Assembly (NCBI GenBank): GCA_966211315.1
Contig: CBIHNN010000013.1
Span: forward strand, 19,225-83,224
Reading direction: 5' to 3'
Length of the DNA stretch: 64,000 nt
DNA from: an uncultured Micromonosporaceae bacterium
GTDB lineage: Bacteria > Actinomycetota > Actinomycetes > Mycobacteriales > Micromonosporaceae
Positions 1 to 64,000 of the stretch are shown in pieces (positions within the stretch are counted from its first letter, which is position 1; every line of letters starts with the position of its first letter). Both the position numbers and the translations under genes were made by a program. The notes under the pieces are model-generated. The model saw only the letters and a program-made list of their open reading frames with translations. It was not told the DNA's origin and did not search any database.

Positions 1-1
1 C

Positions 2-994
2 GAGTGCTTCAAGACGGACTTCGGCGAGCGCATTCCGACCGATGTGGTCTGGCACGACGGGTCCGATCCGCGGGGGATGCACAACTACTACACGTACCTT
101 TATAACAAGACGGTCTTCGACGTCCTTCACAGACGCAACGGCGAATCGGGTGCCATTGTGTTCGCGCGTTCGGCGACGGTTGGCGGTCAACGGTTCCCGG
201 TGCACTGGGGCGGCGACAACTCGTCGAGCTTCGAGTCGATGGCGGAGAGCCTTCGCGGTGGGCTCTCCCTTGGACTGTCCGGCTTCGGCTTCTGGAGCCA
301 TGACATCGGTGGTTTCGAGGGCACACCCGACCCTGCCGTGTTCAAGCGGTGGTTGGCGTTCGGACTGCTGTCCAGCCACAGCCGGCTGCACGGGAGTTCG
401 TCGTACCGGGTCCCGTGGCTGGTCGACGACGAGTCCGTCGAGGTAGCGCGCCGCTTCGTCCGGCTGAAGCACCGGCTTATGCCCTATCTGTATCAGGCTG
501 CCGTCACGGCGCACCAGGTGGGCACTCCGGTGATGCGGGCGATGTTGCTGGAGTTCCCCGAGGACCCCGCATGCACGTACCTCGACCGGCAGTACATGTT
601 CGGCCCGGATCTGCTGGTCGCCCCGGTGCTGTCCGCCGACGGCGTGATCGACTACTACGTACCGTCCGGACGATGGGTCTCCCTCCTGACCGGCGAGCCG
701 GTGCAGGGCCCGGGCTGGCGCCGCGAGACGCACGGATTCACCACGTTGCCGTTGCTGGTCCGTCCGGGTGCCGTGGTGCCCGTGGGCGCCCGCAACGACC
801 GTCCGGACTACGACTACGTGGACGGGCTCGCCATGCTGACGAACCGGCCGGTCCCGGGAACGGTGGTACATGTGCCCGATCTCCGTGGGGCGACCGCAGC
901 GACCTTCACCGTCACCGAGGACGGCCGAATCGACGGACCGGGCGGCGGCTGGAGTCATGTGGAACTGGAACCCGGGACCGTGCCGACGTGGTGA
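2..994 (+). CDS. glycoside hydrolase family 31 (alpha-xylosidase/alpha-glucosidase, YicI-like), C-terminal part; 5' end outside the window
   Basis: The frame is open from base 2. Translation begins ECFKTDFGERIPTDVVWHDG (GH31 nucleophile motif KTDFGE) and continues WGGDNSSSFESMAESLRGGLSLGLSGFGFWSHDIGGF. Codon position 3 is G/C-rich. Confidence 0.85.
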   Translation, partial: ECFKTDFGERIPTDVVWHDGSDPRGMHNYYTYLYNKTVFDVLHRRNGESGAIVFARSATVGGQRFPVHWGGDNSSSFESMAESLRGGLSLGLSGFGFWSHDIGGFEGTPDPAVFKRWLAFGLLSSHSRLHGSSSYRVPWLVDDESVEVARRFVRLKHRLMPYLYQAAVTAHQVGTPVMRAMLLEFPEDPACTYLDRQYMFGPDLLVAPVLSADGVIDYYVPSGRWVSLLTGEPVQGPGWRRETHGFTTLPLLVRPGAVVPVGARNDRPDYDYVDGLAMLTNRPVPGTVVHVPDLRGATAATFTVTEDGRIDGPGGGWSHVELEPGTVPTW

Positions 995-1207
995 ATCCGC
1001 CGTCGGGGACGCGTTTGCGGGGTGGCTGGCGCAACGTCGGGAGGGGGTGAGGAACTCGGGGATGGTCGCACCGGATGCACCCGCATGCTCCGCCGGTTGT
1101 AGGGGCGTCATTCGGCGTTTCCCGGGGTCGCCTATGGATCGCAAATGTTTCGGACTTTGTCGGCCCGATATTGAGCTATTTCATGGTCAATAGGGGATAT
1201 TGATCCG

Positions 1208-1237
1208 TTGACAGTGACCTTTATCACATGGCAGACT
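1208..1237 (+). promoter_or_regulatory. candidate promoter of the XylF-like ABC operon
   Basis: A perfect -35-like TTGACA (1208-1213) is followed 18 nt later by CAGACT (weak -10). This is the only AT-richer stretch upstream of the 1312 start, and an operator-like palindrome starts 10 nt downstream. Confidence 0.3.
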
Positions 1238-1246
1238 TAAACCGGC

Positions 1247-1270
1247 TCGAAACGTTTCCGAAAGTTTCGA
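1247..1270. promoter_or_regulatory. operator-like inverted repeat TCGAAAC-N10-GTTTCGA
   Basis: The sequence is TCGAAACGTTTCCGAAAGTTTCGA with perfect 7-bp inverted arms, 42 nt upstream of the SBP start codon. A near-identical copy (21/24 identical) lies at 51905-51928. Confidence 0.55.
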
Positions 1271-1311
1271 CCGGGGAAGTCCCGTGATCCGCCTCTACAC
1301 AAGGATCTGAG

Positions 1312-2385
1312 ATGACATTTGGGACGAAGAGGGCCACCCTCGCCTCTGTCGCGGCGGCGGGCCTCGTCGCGGCACTGCTGGCCGGATGCAACCGCGGTGA
1401 ATCGAGCAACCCCGCCGGATCGACGGGCCAGGCGGCCAAGCGGGCATGTGTGCTGCTGCCCGACGCGGAATCCTCGAACCGTTGGGAGAACGGCGACCGT
1501 CCGGCCCTGGCGAAGGCGTTCGCCGACCAGGGCGTGCAGGCCGACATTCAGAACGCCCAGAACGACACCGGCAAGTACGCCACCCTCGGCCAGCAGCAGC
1601 TCACCAAGGGCTGCTCGGTCATGCTGCTCGTCGACCTGAACAAGGCGGGAATTCAGGTGGCGGACAAGGCGAAGTCGCAGGGCGTCCCGGTGATCGCCTA
1701 CGACCGCCCCATCGCCGGCGCCGACTACTACGTGTCCTTCGACAACTTCCGTGTCGGTGAGCTCGAAGGGCAGATGATCGTCGACGGCCTCAAGGCCGCC
1801 GGTAAGGACCCGGCGACGGCGAAGGTCGTCTACGTCGGCGGTGACCCGACGGACGGCAACGCGAAGCAGTTCCACGACGGCGCTGACAAGGTCATGGCAG
1901 CGGCGGGCATCAAGCCGGCGTTCGAGACGCCGGGCAGCTGGGCCCCGGCCAAGGTCGGCACGTACTTCGAGCAGGCGTACACCGCGCTGCAGGGTCAGAT
2001 CGACGCGGTCTGGGTCGCGAACGACTTCAACGCGGCCGCGGTGATCTCGGTGCTGGACAAGAACGGCAAGAAGGTGCCGGTCTCCGGCCAGGACGCAAGC
2101 CCGCCTGCCCTACAGAACATCCTTCTCGGCAAGCAGGTCGCCACGGTCTACAAGCCGTTCCAGGTGGAGGCGCAAGCCACCGTGGAGCTGGCCATGAAGA
2201 TGATCAACGGCCAGAAGCCGACCGTCGACCAGAAGGCGGCTGACGGCACTCCGTTCCTCCCACAGACCCCGATCATCATCAAGGCCGACAACATGCAGAA
2301 GGTCTTCGATGACGGGAACGCCAAGGTCTCGGAGATCTGCACCGGAGAGGTCGCCGCCCTCTGCCAGAAGTACGGCATCAAGTAG
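1312..2385 (+). CDS. sugar ABC transporter substrate-binding lipoprotein (XylF-like, periplasmic binding protein type I)
   Basis: Lipoprotein signal AAAGLVAALLAGCN. The body (ACVLLPDAESSNRWENGDRP...VIAYDRPI...YYVSFDNFRVGELEG) is typical of xylose/ribose-type binding proteins. Followed by ATPase and permease genes. Confidence 0.9.
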   Translation: MTFGTKRATLASVAAAGLVAALLAGCNRGESSNPAGSTGQAAKRACVLLPDAESSNRWENGDRPALAKAFADQGVQADIQNAQNDTGKYATLGQQQLTKGCSVMLLVDLNKAGIQVADKAKSQGVPVIAYDRPIAGADYYVSFDNFRVGELEGQMIVDGLKAAGKDPATAKVVYVGGDPTDGNAKQFHDGADKVMAAAGIKPAFETPGSWAPAKVGTYFEQAYTALQGQIDAVWVANDFNAAAVISVLDKNGKKVPVSGQDASPPALQNILLGKQVATVYKPFQVEAQATVELAMKMINGQKPTVDQKAADGTPFLPQTPIIIKADNMQKVFDDGNAKVSEICTGEVAALCQKYGIK

Positions 2386-2414
2386 GCCGTAGGTGCCATT
2401 GTCGCCGTCGATCG

Positions 2415-2450
2415 CGGTGGCCATGTGGTCGAGCCGCCGCATGGCCACCG
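2415..2450 (+). promoter_or_regulatory. intercistronic stem-loop between the SBP and ATPase genes
   Basis: CGGTGGCCATG (2415-2425) and CATGGCCACCG (2440-2450) form a perfect 11-bp inverted repeat with a 14-nt loop, 30 nt after the SBP stop. Confidence 0.45.
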
Positions 2451-2526
2451 TCCTCGCGCAGACGCACCCCACAGACCCGTCCCGCCCGCGGGTCGCCGCC
2501 CTGGTGACAGTAGGCAAGGAGTAGAC

Positions 2527-3291
2527 GTGGAAACCCCGATCATCGAGCTGAAGAACATCCGTAAGAGCTTCGGCCCTGTCGACGTGCTCAAGGGCGTGGA
2601 CATGCGGGTCTATCCGGGCAAGGCCTCCGCGCTCGTCGGCGACAACGGCGCCGGTAAATCGACCTTGATCAAAGGGCTGTCCGGGGCCCAGCCGTACGAC
2701 TCCGGCGACGTCTCCTTCGAAGGGGAGTCCGTCACCCTCGCATCACCACGCGACGCGTCCCGCAACGGTATCGAGGTCGTCTACCAGGACCTCGCGCTCT
2801 GCGAGAACCTCGACATCGTCCAGAACATGTTCCTGGGCCGCGAGGAAACCCATCATGCGATGCTCAACCAGTCGGAGATGGAGAAGCACGCCACTGCGAC
2901 GTTGCAGTCGCTCTCGGTCCGCACGATGAAGTCCGTACGGCAGAAGGTCTCCTCCCTGTCCGGGGGGCAGCGACAGACCGTGGCGATCGCCCGGGCGGTG
3001 CTGCAGAAGGCGAAGGTGGTCATCCTCGACGAGCCCACGGCGGCGCTCGGCGTCGCACAGACCGAACAGGTGCTGGCACTCGTCCGGCGCCTGGCCGACT
3101 CCGGTGTCGCCGTCGTCATCATCAGCCACAACCTCGCTGACGTGTTCAAGGTTTGCGACTACATCAATGTGCTGTATCTCGGCACAATGGTCGCCCAGCT
3201 GAAGACGAGCGAGACCAAGTACAACGACGTCGTCGGCTACATCACCGGTATCAAGACCGATGACAAGGACCTCGAGGAGGTGGTCTCGTGA
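2527..3291 (+). CDS. sugar ABC transporter ATP-binding protein (single NBD)
   Basis: GTG start at 2527 preceded by GCAAGGAG. Walker A GDNGAGKST, signature LSGGQRQ, Walker B VVILDEPTAALG, H-loop IISHNL. I trimmed the annotated ORF from 2425. Confidence 0.9.
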   Translation: METPIIELKNIRKSFGPVDVLKGVDMRVYPGKASALVGDNGAGKSTLIKGLSGAQPYDSGDVSFEGESVTLASPRDASRNGIEVVYQDLALCENLDIVQNMFLGREETHHAMLNQSEMEKHATATLQSLSVRTMKSVRQKVSSLSGGQRQTVAIARAVLQKAKVVILDEPTAALGVAQTEQVLALVRRLADSGVAVVIISHNLADVFKVCDYINVLYLGTMVAQLKTSETKYNDVVGYITGIKTDDKDLEEVVS

Positions 3292-4589
3292 CCACGGCCT
3301 CCGACAAGTCGACGAACCCGTCGACGAACCGGGCCGCCGCGACGATAGCCGCGTCCACCCCCACGATCGCGACCGGGCACGAGGGCACGATCCGGGACCA
3401 GTGGGACAGCTACCTCCAGCGGATCCGCGGCGGCGAGATGGGCATGCTGCCCGCGCTCGCCGGGTTGGTGATCATCAGCGTCCTGTTCTACGTGCTGACC
3501 CCGTACTTCTTCACCAAGACCAATATCGCCAACCTGATGACCCAGACCGCGGCGCTGATGATGCTCGCGATGGCGCTGACCTTCGTGATCATCCTCGCTG
3601 AGATCGATCTCTCGGCCGGTGTCACCGGTGGTCTGGGAATGGCGGTCTTCATCCTGCTCACGAACGTCACACGGTGGAACTGGGTTTCCGCGCTGCTCGT
3701 CGCGTTTCTGGTGGGCATGGCGATCGGCTCGTTCATCGGCTTCTTCGTCGCGAGGATCGGCATTCCGTCGTTCGTCGTCACCCTCGGCCTGTTCCTGGGT
3801 CTGCAGGGCCTGAACCTGGTTCTGCTGGGCAATGCCGGGGCCTACCGCATCGAATCGCCGGCGGTCAGGGCCATCATGAACAGGTCGATGCCGGTCTGGG
3901 CCGGCTGGGTCATGCTCGCCGTGGTCGTCGGGGTATCACTGGTCACCGGGCTCTACGATCGCTCACGGCGACTCGCCAGCGGCATGCCGGTACGGCCGAT
4001 CAGTCTGCTGTGGATGCGCGTCGCCCTATGGGTCGTCGGCGGCGGGCTCGTCGTCTTCCTGCTCAGCCAGAACCGGTCGACGAGTGTGATACCCATCGAG
4101 GGCGTCCCGATCGTGGTGCCCATCGCGCTCATCATCCTCTGGCTCGGTACGGTCATGCTCGACCGCACGCGTTTCGGCCTGCACCTCTACGCGGTCGGCG
4201 GCAATCCTGAGGGCAGCAGGCGTGCCGGCATCAACGTGTCGCGGTTGCGGATGGCCGCCTTCATCCTGTGCTCCACCCTCGCCGTCGTCTCCGGCCTCTT
4301 CTCAGCGAGCCAGACGGGCACGGTCGAGTCCTCTGCCGGACGGGACATCGTGTTGTCCGGAGTCGCGGCCGCCGTCGTGGGTGGTGTCAGCCTCTTCGGC
4401 GGTCGCGGCCGTCTGGCTCAGGCCGCAATCGGGGCGCTGCTCATCTCGATGATCACGAACGGGCTCGGCCTCCTCGGCCTCTCCGCGGGTGTCACGCTGC
4501 TCGTCACCGGTGGAGTCCTGGTCCTCGCCGCCACGGTCGACGCGCTGTCGCGGCGGCGTGCTGGAGCTACGTCCCTGGCACGGACGTAG
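3288..4589 (+). CDS. sugar ABC transporter permease (XylH-like)
   Basis: GTGA start/stop overlap with the ATPase gene. About 10 hydrophobic segments. C-terminal motifs RFGLHLYAVGGNPEGSRRAGINV are typical of the ribose/xylose permease family. Confidence 0.9.
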   Translation: MTTASDKSTNPSTNRAAATIAASTPTIATGHEGTIRDQWDSYLQRIRGGEMGMLPALAGLVIISVLFYVLTPYFFTKTNIANLMTQTAALMMLAMALTFVIILAEIDLSAGVTGGLGMAVFILLTNVTRWNWVSALLVAFLVGMAIGSFIGFFVARIGIPSFVVTLGLFLGLQGLNLVLLGNAGAYRIESPAVRAIMNRSMPVWAGWVMLAVVVGVSLVTGLYDRSRRLASGMPVRPISLLWMRVALWVVGGGLVVFLLSQNRSTSVIPIEGVPIVVPIALIILWLGTVMLDRTRFGLHLYAVGGNPEGSRRAGINVSRLRMAAFILCSTLAVVSGLFSASQTGTVESSAGRDIVLSGVAAAVVGGVSLFGGRGRLAQAAIGALLISMITNGLGLLGLSAGVTLLVTGGVLVLAATVDALSRRRAGATSLART

Positions 4590-4622
4590 GCCGGTTCACA
4601 ACGCTCCTCCATGCACATCGAC

Positions 4623-4648
4623 GGCGGGTCGCTCGGAGGCGACCCGCC
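4623..4648 (+). terminator. stem-loop downstream of the permease gene (terminator-like, no U tract)
   Basis: GGCGGGTCGC-tcggag-GCGACCCGCC is a perfect 10-bp stem with a 6-nt loop, 34 nt after the stop at 4589. Confidence 0.5.
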
Positions 4649-4687
4649 CCATCCGCCGATCTGATCGAGCCAGGAGCTCAGCCGGTG

Positions 4688-6253
4688 ATGACTCCAGGGG
4701 GCCCCGGTCGAGACGAACACGTTGACGGCCCGTGGCGGGAGCGGGAGATCGAGCTCAGGGCCGCCAGGACGTACCCGAATCCCTACATCGACGTCGAGGT
4801 CTGGGCCGAGTTCACCGACGAGTCCGGGGCCGTGCTCCGCAGGGCGGCCTTCTGGGACGGCGGCCGAAGCTGGGGCGTGCGGTTCGCGCCGCCGCGACCC
4901 GGTGTCTGGACCTGGCGCAGCTTCAGCTCCACCGGTGACCCCGGTCTGACCGGCGTCACCGGCGAGGTGACCGTCGTCGAGGCTCGTCCCTCCGATCATG
5001 TGTTCCACGAGCACGGGTTCTGGCGGATGTCCCGCAACGGCCGGAACCTGGTCCACGCCGACGGCACCCCGGCCATTCTCGTGGGGGACACCGCTTGGGC
5101 GCTGCCCTGGCGCGCCACCGTGGAGCAGGTCGAGGTGTATGCGTCCGACCGTCAGGCGAAGGGATTCAACGCGGCCCTGCTGATGAGTGTCCAACCGGAT
5201 ATGAAGGCAACCGGGCCGCGCGACCGCCAGGCCGACAACGGCTTCGACATCGGTTTCGAGGATCTGTCCGAGGGACGCCTCAACCGTCCCAACGTGGCGT
5301 ACTTCCGCTATCTCGACCGCCTGCTCGGCATTCTGGTCGCGCACGAGATCGTCCCGGTGTTGTCCCCGGTCTTCCAGGGATTCGGCTGGAAAGGTCTGGA
5401 CACTGCCGGCACGGTGGTGCCACCCGAGGAATACGCCCGCTACTGCCGCTACCTGGTCGCGCGGTACGGGGCCCGCCCGGCGATGTACATCGTCGGAGCC
5501 GACGGCGCCGGTGACGAGCCGCAGGCGCGGGCCGGTGGCGCGGAGATCCACGCCTGGGACTGTTACGGCCAGCCCACCGGCATCCACTACCGGCCGCACG
5601 CCGTCGCCGACCGCTTCCAGGCGGCGCCGTGGCTGGACTTCCAGTCCTGCCAGACCGGTCACGAGGGTGAGCACGTCGCGGAGCGGGTCGCCGACATGTG
5701 GCGGAACCGGCCGGTCAAGGGTGTTCTCAACGGCGAGCCGACCTACGAACACAGCGGACGGCGGGGCAAGGGCGCCGGATGGTGGCAAGGACACGAAGCC
5801 TGGAGCAACCTCTGCGCCGGCGGAACCCTCGGCGTGGTGTACGGCGCCGCGAGCCTCTGGCAGTGGCGGCTGCACCCTGCGGAACCCGGCCACGCGTCGT
5901 ACTTCCTGGCCGACGACGCGGGCTGGCGCGAGGCGCTCGACTTCGAAGGCTCGACGTACGTCGGCCTCGTCGCGAAGATCTTCTCCGGCCTTCCGTTCCT
6001 GGACATGGAACCCGGCTGGCGGGAGGCGATCGCGATGCGCGCGCTGCTCGTTCCCGGACGGTTCCTTCTGTGTTACCGCGAGCACGGTGGCGACGTGCCG
6101 GTCTTCGGCGACGACGTTCCGCTTGACTACCGCGTACTGGATCCCCGAACCGGGAGGGTCGTCACCGAAGGCGTTCGCCGCGGCCCGGGCGATTCGATCC
6201 CCGACGCGGGCGGCGAGCCGCGGCTGTACATCTGCGTGGGACGCGGACCGTGA
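4688..6253 (+). CDS. DUF5060/DUF4038-type glycoside hydrolase (GH140-like)
   Basis: Starts MTPGGPGRDEHV. The N-terminal beta-sandwich-like segment (YPNPYIDVEVWAEFTDESG...WDGG..WGVRFAP..PGVWTW) is followed by GDTAWALPWRAT...KGFNAALLMSVQPD, as in DUF4038 proteins. The upstream part of the 661-aa ORF overlaps the permease gene and looks non-coding. Confidence 0.7.
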   Translation: MTPGGPGRDEHVDGPWREREIELRAARTYPNPYIDVEVWAEFTDESGAVLRRAAFWDGGRSWGVRFAPPRPGVWTWRSFSSTGDPGLTGVTGEVTVVEARPSDHVFHEHGFWRMSRNGRNLVHADGTPAILVGDTAWALPWRATVEQVEVYASDRQAKGFNAALLMSVQPDMKATGPRDRQADNGFDIGFEDLSEGRLNRPNVAYFRYLDRLLGILVAHEIVPVLSPVFQGFGWKGLDTAGTVVPPEEYARYCRYLVARYGARPAMYIVGADGAGDEPQARAGGAEIHAWDCYGQPTGIHYRPHAVADRFQAAPWLDFQSCQTGHEGEHVAERVADMWRNRPVKGVLNGEPTYEHSGRRGKGAGWWQGHEAWSNLCAGGTLGVVYGAASLWQWRLHPAEPGHASYFLADDAGWREALDFEGSTYVGLVAKIFSGLPFLDMEPGWREAIAMRALLVPGRFLLCYREHGGDVPVFGDDVPLDYRVLDPRTGRVVTEGVRRGPGDSIPDAGGEPRLYICVGRGP

Positions 6254-6341
6254 GGATCGCCCAGCACGGCCGCCCGGCGCCGCCGGATCTGGACGCCGCC
6301 GGCCCACAGCGCCACCGCCGGTTCACCGGGAGCCATGATCA

Positions 6342-7355
6342 TCAGGTCCGGGGGCGGACGACTGCCTTCACCGCTCGTTCGTCGCGTCGGCCCGCGGTCA
6401 GGGCTTCCTCGACTTGATCGAGCCGATACCGTCCGGTGACGAGACGGTCGAGCTCGACCCTGCCGGACGCGACAAGGTCGATCGCGGTGGGCCAGGTGTT
6501 CGCGTAGCGGAACGTGCCGGTGACCTCAAGTTCTCTCTCCTGGACAACGGGGAGCGGCAGCGGGATCTCGTCGCCGCCCATACCGACAAGAACGGCGCGC
6601 CCGGCACGGTCGAGCGCACGGATCGCCTCACCGATCGCCGGTGGGTGACCGGAACATTCGATGAGGACCTGCGGCGGCCTGTCGAGCGTTGTGACGGTGC
6701 GCTCCCGCGCATCGATGACCTCCGTCGCGCCCAGTTCCCGAGCGAGGGCGAGCCGGGACGGGTTGACGTCGGATACCACGACGTCGGTGGCGCCGAAGGC
6801 GACGGCGACCTGAACGCTGACGAGCCCGATCGCTCCCGCACCGGTGATGAGGACACGACTGCCCCCACTCACGCGGCCTTTGCGGCAGGCCCAGACGCCG
6901 ACCGACAGCGGCTCCAGCAGTGCGGCCGCGTCGTCGCTGATGCTGTCGGGCACCGGATGGGCGAATGCCTCGTGTACGGCGACGTATTCCGCGAACGCCC
7001 CGTCGATGGGCGGAGTCGCGAAGAAGCGCATGCGGGGGCACAGGTTGTATCGCCCGGCAAGGCATTGGTCGCAGGTGAAGTCCGGCACTCCCGGCTCTAT
7101 GGACACGCGCTGCCCCGTGGTCAGGCGAGTGACGCCGGGTCCGAGTTCCGTCACCGTGCCGGAGGCCTCGTGTCCCAGGATCAACGGAGTCTCGACGATG
7201 AAATGTCCGATTCTGCCGTGATCGTAATAGTGGGTGTCGGACCCACAGACTCCCACGGACTCGACGCGGACGACGATCTGCCCCGGCCCGGGTTCCGGTG
7301 TCGGTCGCTCCGCGACGACGAGGTCCTTCGGACCGTTCAGGACAGCGGCTCTCAT
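6342..7355 (-). CDS. zinc-dependent sorbitol/xylitol (polyol) dehydrogenase, MDR family
   Basis: MRAAVLNGPKDLVV...VGVCGSDTHYY...GHEASGTV (GHE zinc motif) and GAGAIGL Rossmann motif. RBS GGGAGA precedes the ATG at 7355. I trimmed the remainder of the 606-aa ORF, which is a read-through into the upstream permease gene. Confidence 0.9.
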   Translation of the reverse strand: MRAAVLNGPKDLVVAERPTPEPGPGQIVVRVESVGVCGSDTHYYDHGRIGHFIVETPLILGHEASGTVTELGPGVTRLTTGQRVSIEPGVPDFTCDQCLAGRYNLCPRMRFFATPPIDGAFAEYVAVHEAFAHPVPDSISDDAAALLEPLSVGVWACRKGRVSGGSRVLITGAGAIGLVSVQVAVAFGATDVVVSDVNPSRLALARELGATEVIDARERTVTTLDRPPQVLIECSGHPPAIGEAIRALDRAGRAVLVGMGGDEIPLPLPVVQERELEVTGTFRYANTWPTAIDLVASGRVELDRLVTGRYRLDQVEEALTAGRRDERAVKAVVRPRT

Positions 7356-7417
7356 CCGTTCTCCCAGGAAACTCTCGACGTGGCAGCGGCAGGCTGGTAG
7401 GCCGCAGCGCTTACGGC

Positions 7418-8305
7418 TTACTTGACGGATCCCAGGGACAGGCCCTGGACGAGCTTGTCCTGGGCGGCGAAGCCCGCCACGAGCACGGGCAGCGAGACGA
7501 CGAACGCCGCCGCGCAGAGCTGGGCCAGGAACAGGCCCTGGCTGGTGACGAAGCCGGTCAGGAAGACCGGTGCGGTCTCCGCCACGGTGGCGGTGAGGAC
7601 CCGGGCGAAGAGCAGCTCGTTCCAGCTGAAGATGAAGCAGATCAGCGCGGTGGCGGCGATCCCGGGCATGACGACGGGCGCGATGATCGAGCGCAGCGTC
7701 CTGGACAGGTTCGCGCCGTCCACGCTGGCCGCCTCCAGCATCTCCACCGGGACCTCGACCAGGAAGGAGCGCATCATCCAGACGGCGATCGGCAGGTTCA
7801 TCGAGGTGTAGAAGAGGATCAGCAGCCAGATGTTGTCGAGCAGGCCGGCGTACTGTGCGAACAGGTAGAGCGGAAGCAGGCCGGCGACGACCGGCAGCAT
7901 CTTGGTGGAGAGGAAGAAGAACATGACATCCGTCCACTTCCTCACCGGCCTGATCGACAGCGCGTACGCGGCCGGGATCGCCAGGAGCAGTACCAGGACC
8001 GTGGAGATGACGCTGGCGGTCAGCGAATTCAGCAGCGGCGGCCACGGGCTGGCGCCGCCGGTGAAGAACTCCCCGTAGCCCTCGAGGGTGAGCGGGGCGA
8101 ACAGCGCCGGCGGGTTCGTCGCGGCGTCGGCCTCGCTGTGGAACGAGGTCAGCACCATCCACACCACGGGTAGGACGAACAGGATGCCGACCACCCAGGC
8201 GGCGAGGGAGAGCAGTGGACCGCTGCGGGGCTTGCGGGGTCGACGGGGTTCGCCGGACTCGGTGCGGGTCGCCGGGATGGGACCGGTGTCAGTGATCGAC
8301 GTCAT
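7418..8305 (-). CDS. carbohydrate ABC transporter permease (CUT1, MalG/SmoG-like)
   Basis: Six TM segments. EAA-like loop EAASVDGANLSRTLRSIIAPV. ATGA overlap with the upstream permease gene at 8302-8305. Confidence 0.9.
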   Translation of the reverse strand: MTSITDTGPIPATRTESGEPRRPRKPRSGPLLSLAAWVVGILFVLPVVWMVLTSFHSEADAATNPPALFAPLTLEGYGEFFTGGASPWPPLLNSLTASVISTVLVLLLAIPAAYALSIRPVRKWTDVMFFFLSTKMLPVVAGLLPLYLFAQYAGLLDNIWLLILFYTSMNLPIAVWMMRSFLVEVPVEMLEAASVDGANLSRTLRSIIAPVVMPGIAATALICFIFSWNELLFARVLTATVAETAPVFLTGFVTSQGLFLAQLCAAAFVVSLPVLVAGFAAQDKLVQGLSLGSVK

Positions 8306-9267
8306 CGACCTGTCTCCTGTTTGAAGAGGGTGGACACCGTCCGCAGCGCGAACGTGGCGATGATGATGGTGCCGATGACGACCACGACGGCGGCGGCGGA
8401 CGCCCGGCCGTAGTCGTGGGCGTTGTAGAACGTCTGGTAGATCGCGTACGGCAGGTTCGCGGTGCCGAGGCCGCCGGACGTGATGGTGAAGACGGCGTCG
8501 AAGTTCTGCACCACGTAGATGGCGCCGAGCAGGCCGCCCAGTTCGATGTACTGGCGCAGGTGCGGCAACGTCATGTTGGTGAAGATCTGCCACGTCGACG
8601 CGCCGTCGATGCGGGCGGCCTCGACGACGTCCAGCGGGCGGCTCTGCAGCCCGGCGAGCAGGATCAGCATCATGAACGGCGTCCACTGCCAGACCAGGGC
8701 GATGACCACCGCGGGCAGCGGCATCGAGCTGATCCAGTCGGGCTGCGGCGGGTCCGCCCCGAAGATGCCCCAGATCCAGGTGAGCATGCCGTTGAGGAGG
8801 CCGTACTCCGGGTTGTAGAGGGCGTGCTTCCAGAGCAGGGCGGCTGCGACGGGCACGACCAGGAACGGGGCGATCATCATCGTGCGGACCGCGCCGCGGC
8901 CGCGGAACTTGCGGTCCAGCAGCAGCGCGATGCCGAGGCCGAGCAGCAGACTGATGATGACCACGGACGCCGTGAGCAGGATGGTGGTCCACACCGCGTC
9001 GCGCATGTTGACGTCGGTCAGGACCCGCTGGAAGTTGTCGAAGCCGGCGAAGCCGATCTCGTCGGGGTAGTAGGCGTTCCAGTTCATGAACGAGATGACC
9101 AGGGTCGCCACGAACGGCAGCTGGGTCACCACGATCATGAAGACCAGCGCGGGCAGCAGCGGCGCCCGGCGCGCCCATCCCGCGGTCCGTCGGACGACTC
9201 CAGGTGGCCGTGGAGGCGGGGTCGTCGCGGTCTGGCCCTTGTCGGTGCTGTCCACCGCGAGAGTCAT
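8302..9267 (-). CDS. carbohydrate ABC transporter permease (CUT1, MalF/SmoF-like)
   Basis: Multiple TM segments. EAA loop EAARIDGASTWQIFTNMTLPHL. Confidence 0.9.
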   Translation of the reverse strand: MTLAVDSTDKGQTATTPPPRPPGVVRRTAGWARRAPLLPALVFMIVVTQLPFVATLVISFMNWNAYYPDEIGFAGFDNFQRVLTDVNMRDAVWTTILLTASVVIISLLLGLGIALLLDRKFRGRGAVRTMMIAPFLVVPVAAALLWKHALYNPEYGLLNGMLTWIWGIFGADPPQPDWISSMPLPAVVIALVWQWTPFMMLILLAGLQSRPLDVVEAARIDGASTWQIFTNMTLPHLRQYIELGGLLGAIYVVQNFDAVFTITSGGLGTANLPYAIYQTFYNAHDYGRASAAAVVVVIGTIIIATFALRTVSTLFKQETGR

Positions 9268-9296
9268 GGGAGTCTCTCCTTTTCGGAAGGCCGCGG

Positions 9297-10664
9297 TCAG
9301 CTGCGCCGGGCCCGGTAGCGTTCGGCGACGTCCTCGGCCAGCTCCTGCCCCCGGTCGAGGGCCTCATCGACACTCATCCGCCCAGCGATCGCGGAGCTGA
9401 CGTGCTGCGACACCTGGGTTCCCAGGTCGGTGAACTCGGGGATGTCGATGAACTGGATGCCGATGGCGGGACGTGCCTGTACGCCCGGGTTACGCGGATC
9501 AGCGCTGGCGATGGCGGCGCGCTGGGGTTCGGCGAATGCGCCGGCCTCCTGCAGGTACTGCGGGTTCGTGTAGATGGAGGCGCGCTTGCCGGCGGGAACC
9601 CTGGACCAGCCGAGCTTCGCGCCGACCAGTTCCTCGTACTCCTTGCTGGACGCCCAGGAGATGAACCTCCACGCGTTGTCCTTCTTGGCGCTGGCCTGCT
9701 GGATGCTCCACGACCAGGCGTAGAGCCAGCCGGAGCTCTTCGTCTTGACGACGGGTGCGGCGACGTAGCCCATCTTGCCCTTGACCGGCGAGTTCGCGGC
9801 CTCGAGGGATCCGGCGGCGCTGGTGGCGTCGTACCACATCGCCGCATTGCCCTGGACCATGTTGTTGAGGCACTCGGTGAAGCCGGCCTGCGGTGCCCCG
9901 ATCTCACCGTGGTCGCGCACCAGGTCCACGTAGAACTGGGTGGCCTGCTTGAACTCGGGCGCGTTCACGGCGGCCTGCCAGTCGGCGGTGAACCAGGTCC
10001 CGCCGAAGGTGTTGACCACGGTGGTCAGCGGGGCGAAAATCTGCCCCCAGCCGGGCTGGCCCCGCAGGCAGATGCCCGCCATCCCGGGCACCTTGCCGTC
10101 GACCTGGGCGGCGATGTCGGCGACCTGCTGCCACGTCGGGTTGGGCGGCATCTGGATGCCCTGCTGCTCCAGCACGTCCTTGCGGTACATCAGGAACGAG
10201 GACTCCCCGTAGAACGGCTCCCCGTAGATCTTCCCGTCATCCGCGGTCAGCGACGTCGTCATGGGCCCGAGAACGTCGGCCTGATTGAACGCCGCGTCGG
10301 CCGCGATGTACGGGTCCAACGGTGCGACCCATTTGCTCTTCGCGTAGATCGGGATCTCGAAATTGCTCAGCGACGCGATGTCGTACTGTCCGGCCTGGCT
10401 GGAGAACTCTTGGCTGATCTTGTCTCGTACATCGTTCTCCGGCAGGACGGTGAAATTTACCCCGATGCCGGTCCTCGCCGTGAAATTCTCTGCCGTCAAC
10501 TGCTGCAGGTCGATCATTTGTGGATTGTTGACCATCAAGACGTTGATGCTGCTGGTCCCGCCGTTGTCAGCGCCCCCACCCCAGCCGGCGCAGCCGGTTG
10601 CGGTCAGGGCGACGACCGCGCCAACCACGGTCAACCTGCGAAAATGTGCCTGCGAACGAGCCAT
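9297..10664 (-). CDS. sugar/polyol ABC transporter substrate-binding lipoprotein (CUT1, sorbitol/mannitol type)
   Basis: Start MARSQAHFRRLTVVGAVVALTATGCAG (lipobox) preceded by GAGGAGG. Extracellular solute-binding family 1 architecture. First gene of the SBP-permease-permease-dehydrogenase operon. Confidence 0.9.
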   Translation of the reverse strand: MARSQAHFRRLTVVGAVVALTATGCAGWGGGADNGGTSSINVLMVNNPQMIDLQQLTAENFTARTGIGVNFTVLPENDVRDKISQEFSSQAGQYDIASLSNFEIPIYAKSKWVAPLDPYIAADAAFNQADVLGPMTTSLTADDGKIYGEPFYGESSFLMYRKDVLEQQGIQMPPNPTWQQVADIAAQVDGKVPGMAGICLRGQPGWGQIFAPLTTVVNTFGGTWFTADWQAAVNAPEFKQATQFYVDLVRDHGEIGAPQAGFTECLNNMVQGNAAMWYDATSAAGSLEAANSPVKGKMGYVAAPVVKTKSSGWLYAWSWSIQQASAKKDNAWRFISWASSKEYEELVGAKLGWSRVPAGKRASIYTNPQYLQEAGAFAEPQRAAIASADPRNPGVQARPAIGIQFIDIPEFTDLGTQVSQHVSSAIAGRMSVDEALDRGQELAEDVAERYRARRS

Positions 10665-10993
10665 TTCGCCTCCTCGCGCCGAGCTGGGCTGCCGCCCGGA
10701 CTGCATGCTGGAGCACTGTGGGGACTTGATGCAGTCTCATTTCATCCAGGACCGTGAGTCAATGGGTGCGCGCACATTGGGATAGATTCAGCTCAAATGA
10801 GAGGAAGTGAGAAGAAGTCGATGGCCACACATTTCGCGGGAGGTCCGCCGGAATTGGCGACGTACCGGCCTTCCGGTACGAAGTCTGCTCGTCCGCAGCG
10901 GTCGCAAGTGGCGGCGAGGAGGTTTGCACGCCGGCTCCTGCGGATAGTCAATCCCTTTCCGCTCTGCGTGGCCGGACAACACCAGGAGCGTCA

Positions 10994-12472
10994 ATGCCCT
11001 CTTTGACAGCAGCGACCCTATCGGACCTGCCCGCCGACGTACCCGGGCCCACGTACGACCGGCGGCGCCTCAGCACGGGCATCGTCCACTTCGGCGTCGG
11101 TGGGTTCCACCGCGCCCACGAGGCGATGTACGTCGACCGGCTCATGAACGAGGGTAAGGCCCTCGACTGGGCGATCTGCGGCGTCGGCGTCATGCCCGGC
11201 GACCGCCGGATGAAGGAGGTTCTCGACGCCCAGGACGGGCTGTACACGCTCGTCGTCAAGGCGCCGGACGGCACGATGGAGCCACGCGTCATCGGCGCCA
11301 TCCATGAATACCTGTTCGCTCCGGACGACCCGGAGGCGGTCATCACCACGTTGACCGACGAGGCTACCCGCATCGTGTCACTGACGGTGACCGAGGGCGG
11401 CTACAACTTCTCCGCCGTCACCGGCGACTTCGACCAGTCCAACCCGGCCGTCCAACGCGACCTCCGGCCCGGTGCGGTACCCGGAACGACGTTCGGGCTG
11501 ATCACGGAGGCGCTGGCGCGGCGCCGGGACCGTGGCCAGCCGCCGTTCACGATCATGTCCTGCGACAACATCCAGGGCAACGGTGACGCCGCCAGACGCA
11601 GCTTCGTCGCCTTCGCCCGGCTGCGGGACGCCGACCTGGGGGAGTGGGTCGCGCGCGAGGTCCGATTCCCCAACAGCATGGTGGACCGGATCACCCCGGT
11701 GACCACCGAGGAGGACATCGCGGAGGTCAGCGGCCGGTTCGGGATCGACGACCGGTGGCCGGTGGTGTGCGAACCGTTCACCCAGTGGGTCCTGGAGGAC
11801 GATTTCGCCCTCGGCCGGCCGCCGTTCGAGGAGGCCGGCGTGCAACTCGTCGACCATGTCGAACCCTACGAGTTGATGAAGCTGCGCCTGCTCAACGCCA
11901 GCCACCAGGCGCTGTGCTACTTCGGCTACCTGGCGGGTTACCGCCTGGTCCACGAGGTGTGCCAGGACCAGCTGTTCGCCACCTTCCTGCTGGCGTACAT
12001 GGATCGGGAAGCCACTCCGACGCTGGAACCCGTGCCCGGCATCGATCTCACGGAGTACCAGCACAACCTGATCGCCCGGTTCTCCAACGCCGCCGTGCGG
12101 GACACCGTTGCCCGCCTGTGCGCCGAGAGCTCCGACCGCATTCCGAAGTGGTTGCTGCCGGTGATCCGTCACAACCTCGCGAACGGTGGCGAGGTCCATC
12201 GTTCAGCCGCCGTCGTCGCCAGCTGGGCGCGCTACGCCGAGGGCATCGACGAGCAGGGCAGGCCCATCGAGGTCGTCGACCGGCTGAGGGACACGTTGAT
12301 GGCGAACGCGCGGCGCCAGCACGAGGATCCGCTTGCCTTCGTGGCGAACCGGCAGGTGTTCGGGGACCTGGTCGACGAAGAGCGGTTCGTGTCGGCCTAC
12401 CGGCGGGCACTCGCGGGGCTCCACCTCAAGGGTGCGCGGGCGACGCTGGAGGAACTGGTCGCGACGCCGTGA
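10994..12472 (+). CDS. mannitol 2-dehydrogenase family protein (long-chain mannitol dehydrogenase)
   Basis: GIVHFGVGGFHRAHEAMYVD, TVTEGGY, MSCDNIQGNG, FPNSMVDRITP, NASHQALCY. Divergent from the polyol ABC operon. Confidence 0.9.
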   Translation: MPSLTAATLSDLPADVPGPTYDRRRLSTGIVHFGVGGFHRAHEAMYVDRLMNEGKALDWAICGVGVMPGDRRMKEVLDAQDGLYTLVVKAPDGTMEPRVIGAIHEYLFAPDDPEAVITTLTDEATRIVSLTVTEGGYNFSAVTGDFDQSNPAVQRDLRPGAVPGTTFGLITEALARRRDRGQPPFTIMSCDNIQGNGDAARRSFVAFARLRDADLGEWVAREVRFPNSMVDRITPVTTEEDIAEVSGRFGIDDRWPVVCEPFTQWVLEDDFALGRPPFEEAGVQLVDHVEPYELMKLRLLNASHQALCYFGYLAGYRLVHEVCQDQLFATFLLAYMDREATPTLEPVPGIDLTEYQHNLIARFSNAAVRDTVARLCAESSDRIPKWLLPVIRHNLANGGEVHRSAAVVASWARYAEGIDEQGRPIEVVDRLRDTLMANARRQHEDPLAFVANRQVFGDLVDEERFVSAYRRALAGLHLKGARATLEELVATP

Positions 12473-12578
12473 CGGTGAGGTGCGTTCGGCGGCGGCAGGA
12501 GCCGCGGTCGGCGCGGCGTGGTCGTCATGGCGTGGTCGTCGTGGCGCACTGCCTCGGCCAGGTCAGCGCCGCGGCCCG

Positions 12579-15308
12579 TCAGATCGAGGTGGTCGCGTAG
12601 TCGCGGTGCGTCCGGACGTCGGCGGTCGCCAGAGCCGGGGCGGCGAGGCCCGCGCCCAGGCAGACGAAACCCGCCGCCGCGGCCAACGCCAGGACGCCCT
12701 GCGTGCGGGTGCCCTCCTGGGCCGCGGCGAGGGCATCGGCCGGTGCCCGGCCCGCCCGCAGTCCGACGTGGTACGCCCGCATCAACGGAGCCGTCTCTCC
12801 GTCCGGCACCGGGACGACCGGGGCGACAAGCGTGGCGGTGCCCTGGCCCAGAAGTGCGGTGGTGAGACCGAGAACCTCCTCGCCGGCGACGACGTGACCG
12901 CGGCCGGAGTCGCAGGCGGCGAGTACGACGTGGTGCGGGGCGTTGCCCAGCAGCTCAAGGTCGTAAACGGTGTACGGGCCGTCGGCCAGCCGCAGCGACG
13001 AGAACAACGGGTTGTCCGAGCGTAGGTGGCCGTGCGCCGCCACGTGGACCAGCGTCGCGCCGCTCATCGCCGCCGCCACGTGCCGAGCGTCGGCGGCGGC
13101 GTCGAACAGGCGGGTGGCGGTCCCGTACAGGGCGGCGACGGCCTCGGCCTCGCCGCGCGCGCCGGGCAGGCCGGGACCGGCGACCACCGTCACGCGGCCG
13201 GTGACGTCCACCGGGGCCCTGAGCATCGACTGGTACCAGAGCAGCGCCGAGGGAGCCACCGTGACCGGCCGACCCACGCACGACGGCAGCACCGACCACG
13301 GCAGCGACTGCAGCGGGCCGGTGGGCACGACGACCAGCGACCGGTCCCCGACGACGCGGCGCAGCGGCTTGAGCAGCGTGCCGTCGAAGACGTCGCGTAC
13401 CCGCTCCAGCACGGCCGTCGCGGCCGCCGCGCTCGCCGCCGACGTCCGGGCGTTGGCCAGCCGGCGAAGGGCGAACGGCAGGTGAACCAGTTCATGGCGC
13501 ACCGCGGCGAGCGGGCCGAGGTGGTGCAGCCGGATCCGCCCGGCGACGACGGTGACGGCGTGCAGCTCGTCCCCGAGCTCCACGTACTCGACGAGCGCCG
13601 CCCGGTCCAGCTGCTCGGCAAGCTGACCCGGCGACGGCGGCCGGGTCCCTCCCGGCGTACGCGAACCACCGATCCGGCGGCAATGGTCCCTGATCCGCCG
13701 CTCCATCGTGACCTGACGCTGCACCAGCGTGGCCGTGGGCCGCCCGCTGCCGCGTTCCCGGTCGATCGTGCTCATGGTGGCCCGCAGCTCGGCGAGGAGC
13801 TCCGCGAGCCTCGGGTCGTCCGGTGGCTGGATCGGTCGCAGCAGGGTGGCGACACCCCTGCCCCGCTCGGCCCACCGGTACGCCCCCCGGGCGTCACCGT
13901 CCTCCAGGGCCATCCGTACGCCGAGCGCCGCCAGCGAACCGCGGTGCGCCGAGACGTGCGCCCGCAGCTCCGTGGCGCCCAGCGTGGCCTGGTACTCCTC
14001 CACGATGTCAAGTCCGGCGGAGAGGGCGCGCAGGGTGCCGTAGCGCCGCCCGTCGGCCTGGCGCAGCAGCGCCTCGGCGAGCCAGGCGCGGGCACGGGCG
14101 TCCGCGGGGCCGGTGGCGCGGGCGCGGCTGGCCAGCGCCAGATCCGTACGGGCCTGCTCGCGGCGCCCCCGTGCGAGCGACAGCCGTCCGGCGTACACCC
14201 TGGCCTCCAGGGCGGGCACGGTCCAGCCGGCGCGGGCGAGGTCGTCGGCCGAGCGTCGCGCCTGGGCCGGCGCGACCCGGGTGGGGTCGCGTACCACCCT
14301 CGCCTGTAGCCGGGCGTGCCGGGCCAGTGCCAGCCATTCCCGCCGCCCCTGCCGGCTGAATTCCCGGGCGGCCTGACCTGCGGCCTGCTCCGCGGTACTC
14401 AGGTCGCCCGCGACCAGCGCCACGGTGGACAGCAGCAGCCGCGCTTCCGGCAGGTTGATCCGCTTCTGCCTGCCGTAGACCCGCACCGCCTCCTCGGCGG
14501 TGGCGCGCGCCTCCTCGACGAGGTTCACCGACAGCAGCAGCCGGGCCCGGTCCACGAGCAGTGAACCCACTTCCATGCCGAGCCGGCCGTAATGCGCCTC
14601 CGCCCGGTCGAAGCACTCCAGGGCCGCCGGCACCTCGCCCCTGCTGGCCTTGAGGCACCCGAGATTCTGTTCCAGGTACGCCTGCGGCAGGTCCAGTCCG
14701 TGTGCGGCGGACAGCTGGAGCCCCGCAACGAGATCCGCCTCGGCCGCCGCGAAGGACAACCGGTCGATGTGGATCAGGCTGCGGTTGTTCAACGCGCGGG
14801 TCTCCCACTGCACGTCGCCGAAGCGCCGGAGCAACGCCAGCGCCGGTCGGAGCGTCTCCAACGCCTCGTCGCCGTGGCCCATCTCCTGCAGGATCGCCGC
14901 CCGCTGCACCAGGGCGCGGGCGGCCGAGACCCCCTCCAGCTCCGAGACGGCGATCTCGATCTCCCGGATCGCGCGAGTTGCGGACCCCCGCAGCACGAGG
15001 GCGGCGGCCAGGCTCATCCGCGCTTCACCGGTCAACTGGGCGGACCGGGCGCGTCGCGCCGCCGCCACCGAGCCCCGCAGGTGGACGACCGCCTCGTCGA
15101 GGTCGCGCAGCTGCATCGCAGCGACCCCGCGGGCCCGCTTCGCGACACTCTCCGCGGCCCGGTCGCCGACGCCGCGGGCGATCCGCTCGGCTCGCTCGGC
15201 GAGCAGCCGGGCCCGATGGGGCTGCACCGTGGCCATGCGCAGCGCCTCGGTCGGATCCCCCTGCGCGCGGCCAAGGGTTGCCGCCGGTCGTGACACGTCA
15301 ACCACCAC
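12579..15308 (-). CDS. TPR-repeat protein with C-terminal CHAT (caspase-like Cys/His) protease domain
   Basis: About 600 aa of helical TPR-like repeats, then LVHVAAHGHLRSDNPLFSSL (His) and HHVVLAACDSGRG (Cys), the CHAT dyad context. No N-terminal signal peptide. The start could instead be ATG 15236. Confidence 0.85.
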   Translation of the reverse strand: MVVDVSRPAATLGRAQGDPTEALRMATVQPHRARLLAERAERIARGVGDRAAESVAKRARGVAAMQLRDLDEAVVHLRGSVAAARRARSAQLTGEARMSLAAALVLRGSATRAIREIEIAVSELEGVSAARALVQRAAILQEMGHGDEALETLRPALALLRRFGDVQWETRALNNRSLIHIDRLSFAAAEADLVAGLQLSAAHGLDLPQAYLEQNLGCLKASRGEVPAALECFDRAEAHYGRLGMEVGSLLVDRARLLLSVNLVEEARATAEEAVRVYGRQKRINLPEARLLLSTVALVAGDLSTAEQAAGQAAREFSRQGRREWLALARHARLQARVVRDPTRVAPAQARRSADDLARAGWTVPALEARVYAGRLSLARGRREQARTDLALASRARATGPADARARAWLAEALLRQADGRRYGTLRALSAGLDIVEEYQATLGATELRAHVSAHRGSLAALGVRMALEDGDARGAYRWAERGRGVATLLRPIQPPDDPRLAELLAELRATMSTIDRERGSGRPTATLVQRQVTMERRIRDHCRRIGGSRTPGGTRPPSPGQLAEQLDRAALVEYVELGDELHAVTVVAGRIRLHHLGPLAAVRHELVHLPFALRRLANARTSAASAAAATAVLERVRDVFDGTLLKPLRRVVGDRSLVVVPTGPLQSLPWSVLPSCVGRPVTVAPSALLWYQSMLRAPVDVTGRVTVVAGPGLPGARGEAEAVAALYGTATRLFDAAADARHVAAAMSGATLVHVAAHGHLRSDNPLFSSLRLADGPYTVYDLELLGNAPHHVVLAACDSGRGHVVAGEEVLGLTTALLGQGTATLVAPVVPVPDGETAPLMRAYHVGLRAGRAPADALAAAQEGTRTQGVLALAAAAGFVCLGAGLAAPALATADVRTHRDYATTSI

Positions 15309-15442
15309 CCACCTGTGCGCAAGCGCGGCCGTCTCATCCTAGGCGGGTTCTGCGCTGTCGCAGAGAAGACTTTGCGCCTCAGGCTCCGTCACCCATGGAT
15401 AGCCTCTGATGGTTTGCAGGGGAGACACATCTGGGGGCAGCG

Positions 15443-16756
15443 ATGAGGCACGGCGAATCCGAGAACGCAGTGGTGGCCCAGCAACATCTTCGGCCGGTGT
15501 TGGCGGCGCTCGACGAGGCGCGTGAGATCGCCGGTGTGGACGACCGGCTCTACCTCGATCCGGAGACGAGCGACATCTTGGAGCTCGCCCGGATCACCTT
15601 TCCCGACGTGGGCCGGGCCGCGGAGGCGGTCAGCAGCTGGTCCGACCAGCAGGGTGCCGGCGCCGACTTCCAGGGCCTGCGCCGTCCTCCGGTGGATCGG
15701 CCCCTCGACCGGCTGCTGTGGAGCCTGCGGGCGGGCTTCGGCACGCGGTTCCACGGCTGGATGCCGACGCTCGGTAAGGACCGGCTGGTCGGGCCGGTCA
15801 GTGGCGGGCAGAACCCGCCGCAGGCCGGGGTGAGTGGCGCCGGTGAGATCTCGTACGGCGGCGGTGGCGCGCCGCAGGCCGTCCGGGAGCGGCCGGAATG
15901 GGCGGGCGTACGGCCGGCCGTGACTCCCACCGGCGTGCAGGTGGGTCTCGTCGACACAGCGATGGTCGATCATGACTACCTGACCGGTGCCTGGGTGGGG
16001 CCGTACGCCGACGCCGCTACGGGCACGTTGCAGGCCGAGGCGGGGCACGCGACGTTCATCGCCGGGCTCATCCGCCAGTACGCACCGGCCGTCACCGTCC
16101 AGGTTCGTCCGGTGCTGGACGAACACGGCCGGGCGGACGCCTGGGCGGCGGCTCACCGGATCGTCGAGGCGGGCCGGGCCGGCATCGACGTGCTGAACCT
16201 GTCCTTCGTCTGCTACACGGGCGACGGCATGCCACCGATGGTGCTCGCCGCGGCGCTCGATCGGCTGAATTCCGACACCGTGGTGGTGGCCGCCGCCGGC
16301 AACCACGGCTACCTGGAGGACGGGCGGCAGCGTACGCCGGCCTGGCCTGCCGCGTTCCCGCGTGTCATCGCCGTGGGAGCCGCCACCGAGGACGACTGCG
16401 ACAAGGCGGCCAGCTTCACCCCGGGTGGGCCCTGGATCGACGTGCTCGCGCCGGGGACGAACGTGACGAGCACCTACCTCGACGGGAGGGTGTTGACCTG
16501 GGAGGATCCCGACGGGTCCGGCCCAGCCCTGTCCGAGCGGATCGCCCGGCGGTTCACCGGCTACGCGTCGTGGAGCGGCACCTCGTTCGCGGCGGGCATC
16601 GTCAGCGCCATGATCGCCACGCGCATCGAGCCGGGCCGCCGGAGCGCGCCGCAGGCGTGGGAGGCTCTGCTGGCCGAGGCCAGGGCCGCGCAACGGGAGC
16701 GGCGCATGCCGGACCACCCGGTGATCCTGCCACCGTATCCGGGCCGTCGATCGTGA
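15443..16756 (+). CDS. S8 (subtilisin-like) serine peptidase without signal peptide
   Basis: Triad contexts VGLVDTAMVDHD (Asp), GHATFIAGLI (His) and SGTSFAAGIVSA (Ser); oxyanion AAAGNHG. The roughly 160-aa N-terminal region is non-hydrophobic and unassigned. Confidence 0.85.
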   Translation: MRHGESENAVVAQQHLRPVLAALDEAREIAGVDDRLYLDPETSDILELARITFPDVGRAAEAVSSWSDQQGAGADFQGLRRPPVDRPLDRLLWSLRAGFGTRFHGWMPTLGKDRLVGPVSGGQNPPQAGVSGAGEISYGGGGAPQAVRERPEWAGVRPAVTPTGVQVGLVDTAMVDHDYLTGAWVGPYADAATGTLQAEAGHATFIAGLIRQYAPAVTVQVRPVLDEHGRADAWAAAHRIVEAGRAGIDVLNLSFVCYTGDGMPPMVLAAALDRLNSDTVVVAAAGNHGYLEDGRQRTPAWPAAFPRVIAVGAATEDDCDKAASFTPGGPWIDVLAPGTNVTSTYLDGRVLTWEDPDGSGPALSERIARRFTGYASWSGTSFAAGIVSAMIATRIEPGRRSAPQAWEALLAEARAAQRERRMPDHPVILPPYPGRRS

Positions 16757-16771
16757 CCGGGAAGACTGAGG

Positions 16772-17674
16772 TCAGGGAATCAGAACGAGTTTTCCGCGGA
16801 CATGGCCGTCCTGACTGATGCGGTATGCCTCGGCGGCGCGGTGGAACGGGAAGGTCTGGATCTTGATCACCAGCGCGTTCTGCGCCAACAACTCGGCGAC
16901 GTAGGCCATGGCCTGCATCGGGTGGCTGTCCGCTCCGCCACCGGTCACCCGCGCTCCGGCCTGCCCGCCGGCGAAGTTGGCGATCGTGACAACCTGCGAC
17001 GGCTTGGAGACCAGCGAGATCAAATCCTCGATCGGAGTCTTGCCGGCAACGTCGAACACGGCGTCGACCGGGCCGCCGGCCGCCTCCCGTACCCGGGTGA
17101 CGACGCCAGGGCCGTAGAGCACCGGGGTGGCCCCGATCTCGCGTAGATAATCGTGGTTGGCCGCACTCGCCGAGGCGATCACCGTCGCGTCTCGGGCAAC
17201 CGCCATCTGCACGGCGGTCGCTCCTACGCCGCCCGCGCCACCGTCCACGAAGAGGGTCTCGCCGGCCTTGACGTCCAGCAGGCGAAGAGCGCGTTCGCCG
17301 GTCTCACCGGCGACGCCCGCCGCGGCCGCCACCGCCCAGTCGACGGACGGCGGCTTGGCGGCCCAGGAGTCCAGGACGGCGTACTCCGCCTGGGTGTTAC
17401 GGCCGCGGCCGAACACCTCGTCGCCCACCGACACGTCCGTGACCCCCTCGCCGACCTCGTCCACCACCCCGGCGGCGTCGTATCCCAGATAACCCGTGCC
17501 GGACAACGGACGGCCGCCGGACATCATCCCGCCGAACGTCTTCCAGTCGATCGGGTTCACACTGGCCGCACGCACCGTGATCCGGATCTGGCCCGGGCCC
17601 GCGTGCGGATCTGGAGCTTCTGCCCACGTGAGGACCTCGGGACCCCCATAGGTCGTAAACTGCAGCGCTCTCAT
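16772..17674 (-). CDS. NADPH:quinone oxidoreductase-like MDR family protein
   Basis: MRALQFTTYGGPEVL...VRAASVNPIDWK...GGAGGVGATAVQMA is the typical zeta-crystallin/QOR pattern. Confidence 0.85.
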   Translation of the reverse strand: MRALQFTTYGGPEVLTWAEAPDPHAGPGQIRITVRAASVNPIDWKTFGGMMSGGRPLSGTGYLGYDAAGVVDEVGEGVTDVSVGDEVFGRGRNTQAEYAVLDSWAAKPPSVDWAVAAAAGVAGETGERALRLLDVKAGETLFVDGGAGGVGATAVQMAVARDATVIASASAANHDYLREIGATPVLYGPGVVTRVREAAGGPVDAVFDVAGKTPIEDLISLVSKPSQVVTIANFAGGQAGARVTGGGADSHPMQAMAYVAELLAQNALVIKIQTFPFHRAAEAYRISQDGHVRGKLVLIP

Positions 17675-17835
17675 CCCACAGTCCTTTCACGTGAGCCGGG
17701 TATCGCCCGTCATCCATCAGGTGCTCGCGTCATCGGGTCCCTGCCCAGCTTCGGTGTCCCGCCCGTCGCCGCGGCTCATCACCGTACCGTCGGTACGGGT
17801 CCGGGAGGTCGGCGGATCTCGTGCGACAGGCCGCG

Positions 17836-18786
17836 CTAGCCCTGCCGGGCGAGGTCGGCGACCCCGATGACACCGGCCTCGTCCCCACCCAACAGGGCCG
17901 TACGCACCTCGGCGGTGAGGCGATGCCCGCGACCGGTCAGCCGGGCGCGCAGTGCCTGCCAGGCGGGCTCGCGGAGCAGTTCGCCCGCTTCTGACACGCC
18001 ACCCGCCAGGACAAAGGCGTTCGGGTCGAGGACGGCCGCCAGATCGGCCATTCCCCGGCCCAGCCAGTCGCCCACAATGCCGAAGGCCTGCACCGCCACG
18101 TTGTCGCCGGCCCGCGCCGCGACGGTGACCATCGGACCGGTGATCCCGCCCGGTCGGCCGTCGGCGAGAGCGAGCAACACGCCCGCACGCTCCGGCGTGG
18201 CAGTGGCCAGCCGCCGCGCCTCCGCCATCAGAGCCCGTCCACTGCCGTACTGCTCCCAGCACCCCTGGTTACCGCAACCACACCGCCGGCCGTCAGCCAC
18301 CATGCTGAGATGCCCTATCTCCGCCGCCAGACCGAACCTGCCGCGGCGCAGCTTGCCGTCGATGATGATGCCCCCACCGATACCGGTGCCGACCGTGACC
18401 ACCACGACGTCCGATTCTCCTGCACCGGCACCGAACCGGGCTTCGGCCCATGCGGCGGCGTTCGCGTCGTTCTCCACGACCGTGGGCAGGCCGACGCGGC
18501 GTTCGACGGCCGGCCCGAGTGGCTCGTTTCGCCAGGACAGGTTCGGCGCGAACAGCACCGTCGATCGGTCCGCGCTCACGAATCCGGCGGCGCCCACGCC
18601 GACGACCTCGACGGGATGGGACCGGAGAAGCTCCAGAACCGCCTCGGCGATCACATCCTCGACATCCGCGCGGGTCCCGCCGGCTGGGGTGTCCCGGCGA
18701 GATTTGGCCAGCACCATGCCCTCGCCGTCGACCACACCGGCGGCCACCTTCGTGCCGCCCACGTCCACACCGATCGCCAACACCAT
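17836..18786 (-). CDS. glk: ROK family glucokinase
   Basis: MVLAIGVDVGGTKVAAGVVD (ATP site), ENDANAAAWAE, and ROK zinc motif CGCGNQGCWEQYGSG. About 316 aa with no HTH domain. GGAGG lies 7 nt upstream of the ATG at 18786. Confidence 0.8.
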   Translation of the reverse strand: MVLAIGVDVGGTKVAAGVVDGEGMVLAKSRRDTPAGGTRADVEDVIAEAVLELLRSHPVEVVGVGAAGFVSADRSTVLFAPNLSWRNEPLGPAVERRVGLPTVVENDANAAAWAEARFGAGAGESDVVVVTVGTGIGGGIIIDGKLRRGRFGLAAEIGHLSMVADGRRCGCGNQGCWEQYGSGRALMAEARRLATATPERAGVLLALADGRPGGITGPMVTVAARAGDNVAVQAFGIVGDWLGRGMADLAAVLDPNAFVLAGGVSEAGELLREPAWQALRARLTGRGHRLTAEVRTALLGGDEAGVIGVADLARQG

Positions 18787-19059
18787 GATGACCTCCACCG
18801 GCCGGTACCCAGGAGGCTAGTCCCGTATACCGATGCCTGGATGGGGTCGTGCACATGGTGCTGCGACCGGTCGGGCGCGCGGCGGCGGATCGCGGATCGT
18901 CGTCCTCGATGGCGGTTCCCCGCGTGTCGGTCCGCACGGGCCGGTTGAGCCATCGCCGCGAAACCAGCCGATGCGGTGAACCTTTGCCGCCGCGTACCCC
19001 CGACTCCGGAGACTCTCGGAGCCTGCCGGGCGGAGCACCGCTGCGGGCGACCGCCACCC

Positions 19060-19257
19060 TCACTCCTGCGGCTGGGCGGCCGGTTCGACGTGCGCCTCCG
19101 GCCCGGGGAAGATCATGACGACGTGCCCGTCGGGCCACTGCACCTCGTACGGCGGGGTACCGTCGGTGTGCGGCACGGCGGTGATGACTCCGATCCGGCG
19201 TACGTCGCCGACGTGGATTCCCTTGACGACGAGCCGGTCTCCGACGTGTGCGATCAT
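19060..19257 (-). CDS. DUF1918-like small protein
   Basis: The 65-aa sequence MIAHVGDRLVVKGIHVGDVRRIGVITAVPHTDGTPPYEVQWPDGHVVMIFPGPEAHV matches my recollection of the small SH3-like DUF1918 family. GC3 is high. Confidence 0.6.
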   Translation of the reverse strand: MIAHVGDRLVVKGIHVGDVRRIGVITAVPHTDGTPPYEVQWPDGHVVMIFPGPEAHVEPAAQPQE

Positions 19258-19498
19258 GTGGACCTCCCGGTGCCGATTGCCTGAACAAGGGCCGCCAGCC
19301 CGCACGCACGTCGCAGGTGTGACAGGTTCGGTCATGGCGACCGTGGGTGTTGTGGCGCTCCGGCCACATCCCGTCCCTGTCCAATCCTGCGCTCGCCGAG
19401 CGGTTCCCGCAGGCGCCACGCTCAGTTTTCACCCGGTGGCGTCCGCCCGGCCCGGGTTCCGGGGGTCTGCGACGCAGGGGGAGCCCGTCGGCGCGCCA

Positions 19499-20743
19499 CT
19501 ACGGTGATCCGGTCGCCGCCCGCCGGTGCAGGGCCGAACGAGGCTCGGATGTCCGCAGCGGCGCCGCCTGTAGGGCACTCATCGTCACCCCGGCCTGATC
19601 GAGGATCTGTTCGACTCGTGCGATGTCCAGCCAGTCGATGACGTCGTCCCCGTGGATCAGGCGGAACCACGTTGCCACGTCCCGGCGGACGACCTCGACG
19701 CGCCATCGCCCGTCCGGCGTCTGCATGGCTCCCTCGACGGACTCCACCGCCGGTGGCGGCGCGGCGGCGGATATGCGGCGCGCGTCAGCGGGCGCCTTGT
19801 CCGGTCGCAGACCTCGCCAGCTGGGATGACGGAGTCGTCCGTCCGGGGTCCAGTTCCGGAAGGTCACCTCACCGACCAGAGTCGGCTCGACCCAACGGGT
19901 GCCCCGGGCATGGTCGCGTGGCACTCCGGACAGCGGCGGGTCCACGCGGGCGACGGCGTCGAGCCGGGCCTGGAGGTCACGGAGCATCGCGCCGGTGAAG
20001 CCGGTACCGACCGCGCCGGCGTAGGCGAGTGCGCCGTCGGCGCCGTGGACGGCGACCTGCAACGAGCCGAACGTTCCGGCACGGCGGCCTTCGCCGGGCT
20101 TCCAGCCGACGACGACGACCTCCTGCGTGACGTTGAGCGGGACCTTGATCCAGTCCCGGGACCGGCGACCGGGCTGGTAACTGGAGGCGCGGCGTTTTGC
20201 GACCACACCTTCCAGGCCGTACGCCTGCGCCGCGGTCATGACGTGGGCGCCGTCCACGTCGACGAAGTGCTGAGGTACGCGGACCCTGTCGCCGGCCAGC
20301 CTGAGGTGGGTGAGCAGTTCTCGGCGTCGGTGGTACGGCAGGTGCACGGTGGGCTCGCCGTCGAGGTGGAGCACGTCGAAGACGTTGTAGTACACCGGCG
20401 TCGAGGCGATCAGGACGGGACTCGGCTCGCGGACGTGCATGCGTTCCTGTAGCCGGGCGAACTCGGGCCTGCCGTGCTCGTCGAGGGCGACGACCTCGCC
20501 GTCGAGCACCATCCGCCGCGTACCGGCGAGATCCGCGAGTTCGGCCAGCTCCGGGTACGCCGTCGTGATGTCCCGGTCGTTCCGGCTGAGTATCCGCAGC
20601 GTGCCCGGGGTGGTGAAGCTGATGGCGCGGATGCCGTCCCACTTGAATTCGAAGGCCCAGTCCCCGCCGATGGGCATGGGGCCCGCTGTGGCCAGCATCG
20701 GGGACACCACGTCCGGCAACGGGGCCTCCGTCGGCGGGGTCAT
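19499..20743 (-). CDS. ATP-dependent DNA ligase (LigC-like) with an extra C-terminal module of about 70 aa
   Basis: PMLAT, adenylation motif I EFKWDGIR, then EGVVAKR and WIKVP motifs and an OB-fold region. A C-terminal extension follows (TPDGRWRVEVVRRDVATWFRLIHGDDVIDWLDIARVEQILDQAGV). Confidence 0.85.
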   Translation of the reverse strand: MTPPTEAPLPDVVSPMLATAGPMPIGGDWAFEFKWDGIRAISFTTPGTLRILSRNDRDITTAYPELAELADLAGTRRMVLDGEVVALDEHGRPEFARLQERMHVREPSPVLIASTPVYYNVFDVLHLDGEPTVHLPYHRRRELLTHLRLAGDRVRVPQHFVDVDGAHVMTAAQAYGLEGVVAKRRASSYQPGRRSRDWIKVPLNVTQEVVVVGWKPGEGRRAGTFGSLQVAVHGADGALAYAGAVGTGFTGAMLRDLQARLDAVARVDPPLSGVPRDHARGTRWVEPTLVGEVTFRNWTPDGRLRHPSWRGLRPDKAPADARRISAAAPPPAVESVEGAMQTPDGRWRVEVVRRDVATWFRLIHGDDVIDWLDIARVEQILDQAGVTMSALQAAPLRTSEPRSALHRRAATGSP

Positions 20744-20940
20744 GCGTACCTGTCCTCGTTCTCGCTGGGCGCGACGACCCGGCGGAGATCCAAGCCGTGA
20801 CGGTCGAGGCCCTTGCGGAGCGTGGTGGTGATGCACCGGGTCTGCCGGCCGTTCCTGCGGTCGACGTCGACGCGCAGGTCTCGATGAGCGAGTGCCGGCT
20901 CCACCCGTCCCAGTGAGCCCTTTTCGACGACCTTGGTCAA
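20740..20940 (-). CDS. hypothetical small protein, apparently translationally coupled to the ligase gene
   Basis: 66 codons with a TTG start and mostly G/C at position 3. Its stop overlaps the ligase ATG (ATGA at 20740-20743). I recognised no family. Confidence 0.35.
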   Translation of the reverse strand: MTKVVEKGSLGRVEPALAHRDLRVDVDRRNGRQTRCITTTLRKGLDRHGLDLRRVVAPSENEDRYA

Positions 20941-21010
20941 CCGGGCCGGCGAAAGCCGGTGCGAACTACACCGATGACGTTCGGGAGAGTCGAGGACATT
21001 CAGCGCATCA

Positions 21011-21793
21011 CTACTGGGACAGCGCCGATCTGAGCCGGGAGGAGAACTCGGGCCACAGGGGCGCAGCCGCGCCGATCGTGAGCGCGGGGGAGTAATCGGG
21101 GCCCTCGCCGCCCAGCAGCACGCCCGCTTCCTGAGCGATGAGGGCGCCCGCGGCGATGTCCCACAGCTTGGCGCCCAGCACAGCGCCGCAGTCCAACCGG
21201 CCGGCGGCCAGGTAGGCCAGATTGAGTCCCGCCGGGATGCGACGGAAATCGCCGATGCTGGGGACCAGCAGGCGCAGGAGCCCGCCCACCCGTTCCTTGG
21301 TCTCCGGTGACGGGTTGAAGCTGATCCCGACCAGCGCCTGATCGAGCGGCGGGCCCGCCGAGGCCGAGATCGGCTTCTCGTTCAGGAACGCACCGCCGCC
21401 GCCGATGGCGCTGAAGGTCTCGCGTGCCACCGGATCGTGTACGACAGCCATCCGCGCCTGTCCGCGGTCGTACAGCGCGATGCACACCGACCATGGGCCG
21501 GTGCCGCTGACGTAGTTCCGGGTCCCGTCCAGCGGATCGATCACCCAGGTCCAGCCGCTCGTGCCCCCGCGGCTGTTGCCCTCCTCGGCGCGTACCGCGT
21601 CGTCGGGCCATGCCGCGACGATCCCGTCGACGATCAGCCGTTCGCTCGCGATGTCCACGTCCGACACCAGGTCGTTGGCGTGCGCCTTCGGCGCACCGAG
21701 CCGCAGGCTGCCGCGGCGCTCGATCTGCAGCCGGCCGGCTTGGTCGGCCAGTGAGGCGGCGAGAACTCGTGCGGCGGTCAGATCTCGGTGCAT
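21011..21793 (-). CDS. inositol monophosphatase family protein (SuhB/ImpA-like)
   Basis: DLVSDVDIASE, WVIDPLDGTRNY, and WDIAAGALIAQEAG are the IMPase signature motifs. Confidence 0.85.
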   Translation of the reverse strand: MHRDLTAARVLAASLADQAGRLQIERRGSLRLGAPKAHANDLVSDVDIASERLIVDGIVAAWPDDAVRAEEGNSRGGTSGWTWVIDPLDGTRNYVSGTGPWSVCIALYDRGQARMAVVHDPVARETFSAIGGGGAFLNEKPISASAGPPLDQALVGISFNPSPETKERVGGLLRLLVPSIGDFRRIPAGLNLAYLAAGRLDCGAVLGAKLWDIAAGALIAQEAGVLLGGEGPDYSPALTIGAAAPLWPEFSSRLRSALSQ

Positions 21794-22172
21794 CGGACCT
21801 TCCAGGGCTCGGCTGTGTCGATCGGGATGTCGTGATCAGGTCTATCACCAACTCAGATCCACGTCGGCCACACCACGCGGCCGGCAACGGATCACCGCCG
21901 CCGCCCTCGACCGTCGACGTCGGCGGTGGTGATCAGGCCGTCGGCCCGGCGCGGCATGGCGAGGTCGTTGCTGCCGCGCGGCGCCCCGGGCCGTCGCGCT
22001 TGGGCGACGTGCTGGTCCAGCGGTACGCACCGGATTCCACACGACGGAAGCGGTGCTTTACCCGCCCCCGTACGGCCGCCATGATCTTCATGAACCGTTC
22101 ACAGTAGCCCAGTGCGTGCCGCGGGGGCACTGCCGAAGCGGGTCACACCCGTACAGCGCGGATAGGTCTGCC

Positions 22173-23192
22173 ATGACGCAATTGCCCGAGTCACCGCCGA
22201 TGCGCTACCAACTTCCGGACGTCAACCTGGGCCTCGACCTGATGCGGGTGACCGAGGCGGCCGCGATGGCCGCGGGTCGTTGGGCGGGACGTGGCGAGAA
22301 GGAGCGCGGCGACCAGGCAGCGGTCGACGCCATGCGCGACATGCTGGCTGTCGTTCCGATGCGTGGTGTCGTGGTCATCGGCGAGGGTGAGAAGGACGAG
22401 GCCCCGATGCTGTACAACGGGGAGGTCGTCGGCAGCGGCGCCGGTCCCGACTGCGACATCGCGGTCGACCCGGTCGACGGCACGACGCTGCTCGCCGACG
22501 GCATGCCGAACGCCATCGCGGTGATCGCCGTATCCGACCGGGGCACGATGTACGACCCGAGCGCCGTGTTCTACATGGACAAGTTGGTCACCGGATGCGA
22601 TGCGAAGGACGTGGTGGACATCGCCGCCCCGGTCGCCGACAACGTGCGTGCCGTCGCCCGGGCCAAGGGCGTACAACCGCGCGACGTCACCGTGTGCGTC
22701 CTCAAACGCCCGCGTCATGAGGGCCTCGTCCGTCAGATCCGTGCCAGCGGAGCGCGCATCAAGTTCCTCTCGGACGGCGACGTCGCCGCGGGTGTGATGG
22801 CGGCCCTCGACGGCACCGGGGTGGATCTCCTGCTCGGGATCGGCGGCACCCCGGAGGGGATCATCACCGCATGCGCCATGAAGGCGATGAACGGCACCAT
22901 CCAGGCGCGGCTGTGGCCCCGCGACGACGCCGAGCGGCGCAAGGCCATCGACGCCGGTCATGTCCTCGACCGCGTCCTGCACACCGACGACCTTGTCGCG
23001 GGCGACAACACCCTCTTCATCGCCACCGGCATAACCGACGGCGAGCTCCTGCAGGGGGTCCGCTACTTCGGTTCCGGTGCTCGTACTCGATCGATCGTGA
23101 TGCGCTCCAGGAGCGGCACGATTCGTACCGTGGACAGCCGGCACTCATGGGACAAGCTCCGGGAGGACCAGGCCGCGCCGAGCCAGAGATGA
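22173..23192 (+). CDS. glpX: class II fructose-1,6-bisphosphatase
   Basis: [58 protein letters not shown], and [16 protein letters not shown] match the GlpX family along the whole length. Confidence 0.9.
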
Positions 23193-23424
23193 CCCCAGCC
23201 GCGAGACGGTGGGCGCGGGCGAACCTGCCGCACGCCGATGGCCGCTCAGTCACAGGCGGCCGACCAGGACGACCATCGCCGTACCTCGATCACGATGACC
23301 GGGCCGGGTGGCGGGGTGATCCGGTACTGGGGGTAGCGCCCCACCCGCCGCTCACGGGCGAGCATGACAGCAGCAGCGGCAACGTCGACGATGTCCTGCG
23401 ATCCCGGAGCGGGTGATGCGGCCC

Positions 23425-23844
23425 TTATCGCAGGTGGAACAGCGGCCCGGTGATCATCAGGCCGAGCCGGTCACCGGCGTTGGCGAACAGCGCGAACGCC
23501 AGCAGCGCCGCGCCGGCCAGCGCCACGTCCTTGTTGAAGTGGATCATGTCCAGCTGCCGGGCCTGCGGGTCCGGTAGCGTCCAGAAGTTGTGCATCAGCA
23601 ACGCGGTGGGCACCAGGAACACCAGCAGCAGGAGCGCGCCGAGGTCGGGCCACACGCCGAGAAGGACCATCAGGCCACCGGCGGCCAGGAGTACCCCGCT
23701 GGCGAAGACGGTCGCCTCGGGAAGCGGGACCTTCTTGGAGGCGGCGTACCCGGCCATCGCCTTGGTTTGGGTGAGGTGGCCGATCGCCGAGCCGAGGAAC
23801 AGCGCAGCGAACAGGATCCGGCCGATCAACACGATGATGTCCAC
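23425..23844 (-). CDS. DoxX family membrane protein
   Basis: 139 aa with four TM segments. N-terminus IGRILFAALFLGSAIGHL is typical of DoxX. Confidence 0.8.
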   Translation of the reverse strand: MDIIVLIGRILFAALFLGSAIGHLTQTKAMAGYAASKKVPLPEATVFASGVLLAAGGLMVLLGVWPDLGALLLLVFLVPTALLMHNFWTLPDPQARQLDMIHFNKDVALAGAALLAFALFANAGDRLGLMITGPLFHLR

Positions 23845-23907
23845 CTGGTCTCCTTCACACGTCGGATCAGGCCCGTATTCCCCATGCCGGATGTGATTAC
23901 GCCGCCG

Positions 23908-24159
23908 CTACCGCGTCGCCAGCTCCTGCTCCCAGAGAATCTCGGCGAGTCGGGTGATTCCGGCCGTGAGGTGACGGCGGAAGGTGCTCAGTGGCAGGCC
24001 GAGCAGTTCGGCGGCGCCCCGGTCAGTTGCAGGTTCTCTGCGCCCGGGTCGCCCGGTCGTACCCCGCTGAGAAACGGTGTCAGGAGGCGGTTGTCCCGGT
24101 GCAGGTGGAGCAGATCCAAGCAGGATCCCGCGTTGGCTGACCGGGTCGGCAGTGGCGAA
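23908..24159 (-). pseudogene. possible 3' remnant of a sigma-70/ECF-type HTH gene (no start codon)
   Basis: The minus-strand frame reads ...GAAELLGLPLSTFRRHLTAGITRLAEILWEQELATR-stop, resembling sigma region 4.2 or another HTH. Upstream it is Pro/Gly-rich, is closed by a stop at about 24160-24162, and has no ATG/GTG. Confidence 0.3.
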
Positions 24160-24217
24160 CTACTGCCGGTAGTAGTCACCGGCGACCCGGTGCAGCCGCC
24201 CGTGGCGGTCCGGGTTC

Positions 24218-24274
24218 ACGGTGGGCGTCAGAACTCGTGCGTGAACGGTGGGCGTCAGAACTCCTCGTGCGTGA
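24218..24274. repeat. tandem duplication of the 3' end (last codons plus stop) of the aldo/keto reductase gene
   Basis: ACGGTGGGCGTCAGAACTCGTGCGTGA (24218-24244) is directly followed by ACGGTGGGCGTCAGAACTCCTCGTGCGTGA (24245-24274). The copies differ by one 3-nt indel. Confidence 0.85.
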
Positions 24275-25085
24275 CCGGGTCGCCGCCGAACCGGCCGCGG
24301 GCGAGGCGGGAGATCGTGGTCATCTCGTCGTCGGTCAGCGTGAAGTCGAAGATCTCCAGGTTGGCGGCCTGCCGGTCGGGCGAGGACGACTTCGGGATCG
24401 GCGCCGCGCCGAGTTGAACGTGCCAGCGCAGCACCACCTGGGCGGGGGACCGGCTCAGGCGTGCGGCGGCCGCGGTGACCGGCTCGGCGTCGAGGATGCC
24501 GCGCCCGCGACCGAGCGGGCTCCAGCTCTGGGTCAGCACTCCGCGCGCCGTGTCGGCCGCCCGCATCTCCGGCTGTGGAAAGACCGGGTGCAGCTCGATC
24601 TGGTTCACGACCGGGGCCACGCCGGTTTCGGCGGTCAGCCGGTCCAGGTGCTCGGCGGTGAAGTTGCTGACGCCGATCGAGCGTACGAGACCGTCCGCCC
24701 GAAGTTTGATCATGGCGCGCCAGGTGTCGACGTACCTGTCGAGGCGGGGGAGCGGCCAGTGGATCAGCAGCAGGTCGACGTAGTCGAGGCCGAGGCGTTC
24801 GCGGGAACCCTCGAAACCCGTCAGCGCCGACTCGTATCCCTGATCGTTTCCGCGGATCTTGGTGGTGACGAACACCTCGTCGCGGTCCAGGCCGCTGGTG
24901 GCGACGCCGCGGCCGACGCCGGTCTCGTTGCCGTACTTGGCGGCGGTGTCGACGAGCCGGTAGCCGAGACGCAGTGCGTTACGCACCGCGGTATCGGCCG
25001 CCGCGTCGTCCATCGGCCAGGTGCCGAGGCCGACGATCGGAATCGCGTTCCCGTCGGCGAGTGTCGTGGTCGCAGCGATGGCCAT
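24255..25085 (-). CDS. aldo/keto reductase (AKR, 2,5-diketo-D-gluconate reductase-like)
   Basis: MAIAATTTLADGNAIPIVGLGTW, YRLVDTAAKYGNE, LDYVDLLLIHWP, and NQIELHP match the AKR catalytic tetrad contexts. Confidence 0.9.
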   Translation of the reverse strand: MAIAATTTLADGNAIPIVGLGTWPMDDAAADTAVRNALRLGYRLVDTAAKYGNETGVGRGVATSGLDRDEVFVTTKIRGNDQGYESALTGFEGSRERLGLDYVDLLLIHWPLPRLDRYVDTWRAMIKLRADGLVRSIGVSNFTAEHLDRLTAETGVAPVVNQIELHPVFPQPEMRAADTARGVLTQSWSPLGRGRGILDAEPVTAAAARLSRSPAQVVLRWHVQLGAAPIPKSSSPDRQAANLEIFDFTLTDDEMTTISRLARGRFGGDPVTHEEF

Positions 25086-25155
25086 ACGGGCATCCTCGCG
25101 TACCTCGATGGCCCGGCGCCAGGAGAGCGGGTGTCGCTGCCTGCTCGTACTCCGG

Positions 25156-26784
25156 TCAGGCCGGCGAGCCACCAGGGCGGGCCGACCGCCCCGGTTCGTC
25201 TGCGTCGGTTCCGGGCGCGTCAGCAGGGTCCACCTCCGGGCCAGGCGCCTCCGGACGGGGGCCCGGGGCAGGGGCCTCGGCGTTCGCGGCGGCGGCGATC
25301 ACCGCGGCCTCGGCCGTGGCCGCCGTGGCCGCCATCTGCGCCGCGGCGTGGGAGACGGCTGCCGCCTCGGCGGCCGCGGCCGCTTCGGCGGCCACCTCCT
25401 CTGCCTGGGCCGCCGTGGCGGGATCGGGCGTACGCCGGCGCAGAGCGCGTAGGTCGTCGGCGGCCGTGTGCGCCCCAGCCTCCGCCGCCGCAGCGGCGTT
25501 CGCGGCGGCCTCGGCGGCCACGTCGATCACCTTGCGGACGGCCTGCCGCGGTCGTTCGGTGATGAAGGGCAGCGCGTCCTCGGCAGCGGCGTCGAGGACG
25601 CGCCGCACCGCCTGCCGGGGCCCTTCGGCGATGGGCGGCGGGCGCCAGGGCTCAGACGCCGGACGCACCGCGGCGTCCACCTCCACTCGCAGGCGGTCGA
25701 CGGCGGCCAGCAGCGCACCGTGCTGCTGCCAGGCCGCCGCGTCGGCGTGCGGGTCGACCACCAGAAGCCGGCCCAGCCGGTCGCGTCGGCGGTGGAGGTC
25801 GGCCAGGTGCTCCTGCACCCTGGCACGGGCCGTCCCGACCGGTCCGGCACCCGCCGCGACCTCGGCCACGCCGCTCATCGCCTCGGCGGCGCAGGCGAGC
25901 ACGTCGGCGAGGGCGGCCCGAGCATCCGGGCCGTACGCCTCGGTCTCCTGGTCCTGCGGCAGGTACAACGTGCGGTCGTAGATCTCCCGGCACAGCGTCC
26001 GCAGCACGATGTAGCAGTGCTCCATGCCGGTCAGCGCGGCACGCAACCTCGGCTGGGCGTCACGGACCTCGTCGCCACGCGGGTTGAGCAGGACGCTCTG
26101 TTCGGCGCGGGCGAGGGACAGGTCCGCACGGGAAACGTGCGGCTCCAACGCCCTCGCCTCGTTGAGCCAGCGGTCCGCCGCCACCCGCGACCAGCCCGTA
26201 CGCAGCTCCTCGGCCAGCCCTCGCAGGAACTCCGCCAGCCGGTCGGCCAGCTGCCCGATGTCGGCACCGGCCGGCAGCACGTTCACCGGCGGGGCGACGG
26301 CGAAGTTGACCGCGACACCGATCGCGGCGCCGACGAGGGTCTCGTACACCCGGCCGGCGGCCACGTCCTGGCTGCCCGCGCCGCCGACGGCGAGCACGAG
26401 CATCGCGCTGATGGCGACCTCGACCGTGTGCGGCCCCAGGCGCAGGACCTGCCCGACCGCGAGCGACACGGCGATGACGGCACCGAGGCTCCACCAGGAC
26501 AGCCCGACGAAGGTGGCGATGCCCACCGCGACCAGCACACCGGCCAGCACGCTGAAGATCCGCTGAAGACCCCGGGCGACCGTCTCGTACACGGTCAGCT
26601 GGACCACCAGCAGCGCGGTCAGCGGTGCCAGGATCGGCGCTGCACTGGTGTTGAGCAGGTCGGCAGCAACGTAGGACAGCACCGCGGCGAGCGTGGCCTT
26701 GGCGGTGCGCAGGCCCGGGACCCGCCCCCACCGTGTCAGTACGGCGCTGCGCGGATGGCGCACATAGGCGGGTATCCGCATCAC
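25156..26784 (-). CDS. FUSC/aromatic-acid-exporter-like membrane protein with a long Ala-rich C-terminal tail
   Basis: The N-terminal roughly 170 aa have 4-5 TM segments (LRTAKATLAAVLSYVAADLL...) followed by a coiled cytoplasmic domain, as in FUSC/ArAE proteins. The last roughly 190 aa are low-complexity Ala/Glu/Pro. Confidence 0.7.
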   Translation of the reverse strand: MMRIPAYVRHPRSAVLTRWGRVPGLRTAKATLAAVLSYVAADLLNTSAAPILAPLTALLVVQLTVYETVARGLQRIFSVLAGVLVAVGIATFVGLSWWSLGAVIAVSLAVGQVLRLGPHTVEVAISAMLVLAVGGAGSQDVAAGRVYETLVGAAIGVAVNFAVAPPVNVLPAGADIGQLADRLAEFLRGLAEELRTGWSRVAADRWLNEARALEPHVSRADLSLARAEQSVLLNPRGDEVRDAQPRLRAALTGMEHCYIVLRTLCREIYDRTLYLPQDQETEAYGPDARAALADVLACAAEAMSGVAEVAAGAGPVGTARARVQEHLADLHRRRDRLGRLLVVDPHADAAAWQQHGALLAAVDRLRVEVDAAVRPASEPWRPPPIAEGPRQAVRRVLDAAAEDALPFITERPRQAVRKVIDVAAEAAANAAAAAEAGAHTAADDLRALRRRTPDPATAAQAEEVAAEAAAAAEAAAVSHAAAQMAATAATAEAAVIAAAANAEAPAPGPRPEAPGPEVDPADAPGTDADEPGRSARPGGSPA

Positions 26785-26864
26785 CTCTCCTCAGACGGCG
26801 AGCAATGCAGCGGTACACCGCCATTGTCCGGTCCGGGGAGTGCTCCCGCAGCGCCGGATCCGCG

Positions 26865-26920
26865 CCGCACTGTCGGCATCGTCCTTTCGGCACCGCACTG
26901 TCGGCACCGCACTGTCGGCA
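26865..26920. repeat. three copies of the 14-bp direct repeat CCGCACTGTCGGCA
   Basis: Copies lie at 26865-26878, 26893-26906 and 26907-26920; the last two are in tandem. They sit in the divergent intergenic region between the FUSC-like gene (start 26784) and the pseudoprotease gene (start 27181). Confidence 0.85.
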
Positions 26921-27180
26921 CGCGAACGGTGCGGGCGTCCGCGCCGGCACGGTGACCGCGCCTGAAGGGGTGGAGTGTGGCTTCCGCCCGAACGCGACGG
27001 GCTCGCCTCCTGGTGGTGGTGACGGATGGTTCACACCATCTGTCGCTGCCCGGGGGTCACGAGTAGCGTGATTTTTGCGCAGAGTTACCAAGATCCCGGT
27101 CAGGTGCGGGGGACGGGACGTCGCGATCAACCAGGTGCCGGCCCTAACGGTGACGCCGGCCGATCCGGAGGGGGACCCGG

Positions 27181-28698
27181 ATGCGTTCACTGCGTTCGGC
27201 CGTCATATCGACCACGTTGGTCGTCGTCCCGGTCGCGGTCCTCGCCGCCGTCGCCGGCCCGGCAGCTGCCCATACACACCCCACGAACGTGGAGCTCATC
27301 GCGCCGGCCGTGGTGCAGGTGGAGACCTACGTCGAGGTGAACATCTCGCTCATCGAACACAACCGTAAGGGCGCGCACATCGGGCTGCTCCAGCAGCGGT
27401 ACTCACCGAAGCTGGCGTCCGGCAGTGGTTTCGCCGTCGACCCCGCCGGGGGTGTGGTCACGAGCCGGGAGGTCATCGACGTCGATCTTCGACGGGCGGA
27501 GATCTACGCGGTCAACCAGATATTCCATGAGCGCTACGGCGATGTCGCCCCGCTGCCCGCCGACCCGTTCGCGATGCAGTCGATCAACGGTGGTGACCCG
27601 GCCGACCAGATTCCCGGGCGCCTGCAGCAGTGCTACCGGCCCAACGCGACAGACATGACGGGCGGCTGCGTGGTCTTCAGCCGGCGGGTGATCAAGGTCC
27701 TGCCCTTCGTCACGTCCCAGCAGCAGTTCGGCAATCTACCGGCGACCGTGGTCACACCGGACGAGGGCCAGCCGGGTGACGTGGTGGTACTCAAGGTGGG
27801 AGCGAGCAGCATGCCGACGGCACGCCTCGCTACCGGGGTTCAGAGTGCCCCCTTCACGGTGCTGGGCTTCAGCACCACGCCGTCGAACGAGCAGTCGCTG
27901 CGCAAACTGGAGGGCCACTTCATCAAGGACGGGTCCACCGAGCTCAAGCGCGACCCCGAGTACAACGGTCTCGTCACCGGGATGGGGACCGGCCTCGCCG
28001 GTGGTCCGGTCGTGGGGGAGCGGGGCGACGTTGTCGGGTTCCTGATCCGGCGACCCGGCGCCGCGCCCACCGACCTGACCCTGGTGGAACCGGCGGCGAT
28101 CCGGGCGGCCCTTGACACCGCCAAGATCACTGCGCATTCCGGGCCGACCGACGGCGCGTACGAGAGCGCCCTGCACAACTACAAGAACCAGCTCTACGCC
28201 GCCGCGATCCCCAGCCTGTCGCAGACTCTGAAGCTCTACCCGGGGCACGCACTGGCGACCGAGGCGCTGGCACAGGCGAATCGCAAGCGGGGCACGGCCG
28301 ACGACCTGACCGGCCGGCCGGCGCAGGCCACACCCGGCCAAGGCGTCGACAAGCCCGACTTCCGGCGTACGGTGCTGCCGCTCGTGGTCGCCGGAGCCGC
28401 CCTGATCCTTCTGGCAGTGGCGATCGTGCTGCTGCTGCGCCGGCGGCGGTCCACCACGGCGGCGCCTGCGGACCCGGCGGGCGGCCCCCCGCCGGTCGTG
28501 GTGCCCGCGCCGCGACAGCCGTCGTCCGCCAGCCCGGGCCTCGGCGCGATGCGGCGGCAGGCGACGGTGCTGCGTCCGCGGACGGTGGGCGCTGGGCCGT
28601 CCAGCCCGCCGCCGCCCGCCACCGAGTGCCCGGTGTGCGGCGCCCCCGTCGTAGCGGCGCAGACGTTCTGCGGCGAGTGCGGGCATCGGCTGGGATAG
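27181..28698 (+). CDS. membrane-anchored trypsin-fold (S1C-like) pseudoprotease with TPR-like segment, TM helix, Pro-rich tail and C-terminal double zinc ribbon
   Basis: Signal peptide VVVPVAVLAAVAGPAAA. GSGFAVDPAGGVVTSREVI carries Arg where the catalytic His is expected. DVVVLKV has the Asp. GTGLAGGPVV carries Ala where the Ser is expected. TM VLPLVVAGAALILLAVAIVLLLRRRR, then CPVCGAPVVAAQTFCGECGHRL. Confidence 0.75.
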   Translation: MRSLRSAVISTTLVVVPVAVLAAVAGPAAAHTHPTNVELIAPAVVQVETYVEVNISLIEHNRKGAHIGLLQQRYSPKLASGSGFAVDPAGGVVTSREVIDVDLRRAEIYAVNQIFHERYGDVAPLPADPFAMQSINGGDPADQIPGRLQQCYRPNATDMTGGCVVFSRRVIKVLPFVTSQQQFGNLPATVVTPDEGQPGDVVVLKVGASSMPTARLATGVQSAPFTVLGFSTTPSNEQSLRKLEGHFIKDGSTELKRDPEYNGLVTGMGTGLAGGPVVGERGDVVGFLIRRPGAAPTDLTLVEPAAIRAALDTAKITAHSGPTDGAYESALHNYKNQLYAAAIPSLSQTLKLYPGHALATEALAQANRKRGTADDLTGRPAQATPGQGVDKPDFRRTVLPLVVAGAALILLAVAIVLLLRRRRSTTAAPADPAGGPPPVVVPAPRQPSSASPGLGAMRRQATVLRPRTVGAGPSSPPPPATECPVCGAPVVAAQTFCGECGHRLG

Positions 28699-28765
28699 GC
28701 GGCGACAGGCAGATGGGCAGGCAGGACAAGCGGGGCATGCCCCATCCGGACGTGCGGAGGCGTCG

Positions 28766-30412
28766 ATGACCGGGCCCACCAAGCCCTTTCAGCTGGACGG
28801 CACGGAACTGGCCGGCTATCGCATCGAGACGCTGATCGGCCGCGGCGGGATGGCGTACGTCTACCGCGCCGCCGACAAGCGCCTCGGCCGTACGGTGGCC
28901 CTCAAGGTGCTGGCGCCGGACCTGGCCACGGACGCGGAGTTCCGGCGCCGGTTCCTGCGCGAGTCACGCCTGGCGGCGTCCATCGACCACCCCAACGTCA
29001 TCCCGATCTACGACGCCGGTGAGGCCGACGGGGTGTTGTACATCGCCATGCGCTACGTCGAGGGCAGTGACCTGAAGGCACTGCTGATCCGCGAGCAGAA
29101 GCTCGACGTCCACCGCGCGGTCGACATCTTCTCGCAGGTGGCGGACGCCCTCGACGCGGCACACGCACACGGCCTCGTGCACCGCGACGTCAAACCTGCC
29201 AACATCCTCATCTCCCCGGGCACGCTGTCACAGGGGCACGAACACGTCTACCTGAGCGACTTCGGAGTCACCAAGCGGGCGTCGTCGAAGTCCGGTGTCA
29301 CCGCCGCCGGCGTCATCGTCGGCACGATGGACTACCTGGCGCCGGAGCAGATCAGCGGCAAGACGGTGAGCGCCCGGACGGACGTGTACGCACTCGGCTG
29401 CGTGATCTACCAGGCGCTGACGGGGTCCGTCCCTTTCGTCCGCGACGACGACGCGGCGCTGCTCTGGGCGCACCTCGTCGAGACGCTCCCGCCCATCTCC
29501 CAGCATCGTCCCGACCTGCCGCCGGCGGTGCAGGACGTGCTGTTGAAGGCGACGGCGAAGGACCCCGAGGACCGGTACGCCAGCTGCGGCGAGCTCCTTG
29601 AGCAGCTGACCATGTCGCTGAGCGAGTACCGTCCGGCGGCGCGGGAGGACACCGCCGGACGGTACGCGCCCCCGGCCGCGATGCCGGCCGATCGGGTGCC
29701 CAGGTCACGTACCGGCGTGCCCACCGGTACGGGGCCAGCCGCCACGGGCGGCCGCAGCCTCGCCGCGGTGCCGATGCCGGTGCCGGTGCAACGGTCGCGC
29801 CGGGGGTGGATCTGGGCGCTGGTCGCGAGCGCGGTCGTGGCGGTGCTCGCGCTGGCCGGCTTCTTCCTCCTGCGCCCGCACGGCCCCGGTACGGCGCACT
29901 TCGCCGCGAACGACGTGGTGCCGGTGTCCTTCGACTACCCGGCGGACTGGCGGCAGGCACCGGAGGGCAACAACCTGGTGCTCTCGCCGCACGCCGACGC
30001 GTTCCTCGACCTGTTCACCCGACCGGACCAGCCGGACCCGTGGGGCAAGATCGGCAAGGTGTTGCGCGAGGACCGCGACGGGTCGATCGGGATGTACACC
30101 TTTTTCAACCAGATCGATTACAGCAATGGGGATCCGCGGCAGACGCTGCTGATCTACCTGCCGACCGGCGCGCGCTTCACGCCCGGGCAGGGCGAGGCGG
30201 CCCTCGGCAACGTCATGGCGATCCACCTGAGCGGGGTGGTCAGCGACCCGCGCGACAGTGCGACACAGCTGCGTTTCGAGTGCTACATCGCCCGCAGCGG
30301 CCCGCAGCAGCAGCGCAACATCCACATGATCTTGTTTTCTGATGCGAAGTCGTTCAACAGTCACCAGGCGACGTTCGACAGCATCGTGAGATCGGCTGTT
30401 CTGCCGGCGTAG
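28766..30412 (+). CDS. Hanks-type Ser/Thr protein kinase with one TM helix and a roughly 180-aa extracytoplasmic C-terminal domain
   Basis: GRGGMAYVY, VALKVL, HRDVKPANIL, SDFG, LAPEQ. TM WIWALVASAVVAVLALAGFFLL. Confidence 0.9.
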   Translation: MTGPTKPFQLDGTELAGYRIETLIGRGGMAYVYRAADKRLGRTVALKVLAPDLATDAEFRRRFLRESRLAASIDHPNVIPIYDAGEADGVLYIAMRYVEGSDLKALLIREQKLDVHRAVDIFSQVADALDAAHAHGLVHRDVKPANILISPGTLSQGHEHVYLSDFGVTKRASSKSGVTAAGVIVGTMDYLAPEQISGKTVSARTDVYALGCVIYQALTGSVPFVRDDDAALLWAHLVETLPPISQHRPDLPPAVQDVLLKATAKDPEDRYASCGELLEQLTMSLSEYRPAAREDTAGRYAPPAAMPADRVPRSRTGVPTGTGPAATGGRSLAAVPMPVPVQRSRRGWIWALVASAVVAVLALAGFFLLRPHGPGTAHFAANDVVPVSFDYPADWRQAPEGNNLVLSPHADAFLDLFTRPDQPDPWGKIGKVLREDRDGSIGMYTFFNQIDYSNGDPRQTLLIYLPTGARFTPGQGEAALGNVMAIHLSGVVSDPRDSATQLRFECYIARSGPQQQRNIHMILFSDAKSFNSHQATFDSIVRSAVLPA

Positions 30413-30476
30413 GCAGGTCCGCCGATCGGATCCGCGCCGGGTCTGTTCCGCGGCCGCCGCACCCGCCGATACTGGT

Positions 30477-31136
30477 GTGGTGGAGTGGCCGATGTTGGAC
30501 TCGCTCGACCCGGAGGAACGGCGCCGATTGCTGAGCGTCTCCCGGCGGCGGCGCTTCGGCCGCAACGAGGTCGTCTTCCACGAGGGCGACCCGGCGAACT
30601 CGCTGCACCTGGTGGCGTCCGGACACGTCAGCGTCCGGGTGGCGACACCGGACGGTAACAGCGTGACCCTCGCGATCATCGGTCCCGGTCAGACGTTCGG
30701 GGAGCTGGCCCTGCTCGGCAGGCAGGCCCGGCGGGCCGCGACGATCACCGCTCTGGAGGGCTGCGAGACCTTGAGCCTGCAGAAGGAACGCTTCGACGAG
30801 CTGCGCCTCGGCCACCCGCGGATGGACCGGCTGCTGGCCGAGATCCTCGCCGACGAGGTGCGGCGGCTCGACGGCCGCCTGCTGGAATTCCTGTACCTGC
30901 CCGCGGACAAGCGGGTGCTGCGCCGCCTGGTGTCCCTGGCCAGGATGTACAGCGACGGTGGGCAGGAGACGGTGACGGTGCCGCTGACGCAGGACGTGAT
31001 CGCCGGCATGGCCGGGACCTCACGACCGACGACGAACCAGGCGCTTCGTGCCGTCGAGGAGGCGGGCGTCATCGCCATCGGACGGTCGAAGATCCATGTC
31101 ACGGATCTTCCGGGGCTGATGCGCCGCGCCCGCTGA
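30477..31136 (+). CDS. Crp/Fnr family transcriptional regulator (cNMP-binding domain plus HTH)
   Basis: Phosphate-binding cassette FGELALLGRQARRAATITAL. C-terminal HTH TQDVIAGMAGTSRPTTNQALRAVEEAG. The start may instead be ATG 30492. Confidence 0.9.
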   Translation: MVEWPMLDSLDPEERRRLLSVSRRRRFGRNEVVFHEGDPANSLHLVASGHVSVRVATPDGNSVTLAIIGPGQTFGELALLGRQARRAATITALEGCETLSLQKERFDELRLGHPRMDRLLAEILADEVRRLDGRLLEFLYLPADKRVLRRLVSLARMYSDGGQETVTVPLTQDVIAGMAGTSRPTTNQALRAVEEAGVIAIGRSKIHVTDLPGLMRRAR

Positions 31137-31817
31137 TCAGTCGTTCGCAGGCGCGCCGACCAGGCCGCAGGCGACCCGGTCACCGGAGTTGCCGCCCTGC
31201 TGCGTCGCCTTGATCGCCTCCGGGCTGTTGCCGGTGTACTCCTGCGCGGCCGTGCCCACCGGGACCCGGCCGAGGTTGTCCGGGTTGGCGTGCAGCACCA
31301 CGGCTCGGCCGGTGAGCTCCGCGCCGGACAGCCGGTCGGTGCGGAACTCCAGGGTGCCGCGTCCGTCGGCCCCCACGTAGATGCTCGGCAGATCACCGTT
31401 GTGCTCCGCGTGCTGGTGACCGCCATGGTCCAGGTGCGCGTCCGCGGAGACGAACCAGCTCCTCGACGGCTGGCCCGGCTGGGCCACGCAACCGTTGCCG
31501 TTGGTCGCATCGTCGTTGGCGTGCAGGTGGAACCCGTGGAACGCGGCCCTGCCGGCCATGCCCGCGGGCAGGGCGACGCGGGCGCGGACCACGACCCCCG
31601 GTCGCGCGTCGAAGAAGTCGACCCGGCCGACGGCACGTCCGTCGGCCAGGCTGAGGGTGGCCGAGCCGATCGCGCGTTCACCCGTGCGCCGGGCGATGAG
31701 CAAGGCGACCGCGGCTCCCGCGGAGCCGAGGAGAACAACGGTGACCAGCACCACGAGCAGGACGCTCCTCGAACGCCGATGCGCCGATGGGGGCGGGGTC
31801 AGGATCTGCTGCGCCAT
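31137..31817 (-). CDS. sodC: Cu/Zn superoxide dismutase family protein, membrane-anchored
   Basis: HGFHLHAN, HLDHGGHQHAEHNGDLP, AVVLHANPDN, and GNSGDRVACG match the Cu and Zn ligand contexts. N-terminal TM VLLVVLVTVVLLGSAGAAVALLI. Confidence 0.9.
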   Translation of the reverse strand: MAQQILTPPPSAHRRSRSVLLVVLVTVVLLGSAGAAVALLIARRTGERAIGSATLSLADGRAVGRVDFFDARPGVVVRARVALPAGMAGRAAFHGFHLHANDDATNGNGCVAQPGQPSRSWFVSADAHLDHGGHQHAEHNGDLPSIYVGADGRGTLEFRTDRLSGAELTGRAVVLHANPDNLGRVPVGTAAQEYTGNSPEAIKATQQGGNSGDRVACGLVGAPAND

Positions 31818-32028
31818 GGTTCACTTCCTCGGGACCGGGACCGGGGCCGGGCCGGGGCCTGAAGCCCACCGATTGCCTGTGGGATCAGCATCACGGCGGG
31901 CCCGCCGGGCGTCTGTTAGCGCGACGACACGGCATCGCAGAACGGGCGTACCGCATCGGACTGTCGGTCGGCCGTGCGTGCCGATGCATGCGATCGACGC
32001 GGGCCGGACCAGGTCCTAATCTATGTGA

Positions 32029-35000
32029 ATGCCAAGCTGCTCCTCGTGCGGCGCGGACAACCCCGACCGTGCGCGGTTCTGTATGGACTGCGGCACTCCC
32101 GTCACCGCGGACCAGGTCCGCGAGGTACGCAAGACCGTCACCGTCGTCTTCTCCGACGTCGTGGGCTCCACCGGACTGGGCGAACGGCTCGACCCGGAGG
32201 AGCTGCGCAGGGTCATGACCCGCTACTACGAGCTGGCCAATGCGGTGCTCACCCGGCACGGGGGCCGGGTCGGCAAGTTCATCGGCGACGCCGTGATGGC
32301 GGTGTTCGGCGTACCCGTGGTGCACGAGGACGACGCCCTGCGCGCCGTGCGAGCCGCCGCGGAGCTGCACGCCGGCCTCGCCGAACGCAACGCACAACTG
32401 GAGCGGGACTACGGCGTCGAGCTGCACCTGCGGACCGGCGTGAACACCGGCGAGATCGTGCTGGCCGAGACCTACGGCGGCCAGGACATCACCATCGGCG
32501 ACGTCGTCAACGTCGCCGCCCGCCTGGAGCAGCTGGCGGACCCCGGCGAGATCCTGCTGGGCGACGTCACCTACCGCCTGGTGCGCGACGCCGTGACCGC
32601 GGAGATGCTGGCGCCGCTGACGGTCAAGGGCAAGGGTGTGCCGGTGGAGGCGTGGCGGCTGCTGGCGGTCAAGCCGGACGCGGAGGGCCACGCCCGGCTG
32701 CTGGACGCCCCGCTGATCGGCCGGGAACACGAACTGGGGCTGCTGACGCGCGCGTTCGACCGCACGATCAGCGAGCGGACGTCGCATCTCGTCACGCTGC
32801 TCGGCACGGCCGGCGCCGGTAAGTCCCGCATGGTGCAGGAGTTGCTCACCTGGTCCGGCGGCCGGGCCCAGGTGCTGCGGGGACGCTGCCCCGACTACGG
32901 CGAGGGGATGACGTACCGGCCGCTCACCGAGGTCGTACGCCAGGCCGCCGGTATCAGTGCCACGGCTGAACCGGAGGAGGCGCGGCGTCGGATCGCCGCT
33001 CTCTTCCCGGCGGACGAACCCGGCTCCATCGTGGACGATCTCGCCGCCCTCGTCGGTGACGTCGCGACCGGAGCCGCGGTCGAGGACCTTCAGGTCGCAC
33101 TGCACCGGCTGCTCGGTGCCCTTGCCGCGAGCCGGCCGCTCATCGTCGTGCTGGACGACCTGCAGTGGGCCGAGGCCGCCCTGTTGGACCTGCTGGAACG
33201 CCTGACCGAGTGGCTCCGCGACATCCCGGTCCTGTTATGCTGCCTGGCCCGCCCGGACCTGCTGGAGATCCGGCCGGGCTGGGGCGGCGGGCGGGTCAAC
33301 GCCACGACACTGATGCTGGAACCGCTGACGCCCGAGGAGAGTGCAGCGCTGCTGGACAACCTGCTCGAACACGTCCGCGGGGCGGACCTGGCCCGGCGAC
33401 GGGTCGTCGAGGCGGCCGGCGGCAACCCGCTCTACCTCCAGGAGCTCGTCGGGATGCTGATCGAGGACGGCCTGCTCGCCCGCGGTCCGGACGGCTGGGT
33501 GGCCACCACGGACCTGTCGAAGCTGGACATTCCGCCGAGCATCGCGGCCCTGCTCGCCGCCCGGCTCGACGCGCTTCCTGCCGGCGAACGAGCCGTCCTG
33601 GAGCGAGCCAGCGTGATCGGGCCGGTGTTCCACCGGGTCGCCGTCATCGCGCTCACCCCGCCGGAGGCGCGTGGGCAGGTCATCACGTACCTGCTGAATC
33701 TGGTCCGTAAAGAGCTGATCCGGCCGGAGCCCTCCGCGCTGCTCGGCGAGAGCGCCCTGCACTTTCGCCACGTGCTGCTACGCGACGCGGCGTACCGGTC
33801 ACTGTCCAAGCGCGAGCGCGCCGAGCTGCACGAACGGCACGCCGACTGGCTGGAGGCGAAGCACGCCGAACGCGTCGCGGAGCCCGACGAGGTCATCGGG
33901 TACCACCTCGAACAGGCCTGTCGCTACCGCACCGGGTTCGGGCCGGTGGACCCCAGCACCGCCCACCTCGCCGAGCGGGCGGCCGCGCACCTGATCGGCT
34001 CGGGCAGCCGCGCCTTCGGACGCCGGGACATGCCCGGCGCGGCCAGCCTGCTCGGGCGCGGCGTGGCCCTGCTGCCGGCCGAGAATCCCGAACGCCTGGC
34101 CGCGCTGCCGGATCTCGCCGCCGCCCTGGTGGAGATGGGGGAGTTCGGCCGCGCCGAGGCCATCCTCGTCGAGGCGGTCGTCGCCGCCGACGAACGCGGC
34201 GACGAAGGGCTGCGCGCCGCCGCCGTACGGGTGCGGTCGGTGCTGCGCCTGCTCGTCGGGCCGCCACCGGATGCGGCGCCACCGGGCTCACCCGCGGGGA
34301 GCGCCCCCGACAGCCAGGACACCGCCGCCCTCGCCGCTGGCTGGACACTCGTACGGGACGTCCGCTGGCTGCCCCGCTCGGCCGCCGCGGCGGCGCCGAC
34401 GGCCGGCGCGGAGCGCTCCAGCGCCACGACCACCGCCGTCGGCGACTTCACCATGCTGGCGGTGCTCGGGCCGACGCCGGTGCGGGCCGCGATCGAGCGG
34501 TACACCGAGTACCTGCGCCAGCCGCAGCTCAGCAACACGTTCACGGTCCGGGTGCTGGGCGCCCTCGCCGGGCTGACCGCCATGGACGGAAACGTCGACG
34601 ACGCCCGGCGCCACCTCGACCAGGCGATGTCGATCCTCGGCCAGCTCGGCCTGCGGGTACGAGCCGCCGCGCTCTCCTACCTCGCAGGTCTCGTCGACCT
34701 GCTGGCGGACCAGCCCGCCGCGGCGGAGGAACGGCTGAGCCAGGCCTGTCTCGACTGCGAGCGGATGGGCGAGCGGTACGTGCTCGGCGCCCTGCTGTCG
34801 CTGCGGGCACAGGCCAGCTACGCCCTGGGCCGGTACGTCGAGGCCGTCCAGCTGGGCGAGGCGGCCGAACAGAGCGGGTTCGGCGACGACATCGTGGCGC
34901 AGGTGACGGCCAGCGGCGCCCGGGCCAAGGCGCTGGCGCGACTGGACTGCGGTGACGAGGCGGAGCCGCTGGTCCGGGAAGCCGCCGCCGCGGCAGCCGG

Positions 35001-35202
35001 GACGGGCCTCATCAACCTGGCCGCCGACGCCCTGCTGGACCTCGCCGACGTGCACGAGGCGATCGGCGACGGCGAGGCCGCCGCGCGGGCTGCCCGGGAG
35101 GCACTGGAGCTGTACCTGCGCAAGGGCAATGTGGTGTCGGCGCGGCGCACCCGCACGATGCTGGAGCGGCTGCGCCCGGCCGAACCCGGCACCGGGTCCT
35201 GA
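32029..35202 (+). CDS. zinc ribbon / class III adenylate-guanylate cyclase / STAND (AAA) NTPase / TPR multidomain protein
   Basis: N-terminus CSSCGADNPDRARFCMDCG. Cyclase motifs VTVVFSDVVGST, GKFIGDAVMAVFG, QDITIGDVVNVAARLE. P-loop LLGTAGAGKSRM and Walker B LIVVLDDLQWA. The C-terminal roughly 450 aa are helical repeats. Confidence 0.9.
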   Translation: MPSCSSCGADNPDRARFCMDCGTPVTADQVREVRKTVTVVFSDVVGSTGLGERLDPEELRRVMTRYYELANAVLTRHGGRVGKFIGDAVMAVFGVPVVHEDDALRAVRAAAELHAGLAERNAQLERDYGVELHLRTGVNTGEIVLAETYGGQDITIGDVVNVAARLEQLADPGEILLGDVTYRLVRDAVTAEMLAPLTVKGKGVPVEAWRLLAVKPDAEGHARLLDAPLIGREHELGLLTRAFDRTISERTSHLVTLLGTAGAGKSRMVQELLTWSGGRAQVLRGRCPDYGEGMTYRPLTEVVRQAAGISATAEPEEARRRIAALFPADEPGSIVDDLAALVGDVATGAAVEDLQVALHRLLGALAASRPLIVVLDDLQWAEAALLDLLERLTEWLRDIPVLLCCLARPDLLEIRPGWGGGRVNATTLMLEPLTPEESAALLDNLLEHVRGADLARRRVVEAAGGNPLYLQELVGMLIEDGLLARGPDGWVATTDLSKLDIPPSIAALLAARLDALPAGERAVLERASVIGPVFHRVAVIALTPPEARGQVITYLLNLVRKELIRPEPSALLGESALHFRHVLLRDAAYRSLSKRERAELHERHADWLEAKHAERVAEPDEVIGYHLEQACRYRTGFGPVDPSTAHLAERAAAHLIGSGSRAFGRRDMPGAASLLGRGVALLPAENPERLAALPDLAAALVEMGEFGRAEAILVEAVVAADERGDEGLRAAAVRVRSVLRLLVGPPPDAAPPGSPAGSAPDSQDTAALAAGWTLVRDVRWLPRSAAAAAPTAGAERSSATTTAVGDFTMLAVLGPTPVRAAIERYTEYLRQPQLSNTFTVRVLGALAGLTAMDGNVDDARRHLDQAMSILGQLGLRVRAAALSYLAGLVDLLADQPAAAEERLSQACLDCERMGERYVLGALLSLRAQASYALGRYVEAVQLGEAAEQSGFGDDIVAQVTASGARAKALARLDCGDEAEPLVREAAAAAAGTGLINLAADALLDLADVHEAIGDGEAAARAAREALELYLRKGNVVSARRTRTMLERLRPAEPGTGS

Positions 35203-35228
35203 TCCGCCGGTCACGGAAGGAGGCTGCG

Positions 35229-38200
35229 ATGGCGCAGCGCGTCGAGATCCGCGAGCTGGGCCGGCCGGCCCGGGTGGTGACCATCGCGGAGACCGTGGAG
35301 GTGGGACGTGACTGCGCCGGAATCGTGGTGTCCGATCCGGAGGTCTCGCGCCGCCACCTGACGCTGTCGTACGCCGACGAGACCCTGTCCGTCCTGGACC
35401 TGGGCAGCAGCAACGGCACGAGCGTCAACGGCGTACCGGTCACCGCCCAGACGCCGCTGCACGCGGGTGACGTGGTGGGGCTCGGCGATGCGCAGATCGT
35501 CGTGCTGCCACCCCGGGACGGGCCGGTACCGGTGGACGCTCCCACCGAGGCCATGGCGGGCCCGGACGGTGCGGTGCCGCCGGCGCCGCCGGAACCCGCC
35601 CGGACGCCGCCGCCGGCCCGTCCGGCGCTCGACGAGCTCGCCGTCCGGGACACCGACGCGGCAGTGATCCGGTACCGCCGGGGATCAGCCGGCGAACGCG
35701 CCGCCTCCGGGTACGCGTCCGCGGTGCGCCGTGCCCGCCGCAGGCTCGCCGGTCTGGGATCCGAACCCTGGGGCGTACGCCCGCAGATCTGCCTCGTCGA
35801 CCCGTTCCCCAGTCCGGACGACCCGGACGACCTGCTGGCCGCCGGCACCGTCGTGGACCCGGTCCACGGCGAGATCTGGATGGTGGTGACCGCCGACTCG
35901 CCCCCGGAGTCTCCGGAGCGCCCGTTGGCGCTGTTCTTCGGTGCCGGGCTGCCCGCCGCCGACGACGTGGCCGCCCTGGTGGAGGGCTACGGCCTGCACC
36001 TGGCCCGGTTGCCGTCGCCGGATGCGTTCCTGCGCGGTTCGGACCTGCCACCCCTGGCGGAGGCCGACGGTCAGCTGCGCGTCCTCATGGCGGTGTCGTT
36101 CGTCCGTCACCTGCTGGCTCGCGGCGGCGAGCCCGCGTTTCGGCAGCTGCTGGCCACCGCCCAGCCCGGGGCCGTCGACGCGGCGGCGGAGCAGGTCTAC
36201 GGGCTGCCTCTGTCGGCTCTCGAGCCGCGGTGGCGCGCGGGCCTCACGACCCCGCCGCCGCAGGCCCGCACCGCCGACTTCCTGCGGTTGACCGGTGCCT
36301 ACCTGCGCCGGCACGGGTGGTGGCTGACGCAGCTGGTGGTCTGCACGGTGGCCACCGTGGCGTTGGTGGTGCTCCTGCCGCTGGCGCTGCGCAGACTGAT
36401 CGACCAGGTCCTCCCGGCCCGGGACCTCGTTGCCGCGGTGCGGATCGTCGGGGTGCTGGCGGGCGCCCTCGTCGTCGCCGGGATGGCCGAGATCCGCCGG
36501 GTCCAGCTGTGGGCGAGGCTGAGCGTGACGTTCCTGCAGCAGCTGCGCGCGGACATGTTCGCGAAGCTGCAGACGCTCTCGGCGAGCTGGTACGCGGCCC
36601 CCGGCCGCGGCACGGACGTGCTGTCGCGCCTGCTGGCGGACGCCGCCATTCTCCAGTCCGGCCTGCACGCCGTACGCGATGCCGTCTCGCAGGGTGTCGT
36701 CCTGGTGGCCGCGACGGCTGTTCTCGTGGTGCTCAGTGTGCCCCTCGCGGCGACGGTGCTGCTGGGCGCCCTGCTGCTCGGCGCGCTCGGGCGTACGCTG
36801 GCCCGCCGCGCCGCCCGGCACGCCCACGATGCGCAGGAGCAGGTCACCTCCGTGGTGTCGGTGGCCGCCGAAAGCTACGCCGCGCACGCCCTCGTGCAGG
36901 CCTACGGGCTCGAAGCCGACCAGCGTGGCCGGTTCCAGCGGGTTCTCGACCACAACGCCGTCCGGCAGCGTCGCGCGCTGGTCTCCGAGAGCCTGCCCGG
37001 CGTCTGCGTCGATGGCACGGCCACCGCGTTGCGCCTCGCCGTGCTGGCGGTGGGCGCCTGGCTGCTGGTCACCGACCGGGTCACGGTGGGCGCCCTGGTG
37101 GCGGTGCTCGTGATCGTCGACCAGGTGGTCCGGCCGGTGTCCGCCCTCGCCATGCTCGGTGGACGACTCGACGCGACGAGGGGCGCCGTGGTCCGGGTCA
37201 CCGACATCCTCGCTGCCCAGAACGAGATCGCCGAAGCACCCGAGGCCGTCGACCTGCCCCGGCCGCGGCGGGAGATCCGGTTGTCCGGGATCGGGCTGGA
37301 AGCCGGACCGGACCGGCGCCCGCTGGCCGACGTGGACGCCGCCATCCGGGTGGGTAGCCGGGTGGCGTTCGTGGGGGCGCCCGGTACCGCGATCTCGTCG
37401 GTGGTGCAGCTGCTCCTGCGGTTCTGCGACCCGACGACCGGCGCTGTGCGCATCGACGGACAGGATCTGCGACACGTCACCGTCTCCTCGCTGCGCGGCC
37501 AGATCGGGGCCGTCCTGCGCGAGGCCGTGCTCGTCGACGCGACCGTGGCCGAGAACATCGCGCTGGGCGGCCCCGGCGCGGGTCACGTGGCGATCGAGGC
37601 CGCGGCCCGCGCCGCGGAGGCGCACCCGTTCGTCCTCACCCTCCCGCACGGCTACGACACCCGGGTGGGGGAGCGCGGCGTACGGCTCAGTGAGGCCCAG
37701 CGGCGCCGGATCGCACTGGCCCGGGCTCTGCTGCGGGACCCGGCCGTACTGCTGCTCGACGACGTCACCGCCGACCTGGACGTGCGCTCCGAACGGCTGT
37801 TCACCGCGACGCTCGCGCGGGTGGGCCGCGGCCGTACCGTCATCACCGCCACCCACCGTCTGACCACGGTGGTCGACTACGACCAGATCTTCCTGATGGA
37901 CGGCGGCCGGATCGTGGAGCGGGGCGGGCACCACGGGCTGCTCCTGGCCGCAGGCCGGTACGCCGAGCTGTGGGCCGAGCAGGCCCACACCGGCCCGGTG
38001 GAGCCGACCCCGTTCGACGTCGCCGCCGCCCTCACCCGGATCCCGCTCTTCGCCCGGCTCGACGGGCGCGGGCTCGACCGGGTCGCACGCTGCCTGCACG
38101 AGCAGCGGGTCGACCGGGACGAGACGGTACGCAGCGACGACGGCCGGTTGCTCCTGATCCGGCGGGGCAGGGCGCTGGTGCTCGGCCCGGACCCGGCCGG

Positions 38201-38471
38201 CCGGCTCACCACCGTCGCCCGGCTGGGTCCCGGGCAGGCGTTCGGGCTGGGCGGTGTGATGGGTGAGCGGACGGGCACCCTGCTGCGCGCGCTGCGACCT
38301 CTGGAGCTGCTGGTGCTGAGGTCGGAGGCGCTCGCCGCGCTCGCGCTGGAACTGCCCGCGGTGGCCGCCGCGCTGGACACCGCCCCGGGCCGGGCGGTGC
38401 CGGCGGGCGGCGAGCGGCTGTCCCAGCTGGCACTGCGGCCTCCCGTGTCGGGGGATCCCCTGCCCGGCTGA
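35229..38471 (+). CDS. FHA domain / unassigned domain / ABC-exporter transmembrane domain / degenerate ABC nucleotide-binding domain / cNMP-binding domain fusion protein
   Basis: FHA: VEVGRD...SRRHLTL...GSSNGTSVNG. Six TM helices of the type I exporter kind. The NBD reads GAPGTAIS (Walker A), VLREAVL (Q-loop), LSEAQ (signature), LLLDDVT (Walker B) and ATHRL (H-loop). The C-terminal cNMP domain reads IPLFARLD...GQAFGLGGVMGERTGTLLRA. It lies 26 nt downstream of the cyclase gene. Confidence 0.85.
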   Translation: MAQRVEIRELGRPARVVTIAETVEVGRDCAGIVVSDPEVSRRHLTLSYADETLSVLDLGSSNGTSVNGVPVTAQTPLHAGDVVGLGDAQIVVLPPRDGPVPVDAPTEAMAGPDGAVPPAPPEPARTPPPARPALDELAVRDTDAAVIRYRRGSAGERAASGYASAVRRARRRLAGLGSEPWGVRPQICLVDPFPSPDDPDDLLAAGTVVDPVHGEIWMVVTADSPPESPERPLALFFGAGLPAADDVAALVEGYGLHLARLPSPDAFLRGSDLPPLAEADGQLRVLMAVSFVRHLLARGGEPAFRQLLATAQPGAVDAAAEQVYGLPLSALEPRWRAGLTTPPPQARTADFLRLTGAYLRRHGWWLTQLVVCTVATVALVVLLPLALRRLIDQVLPARDLVAAVRIVGVLAGALVVAGMAEIRRVQLWARLSVTFLQQLRADMFAKLQTLSASWYAAPGRGTDVLSRLLADAAILQSGLHAVRDAVSQGVVLVAATAVLVVLSVPLAATVLLGALLLGALGRTLARRAARHAHDAQEQVTSVVSVAAESYAAHALVQAYGLEADQRGRFQRVLDHNAVRQRRALVSESLPGVCVDGTATALRLAVLAVGAWLLVTDRVTVGALVAVLVIVDQVVRPVSALAMLGGRLDATRGAVVRVTDILAAQNEIAEAPEAVDLPRPRREIRLSGIGLEAGPDRRPLADVDAAIRVGSRVAFVGAPGTAISSVVQLLLRFCDPTTGAVRIDGQDLRHVTVSSLRGQIGAVLREAVLVDATVAENIALGGPGAGHVAIEAAARAAEAHPFVLTLPHGYDTRVGERGVRLSEAQRRRIALARALLRDPAVLLLDDVTADLDVRSERLFTATLARVGRGRTVITATHRLTTVVDYDQIFLMDGGRIVERGGHHGLLLAAGRYAELWAEQAHTGPVEPTPFDVAAALTRIPLFARLDGRGLDRVARCLHEQRVDRDETVRSDDGRLLLIRRGRALVLGPDPAGRLTTVARLGPGQAFGLGGVMGERTGTLLRALRPLELLVLRSEALAALALELPAVAAALDTAPGRAVPAGGERLSQLALRPPVSGDPLPG

Positions 38472-38587
38472 GGACTCTGTCAGCAAGCGCACACACATAC
38501 CGTCGTGGTGCCCACAGCAACGCCGCTGCTGCGGGCGGACAGTGTTCCGGTAGCACTCATTCGCCGACACATTCGCACGAGGAGGCC

Positions 38588-38956
38588 GTGATGGTCACCT
38601 ACACCATCCAGGACCCGTCCCGCCGCGAGGTTCGCAACCGTCCGCCGATCGTCGTGTCCGGCGCTGAGACGACCGACGCCCTGACGGCAGCCCGGGCCGA
38701 GGCGCTCTTCACCAGCGACGTGTCGGTGAGTTCGACCCTCGACGGGGACGAGTTCAAGGATGCCATCCGGCAGGCGCTGGTGCGCCACGGCGGCGTCCGT
38801 GGATGCGCGGCCGAGGTGGCAGCGGCGTACGGCGATCACCCGGAGACCGCGGCGCCGCGCATGCGCTGGGCCCGGCAGATCGTGCAGTCGGTGTACGGCA
38901 AGCAGGTCGCGCACCGCTGGGCGACTCACCGCGTACTGCTCTCCTCGGTTCAGTAG
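38588..38956 (+). CDS. hypothetical small cytoplasmic protein
   Basis: AGGAGG lies 6 nt upstream of GTG-ATG. GC3 is high. 122 aa with no TM segment (…ALFTSDVSVSS…GVRGCAAEVAAAYGDHPETAAPRMRWARQIV…). I could not name a family. Confidence 0.65.
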   Translation: MMVTYTIQDPSRREVRNRPPIVVSGAETTDALTAARAEALFTSDVSVSSTLDGDEFKDAIRQALVRHGGVRGCAAEVAAAYGDHPETAAPRMRWARQIVQSVYGKQVAHRWATHRVLLSSVQ

Positions 38957-39150
38957 GTCTCCGGCGGCGTTCGTCCGCCCGTCGCGGTGCGTCGCACCAC
39001 GGGCCGAACCGACCGACATCGCGCCATCTGTAAGCGTGAATCTCCAAGAGGTGGCGTCACTGTGGCCTATGTACGGTGAGCAGACCAGCCAGGACCTCGG
39101 TTTCCGGACAGCCTGTCGCCGGTCGGAGGTCTGCCACGAGGTGAGGGTGC

Positions 39151-40155
39151 ATGGTTCCTCCGCTCATCCGTACCGGCTCCGTCGGGTCGAGCCGGACAGC
39201 CGGCGATCGTCGGGTGACCGCCGGTCGTCCGCGTCGCGGGGGCACACGGTGGCGGCGGTCGTCCGTGGCGGGACTAGCCGTGATCATGGTCGTCACCGCG
39301 TGCACCGGCAAACCAGCGAGCACCCCCACGCCCGGCGCCGGCTGGTCCGTGGTGTGGAGCGACGATTTCGACGGCAAGGCCAACACCGGCCTGTCGCGGT
39401 CGGACTGGCTGTACACCGTCGGCACGAGCTATCCGGGCGGGTCACCCAACTTCGGCACGGCCGAGGTCGAGACGATGACCGACAGCGTCGAGAACGTCTA
39501 CCACGACGGTGCAGGTCACCTCGCCATCAAGCCGATCCGCTCCAGCGCGGGCACGTGGACGTCCGGTCGGGTGGAGACCAGGCGCACCGACTTCGCCGCG
39601 CCGGCGGGCGGCATGATGCGCCTGGAGGCGACCTTGCAGCAGCCCAATGTCAGTGGGGCACAGGCCGTCGGGTACTGGTCGGCGTTCTGGGCACTCGGGG
39701 ACGCGGCCCGGCCGGTGGGCGCCACGAACTGGGCGCACATCGGCGAGTTGGACATCATGGAGAACGTCAACAGCCGCGACTCGGTGTGGCAGACGCTGCA
39801 CTGCGGTCCTCCGGTCGGGGGTCCCTGCAAGGAGCCGGACGGCATCTCCAGCGGGGAGCAGCCGTGCGCCGACTGCCGGACCGCCTTCCACACGTACGCG
39901 ATCGAGCTCGACCGCAGCGTCACGCCGGAGCAGCTGCGCTGGTACGTCGACCAGAGGAACACGTTCACCGTCAGGGCCGACCGGGTCGACCAGACGACCT
40001 GGGAGAAGGCGACCCGCCACGGTTTCTTCGCCATCCTGAACGTCGCCATCGGGGGAGTCTTCCCGACCAAGTTCGGTGGGCCACCCACCGCCGCCACCAG
40101 GTCCGGCGTACCGATGCTCGTGGATCGCATCGCGGTGTACACCCGCGGAAAATGA
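39151..40155 (+). CDS. glycoside hydrolase family 16 lipoprotein (beta-1,3 or beta-1,3-1,4-glucanase type)
   Basis: Arg-rich n-region plus lipobox LAVIMVVTAC. WSVVWSDDFDG. Catalytic motif GELDIMEN (E-x-D-x-x-E). FHTYAIELD. Confidence 0.85.
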   Translation: MVPPLIRTGSVGSSRTAGDRRVTAGRPRRGGTRWRRSSVAGLAVIMVVTACTGKPASTPTPGAGWSVVWSDDFDGKANTGLSRSDWLYTVGTSYPGGSPNFGTAEVETMTDSVENVYHDGAGHLAIKPIRSSAGTWTSGRVETRRTDFAAPAGGMMRLEATLQQPNVSGAQAVGYWSAFWALGDAARPVGATNWAHIGELDIMENVNSRDSVWQTLHCGPPVGGPCKEPDGISSGEQPCADCRTAFHTYAIELDRSVTPEQLRWYVDQRNTFTVRADRVDQTTWEKATRHGFFAILNVAIGGVFPTKFGGPPTAATRSGVPMLVDRIAVYTRGK

Positions 40156-40168
40156 GGAGTGTCGATCG

Positions 40169-41821
40169 ATGACCAGCGCATCCGGGCGTGTGCGAGACGA
40201 ACCGACCTGGCGTCCCATCCAGCGTTCCACCCGGTTCGCGGTGATGCTGGCCCTGGGCGTCACGTTGTTCTACATGATCTTCCTGCTGAATCCGGCGTAC
40301 CGGGGGAACCCCTGGATCTGGGGGCTGGTGCTCTTCGCGGAGGGGCTCACGATCTTCAACGCCCTCTCGATGTGGTGGACGGTGCTGGTCAACACGCCGC
40401 GCCCGGACCCGCCGGAGGTGTACGTGTGGCGCCGTCAACTGATCACCGGTGCGCTGAGACCCACGATCGACGTCTTCATCACGGTCTACGGCGAACCCCT
40501 CGAAATCGTCCTGGTGACGGTCCGCGCGGCGCGCGACATGGACGTGGGGCACTTCACGTGGGTGCTGGACGACGGCGACAGCGACGAACTGCAGGCGGCG
40601 TGCGCCGAGGAGGGCGTGGGGTACCTGCGCCGCACCGAGCACTCGCACGCGAAGGCCGGCAACATCAACGCCGCCCTGAGGCGTACGAACAGCGAGTTCG
40701 TGGTGATCTTCGATGCCGACCACGTACCCAGCCCGGACTTCCTGGTGCGCGCCCTGCCGCACATGCAGGACTCGCTGGTCGCGTTCGTGCAGACTCCGCA
40801 GGCCTTCCCGAGCGCCAGGGGCATCGTCGCCGAGGGCGCGGCGGCGTCGCAGCGGATGTTCTACGAGCTCGTGCTGCCCGGCCGGAACCTCTTCAACGCG
40901 GTGTTCTGCGTGGGCACCAACGTCATCTTCCGGCGGGCCGCCCTCAACGAGATCGGCGGCATGTACACGGCCAGCAACTCCGAGGACATCTGGACCTCGA
41001 TCGAGCTGCACCGGCGCGGCTGGCGCTCGTACTTCATACCGGAGGTCCTGGCCCGGGGTCTCGCCCCGGACAGCCTGCTGCCGTTCTTCAAACAGCAGTT
41101 CCGCTGGGCGTACGGCGCGTTCGAAGTGCTGCTGCGCGGTGGTCTGTTCCGCGGCAAGGGCCTCACCGTCGACCAGCGTTTCCAGTATCTGCTGGCCGGG
41201 ATCAACTACCTGCTGTCGGTCGCCGCGCTCATCCTGATGACTCTGCCGGCGGTGTACTTGCTGTTCGGCCTGAGCCCGATCCGCGCGGACATCGACGTCT
41301 GGCTCGTGCACTACGCGCCGTTCTACCTCCTGATCATGCTGGTCACGGTGCTGCAGCTGGGCGGTTTCAAACTCGCCGCGGTCGTCATGAGCATCGGCGC
41401 CGCACCGGTGCACGTGAAGGCGTTCTTCATGGCGATGTTCAAGCGCAAGGTCCGCTGGACCGTCACCAACGCCGGGCCGAGGGGTCTGCCCGGGGTCGAG
41501 CTGGTGCTGCCGCACGTCTTCCTGCTGTTGCTCAACGCCGTGGCCATCGCCGTCGGCATCAGCATGATGCCGCTGCGGGGGACCGACATCGTGGCAGTCG
41601 GGCTGTCCATCGCCTGGGCGACGATCTACGTCCTGATCCTGGGTCGGGTCATCGCCGAGGCGGTCATCGCGCCCCAGGTCATCAAGGAGCGTCTGGAACG
41701 GCGAAAGGCGAGCGCGCTGCTCGCCAGGGCGCTGCCGTGGCCGACTCGCCGGGACGAGGCTGACGCCATGGTCAGCTCGGCCATCGAGGAGTCCGCCGGT
41801 TCCTCCGCGCGAACGAGCTGA
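40169..41821 (+). CDS. processive family-2 glycosyltransferase, cellulose/curdlan-synthase-like beta-glucan synthase
   Basis: VFITVYGEP, WVLDDGDSDEL, HAKAGNINAAL, VIFDADHVP (DxD), QTPQAF, FCVGTNVIFRR, SEDIWTS (TED-like), and QQFRWAYG (QxxRW), with TM helices at both ends. GAGGAG RBS lies 13 nt after the GH16 stop. Confidence 0.9.
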   Translation: MTSASGRVRDEPTWRPIQRSTRFAVMLALGVTLFYMIFLLNPAYRGNPWIWGLVLFAEGLTIFNALSMWWTVLVNTPRPDPPEVYVWRRQLITGALRPTIDVFITVYGEPLEIVLVTVRAARDMDVGHFTWVLDDGDSDELQAACAEEGVGYLRRTEHSHAKAGNINAALRRTNSEFVVIFDADHVPSPDFLVRALPHMQDSLVAFVQTPQAFPSARGIVAEGAAASQRMFYELVLPGRNLFNAVFCVGTNVIFRRAALNEIGGMYTASNSEDIWTSIELHRRGWRSYFIPEVLARGLAPDSLLPFFKQQFRWAYGAFEVLLRGGLFRGKGLTVDQRFQYLLAGINYLLSVAALILMTLPAVYLLFGLSPIRADIDVWLVHYAPFYLLIMLVTVLQLGGFKLAAVVMSIGAAPVHVKAFFMAMFKRKVRWTVTNAGPRGLPGVELVLPHVFLLLLNAVAIAVGISMMPLRGTDIVAVGLSIAWATIYVLILGRVIAEAVIAPQVIKERLERRKASALLARALPWPTRRDEADAMVSSAIEESAGSSARTS

Positions 41822-41833
41822 AGGGCAAACGTC

Positions 41834-42652
41834 ATGGTCCAACCGGCGCATGCGCCATCCACTCCGCACCAGCCGTCCACTCCTGAGCAGTCGGCCATTC
41901 CTCACCAGCCGGCCGCGCCGTCCCCCGCACCGGCCACACCGGCACCCGGCCGGCCGCGCGGGACCTTCCGGTCATGGTGGTCCCGCTTCCTCGTCCTCAT
42001 CATGGTGGCCGGAGCCGGCTTCGTCTTCCTGCTCATCAGCAGCAACCGGGCGGCGCAGGCCGCCCGCGTCGACCTGGGCACCGTCACACTGACCACGCAG
42101 TCCATCCCGGTCGAGACGGCGCGGTCCGGGCAGATCACCGCTGTCTCGGTCGCCGGGCAACAGACGGTCAAGAAGGGCGACAAGCTCGGCACGATCGAGG
42201 TCACCACGACCAAGGCCGACGGCGAGCCCGTCGTGAAGACACTCACTCTGACCGCGCCGCACGACGGCATCGTCGTCGACGAACCGGTCACCGTCGGCAG
42301 CACGCTCCAGCCGGGACAGCCCTTCGTCGTGCTGTACGACCCGACGAGGTTGGAGTTCGTCAGCGACATCCCGCTGAAGAACGTGCCCACGCTCGCCCGG
42401 GGCATGATCGCCAGCCTGAAGGCGAACGGGCTCGACCGCACCGTCAGGGCCTCCGTCCAGCGGGTCGTGCCGCGGGTCCCCGGGGCCAACCCCGCCGCCG
42501 ATGACGTCAGTCCGGATGCGCTGCGACTGGTGCTGGCTCCCGTGACCCCGCAGGAGGTGCGTGGGCTCGTACCCGGCCTGCGGTTCAAGGGCACCGTCGA
42601 CACCCGTACGGGGGAGAGCGGCGCCCCGAAGCTCGTCGCCATGCCGGCGTAG
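41834..42652 (+). CDS. HlyD/membrane-fusion-protein-like protein with one N-terminal TM helix
   Basis: Pro-rich N-terminus, then TM FLVLIMVAGAGFVFLLI. Lipoyl-like hairpin halves GQITAVSVAGQQTVKKGDKLGTI ... LTAPHDGIVVDEPVTVGSTLQPGQPFVVLYDP. Lies 12 nt after the GT2 stop. Confidence 0.7.
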   Translation: MVQPAHAPSTPHQPSTPEQSAIPHQPAAPSPAPATPAPGRPRGTFRSWWSRFLVLIMVAGAGFVFLLISSNRAAQAARVDLGTVTLTTQSIPVETARSGQITAVSVAGQQTVKKGDKLGTIEVTTTKADGEPVVKTLTLTAPHDGIVVDEPVTVGSTLQPGQPFVVLYDPTRLEFVSDIPLKNVPTLARGMIASLKANGLDRTVRASVQRVVPRVPGANPAADDVSPDALRLVLAPVTPQEVRGLVPGLRFKGTVDTRTGESGAPKLVAMPA

Positions 42653-42676
42653 CACGGTCGCCCCGGCGGCCGTGCT
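42651..42676. terminator. bidirectional terminator-like hairpin between convergent genes
   Basis: AGCACGGTCGCC-CC-GGCGGCCGTGCT (12-bp arms, one G:U-type mismatch) lies exactly between the MFP stop (42650-42652) and the crcB stop (42680-42682). Confidence 0.45.
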
Positions 42677-42679
42677 CGG

Positions 42680-43042
42680 TCAACCGGTGATCGCCTGCGC
42701 GATCAGCAGCCCGCCGTACGCGGCGCCGAGCCCGGCGACGACACTGGCGACGATGTTCGCGGCGGCGTACAGCCGGGCACCGTCCCGCGCCAGCCGCAGC
42801 GTCTCGTAACTGAACGTGGAGTAGGTGGTCAGCGCCCCGCAGAAGCCGGTGCCGAGCAGCGCCATGACCGCCTGCCCGGCCGGGAGCCCGGTGAGGAAGC
42901 CCAGCAGCAGCGAGCCGACGACGTTGACGGTCAGGGTGCCCCACGGGAACACCGAGTCGTGGCGGCCCTGGATCGCCCGGTCGGTCAGGTACCGCAGCGG
43001 TGCGCCGACAGCGGCGCCCAAGGCGATCAGCAGTACGGTCAC
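42680..43042 (-). CDS. crcB: fluoride channel CrcB/FluC
   Basis: 120 aa with four TM segments. [20 protein letters not shown], and [18 protein letters not shown] start overlaps the DUF190 stop. Confidence 0.85.
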
Positions 43043-43389
43043 CGGGTCTCCCGGCCGACGTAGCGGACGATTTCGACCGGGTCGACGACGGCCAGGCCTT
43101 CGCCGATCAGCTCGTCGAGCTGCGGCAGGAAGGCCCGGATCTTCTCCTCGGTGTCGACCACGATGACGGCCACCGGCAGCTCCTCCGACAGCGACAGCAG
43201 CCGGGTCGTGTGCACCCGGCTCGACGCGCCGAACCCCTCGATGCCGCGCAGCACCGTCGCACCGGCCAGCCCGGCGGCGTGCGCCCGGTGCACGATCTCC
43301 GCGTACAGCGGCTTGTGGTGCCACATGTCGGACTCGCCGATGAAGATCGTCAGCCGTGTTGCCGAGCCGTCCCACCGCACCGCGCTCAC
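43039..43389 (-). CDS. DUF190 (PII-like) protein commonly linked to crcB
   Basis: [45 protein letters not shown]...[17 protein letters not shown]. It is sandwiched between two crcB genes. Confidence 0.8.
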
Positions 43390-43400
43390 CTGCCCTCGCC

Positions 43401-43901
43401 TCACCGCCGGGCCCGCAGCGCCCACGCTGTGACCGTCGATCCCGCCCACACCGCCAGCATCGCCCCGACCAGGGTGGCACCCAGGTACGCCAGGGCCACG
43501 GCGGCACCGGCGTGCGCGGCGGCCCGCTGCACGTCCACGACCGAGGTGGAGAAGGTGGTGTACCCGCCGAGGACACCCACCCCGAGGAACGGGCGCAGCA
43601 GCCGGTGGCCCGCCCACACCTCGGAGATCAGCACCATCAACACCCCGATGAGCAGGCAGCCGGACACGTTGATCGACCAGGTGGACCACGCGAACCCGTC
43701 CGTTCGGAGGTGCGGCCACGCCACGGTCACCGCGTACCGGGCGAGCGCCCCGAGCACGCCACCGGCGGCGACGGCTGCGATCACCGGAACCGGGCTCGGA
43801 CGTGATTCCACCCGATTGGCGGGAACGTGGCGGTCGGCGTCCGCGCCGACGGATGTCACCGGCTCCTGCACACAACCCCCCGCGGACGACACGTTCACCA
43901 C
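43401..43901 (-). CDS. crcB: fluoride channel CrcB/FluC paralogue (start uncertain; possible roughly 40-aa N-terminal extension)
   Basis: [24 protein letters not shown], and [15 protein letters not shown]. Confidence 0.8.
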
Positions 43902-44313
43902 CTGGGACGCATACGACTTCTCAGTCAGGCTAGCCGAGCTGGACCGAGAGACGTCGGCGCAGCGCGGTCGTCTCCGCCGAGGAGAAGTCCCGAGGGGCGG
44001 TCTGAGAAGTTCTCGGCTTCATGATGACAACTGCCACTGTCCTGTCGGATGCCGCGCTGAGACGCTTTCTGGAAAGTGATCCGACCCCTTTCACCGGGGA
44101 TATGCTGCGTCATCCAGGACCGTATGACCTCTGTGGGATCCCGCGGATAGGTGCCATACCGCGTCCGCCCCACCATGAAAGCGGTTCGTTGTGCCGTCAC
44201 GGCAGCAGTTCTTTCACCGATACGACGCATAGGTGGGTGACAACCGTGGATGTGCGCAGCTCGCCCGGAGAACCGCCCCCGGTACGTCCGGCAGGTCGCG
44301 GCGGCGGCCGGTC

Positions 44314-44796
44314 ATGATGCGGGCACGCCGCCGCGGTGAGCTGGTCACCGACACCTTCACCGCGTACATCGCAGGCGTGCCCGCCGACGTGGCCGGCCAC
44401 GTCGGTGTGGAGCGTCTGCGGGAGCCCTGGCTCTCGGCCCGTGCACCGAAGCGGTTGCGGGGCAGAGATCGCGTGACGGTGGCGATGCTGGCGGTTGACG
44501 CCTTCGCGGCCGTACTGGTCGTCGCCGGTGTGGGCGGCCCGCTGCGTGTCGCGCTCGGACTGGCGGCCGGATTGACCGTGCCCGGTTGGGCGGTGGTCGC
44601 CCACCTCGACCTTCGCTGGCCCGCGGCGGAGGCGGCGCTGACCCCGGCCGCCAGCCTTGCGGCGCTCCTCCTGCTGGCGCAACTGATGACCAGTCCGGGA
44701 GCCTGGCACCCGATCGCCGCCTGGTCCGTCGTGAGCGGGTTGTCGGCGGTACTGCTCATCGCGCGGCTGGTCCGACGCCGGGCGGTCGCACCATGA
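44314..44796 (+). CDS. hypothetical membrane protein (3-4 TM)
   Basis: ATG at 44314 (MMRARRRGELV). GC3 is high. Hydrophobic segments VTVAMLAVDAFAAVLVVAGV, LAAGLTVPGWAVVA, and SLAALLLLAQL. ATGA overlap with the next gene. Confidence 0.55.
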   Translation: MMRARRRGELVTDTFTAYIAGVPADVAGHVGVERLREPWLSARAPKRLRGRDRVTVAMLAVDAFAAVLVVAGVGGPLRVALGLAAGLTVPGWAVVAHLDLRWPAAEAALTPAASLAALLLLAQLMTSPGAWHPIAAWSVVSGLSAVLLIARLVRRRAVAP

Positions 44797-45839
44797 CCGG
44801 TGCGCCCACCGCGGCACCGCGGCCCGAAGCGTGGGCCACACCAGTGGTCCGGGGGGTCGCTGCGGTGCCTCGACCGCGCCGTACCACCAGCCTCTTCGTC
44901 AGCCGTATCCGGGCCGGCGGCCACGTGGCGTTGCCGTCGTCCAGTGGCACGCCCGCTCGCGGCGTTGCGCGGACGTCGCGGCCAGGCATCCTCGCCGCCT
45001 ACCCGGCAACGGGCTCGGCCGCCAGCGCGACCCCCGTCATCCGGACCACCGCGCCGGTGACGCCCGCCGCGGGCGTTGTCGTGCGGGCCGCGGCGGGCGC
45101 TCGTACCACCGTCGCCGGACCCGTCCTGGCCGGCGTCCTCGCCGCCGTGCTGTGGGTACCGTCGGTGCTCGTCGCCGACTCGGCCCGGCTGGGCTCGCCG
45201 GGTCTGATCTCCGTGCTGCCGTGGTGGTACTTCGCCGGTCTGGCGCTGCTGGTTGTGGCGCTCGGCTGGGAGCTGTTCCGGCCCCGGCTGATCGTCATGT
45301 GCTGCCTCACGGTGATGCTCATCGCGTACCTGTTCGGCACGGTGTCGGCAGTGGAGCCGATCGCGGGTCTGCCGGTGGCCTGGTATCCCACCGGACCGAC
45401 CGGATGGATCACGCCCCACGGCAGTGCGCTGCCTGCGGTGGACGCCCGGGCGAGCTGGCCGGGCATGTTCTCGCTGTCCGCGTTCATCGTGGAGGTGACC
45501 GGTCCCGGATACCCGAGCGACGTCCTGCGCTGGGCGCCTCCCGTGTTGGAGCTGCTCTACCTCGCGCCGCTGCGGGTGATCGCCCAGGTCGTCGGGGTTG
45601 GCGCACGCGCCGGTTGGCTCGGCACGCTGCTGTTCTTGCTGAGCAATTGGATCGAGCGGGACCACTTCCTGCCCCAGGCCCTCAATGTCCTGTTCTACCT
45701 GGTCGCCGTCGCGGCCGTGCTGGCGTTCTGGCGGCCGCTGACGGACGTGAATCGGACAGGCCCGGCCGTCCGGCGCGCCCGCGACCCGGGGGTGCCGCAC
45801 CGCCGAGGTGGCGGCGGATGGCGGCGCGGACAGGCCTGA
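44793..45839 (+). CDS. hypothetical polytopic membrane protein with a disordered Pro/Ala/Arg-rich N-terminus
   Basis: About 120 aa of low-complexity sequence, then at least 6 hydrophobic segments (LISVLPWWYFAGLALLVVALGW..., LIVMCCLTVMLIAYLFG..., WLGTLLFLLSNW...). I recognised no family. Confidence 0.55.
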   Translation: MTGAPTAAPRPEAWATPVVRGVAAVPRPRRTTSLFVSRIRAGGHVALPSSSGTPARGVARTSRPGILAAYPATGSAASATPVIRTTAPVTPAAGVVVRAAAGARTTVAGPVLAGVLAAVLWVPSVLVADSARLGSPGLISVLPWWYFAGLALLVVALGWELFRPRLIVMCCLTVMLIAYLFGTVSAVEPIAGLPVAWYPTGPTGWITPHGSALPAVDARASWPGMFSLSAFIVEVTGPGYPSDVLRWAPPVLELLYLAPLRVIAQVVGVGARAGWLGTLLFLLSNWIERDHFLPQALNVLFYLVAVAAVLAFWRPLTDVNRTGPAVRRARDPGVPHRRGGGGWRRGQA

Positions 45840-46074
45840 CCAGGGTGTTGATGCGATGCGATGGTCATCGTCCGGCGCGCGGTGCGCGGTCGGCGAGGGG
45901 TGCCTCCGGTCAACGGGGCCCGCGCCAGTGGATCGGCCTACCGTGCATGCGGCGTGACAGAGCGCTAGCCTTACGGGGACTTGCCAGGTGCCGGATGTCG
46001 TGCCCTGCCGACGGCTCCGGGATATGTAACGGTGGTCCGCGCCGACGGTGCGGGGCCCGCGGGTTGGGGATGCG

Positions 46075-46680
46075 ATGATTCGGGTCCTTGTGATGACGGA
46101 CGACGAGCGCGCCAACTCTGGCGTAAGGGCACTGTTGGACTCCGAGCAGGACATCCAGGTGGTCGGCACGCTGGCTTTCGACGGCGACCAGGCGATCCGG
46201 GTGGCGGAACTCTGGCCAAAGGTGATCATCTTCGATACGGAGTACATGGTGAGCCAGGTTCTGCCGATCGCGGCGGAGCTCCGGGCACGGATACCGTCGA
46301 GCTCCATGTTGATGCTGTGCGACCCGACCAAGCGGGGCATGCTTCCGCCGCGGCGGCGCGCGGCGGACCTCAGTTTCCTGCTCAAGGATGCCTCCACGAC
46401 GCTGCTCGCCAGCTCCGTCCGGCGACTCGCCAGCGGCGAGCGGGTCGTCCATCCCCGACTGCAAGCAGCAGCCCTGAACACGGAACGAGATCTCAGCACC
46501 CGCGAGCTGGAGGTGCTCGGCCTGGCCGCGGAGGGCGAACCGGTCGCCGAGATCGCCCACCGGCTGTACCTCTCCGGCGGCACGGTACGCAACTACCTGT
46601 CCGCTGTGATCATGAAGACGGGCGCGCGGAACAGGCTGGACGCGATCCGCATCGCCCGCAAGGACGGCTGGCTGCACTAG
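46075..46680 (+). CDS. NarL/LuxR-family response regulator (orphan; no kinase gene adjacent)
   Basis: Receiver MIRVLVMTDDE ... KVIIFDTEYM (acceptor Asp) ... FLLKD (Lys). LuxR HTH LSTRELEVLGLAAEGEPVAEIAHRLYLSGGTVRNYLSAVIMKTG. Confidence 0.85.
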   Translation: MIRVLVMTDDERANSGVRALLDSEQDIQVVGTLAFDGDQAIRVAELWPKVIIFDTEYMVSQVLPIAAELRARIPSSSMLMLCDPTKRGMLPPRRRAADLSFLLKDASTTLLASSVRRLASGERVVHPRLQAAALNTERDLSTRELEVLGLAAEGEPVAEIAHRLYLSGGTVRNYLSAVIMKTGARNRLDAIRIARKDGWLH

Positions 46681-46749
46681 CGCCCGCCTGACGGATCTCG
46701 TGGACCTGCCCGCCCTGCGATCGGGTGCCGGGCAGCGGCCAGCTGGTTC

Positions 46750-47163
46750 TCATCGACGCACGTCGGCCGGTCCCGCGTGCACCGGCAGGCCGGCGGCCAG
46801 CCATGCCTCCATCCCGCCGGCCATGTCGGTCGCGAGACGCAGGCCCATCGCCCGCAGACTCGCTGCGGCCAGGCTGGAGCTGTAGCCCTGCCGACACACC
46901 ACGACCACCGCGAGATCGTATCCCGTCGCCTCGGGGATGCGGTGCGGCGAGGACGGATCCAGCCGCCATTCCAGCACCGTACGGTCGATGACGAGCGCGC
47001 CGGGCAACTCGCCCTGCAGGGTTCGCTGGTGGTCGGTGCGGGTGTCCACGAGCAGCGCGCCACCGGCGACGGCCCGCCGCGTCTCGTACGGGTCGAGCCG
47101 CCGTACGCCAGAGCGAGCCCTCGCCAGCAAGACGTCCACGCCCCGCGTTTCGACGATCGTCAT
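46750..47163 (-). CDS. rhodanese-like domain protein
   Basis: 137 aa. Active-site loop VVVCRQGYSSS. Typical single rhodanese fold length. Confidence 0.8.
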   Translation of the reverse strand: MTIVETRGVDVLLARARSGVRRLDPYETRRAVAGGALLVDTRTDHQRTLQGELPGALVIDRTVLEWRLDPSSPHRIPEATGYDLAVVVVCRQGYSSSLAAASLRAMGLRLATDMAGGMEAWLAAGLPVHAGPADVRR

Positions 47164-47263
47164 CAGCCGATCCTCTCTGCCCGGGGTAGCCCTGGCATCC
47201 GATCAGGGGTTCGCAGATCGTCGGCGCGTGCGTCGGGCTGATCGGCGAGATGAGATGCCCTCG

Positions 47264-48451
47264 TCAGCGCATGCGGATCAGGTGTTCGAGCGCCAGACGT
47301 TGCAGGCGGGCGAAACCGTAGCCCTGGGTACGAGCCGCGTCCAGGTCGTAGTCCTCGAACGCGGTCTTGTCGGACGCCAGTTCCTCGTGGGTCTCGCCGG
47401 GTTCGAGCGTCGGCTGGGCCAGCTCGGCCACCCGGGCGGCCTCCAGCGCCTCCTGGACCTCCGGGTCGGCACGGAACGCTCTGGCCCGTTCCTTCAGGCC
47501 GAGGTAGAGCTCCATGTTGGCGCGTGCCGACTCCCAGACACCGTCCATGTTCTCGGTGCGCAGCGGCTTGTAGTCGAAGTGCCGGTCTCCGTCGTAGACG
47601 GGTCCGCCGCCAGGTGCCCCGTTCTCCAGCAGGTCGACGGTGGAGAACGCCTGTAGCAGGTCGCCGTACCCGAACACGAGGTCCTGGTCGTAGCGGGGAC
47701 CCTTCTGCCCGTTCAGATCGATGTGGAACAGCTTGCCCTGCCAGAGCGCCTGGGCGATGCCGTGCGTGTAGTTGAGGGTCGCCATCTGTTCGTGCCCGGT
47801 CTCCGGGTTGATGCCGACCATGTCGGCGTGCTCCAGCTGAGAGATGAACGCGAGCGCGTGCCCGATCGAGGGCAGCAGGATGTCGCCGCGGGGCTCGTTC
47901 GGTTTGGGTTCGATGGCGAAGCGCATGCCGTACCCCTTGTCGATGGAGTACTGCGCCAGGAGGTCTATCCCCTCCCGGTACCGGTCGAGGGCGGCCCGGA
48001 CGTCCTTGGCGAAGTCGACCTCCGAGCCTTCCCGGCCGCCCCAGAAGACGTAGATCTGTGCGCCGAGTTCGGCGGCCAGGTCCATGTTGCGCATCACCTT
48101 GCGCACGGCGTAGCGCCGTACGGAACGGTCGTTGCTGGTGAAGGCGCCGTCCTTGAAGACGGGGTCGCCGAAGAGGTTGGTCGTGACCATGGGCACGACG
48201 AGACCGGTGTCTTCGAGGGCCTGTTTGAACTCGTCGATGATGCGCTGCCGCTCGGTGCTGCTGCTACCGGGCGGGATCAGGTCGTCGTCGTGGAAGGTGA
48301 TCCCGTACGCGCCGAGCTCCGCCAGTTTGTGCACGGCCTCGACACCGGCCAGGACGGGGCGGGTGGCCTCGCCGAAGAGGTCACGGGCCTGCCAGCCGAC
48401 GGTCCACAACCCGAAACTGAACTTGTCCTCGCGGGTCGCCTGCGGTGCCAT
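47264..48451 (-). CDS. xylA: xylose isomerase (class I, actinomycete type)
   Basis: [66 protein letters not shown], and DQDLVFG agree along the whole length with the Actinoplanes/Streptomyces enzyme as I remember it. Confidence 0.95.
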
Positions 48452-48470
48452 CGTGCCTCCAGGTCTGTCG

Positions 48471-49367
48471 TCACTTGCTGAAGCCGGCGGTCAGGCCGGA
48501 GAGGAGCTGGCGGCGGCCGATCGCGTAGAGGATGAGGATCGGCAGGGTGGTCAGGACCACCGACGCCAGCACGGCCGGTACGTTCACGCTGTACTGGCCC
48601 TGGAAGGTCCACAGAGCCAGCGGCAATGTCCGCTGCTCGGGGCTCTGGGTCAGGATCAGCGGCAGCAGGAAGCCGTTCCAGATGCCCAGGCCGTTGTAGA
48701 TGGTCACGGTGACCAGCGCCGGCCGGGTCAGCGGAAACGCCAGGTGCCACATCGTGCCCCACTCGGTGGCGCCGTCCATCCGCATCGACTCGAAGAGTTC
48801 CTTCGGCACGTCCCGGATGAAGTTGGACAGCACGAGCACGGACAGCGGGATGGCGAACGCGATCGATGGCAGGATGATCGCCAACAGGGTGTCGTACATC
48901 TGCAGCCGGATGATGATCAGGTAGACCGGGATGATCGTGGCCTGCAGCGGGATGGCCAGACCCATCAGGAACATGCTGTTGGTGACCCGCAGGAAGCGGC
49001 TGCGGTGGGCGGCCCGGACGATCGCGAAGGACGCCATGAACGAGATCAGCACCGCGGGCACGACAGCGCCGAGAGTGACGATCACACTGTTGAGGAAGTA
49101 GCGGGCGAAGTTGGACTCGATGACCAGCTGGTAGTTGTCCAGGGTGGGCGCGGTCGGCGGTGCCAGGGGGTTCGTGGCGAAGTAGCTGCTCTGCGCCTTC
49201 AGGCTGGTGACGACGATCCAGTAGATCGGCACCATCACGACGAGCAGCCAGAGCCATCCGAACGTGCCGCCGAACCAGTTGAGTTGCGCGAGGTGCCAGT
49301 GCCGGGCGGGTTTGACGAGGTCCGGCTCGGCCTTTCGATCGGTGCCGCTTGCCAGCGTGGTCGTCAT
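48471..49367 (-). CDS. carbohydrate ABC transporter permease (CUT1)
   Basis: Six TM segments. EAA loop [24 protein letters not shown]. Confidence 0.9.
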
Positions 49368-49368
49368 G

Positions 49369-50295
49369 TCACGCTCCTTCCAGCTGGCTCTGTGACGTGC
49401 TGCCGCCGCCGATCCGGCGTAGCAGCAGAGCCAGGGCCAGCCCGACCAGGACCAGGATGACCGCGATCGCGCTGGCCGGTCCCATCAGGTTCGCCTGGAA
49501 CCCCTGCTGGTACATGCTGAGCGCCAGCACTCGGGTGGCGTCACCGGGGCCGCCCGCGGTGAGCACGAAGATCAGGTCGAAGAAGGTCAGCGAGCCGACC
49601 ACCATCAGCGTCGACGACGTGATGATGGTGTATTTCAGCTGGGGAAGCGTGATGCTGATGAACTGCCGGATCCGTCCGGCGCCGTCGATCTGGGCCGCCT
49701 CGTACATCGAGGTCGGGATCTGGCGCACCGCACCTTGATAGATCAGCGAGTGGAACGGGATGAACTGCCACGACACCACGAAGATGACCACGCCGAGGGC
49801 GAGGTTGCCGCGGCCCAGCCAGTCCTGGGCGAGCAGCGGGATGCCGAGGCCGACGCCGAGCCCGAAGTTCGGGTCCAGCAGCGCCTTGTACGTGATCGAG
49901 ATGGCGGCGGAGCTCAGCAGCAACGGGATGAAGTACAGCACCGCCAGGAACCCGCGGTAACGCTTGTGCGCTGCCAGGAACACCCCGATGAGGATCGACA
50001 GCGGGGTCTGCGCCGCCCACGACAGGGCCATGACCAGGAAGGTCACCCAGAGGGCGTGGAGCAGGCCCGGGTCGCTCAGCGTGGCCTTCCAGCTGGTCAG
50101 GCCGGACGGCTGGATCTCGCCGATACCGTCCCAGGTGGTGAAACTCAGTGCCAGGACGCCGACCAGCGGGATGACGCCGAACGCCATGAACATCAGCAGC
50201 GCCGGCAACGCCATCCAGGTGACGGAGCCGCTCCGCCCACCGGTCGAGACAGGAGGCTTTCCCACTCGTACGGTGGGCGGAGCGAGCGTCGTCAT
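49369..50295 (-). CDS. carbohydrate ABC transporter permease (CUT1)
   Basis: Start MTTLAPPTVRV. EAA loop EAAQIDGAGRIRQFISITLPQL. ATGA overlap with the SBP stop at 50292-50295. Confidence 0.9.
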   Translation of the reverse strand: MTTLAPPTVRVGKPPVSTGGRSGSVTWMALPALLMFMAFGVIPLVGVLALSFTTWDGIGEIQPSGLTSWKATLSDPGLLHALWVTFLVMALSWAAQTPLSILIGVFLAAHKRYRGFLAVLYFIPLLLSSAAISITYKALLDPNFGLGVGLGIPLLAQDWLGRGNLALGVVIFVVSWQFIPFHSLIYQGAVRQIPTSMYEAAQIDGAGRIRQFISITLPQLKYTIITSSTLMVVGSLTFFDLIFVLTAGGPGDATRVLALSMYQQGFQANLMGPASAIAVILVLVGLALALLLRRIGGGSTSQSQLEGA

Positions 50296-51623
50296 TTGCC
50301 GATGACTCCGTTCATGCTGTCCACCCACTGCTGTGGGGAGATCTGCAGCTGGAACAGCTTGGCGATGTTGTCCAGCAGTGTCTCGGCCGCGGTCGGGCTC
50401 AGCGCCTGGTCCCATGACTGGGCGAACACCTTCGCGTTCGCCGAGATGTCGTAGACGAACTTGAGGAACGCCGCGTCCGGGGACGAGCCGAGCTTGGTGT
50501 CACTGCCCTTGATGATCGGTACGCCGCCGGACTTGATCCAGTTCTCGATCTCCTGGTCGTCGAGCAGGGTGGTCGAGAAGAACTTCTTGGCGGTCTGCTT
50601 CGCCTCGGCGCTCGCCTTGGACGAGATCGAGAGGTACTGGCCGGGGTTGCCGACGGTGTTGCTCGGGTCGCCCTTGCCGCCCTCGACCGGCGGGAAGTTC
50701 ATGTAGCCGAGGCCGCCGCTCTTGACGAAGTCACCGCCCTGGGACTGCTGGATGCCGTACGACCAGGAGCCGTGCAGCATCATCGCGGCCCTGCCGGTGT
50801 ACAGCAGGGCCTGGTCGGCGTTCGAGTCCGCGGTGATCGACGAGAAGCCTTTGATGAAGCCGTTCGCCTTCACCAGGTCCTGGACCTTGGTGAGCATGTC
50901 CAGCACGGCCGGGTCGGACCAGGCGTTGGCCTTGCCGGCGAAGACGTTGTCGAAGATCTCCGAGCCGGCCTGGCGGTCCAGGAGGAATTCCAGCCACATC
51001 ATGTTGGGCCAGCGGGACTGGCCGCCCAGCGAGAACGGCGCGATGCCGGCCGAGTTGAACCTGGGCACCAGGGCCATGATCTCGCCCCAGGACTTCGGGG
51101 GCTGGACGCCGACCTGATCGAACACGTTCTTGTTGTAGTACAGGACGATCGGCTGGACCGTCTCGATCGGCATGGCGTAGATCTTGTCGTTCACCGTGGC
51201 CGCACCGAACGAGGACGGGAGGATCTTGTCCTTGACCGCGGGGTTCTCGGTGAACCAGCCGGTCAGATCTTCCACCTGCCCGGCGTCGACGTAGCTCTTC
51301 AGTCCGCCGCCGCCCCAGCCCCAGATCATCGTCGGCCCCTGGGCGGCGCCGATCGACGTCTTGATCTTCTGCTTGTACGCGTCGTTCTGGAAGAACGTCG
51401 CAGCGATCGTGTTGTCCGGATTGGCCTTGTTGAACCGGTCGACGGCGGCCTTGCGGATCGGCTCACCGGGCGGGCCGCTGAGCGACCAGTATGTGGCGGA
51501 ACCGGCCGCGTTGCCGCCATTGCTGGAACTGGTGCCGGGGCCGGAGCTGCCGCACGCGGCAAGCCCGGCGGCGGCGCCGGCGCCGACGGCGAGGTGGAGG
51601 AAGTTTCGACGGGATATCGGCAT
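50292..51623 (-). CDS. carbohydrate ABC transporter substrate-binding lipoprotein (CUT1)
   Basis: Start MPISRRNFLHLAVGAGAAAGLAACGSS (twin-Arg-like plus lipobox). Solute-binding family 1 body. First gene of the SBP-permease-permease-xylA operon. Confidence 0.9.
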   Translation of the reverse strand: MPISRRNFLHLAVGAGAAAGLAACGSSGPGTSSSNGGNAAGSATYWSLSGPPGEPIRKAAVDRFNKANPDNTIAATFFQNDAYKQKIKTSIGAAQGPTMIWGWGGGGLKSYVDAGQVEDLTGWFTENPAVKDKILPSSFGAATVNDKIYAMPIETVQPIVLYYNKNVFDQVGVQPPKSWGEIMALVPRFNSAGIAPFSLGGQSRWPNMMWLEFLLDRQAGSEIFDNVFAGKANAWSDPAVLDMLTKVQDLVKANGFIKGFSSITADSNADQALLYTGRAAMMLHGSWSYGIQQSQGGDFVKSGGLGYMNFPPVEGGKGDPSNTVGNPGQYLSISSKASAEAKQTAKKFFSTTLLDDQEIENWIKSGGVPIIKGSDTKLGSSPDAAFLKFVYDISANAKVFAQSWDQALSPTAAETLLDNIAKLFQLQISPQQWVDSMNGVIGK

Positions 51624-51659
51624 GGGTTCCACGCTGGTCTCCGTACCTGAGAAGTGCGG

Positions 51660-51677
51660 GTTTCGTGGCGATTTCGA
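51660..51677. promoter_or_regulatory. possible half-operator related to the TCGAAAC motif
   Basis: The minus strand reads TCGAAATCGCCACGAAAC, two CGAAA units 11 nt apart. This is the same spacing as the first two CGAAA units of the 24-bp operators. It lies 37-54 nt upstream of the SBP start. Confidence 0.3.
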
Positions 51678-51904
51678 TCGTCTGCGGCGATGGCGCCGAG
51701 CCGTGGACCCCGCCCTCCGACCGGCGATCCGCAAGTTGCGTAGATTTCGTTAACGTAGGATTTCGGGGTGAGCGTGTCAAGAGTCTTGAACCGCTCGTGC
51801 CGATAGACGAAAGTAGAGTTCATCGGACACCTCTCGGTGATCAAACCTTTGCGGTAAAGCAAGACCGCGAGGTGCCAAGAGTCACGGGCGAGTCGTTACG
51901 GGTC

Positions 51905-51928
51905 TCGAAACGCGACCGAAAGTTTCGA
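51905..51928. promoter_or_regulatory. operator-like inverted repeat TCGAAAC-N10-GTTTCGA (second copy)
   Basis: TCGAAACGCGACCGAAAGTTTCGA lies 32 nt upstream of the GH3 GTG start. It is 21/24 identical to 1247-1270, with both 7-bp arms identical. Confidence 0.55.
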
Positions 51929-51959
51929 CGCCCGTGCATTGTGGAATAGGAGATCACCC

Positions 51960-54368
51960 GTGACGACACCGGATCTGTCCCTCACCGCTGATCCAGCGGC
52001 GGCCCCCTGGCGGGACACGAGTCGTAGCGCGGCCGACCGGGTCGAGCTCCTCCTCCGGCAGATGACCCTGCGGGAGAAGGTCGCCCAGCTCGGCAGCCGG
52101 TGGGTCGGCAACGACATGCAGGAGGCCGGAACCGGCGACGCCGACCTCAACGTCGCGCCCATGCAGGACGTGTTCGCCGCCTCCGGCACGGTTTCGCTGG
52201 AGGAGGCGAGCCGGCACGGGCTCGGCCACCTCACCCGCGTCTACGGCAGCGTTCCGCTGACCGCCGAGCAGGGCGCCGCTGAGCTGGTACGTCAGCAGCA
52301 CATCGTCATCGGTGCCTCCCGCCTGGGAATCCCCGCCCTCGTTCACGAGGAGTGCCTCACCGGGTTCACCACGTTCGGCGCTACGGTGTACCCGGCGGCG
52401 ATCGCCTGGGGGGCGACGTTCGACCCCGATCTCGTCGAACGGATGGCCGCCGCGATCGGGCGCGACATGGCCGCGGTCGGCGTACACCAGGGTCTGTCAC
52501 CCGTGCTCGACATCGTGCGTGACTACCGCTGGGGCCGCGTCGAGGAGACGATGGGTGAAGACCCGTACCTCGTCGCAATGCTCGGTGCCGCCTACGTCCG
52601 GGGCCTGCAGAGCGCAGGCGTCATCGCCACCCTGAAGCACTTCGCCGGATACTCCGCGGCCCGTGCGGCACGCAACCACGGGCCCGTGCCGATGGGCCGG
52701 CGCGAACTCATGGACGTCATCCTGCCGCCGTTCGAGACGGCCGTCGCCGTCGCCGGGGCCGGTTCGGTGATGAACTCGTACTCCGACGTGGACGGCGTGC
52801 CCGCGGTCGCGGACCACTGGCTGCTCACCGACCTGCTGCGCGACGACTGGGGATTCACCGGCACCGTCGTCTCCGACTACTGGGCCGTGCCGTTCCTCGC
52901 GACGATGCACCGGGTCGCCGGAGATACCGACGACGCCGGCGCGCAGGCGCTCGCCGCCGGTGTCGACGTCGAGCTGCCCGACACCCTCGGCTTCGGTTCC
53001 GGGCTCGTGGAGCGGGTGCGGCGCGGCGACGTGCCCGAGGCCCTCATCGACCGGGCCGCCCGGCGCCTGCTGACCCAGAAGGTGCAGCTCGGGCTGCTCG
53101 ACCCCGACTGGACGCCGGAGAACTCGGTGGCCGGCGCGGTGGCCGCCGACCTCGACTCGCCCGCCAACCGCGCCCTCGCCCGCGAGATGGCCGAGCGGTC
53201 CATCGTCCTGCTCGACGCCGGGACGGCGCTGCCTCTGCTCGGTGACGGCCGCCCGGAGCCGCGCCGGGTCGCCGTCGTCGGGCCGTGCGCCGCCGACCCG
53301 CGCACGTTCATGGGCTGCTACGCCTTCCCCAACCACGTGCTGCCGCGCTACCCGAGCGCCGGCCTCGGCATCGAGGTGCCCACCCTCGTCGACGCCCTGC
53401 GGTCGGAACTGCCGGCCGCCGAGGTCGTCCACGAGAAGGGCTGTGACGTACGGGGCGACGACCGGTCCGGTTTCGCCGCCGCGCTCGCCGCGGCCCGCGA
53501 GGCGGACGTGTGCGTCGCCGTCGTCGGCGACCTCGCCGGCCTCTTCGGCCACGGCTCGTCCGGCGAGGGCTGCGATGCCGAAGACCTACGGCTGCCCGGC
53601 GTGCAGGCGGATCTGCTCGCCGAACTCCTGGCGACCGGCAAGCCCGTGGTCGTGGTCGTGGTCTCCGGCCGCCCGTACGCACTCGGCGACGTCCACGGCC
53701 GGGCCGCCGGCCTCGTCCAGGCGTTCATGCCGGGCGAGGAGGCCGGGGCGGCGATCGCCGGGGTGCTCGGAGGCCGGATCCAGCCCAGCGGCAAGCTGCC
53801 CGTCCAGATCCCCAGACGTCCCGGGGGGCAGCCCGGCACGTACCTCCAGCCGCCACTCGGCGTCGAGAACAACGGCATCAGCACCCTCGACGCTACGCCG
53901 CTGTACCCCTTCGGCCACGGCACCTCGTACACCAGCTTCGACGTGGACGACCTGCGGATCAGCGACATCGAGGTGCCCACCGACGGTGAGTTCACCGTCT
54001 CGGTCAGCGTCCGCAACACCGGCTCCCGGCCCGGCGAGGAGGTCGTCCAGCTCTACCTGCGTGACGTCGTCGCCCAGGTGACCCGGCCGGTGCGGCAGCT
54101 GGCCGGCTTCGCGCGTGTCCGGCTCGAACCGGGCATGGCCGCGCAGGTACAGTTCCGCGTGCACGCGGACCGGACAGCCTTCACGGGACGAGAGCTGCAA
54201 CGCATCGTCGAGCCCGGCGATGTCGAGGTGCTCGTCGGCACGTCGGCAGCCGATCTGCCGTGCCGTGCCACCGTGCGGCTCACCGGCCCCACACGTGCGG
54301 TAGGACATGACCGACGGCTCGTCACCCCGGTGACACTGCGCCCGGTGCCCGGCACCCGAGGCGGGTAG
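51960..54368 (+). CDS. glycoside hydrolase family 3 (beta-glucosidase/beta-xylosidase)
   Basis: GTG at 51960 follows AGGAGA. RLGIPALVHEECLTG, KHFAGYS, VMNSYSDVDGVP, and GFTGTVVSDYWA (nucleophile Asp context), with a C-terminal fibronectin-like domain VVQLYLRD. Confidence 0.9.
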   Translation: MTTPDLSLTADPAAAPWRDTSRSAADRVELLLRQMTLREKVAQLGSRWVGNDMQEAGTGDADLNVAPMQDVFAASGTVSLEEASRHGLGHLTRVYGSVPLTAEQGAAELVRQQHIVIGASRLGIPALVHEECLTGFTTFGATVYPAAIAWGATFDPDLVERMAAAIGRDMAAVGVHQGLSPVLDIVRDYRWGRVEETMGEDPYLVAMLGAAYVRGLQSAGVIATLKHFAGYSAARAARNHGPVPMGRRELMDVILPPFETAVAVAGAGSVMNSYSDVDGVPAVADHWLLTDLLRDDWGFTGTVVSDYWAVPFLATMHRVAGDTDDAGAQALAAGVDVELPDTLGFGSGLVERVRRGDVPEALIDRAARRLLTQKVQLGLLDPDWTPENSVAGAVAADLDSPANRALAREMAERSIVLLDAGTALPLLGDGRPEPRRVAVVGPCAADPRTFMGCYAFPNHVLPRYPSAGLGIEVPTLVDALRSELPAAEVVHEKGCDVRGDDRSGFAAALAAAREADVCVAVVGDLAGLFGHGSSGEGCDAEDLRLPGVQADLLAELLATGKPVVVVVVSGRPYALGDVHGRAAGLVQAFMPGEEAGAAIAGVLGGRIQPSGKLPVQIPRRPGGQPGTYLQPPLGVENNGISTLDATPLYPFGHGTSYTSFDVDDLRISDIEVPTDGEFTVSVSVRNTGSRPGEEVVQLYLRDVVAQVTRPVRQLAGFARVRLEPGMAAQVQFRVHADRTAFTGRELQRIVEPGDVEVLVGTSAADLPCRATVRLTGPTRAVGHDRRLVTPVTLRPVPGTRGG

Positions 54369-54379
54369 GAGGAGGACCC

Positions 54380-55423
54380 GTGCCATCCAAGGATGGGCGT
54401 GCAACGCTGGCCACCGTCGCCGCCTCCGCAGGTGTCTCCGTCGCGACCGTCTCCAAGGTGCTCAACGGCCGCACGGACGTCGCGCCGGCGACCCGGGCGC
54501 TCATCCAGACCCTGCTCCGGCAGCACGACTACACGGCACGCCGCGCCCCATCGAGGAGACGCGGTGCGTCCGCCGCATCCGTCGAGCTGCTGTTCGGCGG
54601 CCGCCTCAATGCGTACTCCACGGCGATCATCCAGGGGGTCGCCGACGCCGCCGCGGCCGCCGACGTCACCGTCGCCATCAGCGTGCACATCGAAGATCCG
54701 CGTACCTCCAGAGCGCGCCGCCGGACCACGTGGGCCGCCGGCCTCGCCTCCGCCCGCCGGCAGGCGGTCATCGCGGTGACGCAGGACCTGACGGCCGCGG
54801 ACCTGCACGCACTGGCCCAGGCGAACCTCCCCCTTGTCGTCATCGACCCGCTCCACCTGCCGCCGGTCCGCGTGACCAGTGTCGGATCGACCAACTTCGC
54901 CGGCGGTCTCGCCGCGACCCAGCACCTGCTGTCGCTGGGGCACCGGCGCATCGGGTACCTGGGCGGCCCGCCCGCTGCGGCCTGCAATCAGGCACGGATG
55001 CACGGTTACCGCGCCGCCATGGAGGCCGCGGCCGCGCCCGTCGCGGATGGGTACGTGCGCATGGGGCGCTTTCAGTACGACGATGGCATCGTCGAAGGTG
55101 CGGTGCTCCTCGACCTGCCGCAGCCCCCGACGGCGGTCTTCGCCGGCTGCGACGAGGCAGCCGCAGGGCTCATCGAGGCCGCCAGGGCCCGAGGCCTGCG
55201 GATTCCCGAGGATCTCAGCGTCGTGGGATTCGACGACACCCACGTCGCCTGGTTCGCGTCACCACCGCTGACGACGGTACGGCAGCCCCTGCAGGAGATG
55301 GGCGGCGTCGCGCTGCGGACCGCCCTTCGCCTGGCCAACGGCGAGAAGCTCGACTCTCACCACGTCGAGCTCGCCACCGAACTCGTCGTACGGAGCTCGA
55401 CAGCTCCGCCGCCGACCCCCTGA
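54380..55423 (+). CDS. LacI family transcriptional regulator
   Basis: ATLATVAASAGVSVATVSKVLNGR (HTH) plus a periplasmic-binding-fold effector domain. GGAGGAGG RBS. Immediately downstream of the GH3 gene. Confidence 0.9.
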   Translation: MPSKDGRATLATVAASAGVSVATVSKVLNGRTDVAPATRALIQTLLRQHDYTARRAPSRRRGASAASVELLFGGRLNAYSTAIIQGVADAAAAADVTVAISVHIEDPRTSRARRRTTWAAGLASARRQAVIAVTQDLTAADLHALAQANLPLVVIDPLHLPPVRVTSVGSTNFAGGLAATQHLLSLGHRRIGYLGGPPAAACNQARMHGYRAAMEAAAAPVADGYVRMGRFQYDDGIVEGAVLLDLPQPPTAVFAGCDEAAAGLIEAARARGLRIPEDLSVVGFDDTHVAWFASPPLTTVRQPLQEMGGVALRTALRLANGEKLDSHHVELATELVVRSSTAPPPTP

Positions 55424-55542
55424 CCGACGGCGTCCACCAGTCGATCGCCGGTTCGCCGACGCCGCTCAGGACCTCTCCGGAGATGGACGAAGGGTCTGCC
55501 GCCCGGACCGAGGGTCCGTCATCCGTTGACGCGTCCACGGTT

Positions 55543-56517
55543 TCATCCGCCCGCCTCGGACGAGTGGCCGGGGAACAGGTGGGCGGCGGGATCGATGACC
55601 ACGGCCGCGTTGTTCACCGCCGTGGCCGCCTCGCCGAAGCCGGTGGCGATCAGCCTGATCTTGCCCGCGTACTCGACGATGTCCCCAGCGGCGAAGACGC
55701 GGGGCAGGTTGGTCGCCATGGTGCTCGTCACGAGGATGTGGCGGCGATCCAACTGCAGGCCCCACTCGGCGAGCGGGCCGAGGTCGGCGGTGAATCCCAG
55801 GGCGGCCACGACGGTGTCGACCGGGATGCGTCGCGTGCCGTCGCGGTCGACCGTGACGTCCGCGGCCGTCACCCTATGGGCGCCGTGCAGGGCGATGACC
55901 TGCGCGTTCACCAGGATGCGTACGGGCAGGGCCTGCACGCGGCCCACCGTGGCGGCGTGGGCGCGGAACCGGTCACGGCGGTGCACCAGCGTGACGGAGC
56001 GCGCCACGGGGTGCAGCGCGAGCGCCCAGTCGAAGGCGGAGTCGCCGCCGCCGACGATGAGCACGTCGTGTCCGGCGAGGTCGGCCAGCCGGGGAACGAA
56101 GTAGACGACTCCGTCCCCGGAGTACGCCTCCGCGGCCGGCAGTGGGCGCGGCGTGAACCCGCCCAGCCCACCGGTGACGATGACCGCGCCGCAGCCGAGG
56201 TCGGTGCCGTCGGCCAGATGCAGCACGGGCAACCCGTCGTCGCGGTAGGACAGCTTCTCCGCGCGTACCCCCAGCAGGTAGTGCGGCCCGAACGGGGCGG
56301 CCTGGGCGACGAGGTTCGCGACCAGGTCGCGGCCCTTGACGGTCGGCATGCCCGCGACGTCGAAGATGTCCTTCTCCGGATACATGGCGGTGATCTGCCC
56401 GCCGGGTTCCGGCAGCGTGTCGACGACGGCGACCGTCAGGCCGCGGAAGCCCGCGTAGTACGCGGCGAACAACCCGGTGGGACCCGCGCCGACGATGGCG
56501 ACATCGACCTTTCGCAT
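55543..56517 (-). CDS. thioredoxin-reductase-like ferredoxin-NADP(+) reductase / FAD-dependent oxidoreductase
   Basis: MRKVDVAIVGAGPTGLFAAYY (FAD GxGxxG), IVGGGDSAFDWA (NADPH site), and FAAGDI. Confidence 0.85.
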   Translation of the reverse strand: MRKVDVAIVGAGPTGLFAAYYAGFRGLTVAVVDTLPEPGGQITAMYPEKDIFDVAGMPTVKGRDLVANLVAQAAPFGPHYLLGVRAEKLSYRDDGLPVLHLADGTDLGCGAVIVTGGLGGFTPRPLPAAEAYSGDGVVYFVPRLADLAGHDVLIVGGGDSAFDWALALHPVARSVTLVHRRDRFRAHAATVGRVQALPVRILVNAQVIALHGAHRVTAADVTVDRDGTRRIPVDTVVAALGFTADLGPLAEWGLQLDRRHILVTSTMATNLPRVFAAGDIVEYAGKIRLIATGFGEAATAVNNAAVVIDPAAHLFPGHSSEAGG

Positions 56518-56601
56518 ACCGCTCGCCGCCTTCCGCCGTACGGAACCACGACCGTCATCCGTGACGGTAGGCCCGGGCGTGTGCGGGAGCAACCATGCGG
56601 A

Positions 56602-57267
56602 TCAGCCGGCGCGGCGGTCGAGCACCGCCGACGCCGCCGCGTGGACCGCCGGCTCCAGCGCCGCGGCGATCACGGCGTAACCCGCGCTGGACGGATGGAA
56701 CCGGTCGGAGCTGAACAACCCCGGATCGGCGGCGAACCCGGCGGACGAACCGACCGCCATGTCGGCGACCCGTGCCCCGGCGGCCAGGGCCGCGTGGGTC
56801 TGGGCCTCCTGGAGCAGCCTGCTGCCCGCCCGTACGGTCGCGCGCAGCTGCTGCGGCACCCACGGCACCACGCTCAGATCGGGCGCGGGCGCGATGACGA
56901 CTTCGGCGCCGGCGGCCCGGAGCGCCCGGATGGCGTCGGCGAGGTACGCGGCCGCCCGCTGCGCCGGGACGAAGTGGGTGAGGTCGTTCGCGCCGATGAT
57001 GATGAGGGCCATGTCGGGTTTCCAAGCCGTCGCGCGCTGGACCTGGCTCGCGAGGCCCCGGCTGTCGGCGCCCGGAACGGCGAAGACCCGTACCTGCGTG
57101 GCGGTGCCCGCCCGGTCCAGCCCGGCGGCCAGCCGCGACCCCACCGTGTCGGCCGGCCTGGCCGCGCCCTGCCCGTACGCGATGGAGTCGCCGAGAACGG
57201 CGAAGGCGAGTGTCACACGGTCACCAACGCCGGAGGAGGCCCGTTGCTTCCGGTACGGCGGGTGCAA
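56602..57267 (-). CDS. SGNH/GDSL hydrolase family protein
   Basis: Block I AVLGDSIAYG, block III IIIGANDL, block V DRFHPS. The start may be an internal GTG (VTLAFAVLGDS). Confidence 0.8.
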   Translation of the reverse strand: MHPPYRKQRASSGVGDRVTLAFAVLGDSIAYGQGAARPADTVGSRLAAGLDRAGTATQVRVFAVPGADSRGLASQVQRATAWKPDMALIIIGANDLTHFVPAQRAAAYLADAIRALRAAGAEVVIAPAPDLSVVPWVPQQLRATVRAGSRLLQEAQTHAALAAGARVADMAVGSSAGFAADPGLFSSDRFHPSSAGYAVIAAALEPAVHAAASAVLDRRAG

Positions 57268-57437
57268 AGCAGAGGCGACAGACCACCCGCCACCGCCGTC
57301 CTACGCTGTGGTTGCCCACTGGGAGGCCCGGATGGCAGCTGCCGGTCGACCTCGATCGGCATCCGGCTCGGCGTTTCGGGGTTGACCATCTCCTCGACGT
57401 GGCGGGCGTGAAGGGTCCGTACCCGTGGGGAACGCCC

Positions 57438-59093
57438 TCAGGCGTTGGTGGCCGGCTGGAAGCTCTTCAAAACGATCGTGAAGTCGTCCTTGCTCTTGTC
57501 CCACCGGTCCGGCGGTGTCCGCCACTGCACCAGGTACGTGTGGCCGCCTGCGACGAAGACGCGTTCGAGCCCGTGCAGCGCGCCTGCCTTGGGGTCGGTG
57601 AACATGTACTCCCATTCGGCGCCGGCGGATCCGGGCAGCGCAGCCATGCGGACCTTCTGGTAGGCGGGCAGGCCGGCCGTGTTCTCCTCGCGGCCGAGTG
57701 CGGCGAGCAGGTCCGGGCCCGCGTCGTCCCAGACGCGGACGCGCAGGGTCGGCGGACCGCCCGGGGCGCAGAAGAACATGACCGTGGGGCTTTCCCGCTG
57801 GTGCGACCAGTCGGCAGGCCAGGCGACCTTGTATCCCGTGCGGTCGGACCACCAGAGGAATCGGGCCGGCAGGACGAACGAGGTCTCCGGCGTCGCGGAC
57901 GAAGGCGGAGCCGAGGGCGTCGCGGACGAGGGCTCGGAGCCGGGGACGACGCTCGCGGCCGAAGCGGCGGCCGCGGCGGGCGTTCCGGCCGCGTCCGGCC
58001 GCGACGGGCGGTCGGCGGTCAGCGCCACCCCGGCCAGGGAGACGATGATCCCGGTCGCCGCCACGGCGGCGACCGTACGCCCGTGCCTGTGCCGCTGCTC
58101 GGCGGCTCTGGCGTAGAGCGCCCCGCTGCTGACGGGGGAGGTGTCGACGGGACGGACGTCGATCACAAGCGGGGGATCGGTGCTGGTTCCGGCCGCGGTC
58201 AGCGCGCGGTCGTCCTGCGGCGCGGGCTCAGGGGCCCGTGACTGGGGTACGTGGCGCAGATGCACGGTCGTCTGGACGTCCGCCAGTGGCCGGAGCCGCT
58301 CCTCGACCTCGGCGGGGCGCATCCGCATGGCCGGGTTGCGCTGCAGCAGTCCGAGCAGGACCGGCTTGAGCGGTCCGGCCAGCCGAAGGTGGTCCGGTTT
58401 GTCGGTGGTGATGGCGATGAGGCTGCCCAACGTCGTCGCGCGGGTATACGGTGGCCGTCCCTCCACGGCGGCGTAGAGGGTCGCGCCGAGCGACCAGAGA
58501 TCGGCCGCGGGGGACGACACCCCCCGGTCGACGCGTTCCGGCGCGGTGTACAGCGGGGATCCGAGGATCACACCGGTGCGGGTGATCGCGCCGTCCCCCT
58601 CGTCGATCATGGCGGAGCCGAAGTCGGTGAGTACGACCCGCCCGTCGTCGGCGATGAGCACGTTGCTGGGCTTGACGTCCCGGTGGAGCACTCCGGCCCG
58701 GTTGGCCGCGTCCAGCGCGGAGAGGATCGCGAGCCCGATGCCGGCCACCTGCTCGACGGGCAGCGGCCCGTTCTCCTCGATGACCTGCAGCAACGATCGT
58801 GACTGAACGTGCTCCATGACGATCCACGGTTGCTCGTCGCCGGACTGCACGTCGTAGATCCGTACCACGTTGGGGTGGCTCAGCCGGGCGGCGGCCCGCG
58901 CCTCGCGCAACGTCCGCAGGCGCAGTTCCTCCCGTTGCGCGTCCGGCAGGCCGAGGGGCAGGACGATCTCCTTGATGGCGACGTCACGCCGGAGGACCTC
59001 GTCGCGGGCCAGCCAGACGCGTCCCATACCACCGGCGCCGAGTGGGCGCACGATCCGGTAACGGCCCGCCACGAGGGGCTCAGTCGTGGTCAT
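57438..59093 (-). CDS. Hanks-type Ser/Thr protein kinase with TM helix and extracytoplasmic C-terminal domain
   Basis: GAGGMGRVW, VAIKEI, HRDVKPSNVL, TDFG, and TAPERV. TM VAAVAATGIIVSLAGVALT, then a Ser/Pro-rich linker and a roughly 190-aa domain. Confidence 0.9.
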   Translation of the reverse strand: MTTTEPLVAGRYRIVRPLGAGGMGRVWLARDEVLRRDVAIKEIVLPLGLPDAQREELRLRTLREARAAARLSHPNVVRIYDVQSGDEQPWIVMEHVQSRSLLQVIEENGPLPVEQVAGIGLAILSALDAANRAGVLHRDVKPSNVLIADDGRVVLTDFGSAMIDEGDGAITRTGVILGSPLYTAPERVDRGVSSPAADLWSLGATLYAAVEGRPPYTRATTLGSLIAITTDKPDHLRLAGPLKPVLLGLLQRNPAMRMRPAEVEERLRPLADVQTTVHLRHVPQSRAPEPAPQDDRALTAAGTSTDPPLVIDVRPVDTSPVSSGALYARAAEQRHRHGRTVAAVAATGIIVSLAGVALTADRPSRPDAAGTPAAAAASAASVVPGSEPSSATPSAPPSSATPETSFVLPARFLWWSDRTGYKVAWPADWSHQRESPTVMFFCAPGGPPTLRVRVWDDAGPDLLAALGREENTAGLPAYQKVRMAALPGSAGAEWEYMFTDPKAGALHGLERVFVAGGHTYLVQWRTPPDRWDKSKDDFTIVLKSFQPATNA

Positions 59094-59096
59094 GGA

Positions 59097-60638
59097 TCAC
59101 GCTCCGGCCGTACCGTCGAAATAGGTCTGGGCCCTCTGGTAGACGGCCTGGCCGATTCGGGTGCCGAGCGCGCGGCCGTCGTGGTCGCCGTCGGAGAAGT
59201 GGATTCCTCCGAACTCGCGGGACAATCCCGCCTCGTCGGCGGCGTCGTTCATGGTGCGCCAGGTGAGCGTGACGTCCTTGGCGGGGGTGAGGTCGGGCTC
59301 GATCTGCGACGAGCCCTTCGCCACCGTCACGGACAGGCCGAGCCGGTCGGATCCGGTGAACGCGCGGAGAACCTCGAAGGAGGCACCGCTGAACGTGCTG
59401 TGCCCGGATACGTACTCAGCGAACGGCGGTGTCACGACCGTCACCGGCTGGTACGGCATCCACTGCTCGCCCAGCATGGTCACGGTGCCGCGGCCGGGGC
59501 CGCCCCACGCCTTGATCTTGTTGCCCTTCTCCAGCGTGCGAACGAGGGTGATCGGCCGGACGAAGTCGTACTTCACCTTGTAGTACCAGGCGGCGATCCC
59601 GGCGTCGAGCGCGGCGTTGGCCTGGAGGAAGAGCAGCTTGACGTCGCTGTCGAGGTCGTCACCGCGCATCCGGCACAGCGCCGCGGCGAACAACGCGCTG
59701 TGGCCCGGCGGGAGTTCGGAGCGCGGGCCATCGGACCAGTATTCGGCGATCGCCTTGTCGTCGTCCTTGAGCTGGGCGCTGAACTTGACGATGTCCTGCA
59801 CCTGCTTGCGGTAGTCCTTCGTCAGGTCGGGCCCCGGCACCGGGAACTGGTCCGGCCGGCTCAGGGCGAACGGCGTGACCCGGCCCCACTGCGGCGTCGC
59901 GAACCTCTGCGTCGTCCCCGCCACCACCAGCGGCTGCCAGTGCCACGTCTCCTGTGGACCTGCCGGTTGGTAGCCGGTCCAGTCGGAGTAGGGCGCACCG
60001 CCCTTCTCGCCGTGCTGGTTGGATCCGTCGCCGGCGCGGGCGGCCAGGACCGCGGCGGCCGCCCGGTTGCCGACCCCGGCGCCCGAGGCGGGATCGACGG
60101 TGTTGTCGGCGGGGTCGTACCCCAGGGCGGTCATGAATTCGGTGAGTACGCCTCGCTGGCTCGGGAACAGATCCAGCAGAGCCCGGTACGCCGCGAAGCT
60201 GATCGCCTGGCTCTTGTTGTCGATCGTGCGCTCGTCGGCCGGACGGCGCAGCGTGCCGGCGAGCCTGGTGCCCACCGCCACCGGATCGTAGGCCGCCCAG
60301 GCGTCGTAGACGCTGGTCTGCACGACGGCCAGGACGCGCGATACCGCCGTGGGCGGCAGCGTGCTGGCCCGGATCATGCCCAGCGTCTCCTCGCTCCACT
60401 TCAGCGCGACGTTGTCCTGCGCGCTCGGACCGAACCGGTCCAACGGAAACGTCGCCTTCGGACCATTGGGTTTGGCAGGTTTCGGCTTGCCGGGCTTGGC
60501 GGCCTTCGCGGTGACCGCCGCGCTGCTCGCGGCATCCGCCCGCGGGCCGGCGGCGAGACCCGCCACGGCCAGCAGAATCGCGGAGACCAGGAATGTGATC
60601 AATGGAATTCTGCGCTGACTGATGAACTGCTGCACCAT
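59097..60638 (-). CDS. secreted PAP2-superfamily protein of the vanadium-haloperoxidase / acid-phosphatase-related type
   Basis: Start MVQQFISQRRIPLITFLVSAILLAVAGLAAG, preceded by GGAAGGA. PAP2 motifs K..VRPITLVR, YVSGHSTF, and SREFGGIHFSDGD. Its stop lies 3 nt before the kinase start. Confidence 0.75.
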   Translation of the reverse strand: MVQQFISQRRIPLITFLVSAILLAVAGLAAGPRADAASSAAVTAKAAKPGKPKPAKPNGPKATFPLDRFGPSAQDNVALKWSEETLGMIRASTLPPTAVSRVLAVVQTSVYDAWAAYDPVAVGTRLAGTLRRPADERTIDNKSQAISFAAYRALLDLFPSQRGVLTEFMTALGYDPADNTVDPASGAGVGNRAAAAVLAARAGDGSNQHGEKGGAPYSDWTGYQPAGPQETWHWQPLVVAGTTQRFATPQWGRVTPFALSRPDQFPVPGPDLTKDYRKQVQDIVKFSAQLKDDDKAIAEYWSDGPRSELPPGHSALFAAALCRMRGDDLDSDVKLLFLQANAALDAGIAAWYYKVKYDFVRPITLVRTLEKGNKIKAWGGPGRGTVTMLGEQWMPYQPVTVVTPPFAEYVSGHSTFSGASFEVLRAFTGSDRLGLSVTVAKGSSQIEPDLTPAKDVTLTWRTMNDAADEAGLSREFGGIHFSDGDHDGRALGTRIGQAVYQRAQTYFDGTAGA

Positions 60639-60940
60639 GAATTGTGTCCTTCCGTTCGACCCAGTTGTCATCCTGGCGTCGAAGGAATCAGAGATCGGGT
60701 CGACAGTGGCGACCCGGTGGCTGGAAGCGCCATCGGCCCGAAGGATCTTCGCTGGAATAGGCGCCGATTGTGGAAAGGTAGCCCGACTCGGGGCACCGTG
60801 CATCGACCGTTTTGGCGAGGCGATGCCCGTAGCGGACGATAAGTTGAAGACGTAAAGGGGGCTGTCCGGGCCGTCGCGGTCCCGGGGGTCGCGGGGCGGT
60901 CCGGCCAACGAACGCCGGCCGGCGGGACTAGGTTGGCGGT

Positions 60941-61990
60941 ATGGAGTATCGAGCTTTGGGCCGGTCGGGTTTGCGGGTCTCCGTTCTGACCATGGGCACC
61001 ATGACATTCGGCGGCAAGGGCGGCTTCGCGAACGTCGGGTCGACCGACGTCACCCAGGCACGGCGTCAGGTGGATCAGTGCCTGGAGGCCGGGGTCAACC
61101 TCATCGACACGGCCGACATGTACTCCGACGGGCTCGCCGAGGAAATTCTCGGGGAGGTCCTCGACGGACGGTGGGACGACGTCCTGATCGCCACCAAGGT
61201 ACGGATGCCGATGGGGCCCGGCCCCAACGACGCCGGGCTGTCGCGGCACCACATCGTGACCGGGTGCGAGGCCAGCCTGCGGCGGCTGCGTACCGACCAC
61301 ATCGACCTGTACCAGGTGCACGAGTGGGACGGGTTGACCCCGTTGGAGGAGACGCTCGAGGCGCTCGAGCTGCTGATGAACGCGGGCAAGGTGCGCTACG
61401 TCGGAACGTCGAACTATGCCGCCTGGCAGCTGATGAAGGCCCTCGGAACGGCCGACCTGCGGGGGCTGCCGCGGTTCGTCAGCCAGCAGATCTACTACTC
61501 GCTCCAGGCCCGTGACGCCGAGTACGAGCTGATCCCGGCCGCTGTGGACCAGGGCCTCGGCGTGCTGGTCTGGAGCCCGCTGGCGGGCGGCCTGCTCTCC
61601 GGCAAGTACCGGCGGGGACAGGAACCGGCGGAGGGTTCCCGGCAGCTCACCGACTGGAACGAGCCGCCGGTGTACGACCGCGAACGGCTGTACGACACCG
61701 TCGAGGTGCTGGTGGCCATCGCCGCCGAGCGCGGTGTCTCGGCGGCGCAGGTGGCGCTCGCGTACCTGCTCGGTAAGCCGGCGGTGACGTCGCTGGTGAT
61801 CGGGGCGCGGACCGATGAGCAGCTGGCCGACAACCTGGCCGCTGCGCAGTTGACGCTCACGCCGGATGAGCGCGCCCGGCTGGATGAGGCGAGTGCACCG
61901 CCGCTGCTGTACCCGTACTGGCACCAGGCCAAGACGGCCCGCGACCGGCTGTCCCCGGCGGACCTCACCCTGCTCGGCCCGTACCTGTAG
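60941..61990 (+). CDS. aldo/keto reductase (Tas/Kv-beta-like)
   Basis: MEYRALGRSGLRVSVLTMGTMTFGG, INLIDTADMYSDG, HIDLYQVHEWD, and VRYVGTSNYAAWQ. Confidence 0.9.
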   Translation: MEYRALGRSGLRVSVLTMGTMTFGGKGGFANVGSTDVTQARRQVDQCLEAGVNLIDTADMYSDGLAEEILGEVLDGRWDDVLIATKVRMPMGPGPNDAGLSRHHIVTGCEASLRRLRTDHIDLYQVHEWDGLTPLEETLEALELLMNAGKVRYVGTSNYAAWQLMKALGTADLRGLPRFVSQQIYYSLQARDAEYELIPAAVDQGLGVLVWSPLAGGLLSGKYRRGQEPAEGSRQLTDWNEPPVYDRERLYDTVEVLVAIAAERGVSAAQVALAYLLGKPAVTSLVIGARTDEQLADNLAAAQLTLTPDERARLDEASAPPLLYPYWHQAKTARDRLSPADLTLLGPYL

Positions 61991-62097
61991 GCGGCACCTT
62001 CGTCAGCTCGGTCTCCGTCCACCAGCCGATTGCCCGGCCGACCCGTCGATGCGAGGGTGGTGACCCGCACAACCGGCAACGCGTCGATGGGTCGATC

Positions 62098-62662
62098 ATG
62101 GTCAATGGCGCCCGCCCCGGCCTGAACCGGGAACGCATCAAGCACATCGTCGTGCTGATGATGGAGAACCGCTCGTTCGACCATCTGCTCGGCTACCTGG
62201 ACCACGACGATCCACCACTTCCACGGCATGGACCGGCTGCTCCAGGACATCGAACGCGGGACGCTCCCGGCGTACGCCTTCATAGAACCGAACCATGGGT
62301 TCGGCCCCGGTGACGGCAACAGCCAGCACCCCGGCAACAACACGATCAAGGGTGAGGCGTTCAAGGCCGGTGAGGCTCTGATCGCCCGGATCTACAACGC
62401 GCTGGTGGCGAACCCGCTGACCCGGCGCGAGGCGGACGCGGCGAACCTCCTCGACCACCTCCAGCTCCTCCCGGAGCGACGTGGGCGCCGTCCCGTACGC
62501 CGAGCCGGTGGCCGCGCCGAACGTACCGACCGGCCGAAGACTCACCGGCTTCCAGGCGAGCCTCGTCGAGCTCGCCGGCGCCGTACGCAACGCGCGCCGG
62601 TCGGCCGTCGGGGCGCAGGCGCTCGGGGTTCCGCCGTTCGTTGCGGATCCGGCCTGCCATGA
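62098..62662 (+). pseudogene. gutted phosphoesterase-family (phospholipase C / acid phosphatase AcpA-like) pseudogene
   Basis: Frame 1 reads RIKHIVVLMMENRSFDHLLGYL, the family N-terminal motif. Frame 2, from about 62215, reads FHGMDRLLQDIERGTLPAYAFIEPN...SQHPGNN...ALIARIYNALVANP. The hundreds of residues normally between and after these blocks are missing, and a frameshift separates them. Confidence 0.55.
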
Positions 62663-62773
62663 AGCGGTCGTCGCCGGCGTGCTGCGGCCGGGATCGGCGG
62701 CCGACCATTGCTGGAGGGCAAAGGCTTGCCGACTGTTCCCGCCGCCTGCCGGAGACGGTCTATCGTTGCGCGC

Positions 62774-63295
62774 ATGAGCGCACCGGAGTCTCCCTTGATC
62801 CCGGTGTTCGACAGCACGACGGTGCCCGTTCCGGTCACCACGACACCCGATCTGCTCACCCGGAGCTTCCTGATCGACGACGTCACCGGCCTGCGGCACG
62901 CGGTCCGCCGCCAGTCCGCATCGGCCGGGCTGACCGGTGGCCCCCTCGACGACTTCGTCGTCGCCGTGCACGAACTGGTGACCAACGCTGTACGCCACGG
63001 CGGGGGTCGCGGTCGGCTTCACCTGCGCCGCGACGGCGACACCCTCGTCTGTGACGTCGTCGACCACGGTGGCGGCTTCACTGACGGCGTACCGCTGCCT
63101 GCGGGGCCACCGCCTGCCGTCGTTACCGGTGGCCGGGGGCTCCTGCTGGCCGGCGTGCTCGCTGACACCCTCATGATCAGCGACGGCCCCGATGGCGTCA
63201 CCGCCACCGTGACGGCCTGCCTGCCGACCGCGCCGGCACTCGTCGATACCCCGGATCAGCCGTCCGAGGCCGATCCGCACGACTCGATCCGCTAG
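62774..63295 (+). CDS. HATPase_c-type ATP-binding protein (RsbW/SpoIIAB-like anti-sigma factor/serine kinase)
   Basis: N box HELVTNAVRHGGG, G1 VVDHGGGF, G2 GGRGLLLAGVLAD. 173 aa. Confidence 0.75.
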   Translation: MSAPESPLIPVFDSTTVPVPVTTTPDLLTRSFLIDDVTGLRHAVRRQSASAGLTGGPLDDFVVAVHELVTNAVRHGGGRGRLHLRRDGDTLVCDVVDHGGGFTDGVPLPAGPPPAVVTGGRGLLLAGVLADTLMISDGPDGVTATVTACLPTAPALVDTPDQPSEADPHDSIR

Positions 63296-63659
63296 ATGAT
63301 CGAGTCCTACATCCTCGCTGGTCAATAGTCGTACGCGATGAGCGATCGTGGGTTGGGTGCGCCGATGTCGGTGTTGTGCCAGATCACGGCGGCCAGAGCG
63401 AGCTGACGCTGACCGACGCGGGCGAAGAGGCCGTCGTGTCGGCGGGCTCCGTGTCGTTCCAGCGAGAGCTGGCCACTATCCAGCTCTACACCCTGCTCGA
63501 CTACCGGGCCGCCGACGTCGAGATTCGCGCCACCCGCTGCCGCCGCGACCGGTCAGCCCGCTGACCGGGATCAGCGTGTTCGGTCACCAGGTCATGTCCG
63601 CCGAGTTCGTCGGCGTTCGGCAGGAAGGCGGTGTTCTTTGGGCGGCCGGCTGAAGATGC

Positions 63660-64000
63660 TCAGTGCCGGAATTTGGCAATGAGATCGTTGAGGTTGGTGG
63701 ACATCTGGAAGAGTTCCGCGGTCTCTTTCTGGGAATCTGCGACGCCTTGGCTGGTGATCCGCGCCGATTCGGCCACGCTGGTGATGCTCTGGGCGATCGC
63801 GCCGGCGCCGGTAGCGGCCTCCGCGACGCTGCGGTTCATCTCCGCGGTGGTGGCGGTCTGCTCCTCGACCGCCGACGCGATCGTGGTCTGGAACTCACTG
63901 ATCCGGACGATGACCCGGGAGATCTCCTCGATCGCGGTGACCGCGCCGTTGGTGTCGGTCTGGATCGCTTCGACCCGCTGGGAGATGTCCTCCGTGGCTC
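63660..64000 (-). CDS. methyl-accepting chemotaxis protein, C-terminal signalling domain; 5' part outside the window
   Basis: I translated the minus strand by hand: ...IEEISRVIVRISEFQTTIASAVEEQTATTAEMNRSVAEAATGAGAIAQSITSVAESARITSQGVADSQKETAELFQMSTNLNDLIAKFRH-stop. This is the highly conserved MCP hairpin tip. It is absent from the supplied ORF track because no start codon lies in the window. Confidence 0.85.
   Translation of the reverse strand, partial: ATEDISQRVEAIQTDTNGAVTAIEEISRVIVRISEFQTTIASAVEEQTATTAEMNRSVAEAATGAGAIAQSITSVAESARITSQGVADSQKETAELFQMSTNLNDLIAKFRH

What the first reader, a model, noticed from the sequence alone, without database searches (positions are those of the whole stretch)
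32029..38471. Candidate two-gene signalling/effector module: STAND-regulated cyclase plus an FHA / dead-ABC / cNMP-binding membrane protein
Gene 1 fuses four parts:
- a double zinc ribbon;
- a class III cyclase with both metal Asp residues and the Lys (GKFIGD) / Asp (QDITIGD) pair that normally specifies ATP;
- a P-loop STAND NTPase;
- about 450 aa of TPR-like sensor repeats.

Gene 2 starts 26 nt later and fuses five parts:
- a canonical phosphothreonine-binding FHA domain;
- a roughly 230-aa unassigned domain;
- a six-helix ABC-exporter membrane domain;
- an NBD that has lost its catalytic motifs;
- a C-terminal cyclic-nucleotide-binding domain.

The logic matches cyclase-based signalling systems such as Pycsar: a sensor-controlled nucleotide cyclase next to a membrane protein that reads the cyclic nucleotide. 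The receiver architecture, an ABC exporter scaffold that probably cannot hydrolyse ATP and has an added FHA input, is one I have not seen described. FHA-regulated ABC transporters do exist (M. tuberculosis Rv1747 with PknF). A more conservative reading is therefore a cAMP- and phospho-gated exporter or channel involved in development or envelope homeostasis.
Basis: partly seen in the sequence, partly recalled or inferred. Interest (0 to 1): 0.8.

Follow-up and report, generated by a model that had tools for sequence, protein, structure and literature searches.

The report
Dead ABC transporter in kinase/cAMP cassette
The two genes and their domains are real, but they belong to a larger conserved kinase/cAMP signalling cassette of some actinomycetes, and the membrane protein is an uncharacterised kind of ABC exporter whose ATP motor has decayed in this lineage and whose "cyclic-nucleotide" domain lacks the usual nucleotide-binding residues.

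Summary
Both ORFs and nearly all domain calls are confirmed. Gene 1 is a zinc ribbon, class III cyclase, AAA_16 STAND NTPase and TPR fusion. It belongs to a very large actinobacterial family and is ordinary in itself. Gene 2 is FHA, then the previously unassigned domain, then a 6-TM ABC exporter core, an NBD and a CNB-fold domain.

- **Unassigned domain:** it is a Peptidase_MA_2/zincin fold in which HExxH is replaced by RPLAL, so it is a pseudo-peptidase.
- **Dead NBD:** this is real but lineage-specific. 61 of 67 family members keep canonical motifs; only the window clade (6 clusters) lost them. In that clade dN/dS of the TMD and NBD is about three times higher, while the FHA, zincin-like and CNB domains stay constrained.
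- **CNB domain:** the fold is correct, but the phosphate-binding-cassette Glu and Arg are missing in every member, so cNMP binding is doubtful.
- **Synteny:** the cyclase/ABC pairing holds in 6 of 6 loci of one sub-lineage, always with a Ser/Thr kinase, a canonical Crp and a trypsin-like membrane protein. Most of the family instead sits next to a GAF protein and an S8 protease.

There is no support for a Pycsar-like defence system. The likeliest reading is a phospho-dependent membrane scaffold or pseudo-transporter inside a kinase/cAMP-Crp cassette. This is a new variant of a known kind and of moderate interest.

The parts
32029..35202 (+). Gene 1: Zn-ribbon, class III cyclase, AAA_16 STAND NTPase and TPR-like sensor, 1057 aa
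   Evidence: Pfam. Orthologue alignment A4 shows the following invariant: C4/C7/C18/C21; D43, K83 and D87 (metal and purine residues); N161 and R165 (transition state); Walker A GxxGxGKS; Walker B DD. Best PDB match is the Cya2 cyclase 2w01, E=1e-25.
32038..32103 (+). Single zinc ribbon (aa 4-25)
   Evidence: Zn_Ribbon_1, 29 bits. DZR matches only its first half, positions 1-23 of 45. The upstream ATG start is conserved in L118 and L119.
32131..32640 (+). Class III nucleotide cyclase catalytic domain (aa 35-204)
   Evidence: Guanylate_cyc, 70.6 bits. Catalytic residues are conserved.
32710..33213 (+). AAA_16 STAND P-loop NTPase (aa 228-395)
   Evidence: AAA_16, 86 bits. Walker A GTAGAGKS and Walker B VVLDD.
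33946..35199 (+). C-terminal helical, TPR-like sensor region (about aa 640-1057)
   Evidence: TPR_12 at aa 841-906, 35 bits. Homologues carry several TPR Pfam hits.
35229..38471 (+). Gene 2: FHA, zincin-like pseudo-peptidase, 6-TM ABC exporter core, degenerate NBD and CNB-fold domain, 1080 aa
35298..35486 (+). FHA domain (aa 24-86) with canonical GR...SRRH...NGT residues
   Evidence: FHA, 53 bits. G26, R27, S40, R41 and H43 are invariant or nearly so in family alignment A1.
35616..36263 (+). Zincin (Peptidase_MA_2)-like pseudo-peptidase domain (aa 130-345). HExxH is replaced by R231-P-L-A-L235; the third-ligand Glu is kept as E252.
   Evidence: AF2 pLDDT 91. All top Foldseek hits are MA-clan metallopeptidases, prob 0.9-1.0, TM 0.41-0.53. 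14 of 15 members give weak Peptidase_MA_2 hits. hhalign to HExxH-bearing Peptidase_MA_2 proteins gives prob 98.6%, E=9e-16. Lowest dN/dS in the protein, 0.13.
36291..37208 (+). Type IV (ABCB/MsbA-like) exporter transmembrane domain, six helices (aa 355-660)
   Evidence: ABC_membrane, 86.7 bits. MsbA_rel, 329 bits. dN/dS is 0.42-0.48, against 0.12-0.17 in the live clade.
37266..37973 (+). Degenerate nucleotide-binding domain (aa 680-915)
   Evidence: Motif table. 61 of 67 family members are canonical and 6 are degenerate. dN/dS is 0.38-0.42, against 0.13-0.17 in the live clade.
38031..38378 (+). CNB-fold domain with a non-canonical phosphate-binding cassette (aa 935-1050)
   Evidence: AF2 pLDDT 88.8. 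Foldseek hits CRP, GlxR, MloK1 and PKG CNB domains at E=1e-10 to 1e-8. The cassette reads FGLGGVMGERTGT, with no FGE, and the Arg column is not conserved.
27181..28698 (+). Cassette member: signal peptide, extracellular trypsin-like domain (GxSGGP Ser is Ala), TM helix and cytoplasmic C-terminal Zn ribbon
   Evidence: Syntenic in L118, L082 and L083, with C-terminal fragments at the contig ends of L086 and L119.
28766..30412 (+). Cassette member: receptor Ser/Thr protein kinase (kinase domain, TM helix, extracellular domain)
   Evidence: Pkinase, 170 bits. Sequence. 67-77% identical in the syntenic loci L082, L083 and L086. The kinase is fused to the gene 2 architecture in P0146.
30477..31136 (+). 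Cassette member: Crp-family regulator with canonical cAMP-binding cassette FGELALL...RRAAT
   Evidence: cNMP_binding 88.7 bits plus HTH_Crp_2. Sequence. It is the most conserved protein of the cassette, at 70-84%.
31137..31817 (-). Cu/Zn superoxide dismutase on the opposite strand, splitting the cassette into two transcription units in the window, L118, L119 and L082 (absent in L083 and L086)
31880..31895 (+). Conserved Crp-like half-palindrome upstream of gene 1 (TGGGATCAGCATCACG)
   Evidence: Conserved in the window, L118 and L082. By itself it is not statistically significant: the window has 8 such matches against 14.6 expected.
38588..38956 (+). 122-aa ORF of unknown function just downstream of gene 2, conserved in L082 (58% identity)

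Best explanation
**The cassette (shown).** The two genes are the distal half of a conserved actinobacterial signalling cassette. Its order is: trypsin-like membrane protein with a Zn ribbon, receptor Ser/Thr kinase, Crp, SodC on the opposite strand in five of the six loci, cyclase-STAND-TPR, then FHA/zincin-like/ABC/CNB.

**Gene 1.**
- It is an ordinary member of a very large Zn-ribbon/class III cyclase/AAA_16/TPR family.
- All catalytic residues are intact.
- Inferred: it makes cAMP when its STAND/TPR module is switched on.
- Inferred: the most parsimonious reader of that cAMP is the canonical Crp in the same cassette.

**Gene 2.**
- It belongs to an uncharacterised family of type IV ABC half-transporters.
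- The family carries an N-terminal FHA domain, a cytoplasmic zincin-fold pseudo-peptidase domain and a C-terminal CNB-fold domain.
- Ancestrally these are ATP-driven exporters under Ser/Thr-kinase control. The pseudo-peptidase probably acts as a substrate- or partner-docking domain, in the way the C39-like domain does in HlyB-type exporters (inferred by analogy).

**This lineage.**
- The ATPase motifs have eroded step by step.
- Both the TMD and the NBD evolve about three times faster than in relatives with a live NBD.
- The FHA, zincin-like and CNB-fold domains remain under strong constraint.
- Inferred: the protein no longer pumps. It works as a membrane-anchored, phosphothreonine-dependent scaffold or receptor (a pseudo-transporter). 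Its FHA domain reads the cassette kinase, and its zincin-like and CNB-fold domains bind partners or a ligand that is probably not a canonical cNMP.
For: **Domain calls and motifs:**

**The dead NBD is derived and clade-specific**
- 61 of 67 full-length family members keep Walker A Lys and LSGGQ. Six do not.
- Erosion is graded. P0006 has lost only Walker A and the signature. P0004 and P0005 have also lost the Q-loop Gln and the H-loop His. The window, P0002 and P0003 have also lost the Walker B Glu.

**Constraint by domain**
- Identity between dead-clade pairs: zincin 76, FHA 67, CNB 65, NBD 62, TMD 56.
- Identity between live-clade pairs: NBD 73, TMD 67, zincin 65, CNB 54, FHA 46.
- dN/dS in the dead clade: zincin 0.13-0.27, NBD 0.38-0.42, TMD 0.42-0.48, linker about 0.4-0.9 (window comparisons; 1.6 for L118 against L119).
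- dN/dS in live pairs: TMD 0.12-0.17, NBD 0.13-0.17.

**Zincin-like fold with no HExxH:**

**Link to the kinase**
- The kinase lies in the cassette in 6 of 6 type A loci (L118 and L119 by gene call only).
- A kinase is near or fused to the S8 protease in type B loci.
- P0146 is a Pkinase-FHA-zincin-ABC-CNB fusion.

**The ABC core appears dispensable:** P0208 is Pkinase-FHA-zincin-CNB with no TMD or NBD.

**Who reads cAMP**
- Crp has a canonical cassette and is the best-conserved cassette protein.
- The gene 2 CNB domain lacks the Glu and Arg.

**Paralogous cyclase-STAND genes** also sit next to Crp regulators.
Against: - No experiment supports any of this.
- The loss of transport is inferred from motifs and substitution rates only.
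- dN/dS of the TMD and NBD (about 0.4) is still well below 1, so the ABC core keeps some function. That could be gated passive conduction, or pairing with a catalytic partner encoded elsewhere.
- NG86 dN/dS in a 72% GC genome is rough, and the number of independent comparisons is small.
- Two sampled paralogous cyclases sit near membrane proteins with CNB domains (MFS-CNB and M50-CNB). 'Cyclase feeds a CNB-tagged membrane protein' is therefore a recurring theme and could still apply here through a non-canonical binding mode.
- P0208 is a single metagenomic protein and could be an assembly artefact.
Confidence: 0.5

Rival explanations
1. Gene 2 is still a conduit, either a channel or a facilitated exporter. 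It is gated by phosphorylation through the FHA domain and by the cyclase product binding the C-terminal CNB-fold domain. The dead NBDs serve only as a dimerisation and gating module, as in CFTR or SUR.
For: - Gene 1 and gene 2 are adjacent in 6 of 6 type A loci.
- The CNB fold is intact and under purifying selection (dN/dS 0.3-0.37).
- The TMD keeps six helices and dN/dS below 1.
- Paralogous cyclases sit near CNB-tagged MFS and M50 membrane proteins.
- The sister family, zincin-ABC-CNB, has canonical CNB domains.
Against: - The phosphate-binding-cassette Glu and Arg are missing in all 67 members, including those without a neighbouring cyclase.
- The HetC CNB domain binds ppGpp, not cAMP (PMC10986499), which shows that the fold does not predict the ligand.
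- The TMD is the fastest-evolving folded domain in the dead clade, only 40% identical to live relatives. That is unexpected for a conserved pore.
Confidence: 0.25
2. Gene 2 is one half of a heterodimeric ABC exporter. Its catalytic partner is encoded elsewhere in the genome, so transport is still ATP-driven.
For: Heterodimeric type IV exporters with one degenerate site are common (PMC7756269). The TMD and NBD remain under some constraint.
Against: - Walker A Lys and the signature motif are both lost. In a heterodimer, both composite sites would therefore be impaired. Known degenerate sites keep ATP binding (PMC7756269).
- No second type IV half-transporter gene lies in the window cassette or in any syntenic locus.
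Confidence: 0.1
3. Gene 2 is a decaying relic, an exporter on its way to becoming a pseudogene, with no current function.
For: Progressive erosion of the catalytic motifs and raised dN/dS in the TMD and NBD.
Against: - A 3.2-kb ORF is intact in six lineages diverged to 52% identity.
- GC3 is typical of expressed genes and the RBS is strong.
- dN/dS is 0.13 in the zincin-like domain and about 0.4 in the TMD and NBD, against about 0.8-1.6 in the linker.
Confidence: 0.07
4. The pair is a Pycsar-like anti-phage system. The cyclase makes a cyclic pyrimidine on infection, and this activates a membrane-disrupting effector.
For: The gene 1 cyclase domain hits PycC models in PADLOC (best 68 bits). The architecture, a cyclase next to a membrane protein with a CNB fold, looks superficially similar.
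Against: - The PycC hits are no better than generic Guanylate_cyc (70.6 bits).
- The purine-specifying Lys is conserved.
- The gene 2 CNB domain does not hit any Pycsar effector model and lacks the cNMP-contacting residues.
- The cassette is vertically conserved with stable flanking genes and host-like GC.
- Most of the family has no cyclase partner at all.
Confidence: 0.03

Closest known systems
Rv1747 / PknF of Mycobacterium tuberculosis (FHA-regulated ABC exporter; PMC3138270, PMC8339232)
   Same: An ABC membrane protein has an N-terminal FHA domain, and a Ser/Thr kinase is encoded in the same locus. The logic is phospho-dependent regulation.
   Different: Rv1747 has two FHA domains and, from my own knowledge, an ABCG-like NBD-then-TMD order with a live ATPase. 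Gene 2 has one FHA domain, a type IV TMD-then-NBD core, an extra zincin-like domain, a CNB-fold domain and a dead NBD. They are analogous, not orthologous.
HetC of Nostoc PCC 7120 and other peptidase-containing ABC transporters (PCATs) (PMC10986499)
   Same: A type IV ABC exporter core carries a cytoplasmic peptidase-type domain ahead of the TMD plus a CNB-fold accessory domain. The HetC CNB domain does not bind cAMP; it binds ppGpp.
   Different: HetC has an active C39 cysteine peptidase and an active ATPase, and its CNB domain is N-terminal. Gene 2 has a zincin-fold domain without HExxH, a dead ATPase, a C-terminal CNB domain and an added FHA domain.
C39-like domain (CLD) of HlyB-type type I secretion ABC transporters (from my own knowledge, not checked here)
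   Same: A catalytically inactive peptidase-fold domain is fused N-terminally to an ABC exporter and is thought to dock the substrate.
   Different: The fold is different (papain-like C39 against gluzincin/Peptidase_MA_2). No substrate is known for gene 2.
Rv0386 / Rv1358 / Rv2488c-type multidomain class III adenylyl cyclases of mycobacteria (PMC2447327 lists them; the architecture is from my own knowledge)
   Same: A class III cyclase is followed by a STAND/AAA P-loop NTPase and TPR repeats.
   Different: Gene 1 has an N-terminal Zn ribbon and lacks the C-terminal LuxR-type HTH. It keeps the purine-specifying Lys, where (from memory) Rv0386 has Gln/Asn.
Degenerate nucleotide-binding sites of heterodimeric type I/IV ABC exporters, CFTR and SUR (PMC7756269)
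   Same: NBD catalytic motifs are lost while the fold is kept, and the NBD takes on a regulatory or structural role.
   Different: In those proteins only one of the two composite sites is degenerate and it still binds ATP. Here a presumed homodimer has lost Walker A Lys, the Q-loop Gln and the signature motif, so both sites should be dead.
Sister family found here: zincin-like / ABC / canonical CNB proteins (P0207, P0209, P0212, P0214, P0224)
   Same: The same zincin-like pseudo-peptidase, type IV ABC core and C-terminal CNB arrangement.
   Different: There is no FHA domain; P0214 has a double Zn ribbon instead. The NBD is canonical. The CNB domain is canonical (81-94 bits; FGEIALL...PRTA).

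Membership tests
Pycsar anti-phage system | Effector carries a canonical cNMP-binding domain that matches Pycsar effector models | tested here: not met
   PADLOC gives no Pycsar effector hit for gene 2. The phosphate-binding-cassette Glu and Arg are absent.
Pycsar anti-phage system | Cyclase is a PycC-type pyrimidine cyclase | tested here: inconclusive
   PycC hits up to 68 bits, no better than generic Guanylate_cyc at 70.6 bits. The purine-type Lys83 is invariant. The product was not measured.
Pycsar anti-phage system | A self-contained two-gene module with patchy, mobile distribution | tested here: not met
   The pair is embedded in a conserved 5-6 gene cassette with stable flanks in 6 loci. 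Host-like GC.
Type IV (ABCB/MsbA-like) ABC exporter | Six-helix ABC_membrane domain followed by an ABC_tran NBD fold | tested here: met
   ABC_membrane 86.7 bits, ABC_tran 70.3 bits. MsbA_rel 329 bits, below the equivalog cut-off.
Type IV (ABCB/MsbA-like) ABC exporter | Catalytic motifs: Walker A GxxGxGK[ST], Q-loop Gln, LSGGQ, Walker B Asp-Glu, H-loop His | tested here: not met
   The window has GAPGTAISS, Arg, LSEAQ and LLLDD; only the His is kept. 61 of 67 relatives are canonical.
FHA-regulated ABC transporter (Rv1747 type) | FHA domain with pThr-binding residues, and a cognate Ser/Thr kinase in the locus | tested here: met
   FHA 53 bits with GR/SRRH/NGT. The kinase lies 4.8 kb upstream in the conserved cassette and is fused in P0146.
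FHA-regulated ABC transporter (Rv1747 type) | Two FHA domains and an ABCG-like NBD-TMD order (homology to Rv1747) | tested here: not met
   There is one FHA domain, and the TMD precedes the NBD.
Peptidase-containing ABC transporter (PCAT / HetC) | N-terminal C39 cysteine peptidase with catalytic Cys/His | tested here: not met
   No C39 hit. The N-terminal domain has a zincin fold.
Peptidase_MA_2 / gluzincin metallopeptidase | Zincin fold | tested here: met
   All top Foldseek hits are M1, M9 or other MA-clan peptidases. hhalign prob 98.6%, E=9e-16. 14 of 15 members give weak Pfam hits.
Peptidase_MA_2 / gluzincin metallopeptidase | HExxH zinc-binding and catalytic motif | tested here: not met
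   HExxH aligns to R231-P-L-A-L235. There is no His between aa 215 and 256. The motif is also absent from the sister family. Only the third-ligand Glu (E252) is kept.
Cyclic-nucleotide-binding domain (PF00027) | Eight-stranded beta-barrel CNB fold | tested here: met
   AF2 pLDDT 88.8. Foldseek hits CRP, GlxR, MloK1 and PKG at E down to 1.8e-10.
Cyclic-nucleotide-binding domain (PF00027) | Phosphate-binding cassette with the Glu (FGE) and the Arg (R[ST]A) that contact the cNMP | tested here: not met
   The cassette is FGLGGVMGERTGT. 0 of 67 members have FGE and the Arg column is variable. The Pfam score of 22.6 is below the gathering score of 27.5.
Cyclic-nucleotide-binding domain (PF00027) | Binds cAMP or cGMP | not testable with these tools
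   Needs ITC or DRaCALA on aa 925-1050.
Class III adenylyl cyclase with STAND module (Rv0386 type) | Two metal Asp, transition-state Asn and Arg, and the purine-specifying Lys | tested here: met
   D43, D87, N161, R165 and K83 are invariant in 4 orthologues.
Class III adenylyl cyclase with STAND module (Rv0386 type) | P-loop STAND NTPase plus TPR repeats | tested here: met
   AAA_16 86 bits, TPR_12 35 bits. Walker A and B are intact.
Class III adenylyl cyclase with STAND module (Rv0386 type) | C-terminal LuxR-type HTH | tested here: not met
   No HTH hit.

The most novel reading that the evidence does not exclude
One lineage of bacterial ABC half-transporters has been converted into a non-catalytic 'pseudo-transporter' signalling receptor. 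The ABC core survives only as a membrane anchor and dimerisation scaffold. The working parts are an FHA domain, a zincin-fold pseudo-peptidase and a CNB-fold domain with a non-cNMP ligand. Together they couple a receptor Ser/Thr kinase to a cAMP/Crp circuit. Natural variants bracket the transition: the kinase fused on (P0146) and the ABC core deleted (P0208). More broadly, the zincin-like domain would define a new class of peptidase-fold docking domains on ABC exporters, alongside C39 and the C39-like domain.
Probability: 0.35. Interest if true: 0.7.

Novelty: new variant of a known kind. Interest (0 to 1): 0.55.

Why it matters
**What would be new if the reading is right**
- It would be a clear bacterial case of an ABC transporter that lost its motor and was kept for signalling. 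That is a pseudo-enzyme story, comparable to SUR and CFTR in eukaryotes but going further.
- It would add an undescribed accessory domain to ABC exporters, a zincin-fold pseudo-peptidase.

**Why it can be tested**
The family offers a natural series that makes the role of each domain testable:
- live ATPase, with a GAF protein and an S8 protease;
- live ATPase, with the cyclase and Crp;
- dead ATPase;
- no ABC core at all.

**A practical caution**
A Pfam 'cNMP_binding' or CNB-fold call next to a cyclase does not by itself show a cyclic-nucleotide receptor.

**What is ordinary**
Gene 1 on its own is ordinary.

Tried and rejected
- **Genome scan swamped.** The genome-contig scan with the full-length alignment used generic ABC patterns (LDEATSALD). 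The metagenome scan with the zincin-like domain alone worked.
- **Link to the downstream block rejected.** I considered a link between gene 2 and the downstream GH16/GT2/HlyD-like block, as a regulator of a synthase-dependent polysaccharide. That block is absent downstream in L082, L083, L086 and L118.
- **Crp-site enrichment not found.** The window has 8 matches against 14.6 expected. Only the one conserved site upstream of gene 1 is kept, as a lead.
- **No PDB sequence match for two domains.** Sequence searches of the PDB gave nothing for the zincin-like domain or the trypsin-like protein. Fold and profile methods were needed.
- **Word-index search with the zincin-like domain.** It returned only fragments of the same family. 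The exhaustive profile search was the one that revealed the sister family and the fusions.
- **Rfam on the whole window.** No hits.
- **Pseudogene reading rejected.** Rejected on ORF integrity and dN/dS.
- **'Double' zinc ribbon rejected.** There are only four Cys.

Full report
**1.

The window has about 70% GC, and a GC3 filter picks out both ORFs as real genes: 32029-35202 and 35229-38471, both on the + strand. They are separated by 26 nt. A strong Shine-Dalgarno sequence (GGAAGGAGG) lies 5 nt before the second ATG.

Pfam places the following on gene 1:
- a zinc ribbon (aa 4-25);
- Guanylate_cyc (aa 35-204, 70.6 bits);
- AAA_16 (aa 228-395, 86 bits);
- TPR_12 (aa 841-906).

Pfam places the following on gene 2:
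- FHA (aa 24-86);
- ABC_membrane (aa 370-637);
- ABC_tran (aa 700-848);
- a sub-threshold cNMP_binding match (aa 973-1038, 22.6 bits against a gathering score of 27.5).

NCBIfam sees an MsbA-like type IV exporter core at 329 bits, below the equivalog cut-off.

Walker A is GAPGTAISS, the Q-loop Gln is Arg, the signature is LSEAQ and Walker B is LLLDD. The H-loop His is retained.

Minor corrections:
- The zinc ribbon has four Cys and is single, not double.
- The second cyclase specificity residue cannot be assigned. The loop is 4 residues shorter than in the best PDB match, Cya2 (2w01, E=1e-25). The candidate Asp and Thr are D/E and T/A among orthologues.

**2. Gene 1 is ordinary**

- Its catalytic residues (D43, K83, D87, N161, R165) and the STAND Walker A and B motifs are invariant in four orthologues. 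It is predicted to be an active purine, probably adenylyl, cyclase.
- The architecture is extremely common. More than 7,900 of the 8,000 scored candidates match at E<=1e-30.
- About 23 clusters are orthologues at 55% identity or more, including five Cryptosporangium species. Below that lies a very large cloud of paralogues at 45-48% identity across Actinomycetota.
- It resembles the mycobacterial Rv0386-type cyclases but lacks the C-terminal HTH.

**3. Gene 2 belongs to an uncharacterised family, and the unassigned domain is a zincin-fold pseudo-peptidase**

About 80 clusters (90% identity) share the full architecture. They come from Cryptosporangium and from metagenome bins labelled Acidimicrobiia, Solirubrobacteraceae and 'Actinobacteria', and are annotated only as ABC subfamily B.

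Evidence on the unassigned domain:
- An AlphaFold2 model of aa 96-352 is confident (pLDDT 91, pTM 0.82).
- Every top Foldseek hit is an MA-clan metallopeptidase catalytic domain: IRAP and M1 aminopeptidases, ColG and ColH collagenases, AM0627 and lugdulysin. Probabilities are 0.9-1.0 and TM-scores 0.41-0.53, but E-values are marginal.
- 14 of 15 family members give weak Peptidase_MA_2 matches.
- A profile-profile alignment to HExxH-bearing Peptidase_MA_2 proteins gives 98.6% probability and E=9e-16 over 192 columns. One caveat: the templates were picked from weak hits of the same profile, although P0235 independently scores 82.9 bits to Pfam Peptidase_MA_2.
- In that alignment HExxH corresponds to R231-P-L-A-L235. 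The third zinc ligand aligns to E252 in 'LVEGYG'.
- There is no His between aa 215 and 256.

The domain is therefore a catalytically dead zincin, cytoplasmic, lying between the FHA domain and the first TM helix. It is the best-conserved part of the protein.

**4. The dead NBD is real, derived and clade-specific**

- In the family alignment the consensus is fully canonical: GPTGAGKSS, VFQD, LSGGQRQR, LLLDEATSALD, THRL.
- 61 of 67 full-length members keep Walker A Lys and LSGGQ. Only the six clusters of the window's clade do not.
- Erosion is graded, as expected once ATPase activity stopped being selected:
  - P0006 has lost only Walker A and the signature;
  - P0004 and P0005 have also lost the Q-loop Gln and the H-loop His;
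  - the window, P0002 and P0003 have also lost the Walker B Glu.
- Identity by domain reverses between the two groups. Live-live pairs run NBD 73, TMD 67, zincin 65, CNB 54, FHA 46. Dead-dead pairs run zincin 76, FHA 67, CNB 65, NBD 62, TMD 56. The TMD is only 40% identical between dead and live proteins.
- Nei-Gojobori dN/dS:

| Domain | Dead clade (window comparisons) | Live pairs |
|---|---|---|
| zincin-like | 0.13-0.27 | 0.11-0.22 |
| CNB | 0.30-0.37 | 0.11-0.25 |
| NBD | 0.38-0.42 | 0.13-0.17 |
| TMD | 0.42-0.48 | 0.12-0.17 |
| Pro-rich linker | 0.4-0.9 (1.6 for L118 against L119) | not comparable |

The ABC core is thus relaxed about three-fold but is not neutral. The accessory domains keep their constraint. 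The gene is not a pseudogene.

**5. The 'cNMP-binding' domain has the fold but not the binding residues**

- A confident model of aa 925-1080 (pLDDT 88.8) matches CRP, GlxR, MloK1 and PKG CNB domains at E down to 1.8e-10.
- The phosphate-binding cassette reads FGLGGVMGERTGT.
- The Glu of FGE is Leu or Val in all 67 members.
- The Arg column varies (R, Q, P, E, D), even within the clade that has the cyclase as neighbour.

By contrast, the following all have canonical cassettes:
- the Crp three genes upstream (FGELALL...RRAAT);
- the sister family's CNB domains (81-94 bits; FGEIALL...PRTA);
- the CNB domains of membrane proteins next to paralogous cyclases.

The published precedent is HetC, whose CNB domain binds ppGpp and not cAMP (PMC10986499). 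It shows that the fold does not fix the ligand.

**6. Genomic context**

*Type A: the cassette.* The order is trypsin-like protein, Ser/Thr kinase, Crp, (SodC on the opposite strand), cyclase-STAND, then FHA-ABC. It is found in all six loci of the window's sub-lineage:

| Locus | Identity of gene 2 to the window |
|---|---|
| L081 (the window) | 100% |
| L118 | 81% |
| L119 | 77% |
| L082 | 64% |
| L086 | 52% |
| L083 (Cryptosporangium aurantiacum, live NBD) | 49% |

- Two more pairs are suggested by matching contig lengths (P0020/P0296 and P0014/P0301).
- Crp is the most conserved cassette protein, at 70-84%.

*Type B: the majority of the family.*
- In 21 of 38 examined loci (about 17 non-redundant), plus one divergent arrangement, the FHA-ABC gene is followed directly by a GAF protein and a cytoplasmic S8 protease.
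- That protease has an intact Asp/His/Ser triad and is sometimes fused to a Ser/Thr kinase.
- An ECF sigma factor and a receptor kinase lie upstream.
- There is no cyclase.

The gene 1/gene 2 pairing is therefore lineage-restricted. What recurs across the family is three things: a Ser/Thr kinase, a serine protease or protease-like protein, and a small-molecule sensor (GAF or Crp).

*Other context.*
- The downstream GH16/GT2/HlyD-like block of the window is not conserved with the cassette.
- The window's trypsin-like protein has a signal peptide, an extracellular domain, a TM helix and a cytoplasmic Zn ribbon.
- Its GxSGGP Ser is Ala (window, L118) or Leu (L082), but Ser in Cryptosporangium.

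**7. Wider relatives**

An exhaustive profile search with the zincin-like domain gave 187 hits. Pfam scans then revealed:
- P0146, which is Pkinase-FHA-zincin-ABC-CNB. This fusion ties the kinase to the transporter.
- P0208, which is Pkinase-FHA-zincin-CNB with the TMD and NBD cleanly absent. It is a single metagenomic sequence, so this needs caution.
- A sister family, zincin-ABC-CNB, without FHA and with canonical NBD and CNB domains. One member has an N-terminal double Zn ribbon in place of FHA.

None of these has HExxH.

**8. Defence reading**

- PADLOC gives only generic cyclase-domain hits to PycC, at most 68 bits.
- There is no effector hit for gene 2.
- The cassette is vertically conserved and has host-like GC.

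I reject the Pycsar-like reading.

**9. Interpretation**

*Shown:*
- the architecture;
- the fold of the two formerly uncertain domains;
- the loss of ATPase, zincin and cNMP-contact residues;
- the pattern of constraint by domain;
- the cassette synteny.

*Inferred:*
- In this lineage gene 2 no longer pumps. It acts as a membrane-anchored, phosphothreonine-dependent scaffold or receptor in a Ser/Thr kinase and cAMP-Crp circuit.
- The cyclase's cAMP is read mainly by Crp.

The main rival is a phospho- and ligand-gated conduit whose CNB-fold domain still senses the cyclase product in a non-canonical way. It gains some weight from the recurrence of cyclase-STAND genes next to Crp and CNB-tagged membrane proteins (MFS-CNB in Blastococcus deserti, M50-CNB in L121).

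**10. Verdict**

- The finding is real.
- The 'cNMP receiver' label is doubtful.
- The two-gene module is part of a larger cassette.

What is new is a family-level architecture (FHA / zincin-like pseudo-peptidase / ABC / CNB-fold) and a lineage in which its motor has died while the accessory domains are kept. It is a new variant of a known kind. Interest is moderate (0.55).

Noticed in passing
window 39151-42652: A GH16-like lipoprotein (39151-40155), a cellulose-synthase-like GT2 (40076-41821) and a short HlyD-like protein (41834-42652) form a block that looks like a synthase-dependent glucan system of the Alg8/Alg44 type. It is not conserved downstream of the cassette in L082, L083, L086 or L118.
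   Followed up: partly
window 27181-28698; L118:1961-3493; L082:1837-3399; L083:1846-3669: The cassette's trypsin-like membrane protein has lost the GxSGGP Ser (Ala, Ala, Leu) in the same lineages in which the ABC NBD is dead. It keeps Ser in Cryptosporangium, where the NBD is live. The expected catalytic His is absent in all four. All carry a cytoplasmic C-terminal Zn ribbon, echoing the N-terminal Zn ribbon of gene 1 and of sister-family protein P0214.
   Followed up: partly
window 31818-32028 (site at 31880-31895): The sodC / gene 1 intergenic region contains several blocks conserved in L118 and L082. One is a Crp-like half-palindrome, TG(G/C)GA(T/C)CAGCATCAC. Crp-type motifs are not enriched in the window as a whole.
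   Followed up: partly
window 38588-38956: A 122-aa ORF of unknown function lies directly downstream of gene 2. It is 58% identical in L082, and ORFs of similar size are called at the same position in L118 and L119. It has no Pfam hit.
   Followed up: partly
L087:13294-14818; L084:13274-16103; 19 further loci: In most of the family the FHA-ABC gene is followed, often with overlapping stop and start codons, by a roughly 190-aa GAF protein and a roughly 300-aa S8 protease. The protease has no signal peptide and an intact triad. In L084 the S8 protease is fused to a Ser/Thr kinase. This suggests an intracellular proteolysis and export pathway whose substrate is unknown.
   Followed up: partly
P0146 and P0208 (metagenomic proteins): P0146 fuses a Ser/Thr kinase to the whole FHA-zincin-ABC-CNB architecture. 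P0208 has Pkinase-FHA-zincin-CNB with the entire TMD and NBD missing.
   Followed up: partly
L120:6001-14107 (Blastococcus deserti); L121:1068-9207: Paralogous Zn-ribbon/cyclase/STAND/TPR genes lie next to Crp-family regulators and membrane proteins carrying canonical CNB domains: an MFS-CNB fusion and a Peptidase_M50-CNB fusion. Trypsin_2 proteases are also nearby. This appears to be a recurrent neighbourhood theme in Actinomycetota.
   Followed up: partly
window 42680-43901 (- strand): Two CrcB-like genes flank a DUF190 gene (gene calls from L081). Rfam at gathering threshold finds no fluoride riboswitch, or any other RNA family, anywhere in the 64-kb window.
   Followed up: no

Follow-up and report, generated by a model that had tools for sequence, protein, structure and literature searches.

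In ABC exporters, a degenerate ATP site is understood to be one member of a pair: it still binds ATP and partners a catalytic site. TM287/288, TmrAB, BmrCD, Rv1273c/72c, TAP1/2, CFTR, and MRP1 have an ABCB-type fold in common with the protein described here. The known heterodimers comprise two chains or halves, with a second, catalytic site beside a degenerate one that has the Walker A lysine and binds ATP tightly. Together with this lysine and ATP binding, their degenerate chain keeps the canonical signature that completes the active site of its partner, and degenerate sites in other ABC proteins are stable ATP-binding hinges (PMC7756269).

We describe an ABC protein encoded in the window (the whole 64-kb stretch of DNA that was analyzed) whose Walker B Glu-to-Asp replacement and changes in the Q-loop and signature resemble in kind those of the heterodimers' degenerate site (PMC7756269). 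Unlike the heterodimers, however, it comes from a single gene, has no Walker A lysine, and is degenerate in both its Walker and its signature halves, and both sites are predicted to be dead.

Two further comparisons bear on regulation. Rv1747 of Mycobacterium tuberculosis is an NBD-first exporter of the ABC-2/ABCG type that has a functional ATPase and two FHA domains. The window protein, in contrast, has its transmembrane domain (TMD) first, is of the ABCB type, and carries a single FHA domain, additional zincin-like and cNMP-binding-like (CNB-like) domains, and no ATP site. Snf3/Rgt2 and Ssy1 of yeast are non-transporting transceptors, that is, transporter homologues kept as membrane sensors or scaffolds; these are homologues of secondary carriers, whereas the window protein is an ABC exporter homologue, but the concept is the same. 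Rv1747, which is regulated by its operon-encoded Ser/Thr protein kinase (STPK) PknF, shares with the window protein a cytoplasmic FHA domain at the N terminus, a disordered linker that contains Thr, and an STPK in the same operon (PMC3138270, PMC8339232). Literature searches on the family of the window protein, and on ABC exporters with both sites degenerate, returned nothing specific.

Domain layout and ATP-site motifs

The gene (35229-38471; this and all features placed between 27181 and 38956 lie on the + strand) is an intact open reading frame of 1080 aa, with a third-position GC content (GC3) of 0.92 over its whole length. It is preceded by a strong ribosome-binding site, the Shine-Dalgarno sequence GGAAGGAGG (35215-35223), 5 nt 5' of the ATG. 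Pfam and fold searches divide the product into an FHA domain, a disordered linker, a zincin-like N-domain, a six-helix ABC exporter domain, a degenerate nucleotide-binding domain (NBD), and a cNMP-binding-like domain. The AF2 model of the full-length protein has a mean pLDDT of 80.9, with NBD blocks at ~90.

The FHA domain (residues 1-95; 35229-35513) matches Pfam FHA at 53.1 bits, and alignment finds its phosphothreonine-binding residues GR, SRxH, and NGT all intact. A Pro-rich disordered linker follows (residues 96-128; 35514-35612; AF2 pLDDT <50), which evolves near-neutrally and still holds a conserved T-[EQ]-x-M motif, here PTEAM (35541-35555) with Thr106. The cytoplasmic N-domain (residues 129-345; 35613-36263) has a zincin/gluzincin-like fold (AF2 pLDDT 90.1), lacks HExxH, and is conserved more strongly than any other part of the protein. 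Its top Foldseek matches in the PDB are all catalytic domains of M1/M9/M60-type metallopeptidases (probability 0.9-0.99, TMq ~0.5); a sequence-profile search against the PDB gave no match, and the zincin-like fold is seen by fold search alone.

The TMD (residues 346-680; 36264-37268) comprises six helices and matches Pfam ABC_membrane (PF00664) at 86.7 bits over residues 370-637. It is of the ABCB class, that is, a type I exporter with a type IV fold. The NBD (residues 681-920; 37269-37988) matches ABC_tran (PF00005) at 70.3 bits over residues 700-848, a profile check that the initial annotation had proposed. A six-helix ABC_membrane followed by ABC_tran on one chain is the layout of an ABCB-like half-transporter. 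The C-terminal beta-barrel domain (residues 921-1050; 37989-38378; pLDDT ~85) reaches 22.6 bits against Pfam cNMP_binding, under the gathering score of 27.5, and its phosphate-binding cassette is non-canonical in alignments throughout the family. NCBIfam MsbA_rel matches the protein at 328 bits, far under its cut-off of 780, and the nearest PDB matches (phmmer) are ABCB19 and P-glycoprotein.

We set the motif register by gapless phmmer alignment to these solved structures. Walker A reads GAPGTAISS against GASGSGKSS (GAPGTAIS, 37374-37397), with Lys722 replaced by Ile (ATC, 37392-37394) and Gly721 by Ala. The Q-loop pairs IGAVLRE with IGLVQQE (IGAVLREAVL, 37503-37532), with Gln764 replaced by Arg (CGC, 37518-37520), and the signature is LSEAQ (37686-37700) against LSGGQ, which is also the signature of the canonical family. 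Walker B pairs LLLDDVT with LLLDEAT; Asp844 is kept and Glu845 is replaced by Asp (GAC, 37761-37763), and the D-loop that follows (Walker B and D-loop, 37749-37781) is ADLD, canonically SALD, with Leu-Asp kept. The H-loop pairs ATHRL (37848-37862) with VAHRL and keeps His876 in register. The initial annotation had called the first four motifs non-consensus and the H-loop intact. Re-reading the codons and the gapless alignment bear this out, and the register is correct without gaps, with no shift that restores Lys, Gln, and Glu.

A fifth lost element was missing from that earlier list: the A-loop region reads GLEAG (37293-37307) where the canonical family has xFSYx, and the adenine-stacking aromatic is gone.

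The NBD fold is intact and its ATP site degenerate, as judged from AF2 and alignment. Of the features expected of a half-transporter, Walker A GxxGxGK[ST], LSGGQ, the Walker B catalytic Glu, and the Q-loop Gln are all absent; the H-loop His, the D-loop Leu-Asp, and the exporter X-loop TxVGERG are present. The glycine-rich loop of Walker A is partly kept as GxxGxx-S. The X-loop (TRVGERG, 37659-37679) is conserved; this element forms the contact between the NBD and the coupling helix in type I ABC exporters.

Mutational work has established what the Lys of Walker A and the glycines of the signature do in ATP handling. Because of this knowledge, we infer that ATP binding has been lost: as a probable homodimeric half-transporter homologue, the protein would neither bind ATP in the usual manner nor hydrolyze it at either homodimer site. 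A role as a primary-active pump is, judged from the sequence, very unlikely.

Operon context and the partner question

The ABC gene lies in an operon in the order trypsin-like protein, Ser/Thr kinase, Crp, cyclase-STAND, ABC gene. The conserved block begins with a membrane-anchored Trypsin_2-like protein with a cytoplasmic C-terminal zinc ribbon (27181-28698). A receptor-type Ser/Thr protein kinase follows (28766-30412), with VALK, HRDVKPAN, DFG, and APE intact and one TM helix near residue 350, and then a Crp-family regulator of the conserved operon (30477-31136; cNMP_binding and HTH_Crp_2). Immediately upstream of the ABC gene, and tightly linked to it, is a protein with a zinc ribbon, a class III nucleotidyl cyclase, an AAA_16 STAND NTPase, and TPRs (32029-35202). 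The cyclase stop codon lies 26 nt from the start of the ABC gene, and this gap is 4-27 nt across loci. The cyclase-ABC pair is kept in all seven loci that have the trypsin-like/STPK/Crp/cyclase form of the operon. By alignment, the catalytic motifs of the cyclase-STAND protein and its own P-loop (GTAGAGKSR) are intact; thus, loss of NTPase motifs is not general in the lineage.

Directly downstream of the ABC gene is a small conserved ORF of 122 aa (38588-38956) with no family match, which is also present in four further lineages of the degenerate clade (P0002-P0005) and in the near-identical P0001 assembly. A scan for consensus promoters and terminators over 31000-39200 found no sites, a result that is uninformative for a high-GC actinomycete. 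The GH16, GT2, and HlyD-like genes beyond (39151-42652) were considered as transporter partners and rejected; they are shared with the near-identical P0001 locus only and are absent from the P0002-P0006 loci. A Pycsar-like defence pair, in which a PycC cyclase adjoins a CNB-containing TM or TIR effector, is a disfavored reading, as PADLOC gave generic domain matches only (cyclase to PycC, 68 bits) and no effector match for the ABC protein. The genes make up a syntenic chromosomal operon that includes Crp and STPK, found across the clade (to 52% identity) and in Cryptosporangium aurantiacum, which argues against a defence island. Receptor Ser/Thr kinase, cyclase-STAND protein, Crp, and ABC protein together mark an uncharacterized signalling cassette.

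In principle, a degenerate chain could have as its partner a canonical half-transporter from another part of the genome, so that one site would be active and the other degenerate. Heterodimers of this sort, with a single degenerate site, are common, and replacement of the Walker B Glu by Asp is characteristic of them (PMC7756269, PMC7544095, PMC12038006). In the window chain, however, the Lys of Walker A and the glycines of the signature are both gone, and neither composite site would be normal: even a canonical partner would have its site completed by a degenerate signature. The signature also varies freely among orthologues. The initial annotation had stated that no second half-transporter gene is adjacent. 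A tblastn search with a canonical TMD and NBD over the 64-kb window returned only this gene and an unrelated NBD (2311-3198), and no second type I half-transporter was found in the conserved operon of six related loci. The ABC gene is single in all syntenic loci, including the canonical C. aurantiacum locus, which makes the ancestral canonical orthologue a single-gene system. On this evidence from the chain itself, the window, and the syntenic loci, rescue by a heterodimeric partner is unlikely.

Spread of motif loss and domain-specific retention

The family is rare, uncharacterized, and actinobacterial. Proteins from Cryptosporangium aurantiacum, C. arvum, and C. minutisporangium (annotated 'ABC transporter transmembrane domain-containing protein'), and from Acidimicrobiia MAGs, have the identical five-domain order at 41-50% identity, and the Cryptosporangium operon is the same as that of the window, with trypsin-like protein, STPK, Crp, and cyclase-STAND. 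Motif states were taken from a MAFFT alignment of near-full-length members with this architecture. Some 70 same-architecture relatives outside the clade of the window protein are canonical (GPTGAGKSS, LSGGQR, LLLDEAT, SALD, and VTHRL), and the NBD motif positions are invariant or nearly so (at least 95%) among them. The sole non-consensus motif residue outside the clade is a Q-loop Gln-to-Pro change in P0037. Thus the Cryptosporangium-type relatives keep the canonical ATP-site motifs with that one exception, whereas the window clade has lost these and many TMD invariants. Full-length representatives at 50% identity that bear the N-domain are nearly all canonical. Among the listed matches to the D-loop pattern LD[ED][AV]T[SA].LD, only L006, from a Solirubrobacteraceae MAG and with canonical motifs, is a family member, the others being unrelated ABC exporters.

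The top match of an N-domain HMM search (8e-106) is P0001, which is 99.9% identical to the window protein and stands for its 50%-identity cluster. The degenerate sequences form one clade, consisting of the window protein, five other clusters at 52-81% identity, and near-identical copies; its sample here is six 90%-identity clusters. Homologues of GlpX place the source lineage no more closely than among uncultured Actinomycetes, the best named matches being a Pseudonocardia MAG (76%), a Mycobacterium sp. entry (74%), and Mycobacteriales MAGs (70-71%). In a neighbor-joining tree these branch as (((win,P2),P3),(P4,P5)),P6. Root-to-tip distances are 1.44-1.61 in degenerate members against 1.39 +/- 0.06 in canonical ones, a mild acceleration. 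The canonical C. aurantiacum gene, at 49% identity, lies in the same operon. Because it holds the same operon position, the window protein is an orthologue of a working ATPase.

The Walker A Lys is absent from all members of the clade, its position being occupied by I, T, M, or R or deleted. The signature is LSEAQ, LTDLQ, LTDAQ, LSQGQ, LSLGQ, or LAGSQ, and the Walker B Glu position of the six members reads D, H, D, E, E, and E. In P0004 and P0005, the H-loop His has become Arg. The basal P0006 is nearly canonical otherwise, with Lys changed to Arg, the signature LAGSQ, and Gln, Glu, and His kept. Since the Walker A Lys is absent even from this member, it was probably the first to go, in one clade of uncultured Actinomycetes. 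Decay of the A-loop, Q-loop, signature, Walker B Glu, and in some members the H-loop would have followed later and independently.

The initial annotation had suggested comparing orthologues for conservation of the substitutions. The degeneracy is indeed clade-wide, but the replacement residues differ between lineages, which points to relaxation rather than to a new site; it is the fold that is being maintained. This also bears on whether the pocket might bind ATP or another nucleotide without hydrolysis and serve as a ligand-dependent dimerization switch. The window protein does keep GxxGxx-S, Asp844, the D-loop Leu-Asp, and the H-loop His, and the degenerate sites of other ABC proteins serve as stable ATP-binding hinges (PMC7756269). 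If selection had built a new ligand site, however, a new motif would be expected to be conserved, and the pocket residues vary within the clade, at position 722 from I, T, or M to R or a deletion; the A-loop aromatic is gone as well, and P0004 and P0005 have the H-loop Arg. Thus, a non-canonical nucleotide sensor is a poor fit, to which we give little credence.

Loss of several catalytic motifs at once resembles a dying enzyme gene. Slow decay of a pseudogene, or an assembly artefact, is nevertheless effectively refuted. Seven lineages, down to 52% identity, have the ORF intact at 1065-1084 aa and free of frameshifts and stops, and four independent public assemblies (P0001, P0241-P0243) encode the same protein or one nearly identical to it. 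The strong ribosome-binding site and the NBD GC content of 0.80/0.51/0.93 by codon position point the same way, in keeping with the full-length domain, clean frame, and high third-position G/C noted initially. The dN/dS ratio is well below 1, while the linker of the same gene is near 1.

These ratios were estimated by NG86 with bootstrap intervals; the extreme GC3 bias compresses dS under this method, which makes absolute values approximate, and the comparisons are internal ones, between parts of this gene and with its neighbors. The NBD gives 0.28-0.43 (95% bootstrap upper bound at most 0.61), which upholds the initial proposal that it is maintained by selection. Values are 0.32-0.44 for the TMD, 0.10-0.15 for the N-domain, and about 0.8-1.6 for the disordered linker. 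The whole gene, at 0.30-0.36, is inside the range of its neighbors (Crp, 0.10-0.17; cyclase, 0.16-0.28; STPK, 0.25-0.62).

Constraint is distributed unevenly along the protein. We scored retention as the family-invariant positions kept in all six degenerate-clade proteins: 11/11 (100%) in the FHA domain, 44/48 (92%) in the N-domain, 60% in the NBD, and 24/57 (42%) in the TMD. Identity between degenerate and canonical members is lower only in the TMD (0.39 vs 0.59) and the NBD (0.55 vs 0.69). Relaxation is domain-specific: the TMD and NBD are relaxed, and the FHA domain and N-domain are retained. The loss of family-invariant positions in the TMD matches that in the NBD and is proportionally larger.

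These data also bear on an ATP-independent conduit, in which the TMD-NBD core would be a facilitator or channel gated by the FHA domain and phosphothreonine, by the CNB-like domain, or by the cyclase partner. Such a protein would parallel, in bacteria, the change of CFTR from a pump into a gated channel. The TMD and NBD are under purifying selection (dN/dS about 0.3-0.45), the TMD has its full set of six helices, VGERG of the X-loop is kept along with many structural positions of the NBD, and regulatory domains flank the core. Against this, 32% of the TMD invariants are gone in at least four of the six clade members, which speaks against a conserved ancestral translocation pathway; the phosphate-binding cassette of the CNB-like domain is non-canonical, and our literature searches found no precedent. 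We regard such a conduit as unlikely.

A probable pseudo-transporter in a signalling cassette

The reading that we favor, with a probability of roughly 0.6, is that the protein is a pseudo-transporter kept as a membrane signalling scaffold, similar to a transceptor, within a kinase/cAMP cassette. It would descend, by orthology, from a canonical ATP-driven exporter of the FHA/zincin-like/TMD/NBD/CNB-like family, and the gene would have been retained because its other parts still work. Among these, the phosphothreonine-binding FHA domain is the likely link to the operon kinase, and the highly constrained zincin-like N-domain is probably another working part. The TMD and NBD would form a dimeric, membrane-anchored scaffold that keeps the X-loop/coupling interface. 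Purifying selection on the TMD and NBD and the kept X-loop could equally reflect a retained ATP-independent translocation or gating function instead of a pure scaffold.

A related, more tentative possibility is that the exporter has turned into an ATP-independent membrane signalling device, either a receptor or anchor of the class III cyclase-STAND protein or a conduit gated by phosphothreonine or cNMP. In such a device, the ATP engine would be dispensable, and the FHA domain, the zincin-like pseudo-peptidase domain, and the dimeric TMD-NBD chassis would be kept.

If this last reading is true, the window protein would count as a naturally occurring pseudo-ABC-transporter, dead at both sites; among prokaryotes, it would parallel the transitions of CFTR and SUR from pump to channel or from pump to regulator. 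One rare family provides an orthologous series, all of whose members lie in the same operon: from the canonical Cryptosporangium proteins, through the early-stage P0006, to proteins in which the A-loop, Walker A, Q-loop, signature, and Walker B are all lost. This series opens to test the order in which ATP-site motifs decay after the first loss, the roles of the FHA and zincin-like domains, and the ATP-independent functions of an ABC exporter chassis.

ATP-site motifs of the window protein and its homologues

The ABC gene of the window (35229–38471, + strand) is an intact open reading frame of 1080 codons that contains a degenerate nucleotide-binding domain (NBD). It starts 26 nt past the stop codon of the preceding gene, with a ribosome-binding site (GGAAGGAGG) 5 nt before the start. 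Pfam assigns an FHA domain (residues 24–86), ABC_membrane (residues 370–637; 86.7 bits) and ABC_tran (residues 700–848; 70.3 bits), together with a sub-threshold cNMP_binding match (residues 973–1038; 22.6 bits vs a gathering score of 27.5). NCBIfam detects only generic MsbA/HlyB-like exporter similarity, far under all equivalog cut-offs. In the full-length predicted model, the NBD is well folded (pLDDT about 90), there are six transmembrane helices, the C-terminal beta-barrel is folded, and residues 97–130 form a disordered linker. We reject a sequencing artefact as the source of motif loss, because the same protein, or a copy differing by 1–3 substitutions, recurs in four independent public assemblies.

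The initial annotation had read four NBD motifs as non-consensus. A phmmer alignment, gap-free across the NBD, with ABCB19 and P-glycoprotein chains of known structure fixes the register and bears this out; the codon coordinates were also exact. Walker A is GAPGTAISS opposite GASGSGKSS, the Q-loop IGAVLRE opposite IGLVQQE, the signature LSEAQ opposite LSGGQ, Walker B LLLDDVT opposite LLLDEAT, and the H-loop ATHRL opposite VAHRL. On top of these changes, the A-loop aromatic residue is lost (G-L-E-A vs F-S-Y in the family), and the D-loop is ADLD vs SALD.

We find that this degeneracy is confined to one clade of the aligned family. Every near-full-length member (P0007 onward) has Walker A GP[TS]G[AS]GKS[STA], signature LSGGQ[RK], Walker B hhhDE[AV]T, D-loop [SA]ALD, and H-loop [VI][TS]HRL. 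The Q-loop Gln is likewise present, except in P0037, which has Pro. Canonical motifs are also present in almost all full-length 50%-identity representatives. The window protein and P0001–P0006 lack the canonical motif set, and the degenerate sequences are monophyletic in a neighbor-joining tree, (((window,P0002),P0003),(P0004,P0005)),P0006, with slightly longer root-to-tip distances (1.44–1.61 vs 1.39 ± 0.06).

Within the clade, Walker A is GAPGTAIS (window), GAPGASTS (P0002), GASGAGMS (P0003), GPAGAG-TS (P0004), GPEGAG-TS (P0005), and GATGATRA (P0006). In the same order, Q-loop position 764 is R, R, H, R, R, and Q; the signature LSEAQ, LTDLQ, LTDAQ, LSQGQ, LSLGQ, and LAGSQ; the Walker B acid position D, H, D, E, E, and E; and the H-loop residue H, H, H, R, R, and H. 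Loss of the Walker A lysine is the sole change common to all degenerate members, and the replacement residues differ between lineages. This variation makes a newly selected ligand site unlikely. P0006 is basal and otherwise near-canonical. The first inactivating hit probably fell on Walker A and the signature, with other ATP-contacting residues then relaxing independently.

Two distant representatives bearing the same N-terminal domain, P0332 and P0343, have undergone a second, independent, and different degeneration. They lack the FHA domain and keep the Walker A Lys and Q-loop Gln, with signature FSTPYR or FGLVQR, Walker B D-D, and an H-loop Gln; judged by its motifs, this pattern would be classical binding without hydrolysis.

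Selection and constraint by domain

The ABC gene is not decaying. For the lineages that arose after the loss, the Nei-Gojobori method applied to codon alignments gives dN/dS of 0.28–0.43 for the NBD (bootstrap upper bounds 0.61 or less), 0.32–0.44 for the transmembrane domain (TMD), 0.19–0.38 for the CNB-like domain, and 0.25–0.50 for the FHA domain, vs 0.8–1.6 for the disordered linker, a near-neutral internal control. The proposal that the NBD is maintained by selection is thus upheld. Whole-gene omega (0.30–0.36) lies within the range of neighboring genes (Crp, 0.10–0.17; cyclase, 0.16–0.28; SOD, 0.30–0.48; Ser/Thr kinase, 0.25–0.62). As dS is compressed by extreme GC3, true omega would, if anything, be lower.

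Constraint is strongest in the N-domain (35613–36263; residues 129–345; dN/dS 0.10–0.15), a cytoplasmic, unannotated domain. Its HMM detects only 189 representatives in a set of 1.84 billion, 51 of them at E ≤ 1e-30, and nearly all of these lie in proteins of about 1000–1280 aa with the domain in the same position. The N-domain family is therefore rare and architecturally coherent; a search of 5.8 billion proteins yields about 80 clusters with the architecture of the window protein. The predicted fold is confident (pLDDT 90.1), and the top PDB matches, from M1 aminopeptidases, M9 collagenases, and the M60-like AM0627, are without exception catalytic domains of zincin metallopeptidases (probability 0.9–0.99; TMq about 0.5). 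An HExxH motif is absent from the N-domain of the window protein. Fold and sequence together indicate a likely pseudo-peptidase domain, whose conserved 'EG' we suggest is equivalent to the gluzincin third-ligand helix.

The FHA and N-domains are selectively preserved. Mean degenerate-canonical identity matches canonical-canonical identity in the FHA domain (0.46 vs 0.45) and the N-domain (0.58 vs 0.59), and is much lower in the TMD (0.39 vs 0.59) and NBD (0.55 vs 0.69). Family-invariant positions kept in the window protein and all of P0002–P0006 number 11/11 (FHA), 44/48 (N-domain), 9/13 (CNB), and 24/57 (TMD); for the NBD, they keep 52 of the 86 positions whose invariance among canonical members is at least 95%. 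Thirteen NBD invariants are lost in at least four of these six proteins. They cluster at the A-loop, Walker A, Q-loop, and signature, and around Walker B and the D-loop, whereas VGERG of the X-loop, RVAFVG, LLLD, and the D-loop Leu-Asp persist. Constraint has thus shifted, with the whole transport core relaxed, beyond the ATP site, and the N-terminal regulatory domains not.

Operon context and the question of a partner

The canonical gene of Cryptosporangium aurantiacum lies in an operon ordered Trypsin_2-like / Ser/Thr kinase / Crp / Guanylate_cyc-AAA_16 / FHA-ABC. The window and P0001–P0006 loci have the same order, so the degenerate genes are related to the canonical ones by orthology rather than paralogy. 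The sole difference is a Cu/Zn superoxide dismutase gene (31137–31817, − strand) that separates crp from the cyclase gene, found only at the window and P0001–P0005 loci and absent from the P0006 and Cryptosporangium loci. Motif loss is gene-specific, since both the catalytic motifs and the P-loop (GTAGAGKSR) of the neighboring cyclase-STAND protein are intact. This protein opens with a zinc ribbon (32029–32110, +), and the Trypsin_2-like membrane protein (27181–28698, +; Trypsin_2 score marginally sub-threshold, 27.4 vs 27.6) has a cytoplasmic zinc ribbon at its C-terminal end.

Distant canonical members have a different context of ABC, GAF, and subtilase genes with a kinase nearby. At three such loci (L004, L089, and L090) the ABC gene overlaps a small GAF protein gene, followed by a subtilase, which in L004 is fused to a protein kinase. 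Recurrent companions of the family are thus a kinase, a serine protease, and a sensor domain for small ligands. Elsewhere in the window, a TPR-CHAT (caspase-like) protein gene (12579–15308, −) is divergent from a subtilase S8 gene (15443–16756, +).

Directly downstream of the ABC gene is a 122-aa open reading frame (38588–38956, +) with no Pfam or PADLOC match. Its strongly conserved core (…AARAEALF.SDVS…GGVRGCAA.VA..YGDHPETA.PRMRWAR…) is present at the window and P0002–P0005 loci and in the near-identical P0001 assembly; the P0006 frame at this position is unrelated. A GH16-like / GT2 (cellulose-synthase-like) / HlyD-like trio follows (39151–42652, +). We reject it as part of a conserved module, as the near-identical P0001 locus alone has it too.

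No second half-transporter gene is adjacent, as initially annotated. Within the 64-kb window, tblastn with canonical TMD+NBD found no other exporter half-transporter, matching only the ABC gene itself and an unrelated NBD (2311–3198, +) with no exporter TMD beside it, and the window has no further ABC NBD; Pfam annotation of the surrounding genes found no other ABC_membrane protein. In an ABC dimer, one NBD holds each ATP with its Walker A/B, Q-loop, and H-loop, while the opposite NBD supplies the signature. Judged by its motifs, both halves that the window chain would contribute, Walker and signature, are dead. A canonical partner encoded elsewhere in the genome is improbable: its own site would still face LSEAQ, and the signature drifts freely among orthologues, which is unexpected if it completes a partner's active site. 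Degenerate sites are described as still binding ATP and as paired with a catalytic site (PMC7756269); the window protein falls outside the class of heterodimers with one degenerate site, being encoded by a single gene and having lost both Lys and signature on one chain.

A putative signaling scaffold

We propose that the homodimer cannot bind or hydrolyze ATP and no longer pumps, and that the protein may persist within a signaling cassette as a dimeric scaffold anchored in the membrane. The scaffold reading draws on the intact kinase motifs, the intact phosphothreonine-binding residues of the FHA domain, a conserved linker motif, and the tightly linked cyclase gene. The operon kinase is a receptor-type Ser/Thr kinase with VALK, HRDVKPAN, DFG, and APE intact. 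At the loci with this operon, cyclase-to-ABC gaps of 4–27 nt suggest co-transcription. The main alternative is an ATP-independent gated conduit.

Within the Pro-rich, otherwise near-neutral linker, T-[EQ]-x-M is conserved (TEAM/TQAM in the window protein, P0002, and P0003; TQPM in P0004 and P0005), lying in PTEAM in the window protein (35541–35555; residues 105–109). FHA domains prefer a hydrophobic residue at pT+3, a preference that this motif would fit. By analogy with Rv1747, whose phospho-linker it recalls (PMC8339232), the motif is a candidate kinase target and pT+3 site for FHA binding; otherwise the window protein is like Rv1747/PknF only in its FHA and kinase logic. The phosphate-binding cassette of the CNB-like domain (37989–38378) is non-canonical across the family (FG[VL].A[LV][LM]G.[QE]..G vs FGE…PR[ST]A), so cyclic-nucleotide binding is only putative, canonical members included.

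By descent, the window protein belongs to both the ABCB-type exporter superfamily and the rare FHA/zincin-like/ABC/CNB family, although it lacks the catalytic motifs expected of each. Searches of the accessible literature gave no account of that family, nor of an ABC exporter in which both sites have been destroyed, an absence that is not proof. Although their function is predicted only, these proteins form a natural series in which the role of an ABC chassis without ATP can be cleanly addressed.

What the first reader, a model, noticed from the sequence alone, without database searches (positions are those of the whole stretch)
39151..42652. GH16 glucanase / cellulose-synthase-like GT2 / HlyD-like adaptor operon: candidate exo-beta-glucan machine in a Gram-positive
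Three genes are separated by 13 and 12 nt.

- The first is a GH16 lipoprotein with the ExDxxE catalytic motif. That family covers laminarinases and lichenases, not cellulases.
- The second is a processive GT2 with the full D, D, D(xD), TED-like and QxxRW motif set and flanking TM helices, but no PilZ domain.
- The third is a single-TM membrane-fusion-like protein without an obvious long coiled-coil.

A GT2 synthase paired with an MFP is the arrangement of the Sinorhizobium mixed-linkage beta-glucan synthase BgsA/BgsB and of some cyanobacterial cellulose synthases. Those are diderm bacteria, where the MFP bridges to an outer membrane. In a monoderm actinomycete the MFP role is unclear. The GH16 partner points to a beta-1,3 or mixed beta-1,3/1,4 product rather than the CslA/GlxA-type glucan known from Streptomyces hyphal tips.
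Basis: partly seen in the sequence, partly recalled or inferred. Interest (0 to 1): 0.6.

Follow-up and report, generated by a model that had tools for sequence, protein, structure and literature searches.

The report
Actinobacterial beta-1,3-glucan synthase operon candidate
Three tightly packed genes in an Actinoplanes-like bacterium (a membrane-tethered beta-1,3-glucanase, a cellulose-synthase-like enzyme and a stripped-down 'membrane fusion' protein) form a widely conserved, apparently undescribed module that most likely makes and trims a curdlan-like beta-1,3-glucan in bacteria that have no outer membrane.

Summary
Three + strand genes lie at 39151-40155 (GH16), 40169-41821 (GT2) and 41834-42652 (MFP-like), separated by 13 and 12 nt.

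- **GH16:** a predicted lipoprotein with an intact ELDIME site. It matches solved endo-beta-1,3-glucanases at E 2e-91.
- **GT2:** folds like BcsA (TM 0.71) but has no PilZ domain. It forms its own actinobacterial clade, 25-29% identical to BcsA, BgsA and CrdS.
- **Third protein:** one TM helix plus lipoyl and beta-barrel domains with no alpha-hairpin. Its best fold match is the hairpin-less adaptor BesA.

**Conservation.** In all 77 related genomic loci, GT2 is followed directly by the MFP-like gene. In 75 of them a beta-1,3-glucanase gene is adjacent: GH16 in one clade, the unrelated GH81 in the sister clade. A natural GT2-GH16 fusion protein also exists.

**Motifs.** The family carries SED and FCVGT where cellulose and mixed-linkage synthases have TED and FFCGS/FCCGS. 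Among the comparators, only the curdlan synthase (CrdS) family shares these variants.

**Best reading (about 0.6).** This is a monoderm-adapted, synthase-dependent beta-1,3-glucan system. No paper describing it was found. The product, co-transcription and biological role are untested. I rate it a new variant of a known kind, interest 0.6.

The parts
38472..39150 (+). 680-nt non-coding gap upstream of the operon; presumed promoter and 5' UTR region (not demonstrated)
   Evidence: No ORF here has a coding GC3 signal or a Pfam hit. No sigma-70-like promoter was found. Short RNA-library contigs cover 39074-39316 and 39105-39359, crossing the GH16 start. That is weak evidence only.
39151..40155 (+). 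GH16 (laminarinase-type) endo-beta-1,3-glucanase, predicted lipoprotein, 334 aa
   Evidence: PDB sequence hits: 3dgt at 2e-91 and 7eo3 at 5e-84, followed by many laminarinases. GC3 is 0.89. The ExDxxE motif is intact in 32 of 32 homologues in related loci.
39292..39303 (+). Lipobox V-T-A-C (Cys51) after the hydrophobic stretch at residues 38-57
   Evidence: Pattern and hydropathy scan. Lipobox-like or signal-anchor N-termini recur in the GH16 and GH81 partners elsewhere.
39745..39762 (+). GH16 catalytic motif E199-L-D-I-M-E204
   Evidence: It aligns with GELDIMENV of 3dgt.
40156..40168 (+). 13-nt intergenic spacer with a GGAG Shine-Dalgarno-like sequence
   Evidence: Sequence read directly.
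40169..41821 (+). BcsA-like processive GT2 synthase/translocase, 550 aa, no PilZ
   Evidence: Pfam GT2 and Cellulose_synt hits. CelA 266 bits against a cut-off of 699. BcsA at 4e-55 by sequence. AF2 model pLDDT 80, with best fold match BcsA at TM 0.71.
40904..40918 (+). FCVGT motif (position of FFCGS in BcsA)
   Evidence: Invariant in 120 of 120 close homologues and in all family GT2s of the related loci. Shared with 118 of 118 CrdS-family proteins.
40979..40987 (+). SED motif (position of the catalytic TED in BcsA)
   Evidence: Family-wide, and shared with the CrdS family. The eight other comparators have TED.
41093..41107 (+). QQFRW (QxxRW) motif on the interface helix
41456..41470 (+). Gating-loop equivalent W-T-V-T-N; the Lys of FxVTxK is missing
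   Evidence: The loop has low pLDDT at residues 431-441.
41690..41743 (+). Conserved cytoplasmic C-tail R508-x3-R512 ... R520-x-L-P-W-P525; function unknown
   Evidence: Invariant or nearly invariant columns in alignments A1 and A4.
41822..41833 (+). 12-nt intergenic spacer (AAGGG)
   Evidence: Sequence read directly.
41834..42652 (+). Hairpin-less membrane-fusion (periplasmic adaptor)-like protein, 272 aa: Pro-rich cytoplasmic tail, one TM helix, lipoyl plus beta-barrel domains
   Evidence: HlyD_3 at 6.7e-12. AF2 model pLDDT 83.5 with no helices after the TM. Best fold hit is BesA at E 2.4e-8, followed by EmrA, ZneB, MacA and MexA. It follows GT2 in 77 of 77 loci.
41963..42061 (+). Single TM helix of the MFP-like protein (residues 44-76), preceded by the basic RSWWSRF stretch
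   Evidence: alignment.
42653..42679 (.). GC-rich inverted repeat between the convergent stops of the MFP-like gene and crcB; probable operon end
   Evidence: Sequence read directly: GCACGGTCGCC-CC-GGCGGCCGTGC. It has no T-tract, so the terminator scan did not call it.

Best explanation
The three genes form one functional module: a synthase-dependent exopolysaccharide system adapted to a single-membrane (monoderm) actinobacterium. Its product is most likely a linear beta-1,3-glucan, similar to curdlan.

**Proposed mechanism.**
1. The GT2 uses a UDP-sugar, presumably UDP-glucose, on the cytoplasmic face.
2. Like BcsA, it polymerises the chain and threads it through its own transmembrane channel. 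This follows from homology and fold.
3. The MFP-like protein is anchored by one TM helix beside the synthase. Its lipoyl and beta-barrel domains sit on the outer face as an obligatory partner or exit collar. Comparable single-TM partners are Alg44 for Alg8, BcsB for BcsA, BgsB for BgsA and CrdA for CrdS.
4. It has lost the alpha-hairpin that docks TolC-type channels, because there is no outer membrane to reach. Its role here is inferred.
5. The lipoprotein GH16 endo-beta-1,3-glucanase stays tethered at the membrane surface. It cuts, releases or length-controls the nascent chain, as BcsZ, CslZ, PslG and AlgL do in other systems. This is inferred from the conserved pairing.
6. The sister systems use GH81, an inverting enzyme, in the same position. 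The shared job is therefore hydrolysis, not transglycosylation.

Regulation is not through PilZ and c-di-GMP gating as in BcsA.
For: **Module.**
- Gaps are 13 and 12 nt, each with an SD-like sequence.
- In all 77 loci from a scan of 185,579 species genomes, GT2 is followed by the MFP-like gene on the same strand.
- 75 of 77 loci have an adjacent GH16 (24 loci) or GH81 (the rest). The two exceptions are a contig end (L038) and L058.
- Gene order differs between lineages (GH16-GT2-MFP versus GT2-MFP-GH16), with 4-8 nt overlaps in called genes.
- The window's upstream ABC exporter and adenylate cyclase are not conserved neighbours.
- P0377, an 811-aa protein, is a natural GT2-TM-GH16 fusion.

**Beta-1,3 product.**
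- GH16 matches solved endo-beta-1,3-glucanases at E 2e-91, and its catalytic motif is intact in 32 of 32 homologues.
- The sister clade carries GH81 (Glyco_hydro81C at 1e-53).
- In one locus a UDPGP-family gene follows GH16.
- The FCVGT and SED motifs are family-wide and are shared only with the CrdS family. Its members are 76% and 57% identical to proteins that databases name 'beta 1,3 glucan synthase catalytic subunit'. The eight cellulose, MLG and other comparators have TED plus F(F/C)CG(S/T).

**Synthase type.**
- BcsA is the best sequence hit and the best fold hit (TM 0.71, E 3e-29).

**MFP.**
- The fold search puts the hairpin-less BesA first.
- Only about 60 residues separate the TM from the second lipoyl half, against about 230 in BgsB.

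**Membrane tethering of the hydrolases.**

**Known analogues.**
- BgsB and TolC are needed for MLG synthesis (PMC13438883).
- The crdASC genes are needed for curdlan (PMC10819609).
- An HlyD-like protein partners the cyanobacterial cellulose synthase (PMC8892547).
Against: - No experiment links any member of this family to a polymer.
- Linkage cannot be read from a GT2 sequence. The GT2 is equidistant (25-29% identity) from BcsA, BgsA and CrdS, and does not group with CrdS in the NJ tree. The shared SED/FCVGT motifs may therefore be coincidental or ancestral.
- GH16 laminarinases can also cut mixed-linkage glucans.
- Co-transcription was not shown: the RNA-library contigs are short and none spans a junction.
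- No promoter or terminator was called.
- The MFP-like protein's relation to BgsB is weak (hhalign E 5.5e-5). Its relation to the CrdA-like protein is not significant (E 0.013).
- No CrdC-like gene is present.
- Sugar-donor specificity is assumed.
Confidence: 0.6

Rival explanations
1. The module makes a mixed-linkage beta-1,3/1,4-glucan, as BgsBA does in Sinorhizobium. GH16 acts as a lichenase-type or laminarinase-type trimming enzyme.
For: The GT2+MFP bicistron is the same architecture as bgsBA (PMC13438883). GH16 as a family includes lichenases and beta-1,3(4)-glucanases (7wwc and 7ww4). The barley MLG synthase CslF6 is among the fold matches.
Against: - The sister clade uses GH81, whose characterised members act on beta-1,3-glucan only (established CAZy knowledge).
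- BgsA has TED, FCCGS and FxVTxK plus a roughly 140-aa c-di-GMP-binding C-domain. This family has SED, FCVGT, WxVTN and a short tail (PMC5567048).
- The best GH16 matches are strict endo-1,3-beta-glucanases.
Confidence: 0.12
2. It is a cellulose (beta-1,4-glucan) synthase, as automatic annotation says. The glucanase genes next to it serve another purpose.
For: Sources name the homologues 'cellulose synthase (UDP-forming)'. BcsA is the best sequence and fold match. Actinomycetes do make cellulose-like glucan via CslA (PMC11022532).
Against: - The CelA equivalog score is 266 against a cut-off of 699.
- There is no PilZ, no BcsB, no GH8 or GH6 cellulase, and no GlxA.
- Motif variants differ from all cellulose synthases compared.
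- Two unrelated beta-1,3-glucanase families are recruited to the same position in 75 of 77 loci, and one is fused to the synthase. Hydrolases that cannot cut the product would not be retained this way.
Confidence: 0.1
3. The GT2 makes a different glycan: another sugar, a short oligosaccharide, or a wall-linked or lipid-linked glycan. The glucanase-fold proteins act on that glycan or have lectin-like or transglycosylase roles.
For: Donor and acceptor specificity cannot be derived from sequence. GH16 contains transglycosylases, and there is a weak Kre6/Skn1 Pfam hit. QQxRW also occurs in hyaluronan synthases (own knowledge).
Against: - The catalytic ExDxxE is intact in all GH16 partners, which are about 60% identical to true endo-beta-1,3-glucanases.
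- GH81 is inverting and cannot transglycosylate.
- NodC, PgaC and HAS-type models and folds score far lower than cellulose-synthase types.
Confidence: 0.08
4. The cluster is coincidental. The MFP-like protein serves an efflux pump, for example the ABC exporter 680 nt upstream, and GH16 is a foraging enzyme against fungal walls.
For: An FHA-ABC-cNMP exporter lies directly upstream (35229-38471). Sources annotate the MFP-like protein as 'multidrug resistance efflux pump'. Actinoplanes are known glucanase producers.
Against: - The ABC gene is not a conserved neighbour, whereas GT2-MFP adjacency holds in 77 of 77 loci.
- The hydrolases are membrane-tethered and lack carbohydrate-binding modules.
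- A GT2-GH16 fusion exists.
Confidence: 0.03

Closest known systems
Curdlan system crdASC of Agrobacterium (CrdS GT2 synthase, CrdA, CrdC)
   Same: - A BcsA-like GT2 without PilZ sits next to a gene that hits HlyD_3. In the crdASC-type cluster L007 the CrdA-like protein scores 24 bits.
- The SED and FCVGT motif variants are shared: 118 of 118 CrdS-family proteins have FCVGT and about 100 have SED.
- The product of crdASC is beta-1,3-glucan (PMC10819609), which matches the glucanase partners found here.
   Different: - Identity to the CrdS-like protein is only 25%, with no grouping in the tree.
- There is no CrdC-like gene.
- crdASC encodes no dedicated glucanase.
- CrdS keeps FxVTxK, whereas this family has WxVTN.
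- The CrdA-like protein is 484 aa against 272 aa here.
- crdASC works in a diderm host.
Mixed-linkage beta-glucan system BgsB/BgsA of Sinorhizobium meliloti
   Same: An MFP gene and a GT2 gene sit together. The GT2 lacks a canonical PilZ. The MFP is required for synthesis (PMC13438883).
   Different: - BgsB is 410 aa, with about 170 extra residues where the alpha-hairpin sits, and it works with TolC.
- BgsA has a c-di-GMP-binding C-domain and the TED, FCCGS and FxVTxK motifs (PMC5567048).
- The gene order is MFP first.
- There is no glucanase gene.
Cyanobacterial tripartite cellulose system (Tll0007/XcsA synthase, HlyD-like XcsB, endoglucanase, TolC-like)
   Same: The component logic is the same three parts: synthase, HlyD-like protein and glycoside hydrolase (PMC8892547).
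   Different: It is a diderm system that needs a TolC-like exporter. Its synthase has PilZ and its product is cellulose. No sequence comparison was made here.
Streptomyces CslA/GlxA/CslZ hyphal-tip glucan system
   Same: It is an actinobacterial BcsA-like GT2 in an operon with a single-TM extracytoplasmic partner and a glucanase (PMC11022532, PMC8892547).
   Different: The partner there is a copper radical oxidase (GlxA), the hydrolase is a cellulase-type CslZ, and the product is cellulose-like. No such domains occur here. The CslA sequence itself was not available for comparison.
BesA of Borrelia burgdorferi (hairpin-less periplasmic adaptor protein)
   Same: It is the best structural match to the MFP-like model (E 2.4e-8, rmsd 3.7 A over 182 columns). 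Both have lipoyl and beta-barrel domains and lack the alpha-helical hairpin.
   Different: BesA partners an RND efflux pump, has a membrane-proximal domain and is a lipoprotein. The protein here has an N-terminal TM helix, no membrane-proximal domain and a GT2 partner. Identity is 15%.
Alg44/Alg8 of the alginate system
   Same: A GT2 synthase depends on a single-TM co-polymerase whose periplasmic part resembles MexA/HlyD adaptors (PMC8892547).
   Different: Alg44 carries a cytoplasmic PilZ domain. The polymer and the rest of the apparatus differ. It was not compared by sequence here.

Membership tests
BcsA cellulose synthase (Bcs system) | Scores above the curated cut-off of the BcsA/CelA equivalog models | tested here: not met
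   TIGR03030 scores 266 bits against a cut-off of 699. NF008558 scores 214 against 992.
BcsA cellulose synthase (Bcs system) | C-terminal PilZ domain that gates the active site through c-di-GMP | tested here: not met
   There is no PilZ hit in Pfam. The C-tail after the last TM is only about 50 aa. A Bradyrhizobium comparator run in the same way did show PilZ.
BcsA cellulose synthase (Bcs system) | Motifs FFCGS, TED, QxxRW and FxVTxK | tested here: not met
   QxxRW is present. FFCGS is replaced by FCVGT, TED by SED and FxVTxK by WTVTN.
BcsA cellulose synthase (Bcs system) | BcsB partner and a GH8 BcsZ cellulase in the locus | tested here: not met
   The partners are an MFP-like protein and GH16. 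No BcsB or GH8 domain appears among the 13 neighbouring proteins scanned.
BcsA cellulose synthase (Bcs system) | Membrane-integrated GT-A domain plus a TM channel fold | tested here: met
   The AF2 model matches BcsA chains at TM 0.63-0.71 and E down to 3e-29.
CrdS curdlan synthase (crdASC) | Orthology to CrdS (sequence clustering) | tested here: not met
   Identity to the CrdS-family protein of L007 is 25% over 510 columns. The actinobacterial clade is separate in the NJ tree.
CrdS curdlan synthase (crdASC) | Family-typical active-site variants FCVGT and SED | tested here: met
   They occur in the window protein and in all its relatives, and in 118 of 118 (FCVGT) and about 100 of 118 (SED) CrdS-family proteins. 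They are absent from the eight other comparators.
CrdS curdlan synthase (crdASC) | CrdA and CrdC accessory genes | tested here: inconclusive
   An MFP-like gene is adjacent, as CrdA is, but homology to the CrdA-like protein is not significant (hhalign E 0.013). No CrdC-like sequence occurs in the window or in 80 related loci.
CrdS curdlan synthase (crdASC) | Product is a linear beta-1,3-glucan | not testable with these tools
   This is inferred only from the GH16 and GH81 partners.
BgsA/BgsB mixed-linkage glucan synthase | BgsA-type C-terminal c-di-GMP-binding domain | tested here: not met
   The alignment shows no counterpart to the BgsA C-domain. The tail here is short and unrelated (PMC5567048).
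BgsA/BgsB mixed-linkage glucan synthase | MFP partner with a hairpin that works with TolC | tested here: not met
   The model has no helix after the TM. The alignment to BgsB covers only the second lipoyl half and the beta-barrel. The host lineage is monoderm (established knowledge).
CslA/GlxA/CslZ (Streptomyces) | Adjacent GlxA copper radical oxidase and a cellulase-type CslZ | tested here: not met
   No such domains occur in the operon or among its neighbours.
CslA/GlxA/CslZ (Streptomyces) | Sequence clustering with CslA | not tested
Membrane fusion / periplasmic adaptor proteins (HlyD, MexA, MacA) | Lipoyl (barrel-sandwich) plus beta-barrel domains | tested here: met
   HlyD_3 and HlyD_D23 hits lie above their cut-offs. 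There are 48 PDB fold matches at E <= 0.001, all adaptor proteins.
Membrane fusion / periplasmic adaptor proteins (HlyD, MexA, MacA) | Alpha-helical hairpin that contacts an outer-membrane channel | tested here: not met
   DSSP on the model shows only short helices after residue 76. The best match is the naturally hairpin-less BesA.
Membrane fusion / periplasmic adaptor proteins (HlyD, MexA, MacA) | Partner is an ABC, RND or MFS transporter | tested here: not met
   The conserved neighbour is the GT2 in 77 of 77 loci. The nearby ABC gene is not conserved.
GH16 laminarinase-type endo-beta-1,3-glucanases | Beta-jelly-roll catalytic domain with ExDxxE and close similarity to characterised enzymes | tested here: met
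   3dgt at 2e-91, 7eo3 at 5e-84 and more than 15 laminarinase structures. ELDIME lies at residues 199-204.
GH16 laminarinase-type endo-beta-1,3-glucanases | Hydrolysis of laminarin or curdlan | not testable with these tools
   This needs an enzyme assay.

The most novel reading that the evidence does not exclude
Two linked claims.

1. In BcsA-like GT2 synthases, the pair of active-site variants SED (for TED) and FCVGT (for FFCGS/FCCGS) marks, and perhaps determines, beta-1,3 rather than beta-1,4 regioselectivity. The same variants occur in two distant lineages, proteobacterial CrdS and this actinobacterial family.
2. The MFP-like partner is an intrinsic co-polymerase or exit collar of such synthases, and its core function does not depend on any outer-membrane channel. 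The hairpin and TolC link seen in BgsB and the cyanobacterial systems would then be a diderm add-on rather than the reason these synthases have MFP partners.

The module would also be the missing genetic basis for beta-1,3-glucan production in Actinobacteria.
Probability: 0.3. Interest if true: 0.8.

Novelty: new variant of a known kind. Interest (0 to 1): 0.6.

Why it matters
**Gap in Gram-positive knowledge.** Synthase-dependent beta-glucan secretion is well described in diderm bacteria: Bcs cellulose, crdASC curdlan, bgsBA mixed-linkage glucan and the cyanobacterial Xcs system. In Gram-positives, essentially only clostridial cellulose and Streptomyces CslA/GlxA are known. Curdlan-type glucan is made by at least one actinobacterium, Cellulomonas flavigena, and its genes have not been identified (PMC3544764, PMC10819609).

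**What the module offers.**
1. A candidate gene set for actinobacterial beta-1,3-glucan, widespread in soil Micromonosporaceae and reaching Acidimicrobiia.
2. A natural experiment on what MFP partners do for GT2 synthases when there is no outer membrane.
3. A short, testable motif signature (SED/FCVGT) bearing on an open question: how related GT2 synthases choose the 3-OH over the 4-OH acceptor. The searches here returned no solved structure of a beta-1,3-specific GT2 synthase.
4. A compact three-gene cassette that could be useful for curdlan-like polymer production in Gram-positive hosts.

Tried and rejected
- **RNA evidence for co-transcription.** The runs that hold this sequence are mostly DNA-like assemblies, plus one soil metatranscriptome. 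Only contigs of about 200-270 nt were laid, and none spans a gene junction. Inconclusive.
- **Promoter, terminator and Rfam scans.** Nothing useful emerged. There were no promoter-like sites, the one in-operon 'terminator' lies inside the GT2 coding region, and there were no Rfam hits in the whole window.
- **Sporangium-matrix hypothesis.** In Actinoplanes missouriensis that matrix is made by a Wzx/Wzy-type imp cluster and cut by GH5 enzymes GimA and GimB (PMC12691653). It is a different system, so the idea was dropped.
- **Link to the upstream cAMP/ABC genes** (adenylate cyclase, Crp, FHA-ABC-cNMP). They are not conserved neighbours, so they were rejected as part of the module.
- **Phylogeny to assign linkage.** The NJ tree only shows a separate actinobacterial clade equidistant from BcsA, BgsA and CrdS. 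It cannot decide the product.
- **MFP fused to GT2 in long family members** (P0367, P0369). Their extensions are low-complexity tails, not MFP domains.
- **Direct homology of the MFP-like protein to CrdA-like or BgsB by tblastn.** No hits. There is only a weak profile match to BgsB.
- **Literature.** Nine searches found no description of a GT2-MFP-GH16/GH81 module in Actinobacteria. The library is incomplete, so this is not proof of absence.
- **CslA comparison.** It could not be done, because no sequence was available.

Full report
**1. Observation**

The window is about 70% GC. By best protein matches it comes from an Actinoplanes- or Couchioplanes-like member of the Micromonosporaceae: the GT2 is 79-85% identical to proteins of those genera.

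- 39151-40155 (334 aa)
- 40169-41821 (550 aa from the ATG)
- 41834-42652 (272 aa)

All three have third-position GC of 0.89-0.90, the coding signature of this genome.

The spacers are 13 nt (GGAGTGTCGATCG) and 12 nt (AGGGCAAACGTC), each with a Shine-Dalgarno-like purine run. A GC-rich inverted repeat sits in the 27 nt between the third gene's stop and the convergent crcB stop. Upstream lies a 680-nt stretch with no coding signal.

**2. The three proteins**

*GH16.* Pfam barely sees it (19 bits). A sequence search of the PDB gives endo-1,3-beta-glucanases 3dgt (E 2e-91, aligned over residues 57-329) and 7eo3 (E 5e-84), followed by a long list of laminarinases. The catalytic motif is E199-L-D-I-M-E204. 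A lipobox V-T-A-C51 follows a hydrophobic segment. There is no carbohydrate-binding module.

*GT2.*
- It hits the GT2 and Cellulose_synt models.
- Its best curated match is the CelA/BcsA equivalog, but far below the cut-off (266 against 699 bits). NodC (42 bits) and PgaC (64 bits) score much lower.
- BcsA is the best solved relative by sequence (4e-55).
- An AlphaFold model (pLDDT 80, pTM 0.80) matches BcsA chains best (TM 0.71, E 3e-29). Plant CesA, CslF6, hyaluronan synthase and chitin synthase follow in that order.
- The model has two N-terminal TM helices, the GT-A domain, the QxxRW interface helix, and five further long helices with a disordered loop at 424-442, where BcsA has its gating loop.
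- There is no PilZ domain.

*MFP-like protein.*
- It hits HlyD_3 and HlyD_D23 above their cut-offs.
- Its model (pLDDT 83.5) has a disordered Pro-rich N-terminus, one TM helix (residues 44-76), and then almost only beta-strands.
- The best structural match is BesA, the Borrelia adaptor that naturally lacks the alpha-hairpin (E 2.4e-8). EmrA, ZneB, MacA, CusB, MexA and the Gram-positive Spr0693 follow.
- Only about 20 residues separate the two lipoyl half-motifs, and no membrane-proximal domain follows the beta-barrel.

**3. Is it a unit?**

Context look-ups showed the same three genes in Couchioplanes, Kineosporia, Virgisporangium and an uncultured actinobacterium. The order there is GT2-MFP-GH16 in the last three, with 4-8 nt overlaps between called genes.

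I then scanned one genome per species (185,579 species) with an alignment of the GT2 family. The scan found 356 relatives, and the best 77 loci were fetched. tblastn with the three proteins and their paralogues gave the following:
- In all 77 loci, the GT2 is followed on the same strand by the MFP-like gene.
- 24 loci are window-type (GT2 65-82% identical) and all carry GH16.
- The other 53 loci form a sister clade (GT2 42-59% identical) with the order GT2-MFP-GH81.
- The sister clade includes Actinoplanes, Micromonospora, Krasilnikovia, Catenuloplanes, Klenkia and Acidimicrobiia.
- Only two loci lack a detectable hydrolase. In L038 the contig ends just after the MFP gene. L058 is the other.
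- Some genomes carry both systems side by side in convergent orientation (L001, L008, L037, L039).

GH81 was confirmed by Pfam (Glyco_hydro81C at 1e-53).

The window's upstream genes are not conserved neighbours: Zn-ribbon-adenylate cyclase-AAA-TPR, and an FHA-ABC exporter-cNMP fusion. The MFP-like protein therefore belongs to the GT2, not to that ABC exporter.

An exhaustive profile search also found P0377, an 811-aa protein. In it, a family-type GT2 is fused through extra TM segments to a GH16 domain with an intact GEIDAIE motif (70 bits). This is a Rosetta-stone fusion that ties synthase and glucanase together physically.

Co-transcription in this organism could not be shown. The only RNA-type data are short contigs, and none spans a junction.

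**4. What does it make?**

Linkage cannot be read from a GT2 sequence, and the tree does not help. The actinobacterial proteins form their own clade, 25-29% identical to each of the following:
- E. coli-type BcsA
- S. meliloti BgsA
- a CrdS-family protein
- a PilZ-bearing Bradyrhizobium GT2

Two lines of evidence point to beta-1,3-glucan.

*Line 1: the dedicated hydrolase.* Synthase-dependent systems typically encode a hydrolase or lyase for their own polymer, for example BcsZ, CslZ, PslG, PelA, PgaB and AlgL (established knowledge).
- Here two unrelated folds occupy that slot in sister clades: GH16 laminarinase (retaining) and GH81 (inverting). The activity they share is endo-beta-1,3-glucanase.
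- The GH16 catalytic motif is intact in 32 of 32 partners.
- The hydrolases are mostly lipoproteins or signal-anchored.
- Membrane tethering fits action at the synthase exit rather than foraging.
- Because GH81 is inverting, the common role is hydrolysis, not transglycosylation.

*Line 2: active-site motifs.*
- Where BcsA has FFCGS and TED, every member of this family has FCVGT and SED. That holds for 120 of 120 close homologues and for all family GT2s in the loci.
- FFCGS and TED line the acceptor site and hold the catalytic base (established from BcsA structures).
- The family also has QQxRW, and WxVTN in place of FxVTxK.
- Among nine comparators, only the GT2 of a crdASC-type cluster on an Agrobacterium plasmid shares FCVGT and SED.
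- That protein is 88% identical to the 654-aa Agrobacterium chromosomal protein.
- It is 76% and 57% identical to proteins that databases name 'beta 1,3 glucan synthase catalytic subunit'.
- Among its 118 family members scanned, all have FCVGT and about 100 have SED.
- BgsA (the MLG synthase), BcsA, an Enterococcus BcsA-like protein, a pAtC58 GT2 and others all have TED with F(F/C)CG(S/T).
- In the exhaustive profile search, the signature holds for roughly the top 20 clusters at 50% identity. It then gives way to FCCGT/TED and FFCGS/TED.

The motif evidence is correlative, but it is independent of the hydrolase argument. One locus also has a UDPGP-family pyrophosphorylase gene directly after GH16.

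**5. How it most likely works**

*Shown by homology and fold.* This is a BcsA-type enzyme that couples polymerisation to translocation.

*Inferred.*
- The single-TM MFP-like protein is an obligatory partner or exit collar. Comparable partners are BcsB, Alg44, BgsB and CrdA.
- In diderms these MFPs carry a hairpin and need TolC (PMC13438883, PMC8892547).
- Here the hairpin is gone, in keeping with the absence of an outer membrane. About 60 residues separate the TM from the second lipoyl half, against about 230 in BgsB.
- At about 195 extracytoplasmic residues, it cannot span an actinomycete wall. A membrane-proximal role is therefore more likely than a conduit.
- The tethered glucanase trims or releases chains.

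*Regulation is unknown.*
- There is no PilZ, and the gating-loop lysine is absent.
- A conserved cytoplasmic tail (R508xxxR512...LPWP525) is a candidate regulatory element.

*Biological role is unknown.* The Actinoplanes sporangium matrix is made by a different pathway (PMC12691653).

**6. Comparison with known systems, and novelty**

- **Architecture.** The module belongs with the GT2+MFP synthase systems: crdASC, bgsBA and cyanobacterial Xcs.
- **Membership.** It meets the fold-level criteria of BcsA-like synthases and of periplasmic adaptor proteins. It fails the defining features of Bcs (equivalog score, PilZ, BcsB, GH8, motifs), BgsBA (C-domain, hairpin and TolC) and CslA/GlxA (no GlxA or CslZ). 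It is not an orthologue of CrdS and has no CrdC.
- **Literature.** Nine full-text searches found no description of it. Reviews list only clostridial cellulose and CslA/GlxA for Gram-positives (PMC8892547). The genes for Cellulomonas curdlan are unassigned (PMC3544764).
- **Rating.** I rate it a new variant of a known kind.

**7. Verdict**

- Confidence that the three genes are one functional module is about 0.9.
- Confidence that the product is a beta-1,3-glucan is about 0.6.
- Interest is 0.6. The finding is computationally solid and experimentally tractable. It bears on what MFP partners do for GT2 synthases and on how linkage is chosen. No experiment yet backs the chemistry.

Noticed in passing
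window 27154-38471: A dense signalling cluster lies upstream of the operon: a trypsin-like protein with a Zn-ribbon, a Ser/Thr kinase (28655-30412), a Crp-family regulator (30390-31136), Cu/Zn SOD (31137-31820, - strand), a Zn-ribbon-adenylate cyclase-AAA-TPR protein (32029-35202), and an unusual FHA-ABC exporter-cNMP-binding fusion (35229-38471). These genes are not conserved next to the glucan module in other genomes.
   Followed up: partly
window 42680-43901 (- strand): A crcB-DUF190-crcB fluoride-channel-type gene set converges on the operon. No fluoride riboswitch, or any other Rfam family, reached the gathering score anywhere in the window.
   Followed up: partly
window 38472-39150: This 680-nt gap has no coding signal and no Pfam hit. 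A soil metatranscriptome contig matches 38658-38927 without mismatch, and other RNA-library contigs start at 39074 and 39105. It could hold a long 5' UTR, a small RNA, or simply DNA carry-over.
   Followed up: no
L001 13041-17740; also L008, L037, L039: In Couchioplanes and some Actinoplanes genomes a paralogous GT2-MFP-GH81 set lies convergent to the GH16-GT2-MFP set, about 0.5 kb away, with an inorganic pyrophosphatase gene between them in L001. The window itself holds only the GH16-type set.
   Followed up: yes
protein P0377 (811 aa; from the representative library, origin unknown): A natural fusion of a family-type GT2 (FCVGT, SED, QQRRW) to a C-terminal GH16 laminarinase domain through extra TM segments.
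   Followed up: partly
proteins P0367 (1033 aa) and P0369 (764 aa): These family GT2s carry long low-complexity cytoplasmic tails, Pro/Tyr/Gly/Gln-rich and Lys/Ala-rich (histone-H1-like) respectively, after an LPW-type motif. The tails have no Pfam domain and no MFP similarity.
   Followed up: partly
L007 3056-7990; L088 2474-5644; L086 2445-5650: HlyD-family gene plus BcsA-like GT2 pairs are common on rhizobial and agrobacterial plasmids. They include a crdASC-type cluster, a separate pair on pAtC58 next to a cache-domain protein, and bgsBA orthologues. The CrdA-like protein, whose function the curdlan literature lists as unknown, scores just above the HlyD_3 cut-off.
   Followed up: partly
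window 41834-42004: The collection's own gene call for the MFP-like protein is 216 aa (P0121) and starts inside the TM region. Homologues align over the full 272 aa, including the Pro-rich tail and the basic RKWRARF stretch, so the longer start at 41834 is preferred.
   Followed up: yes
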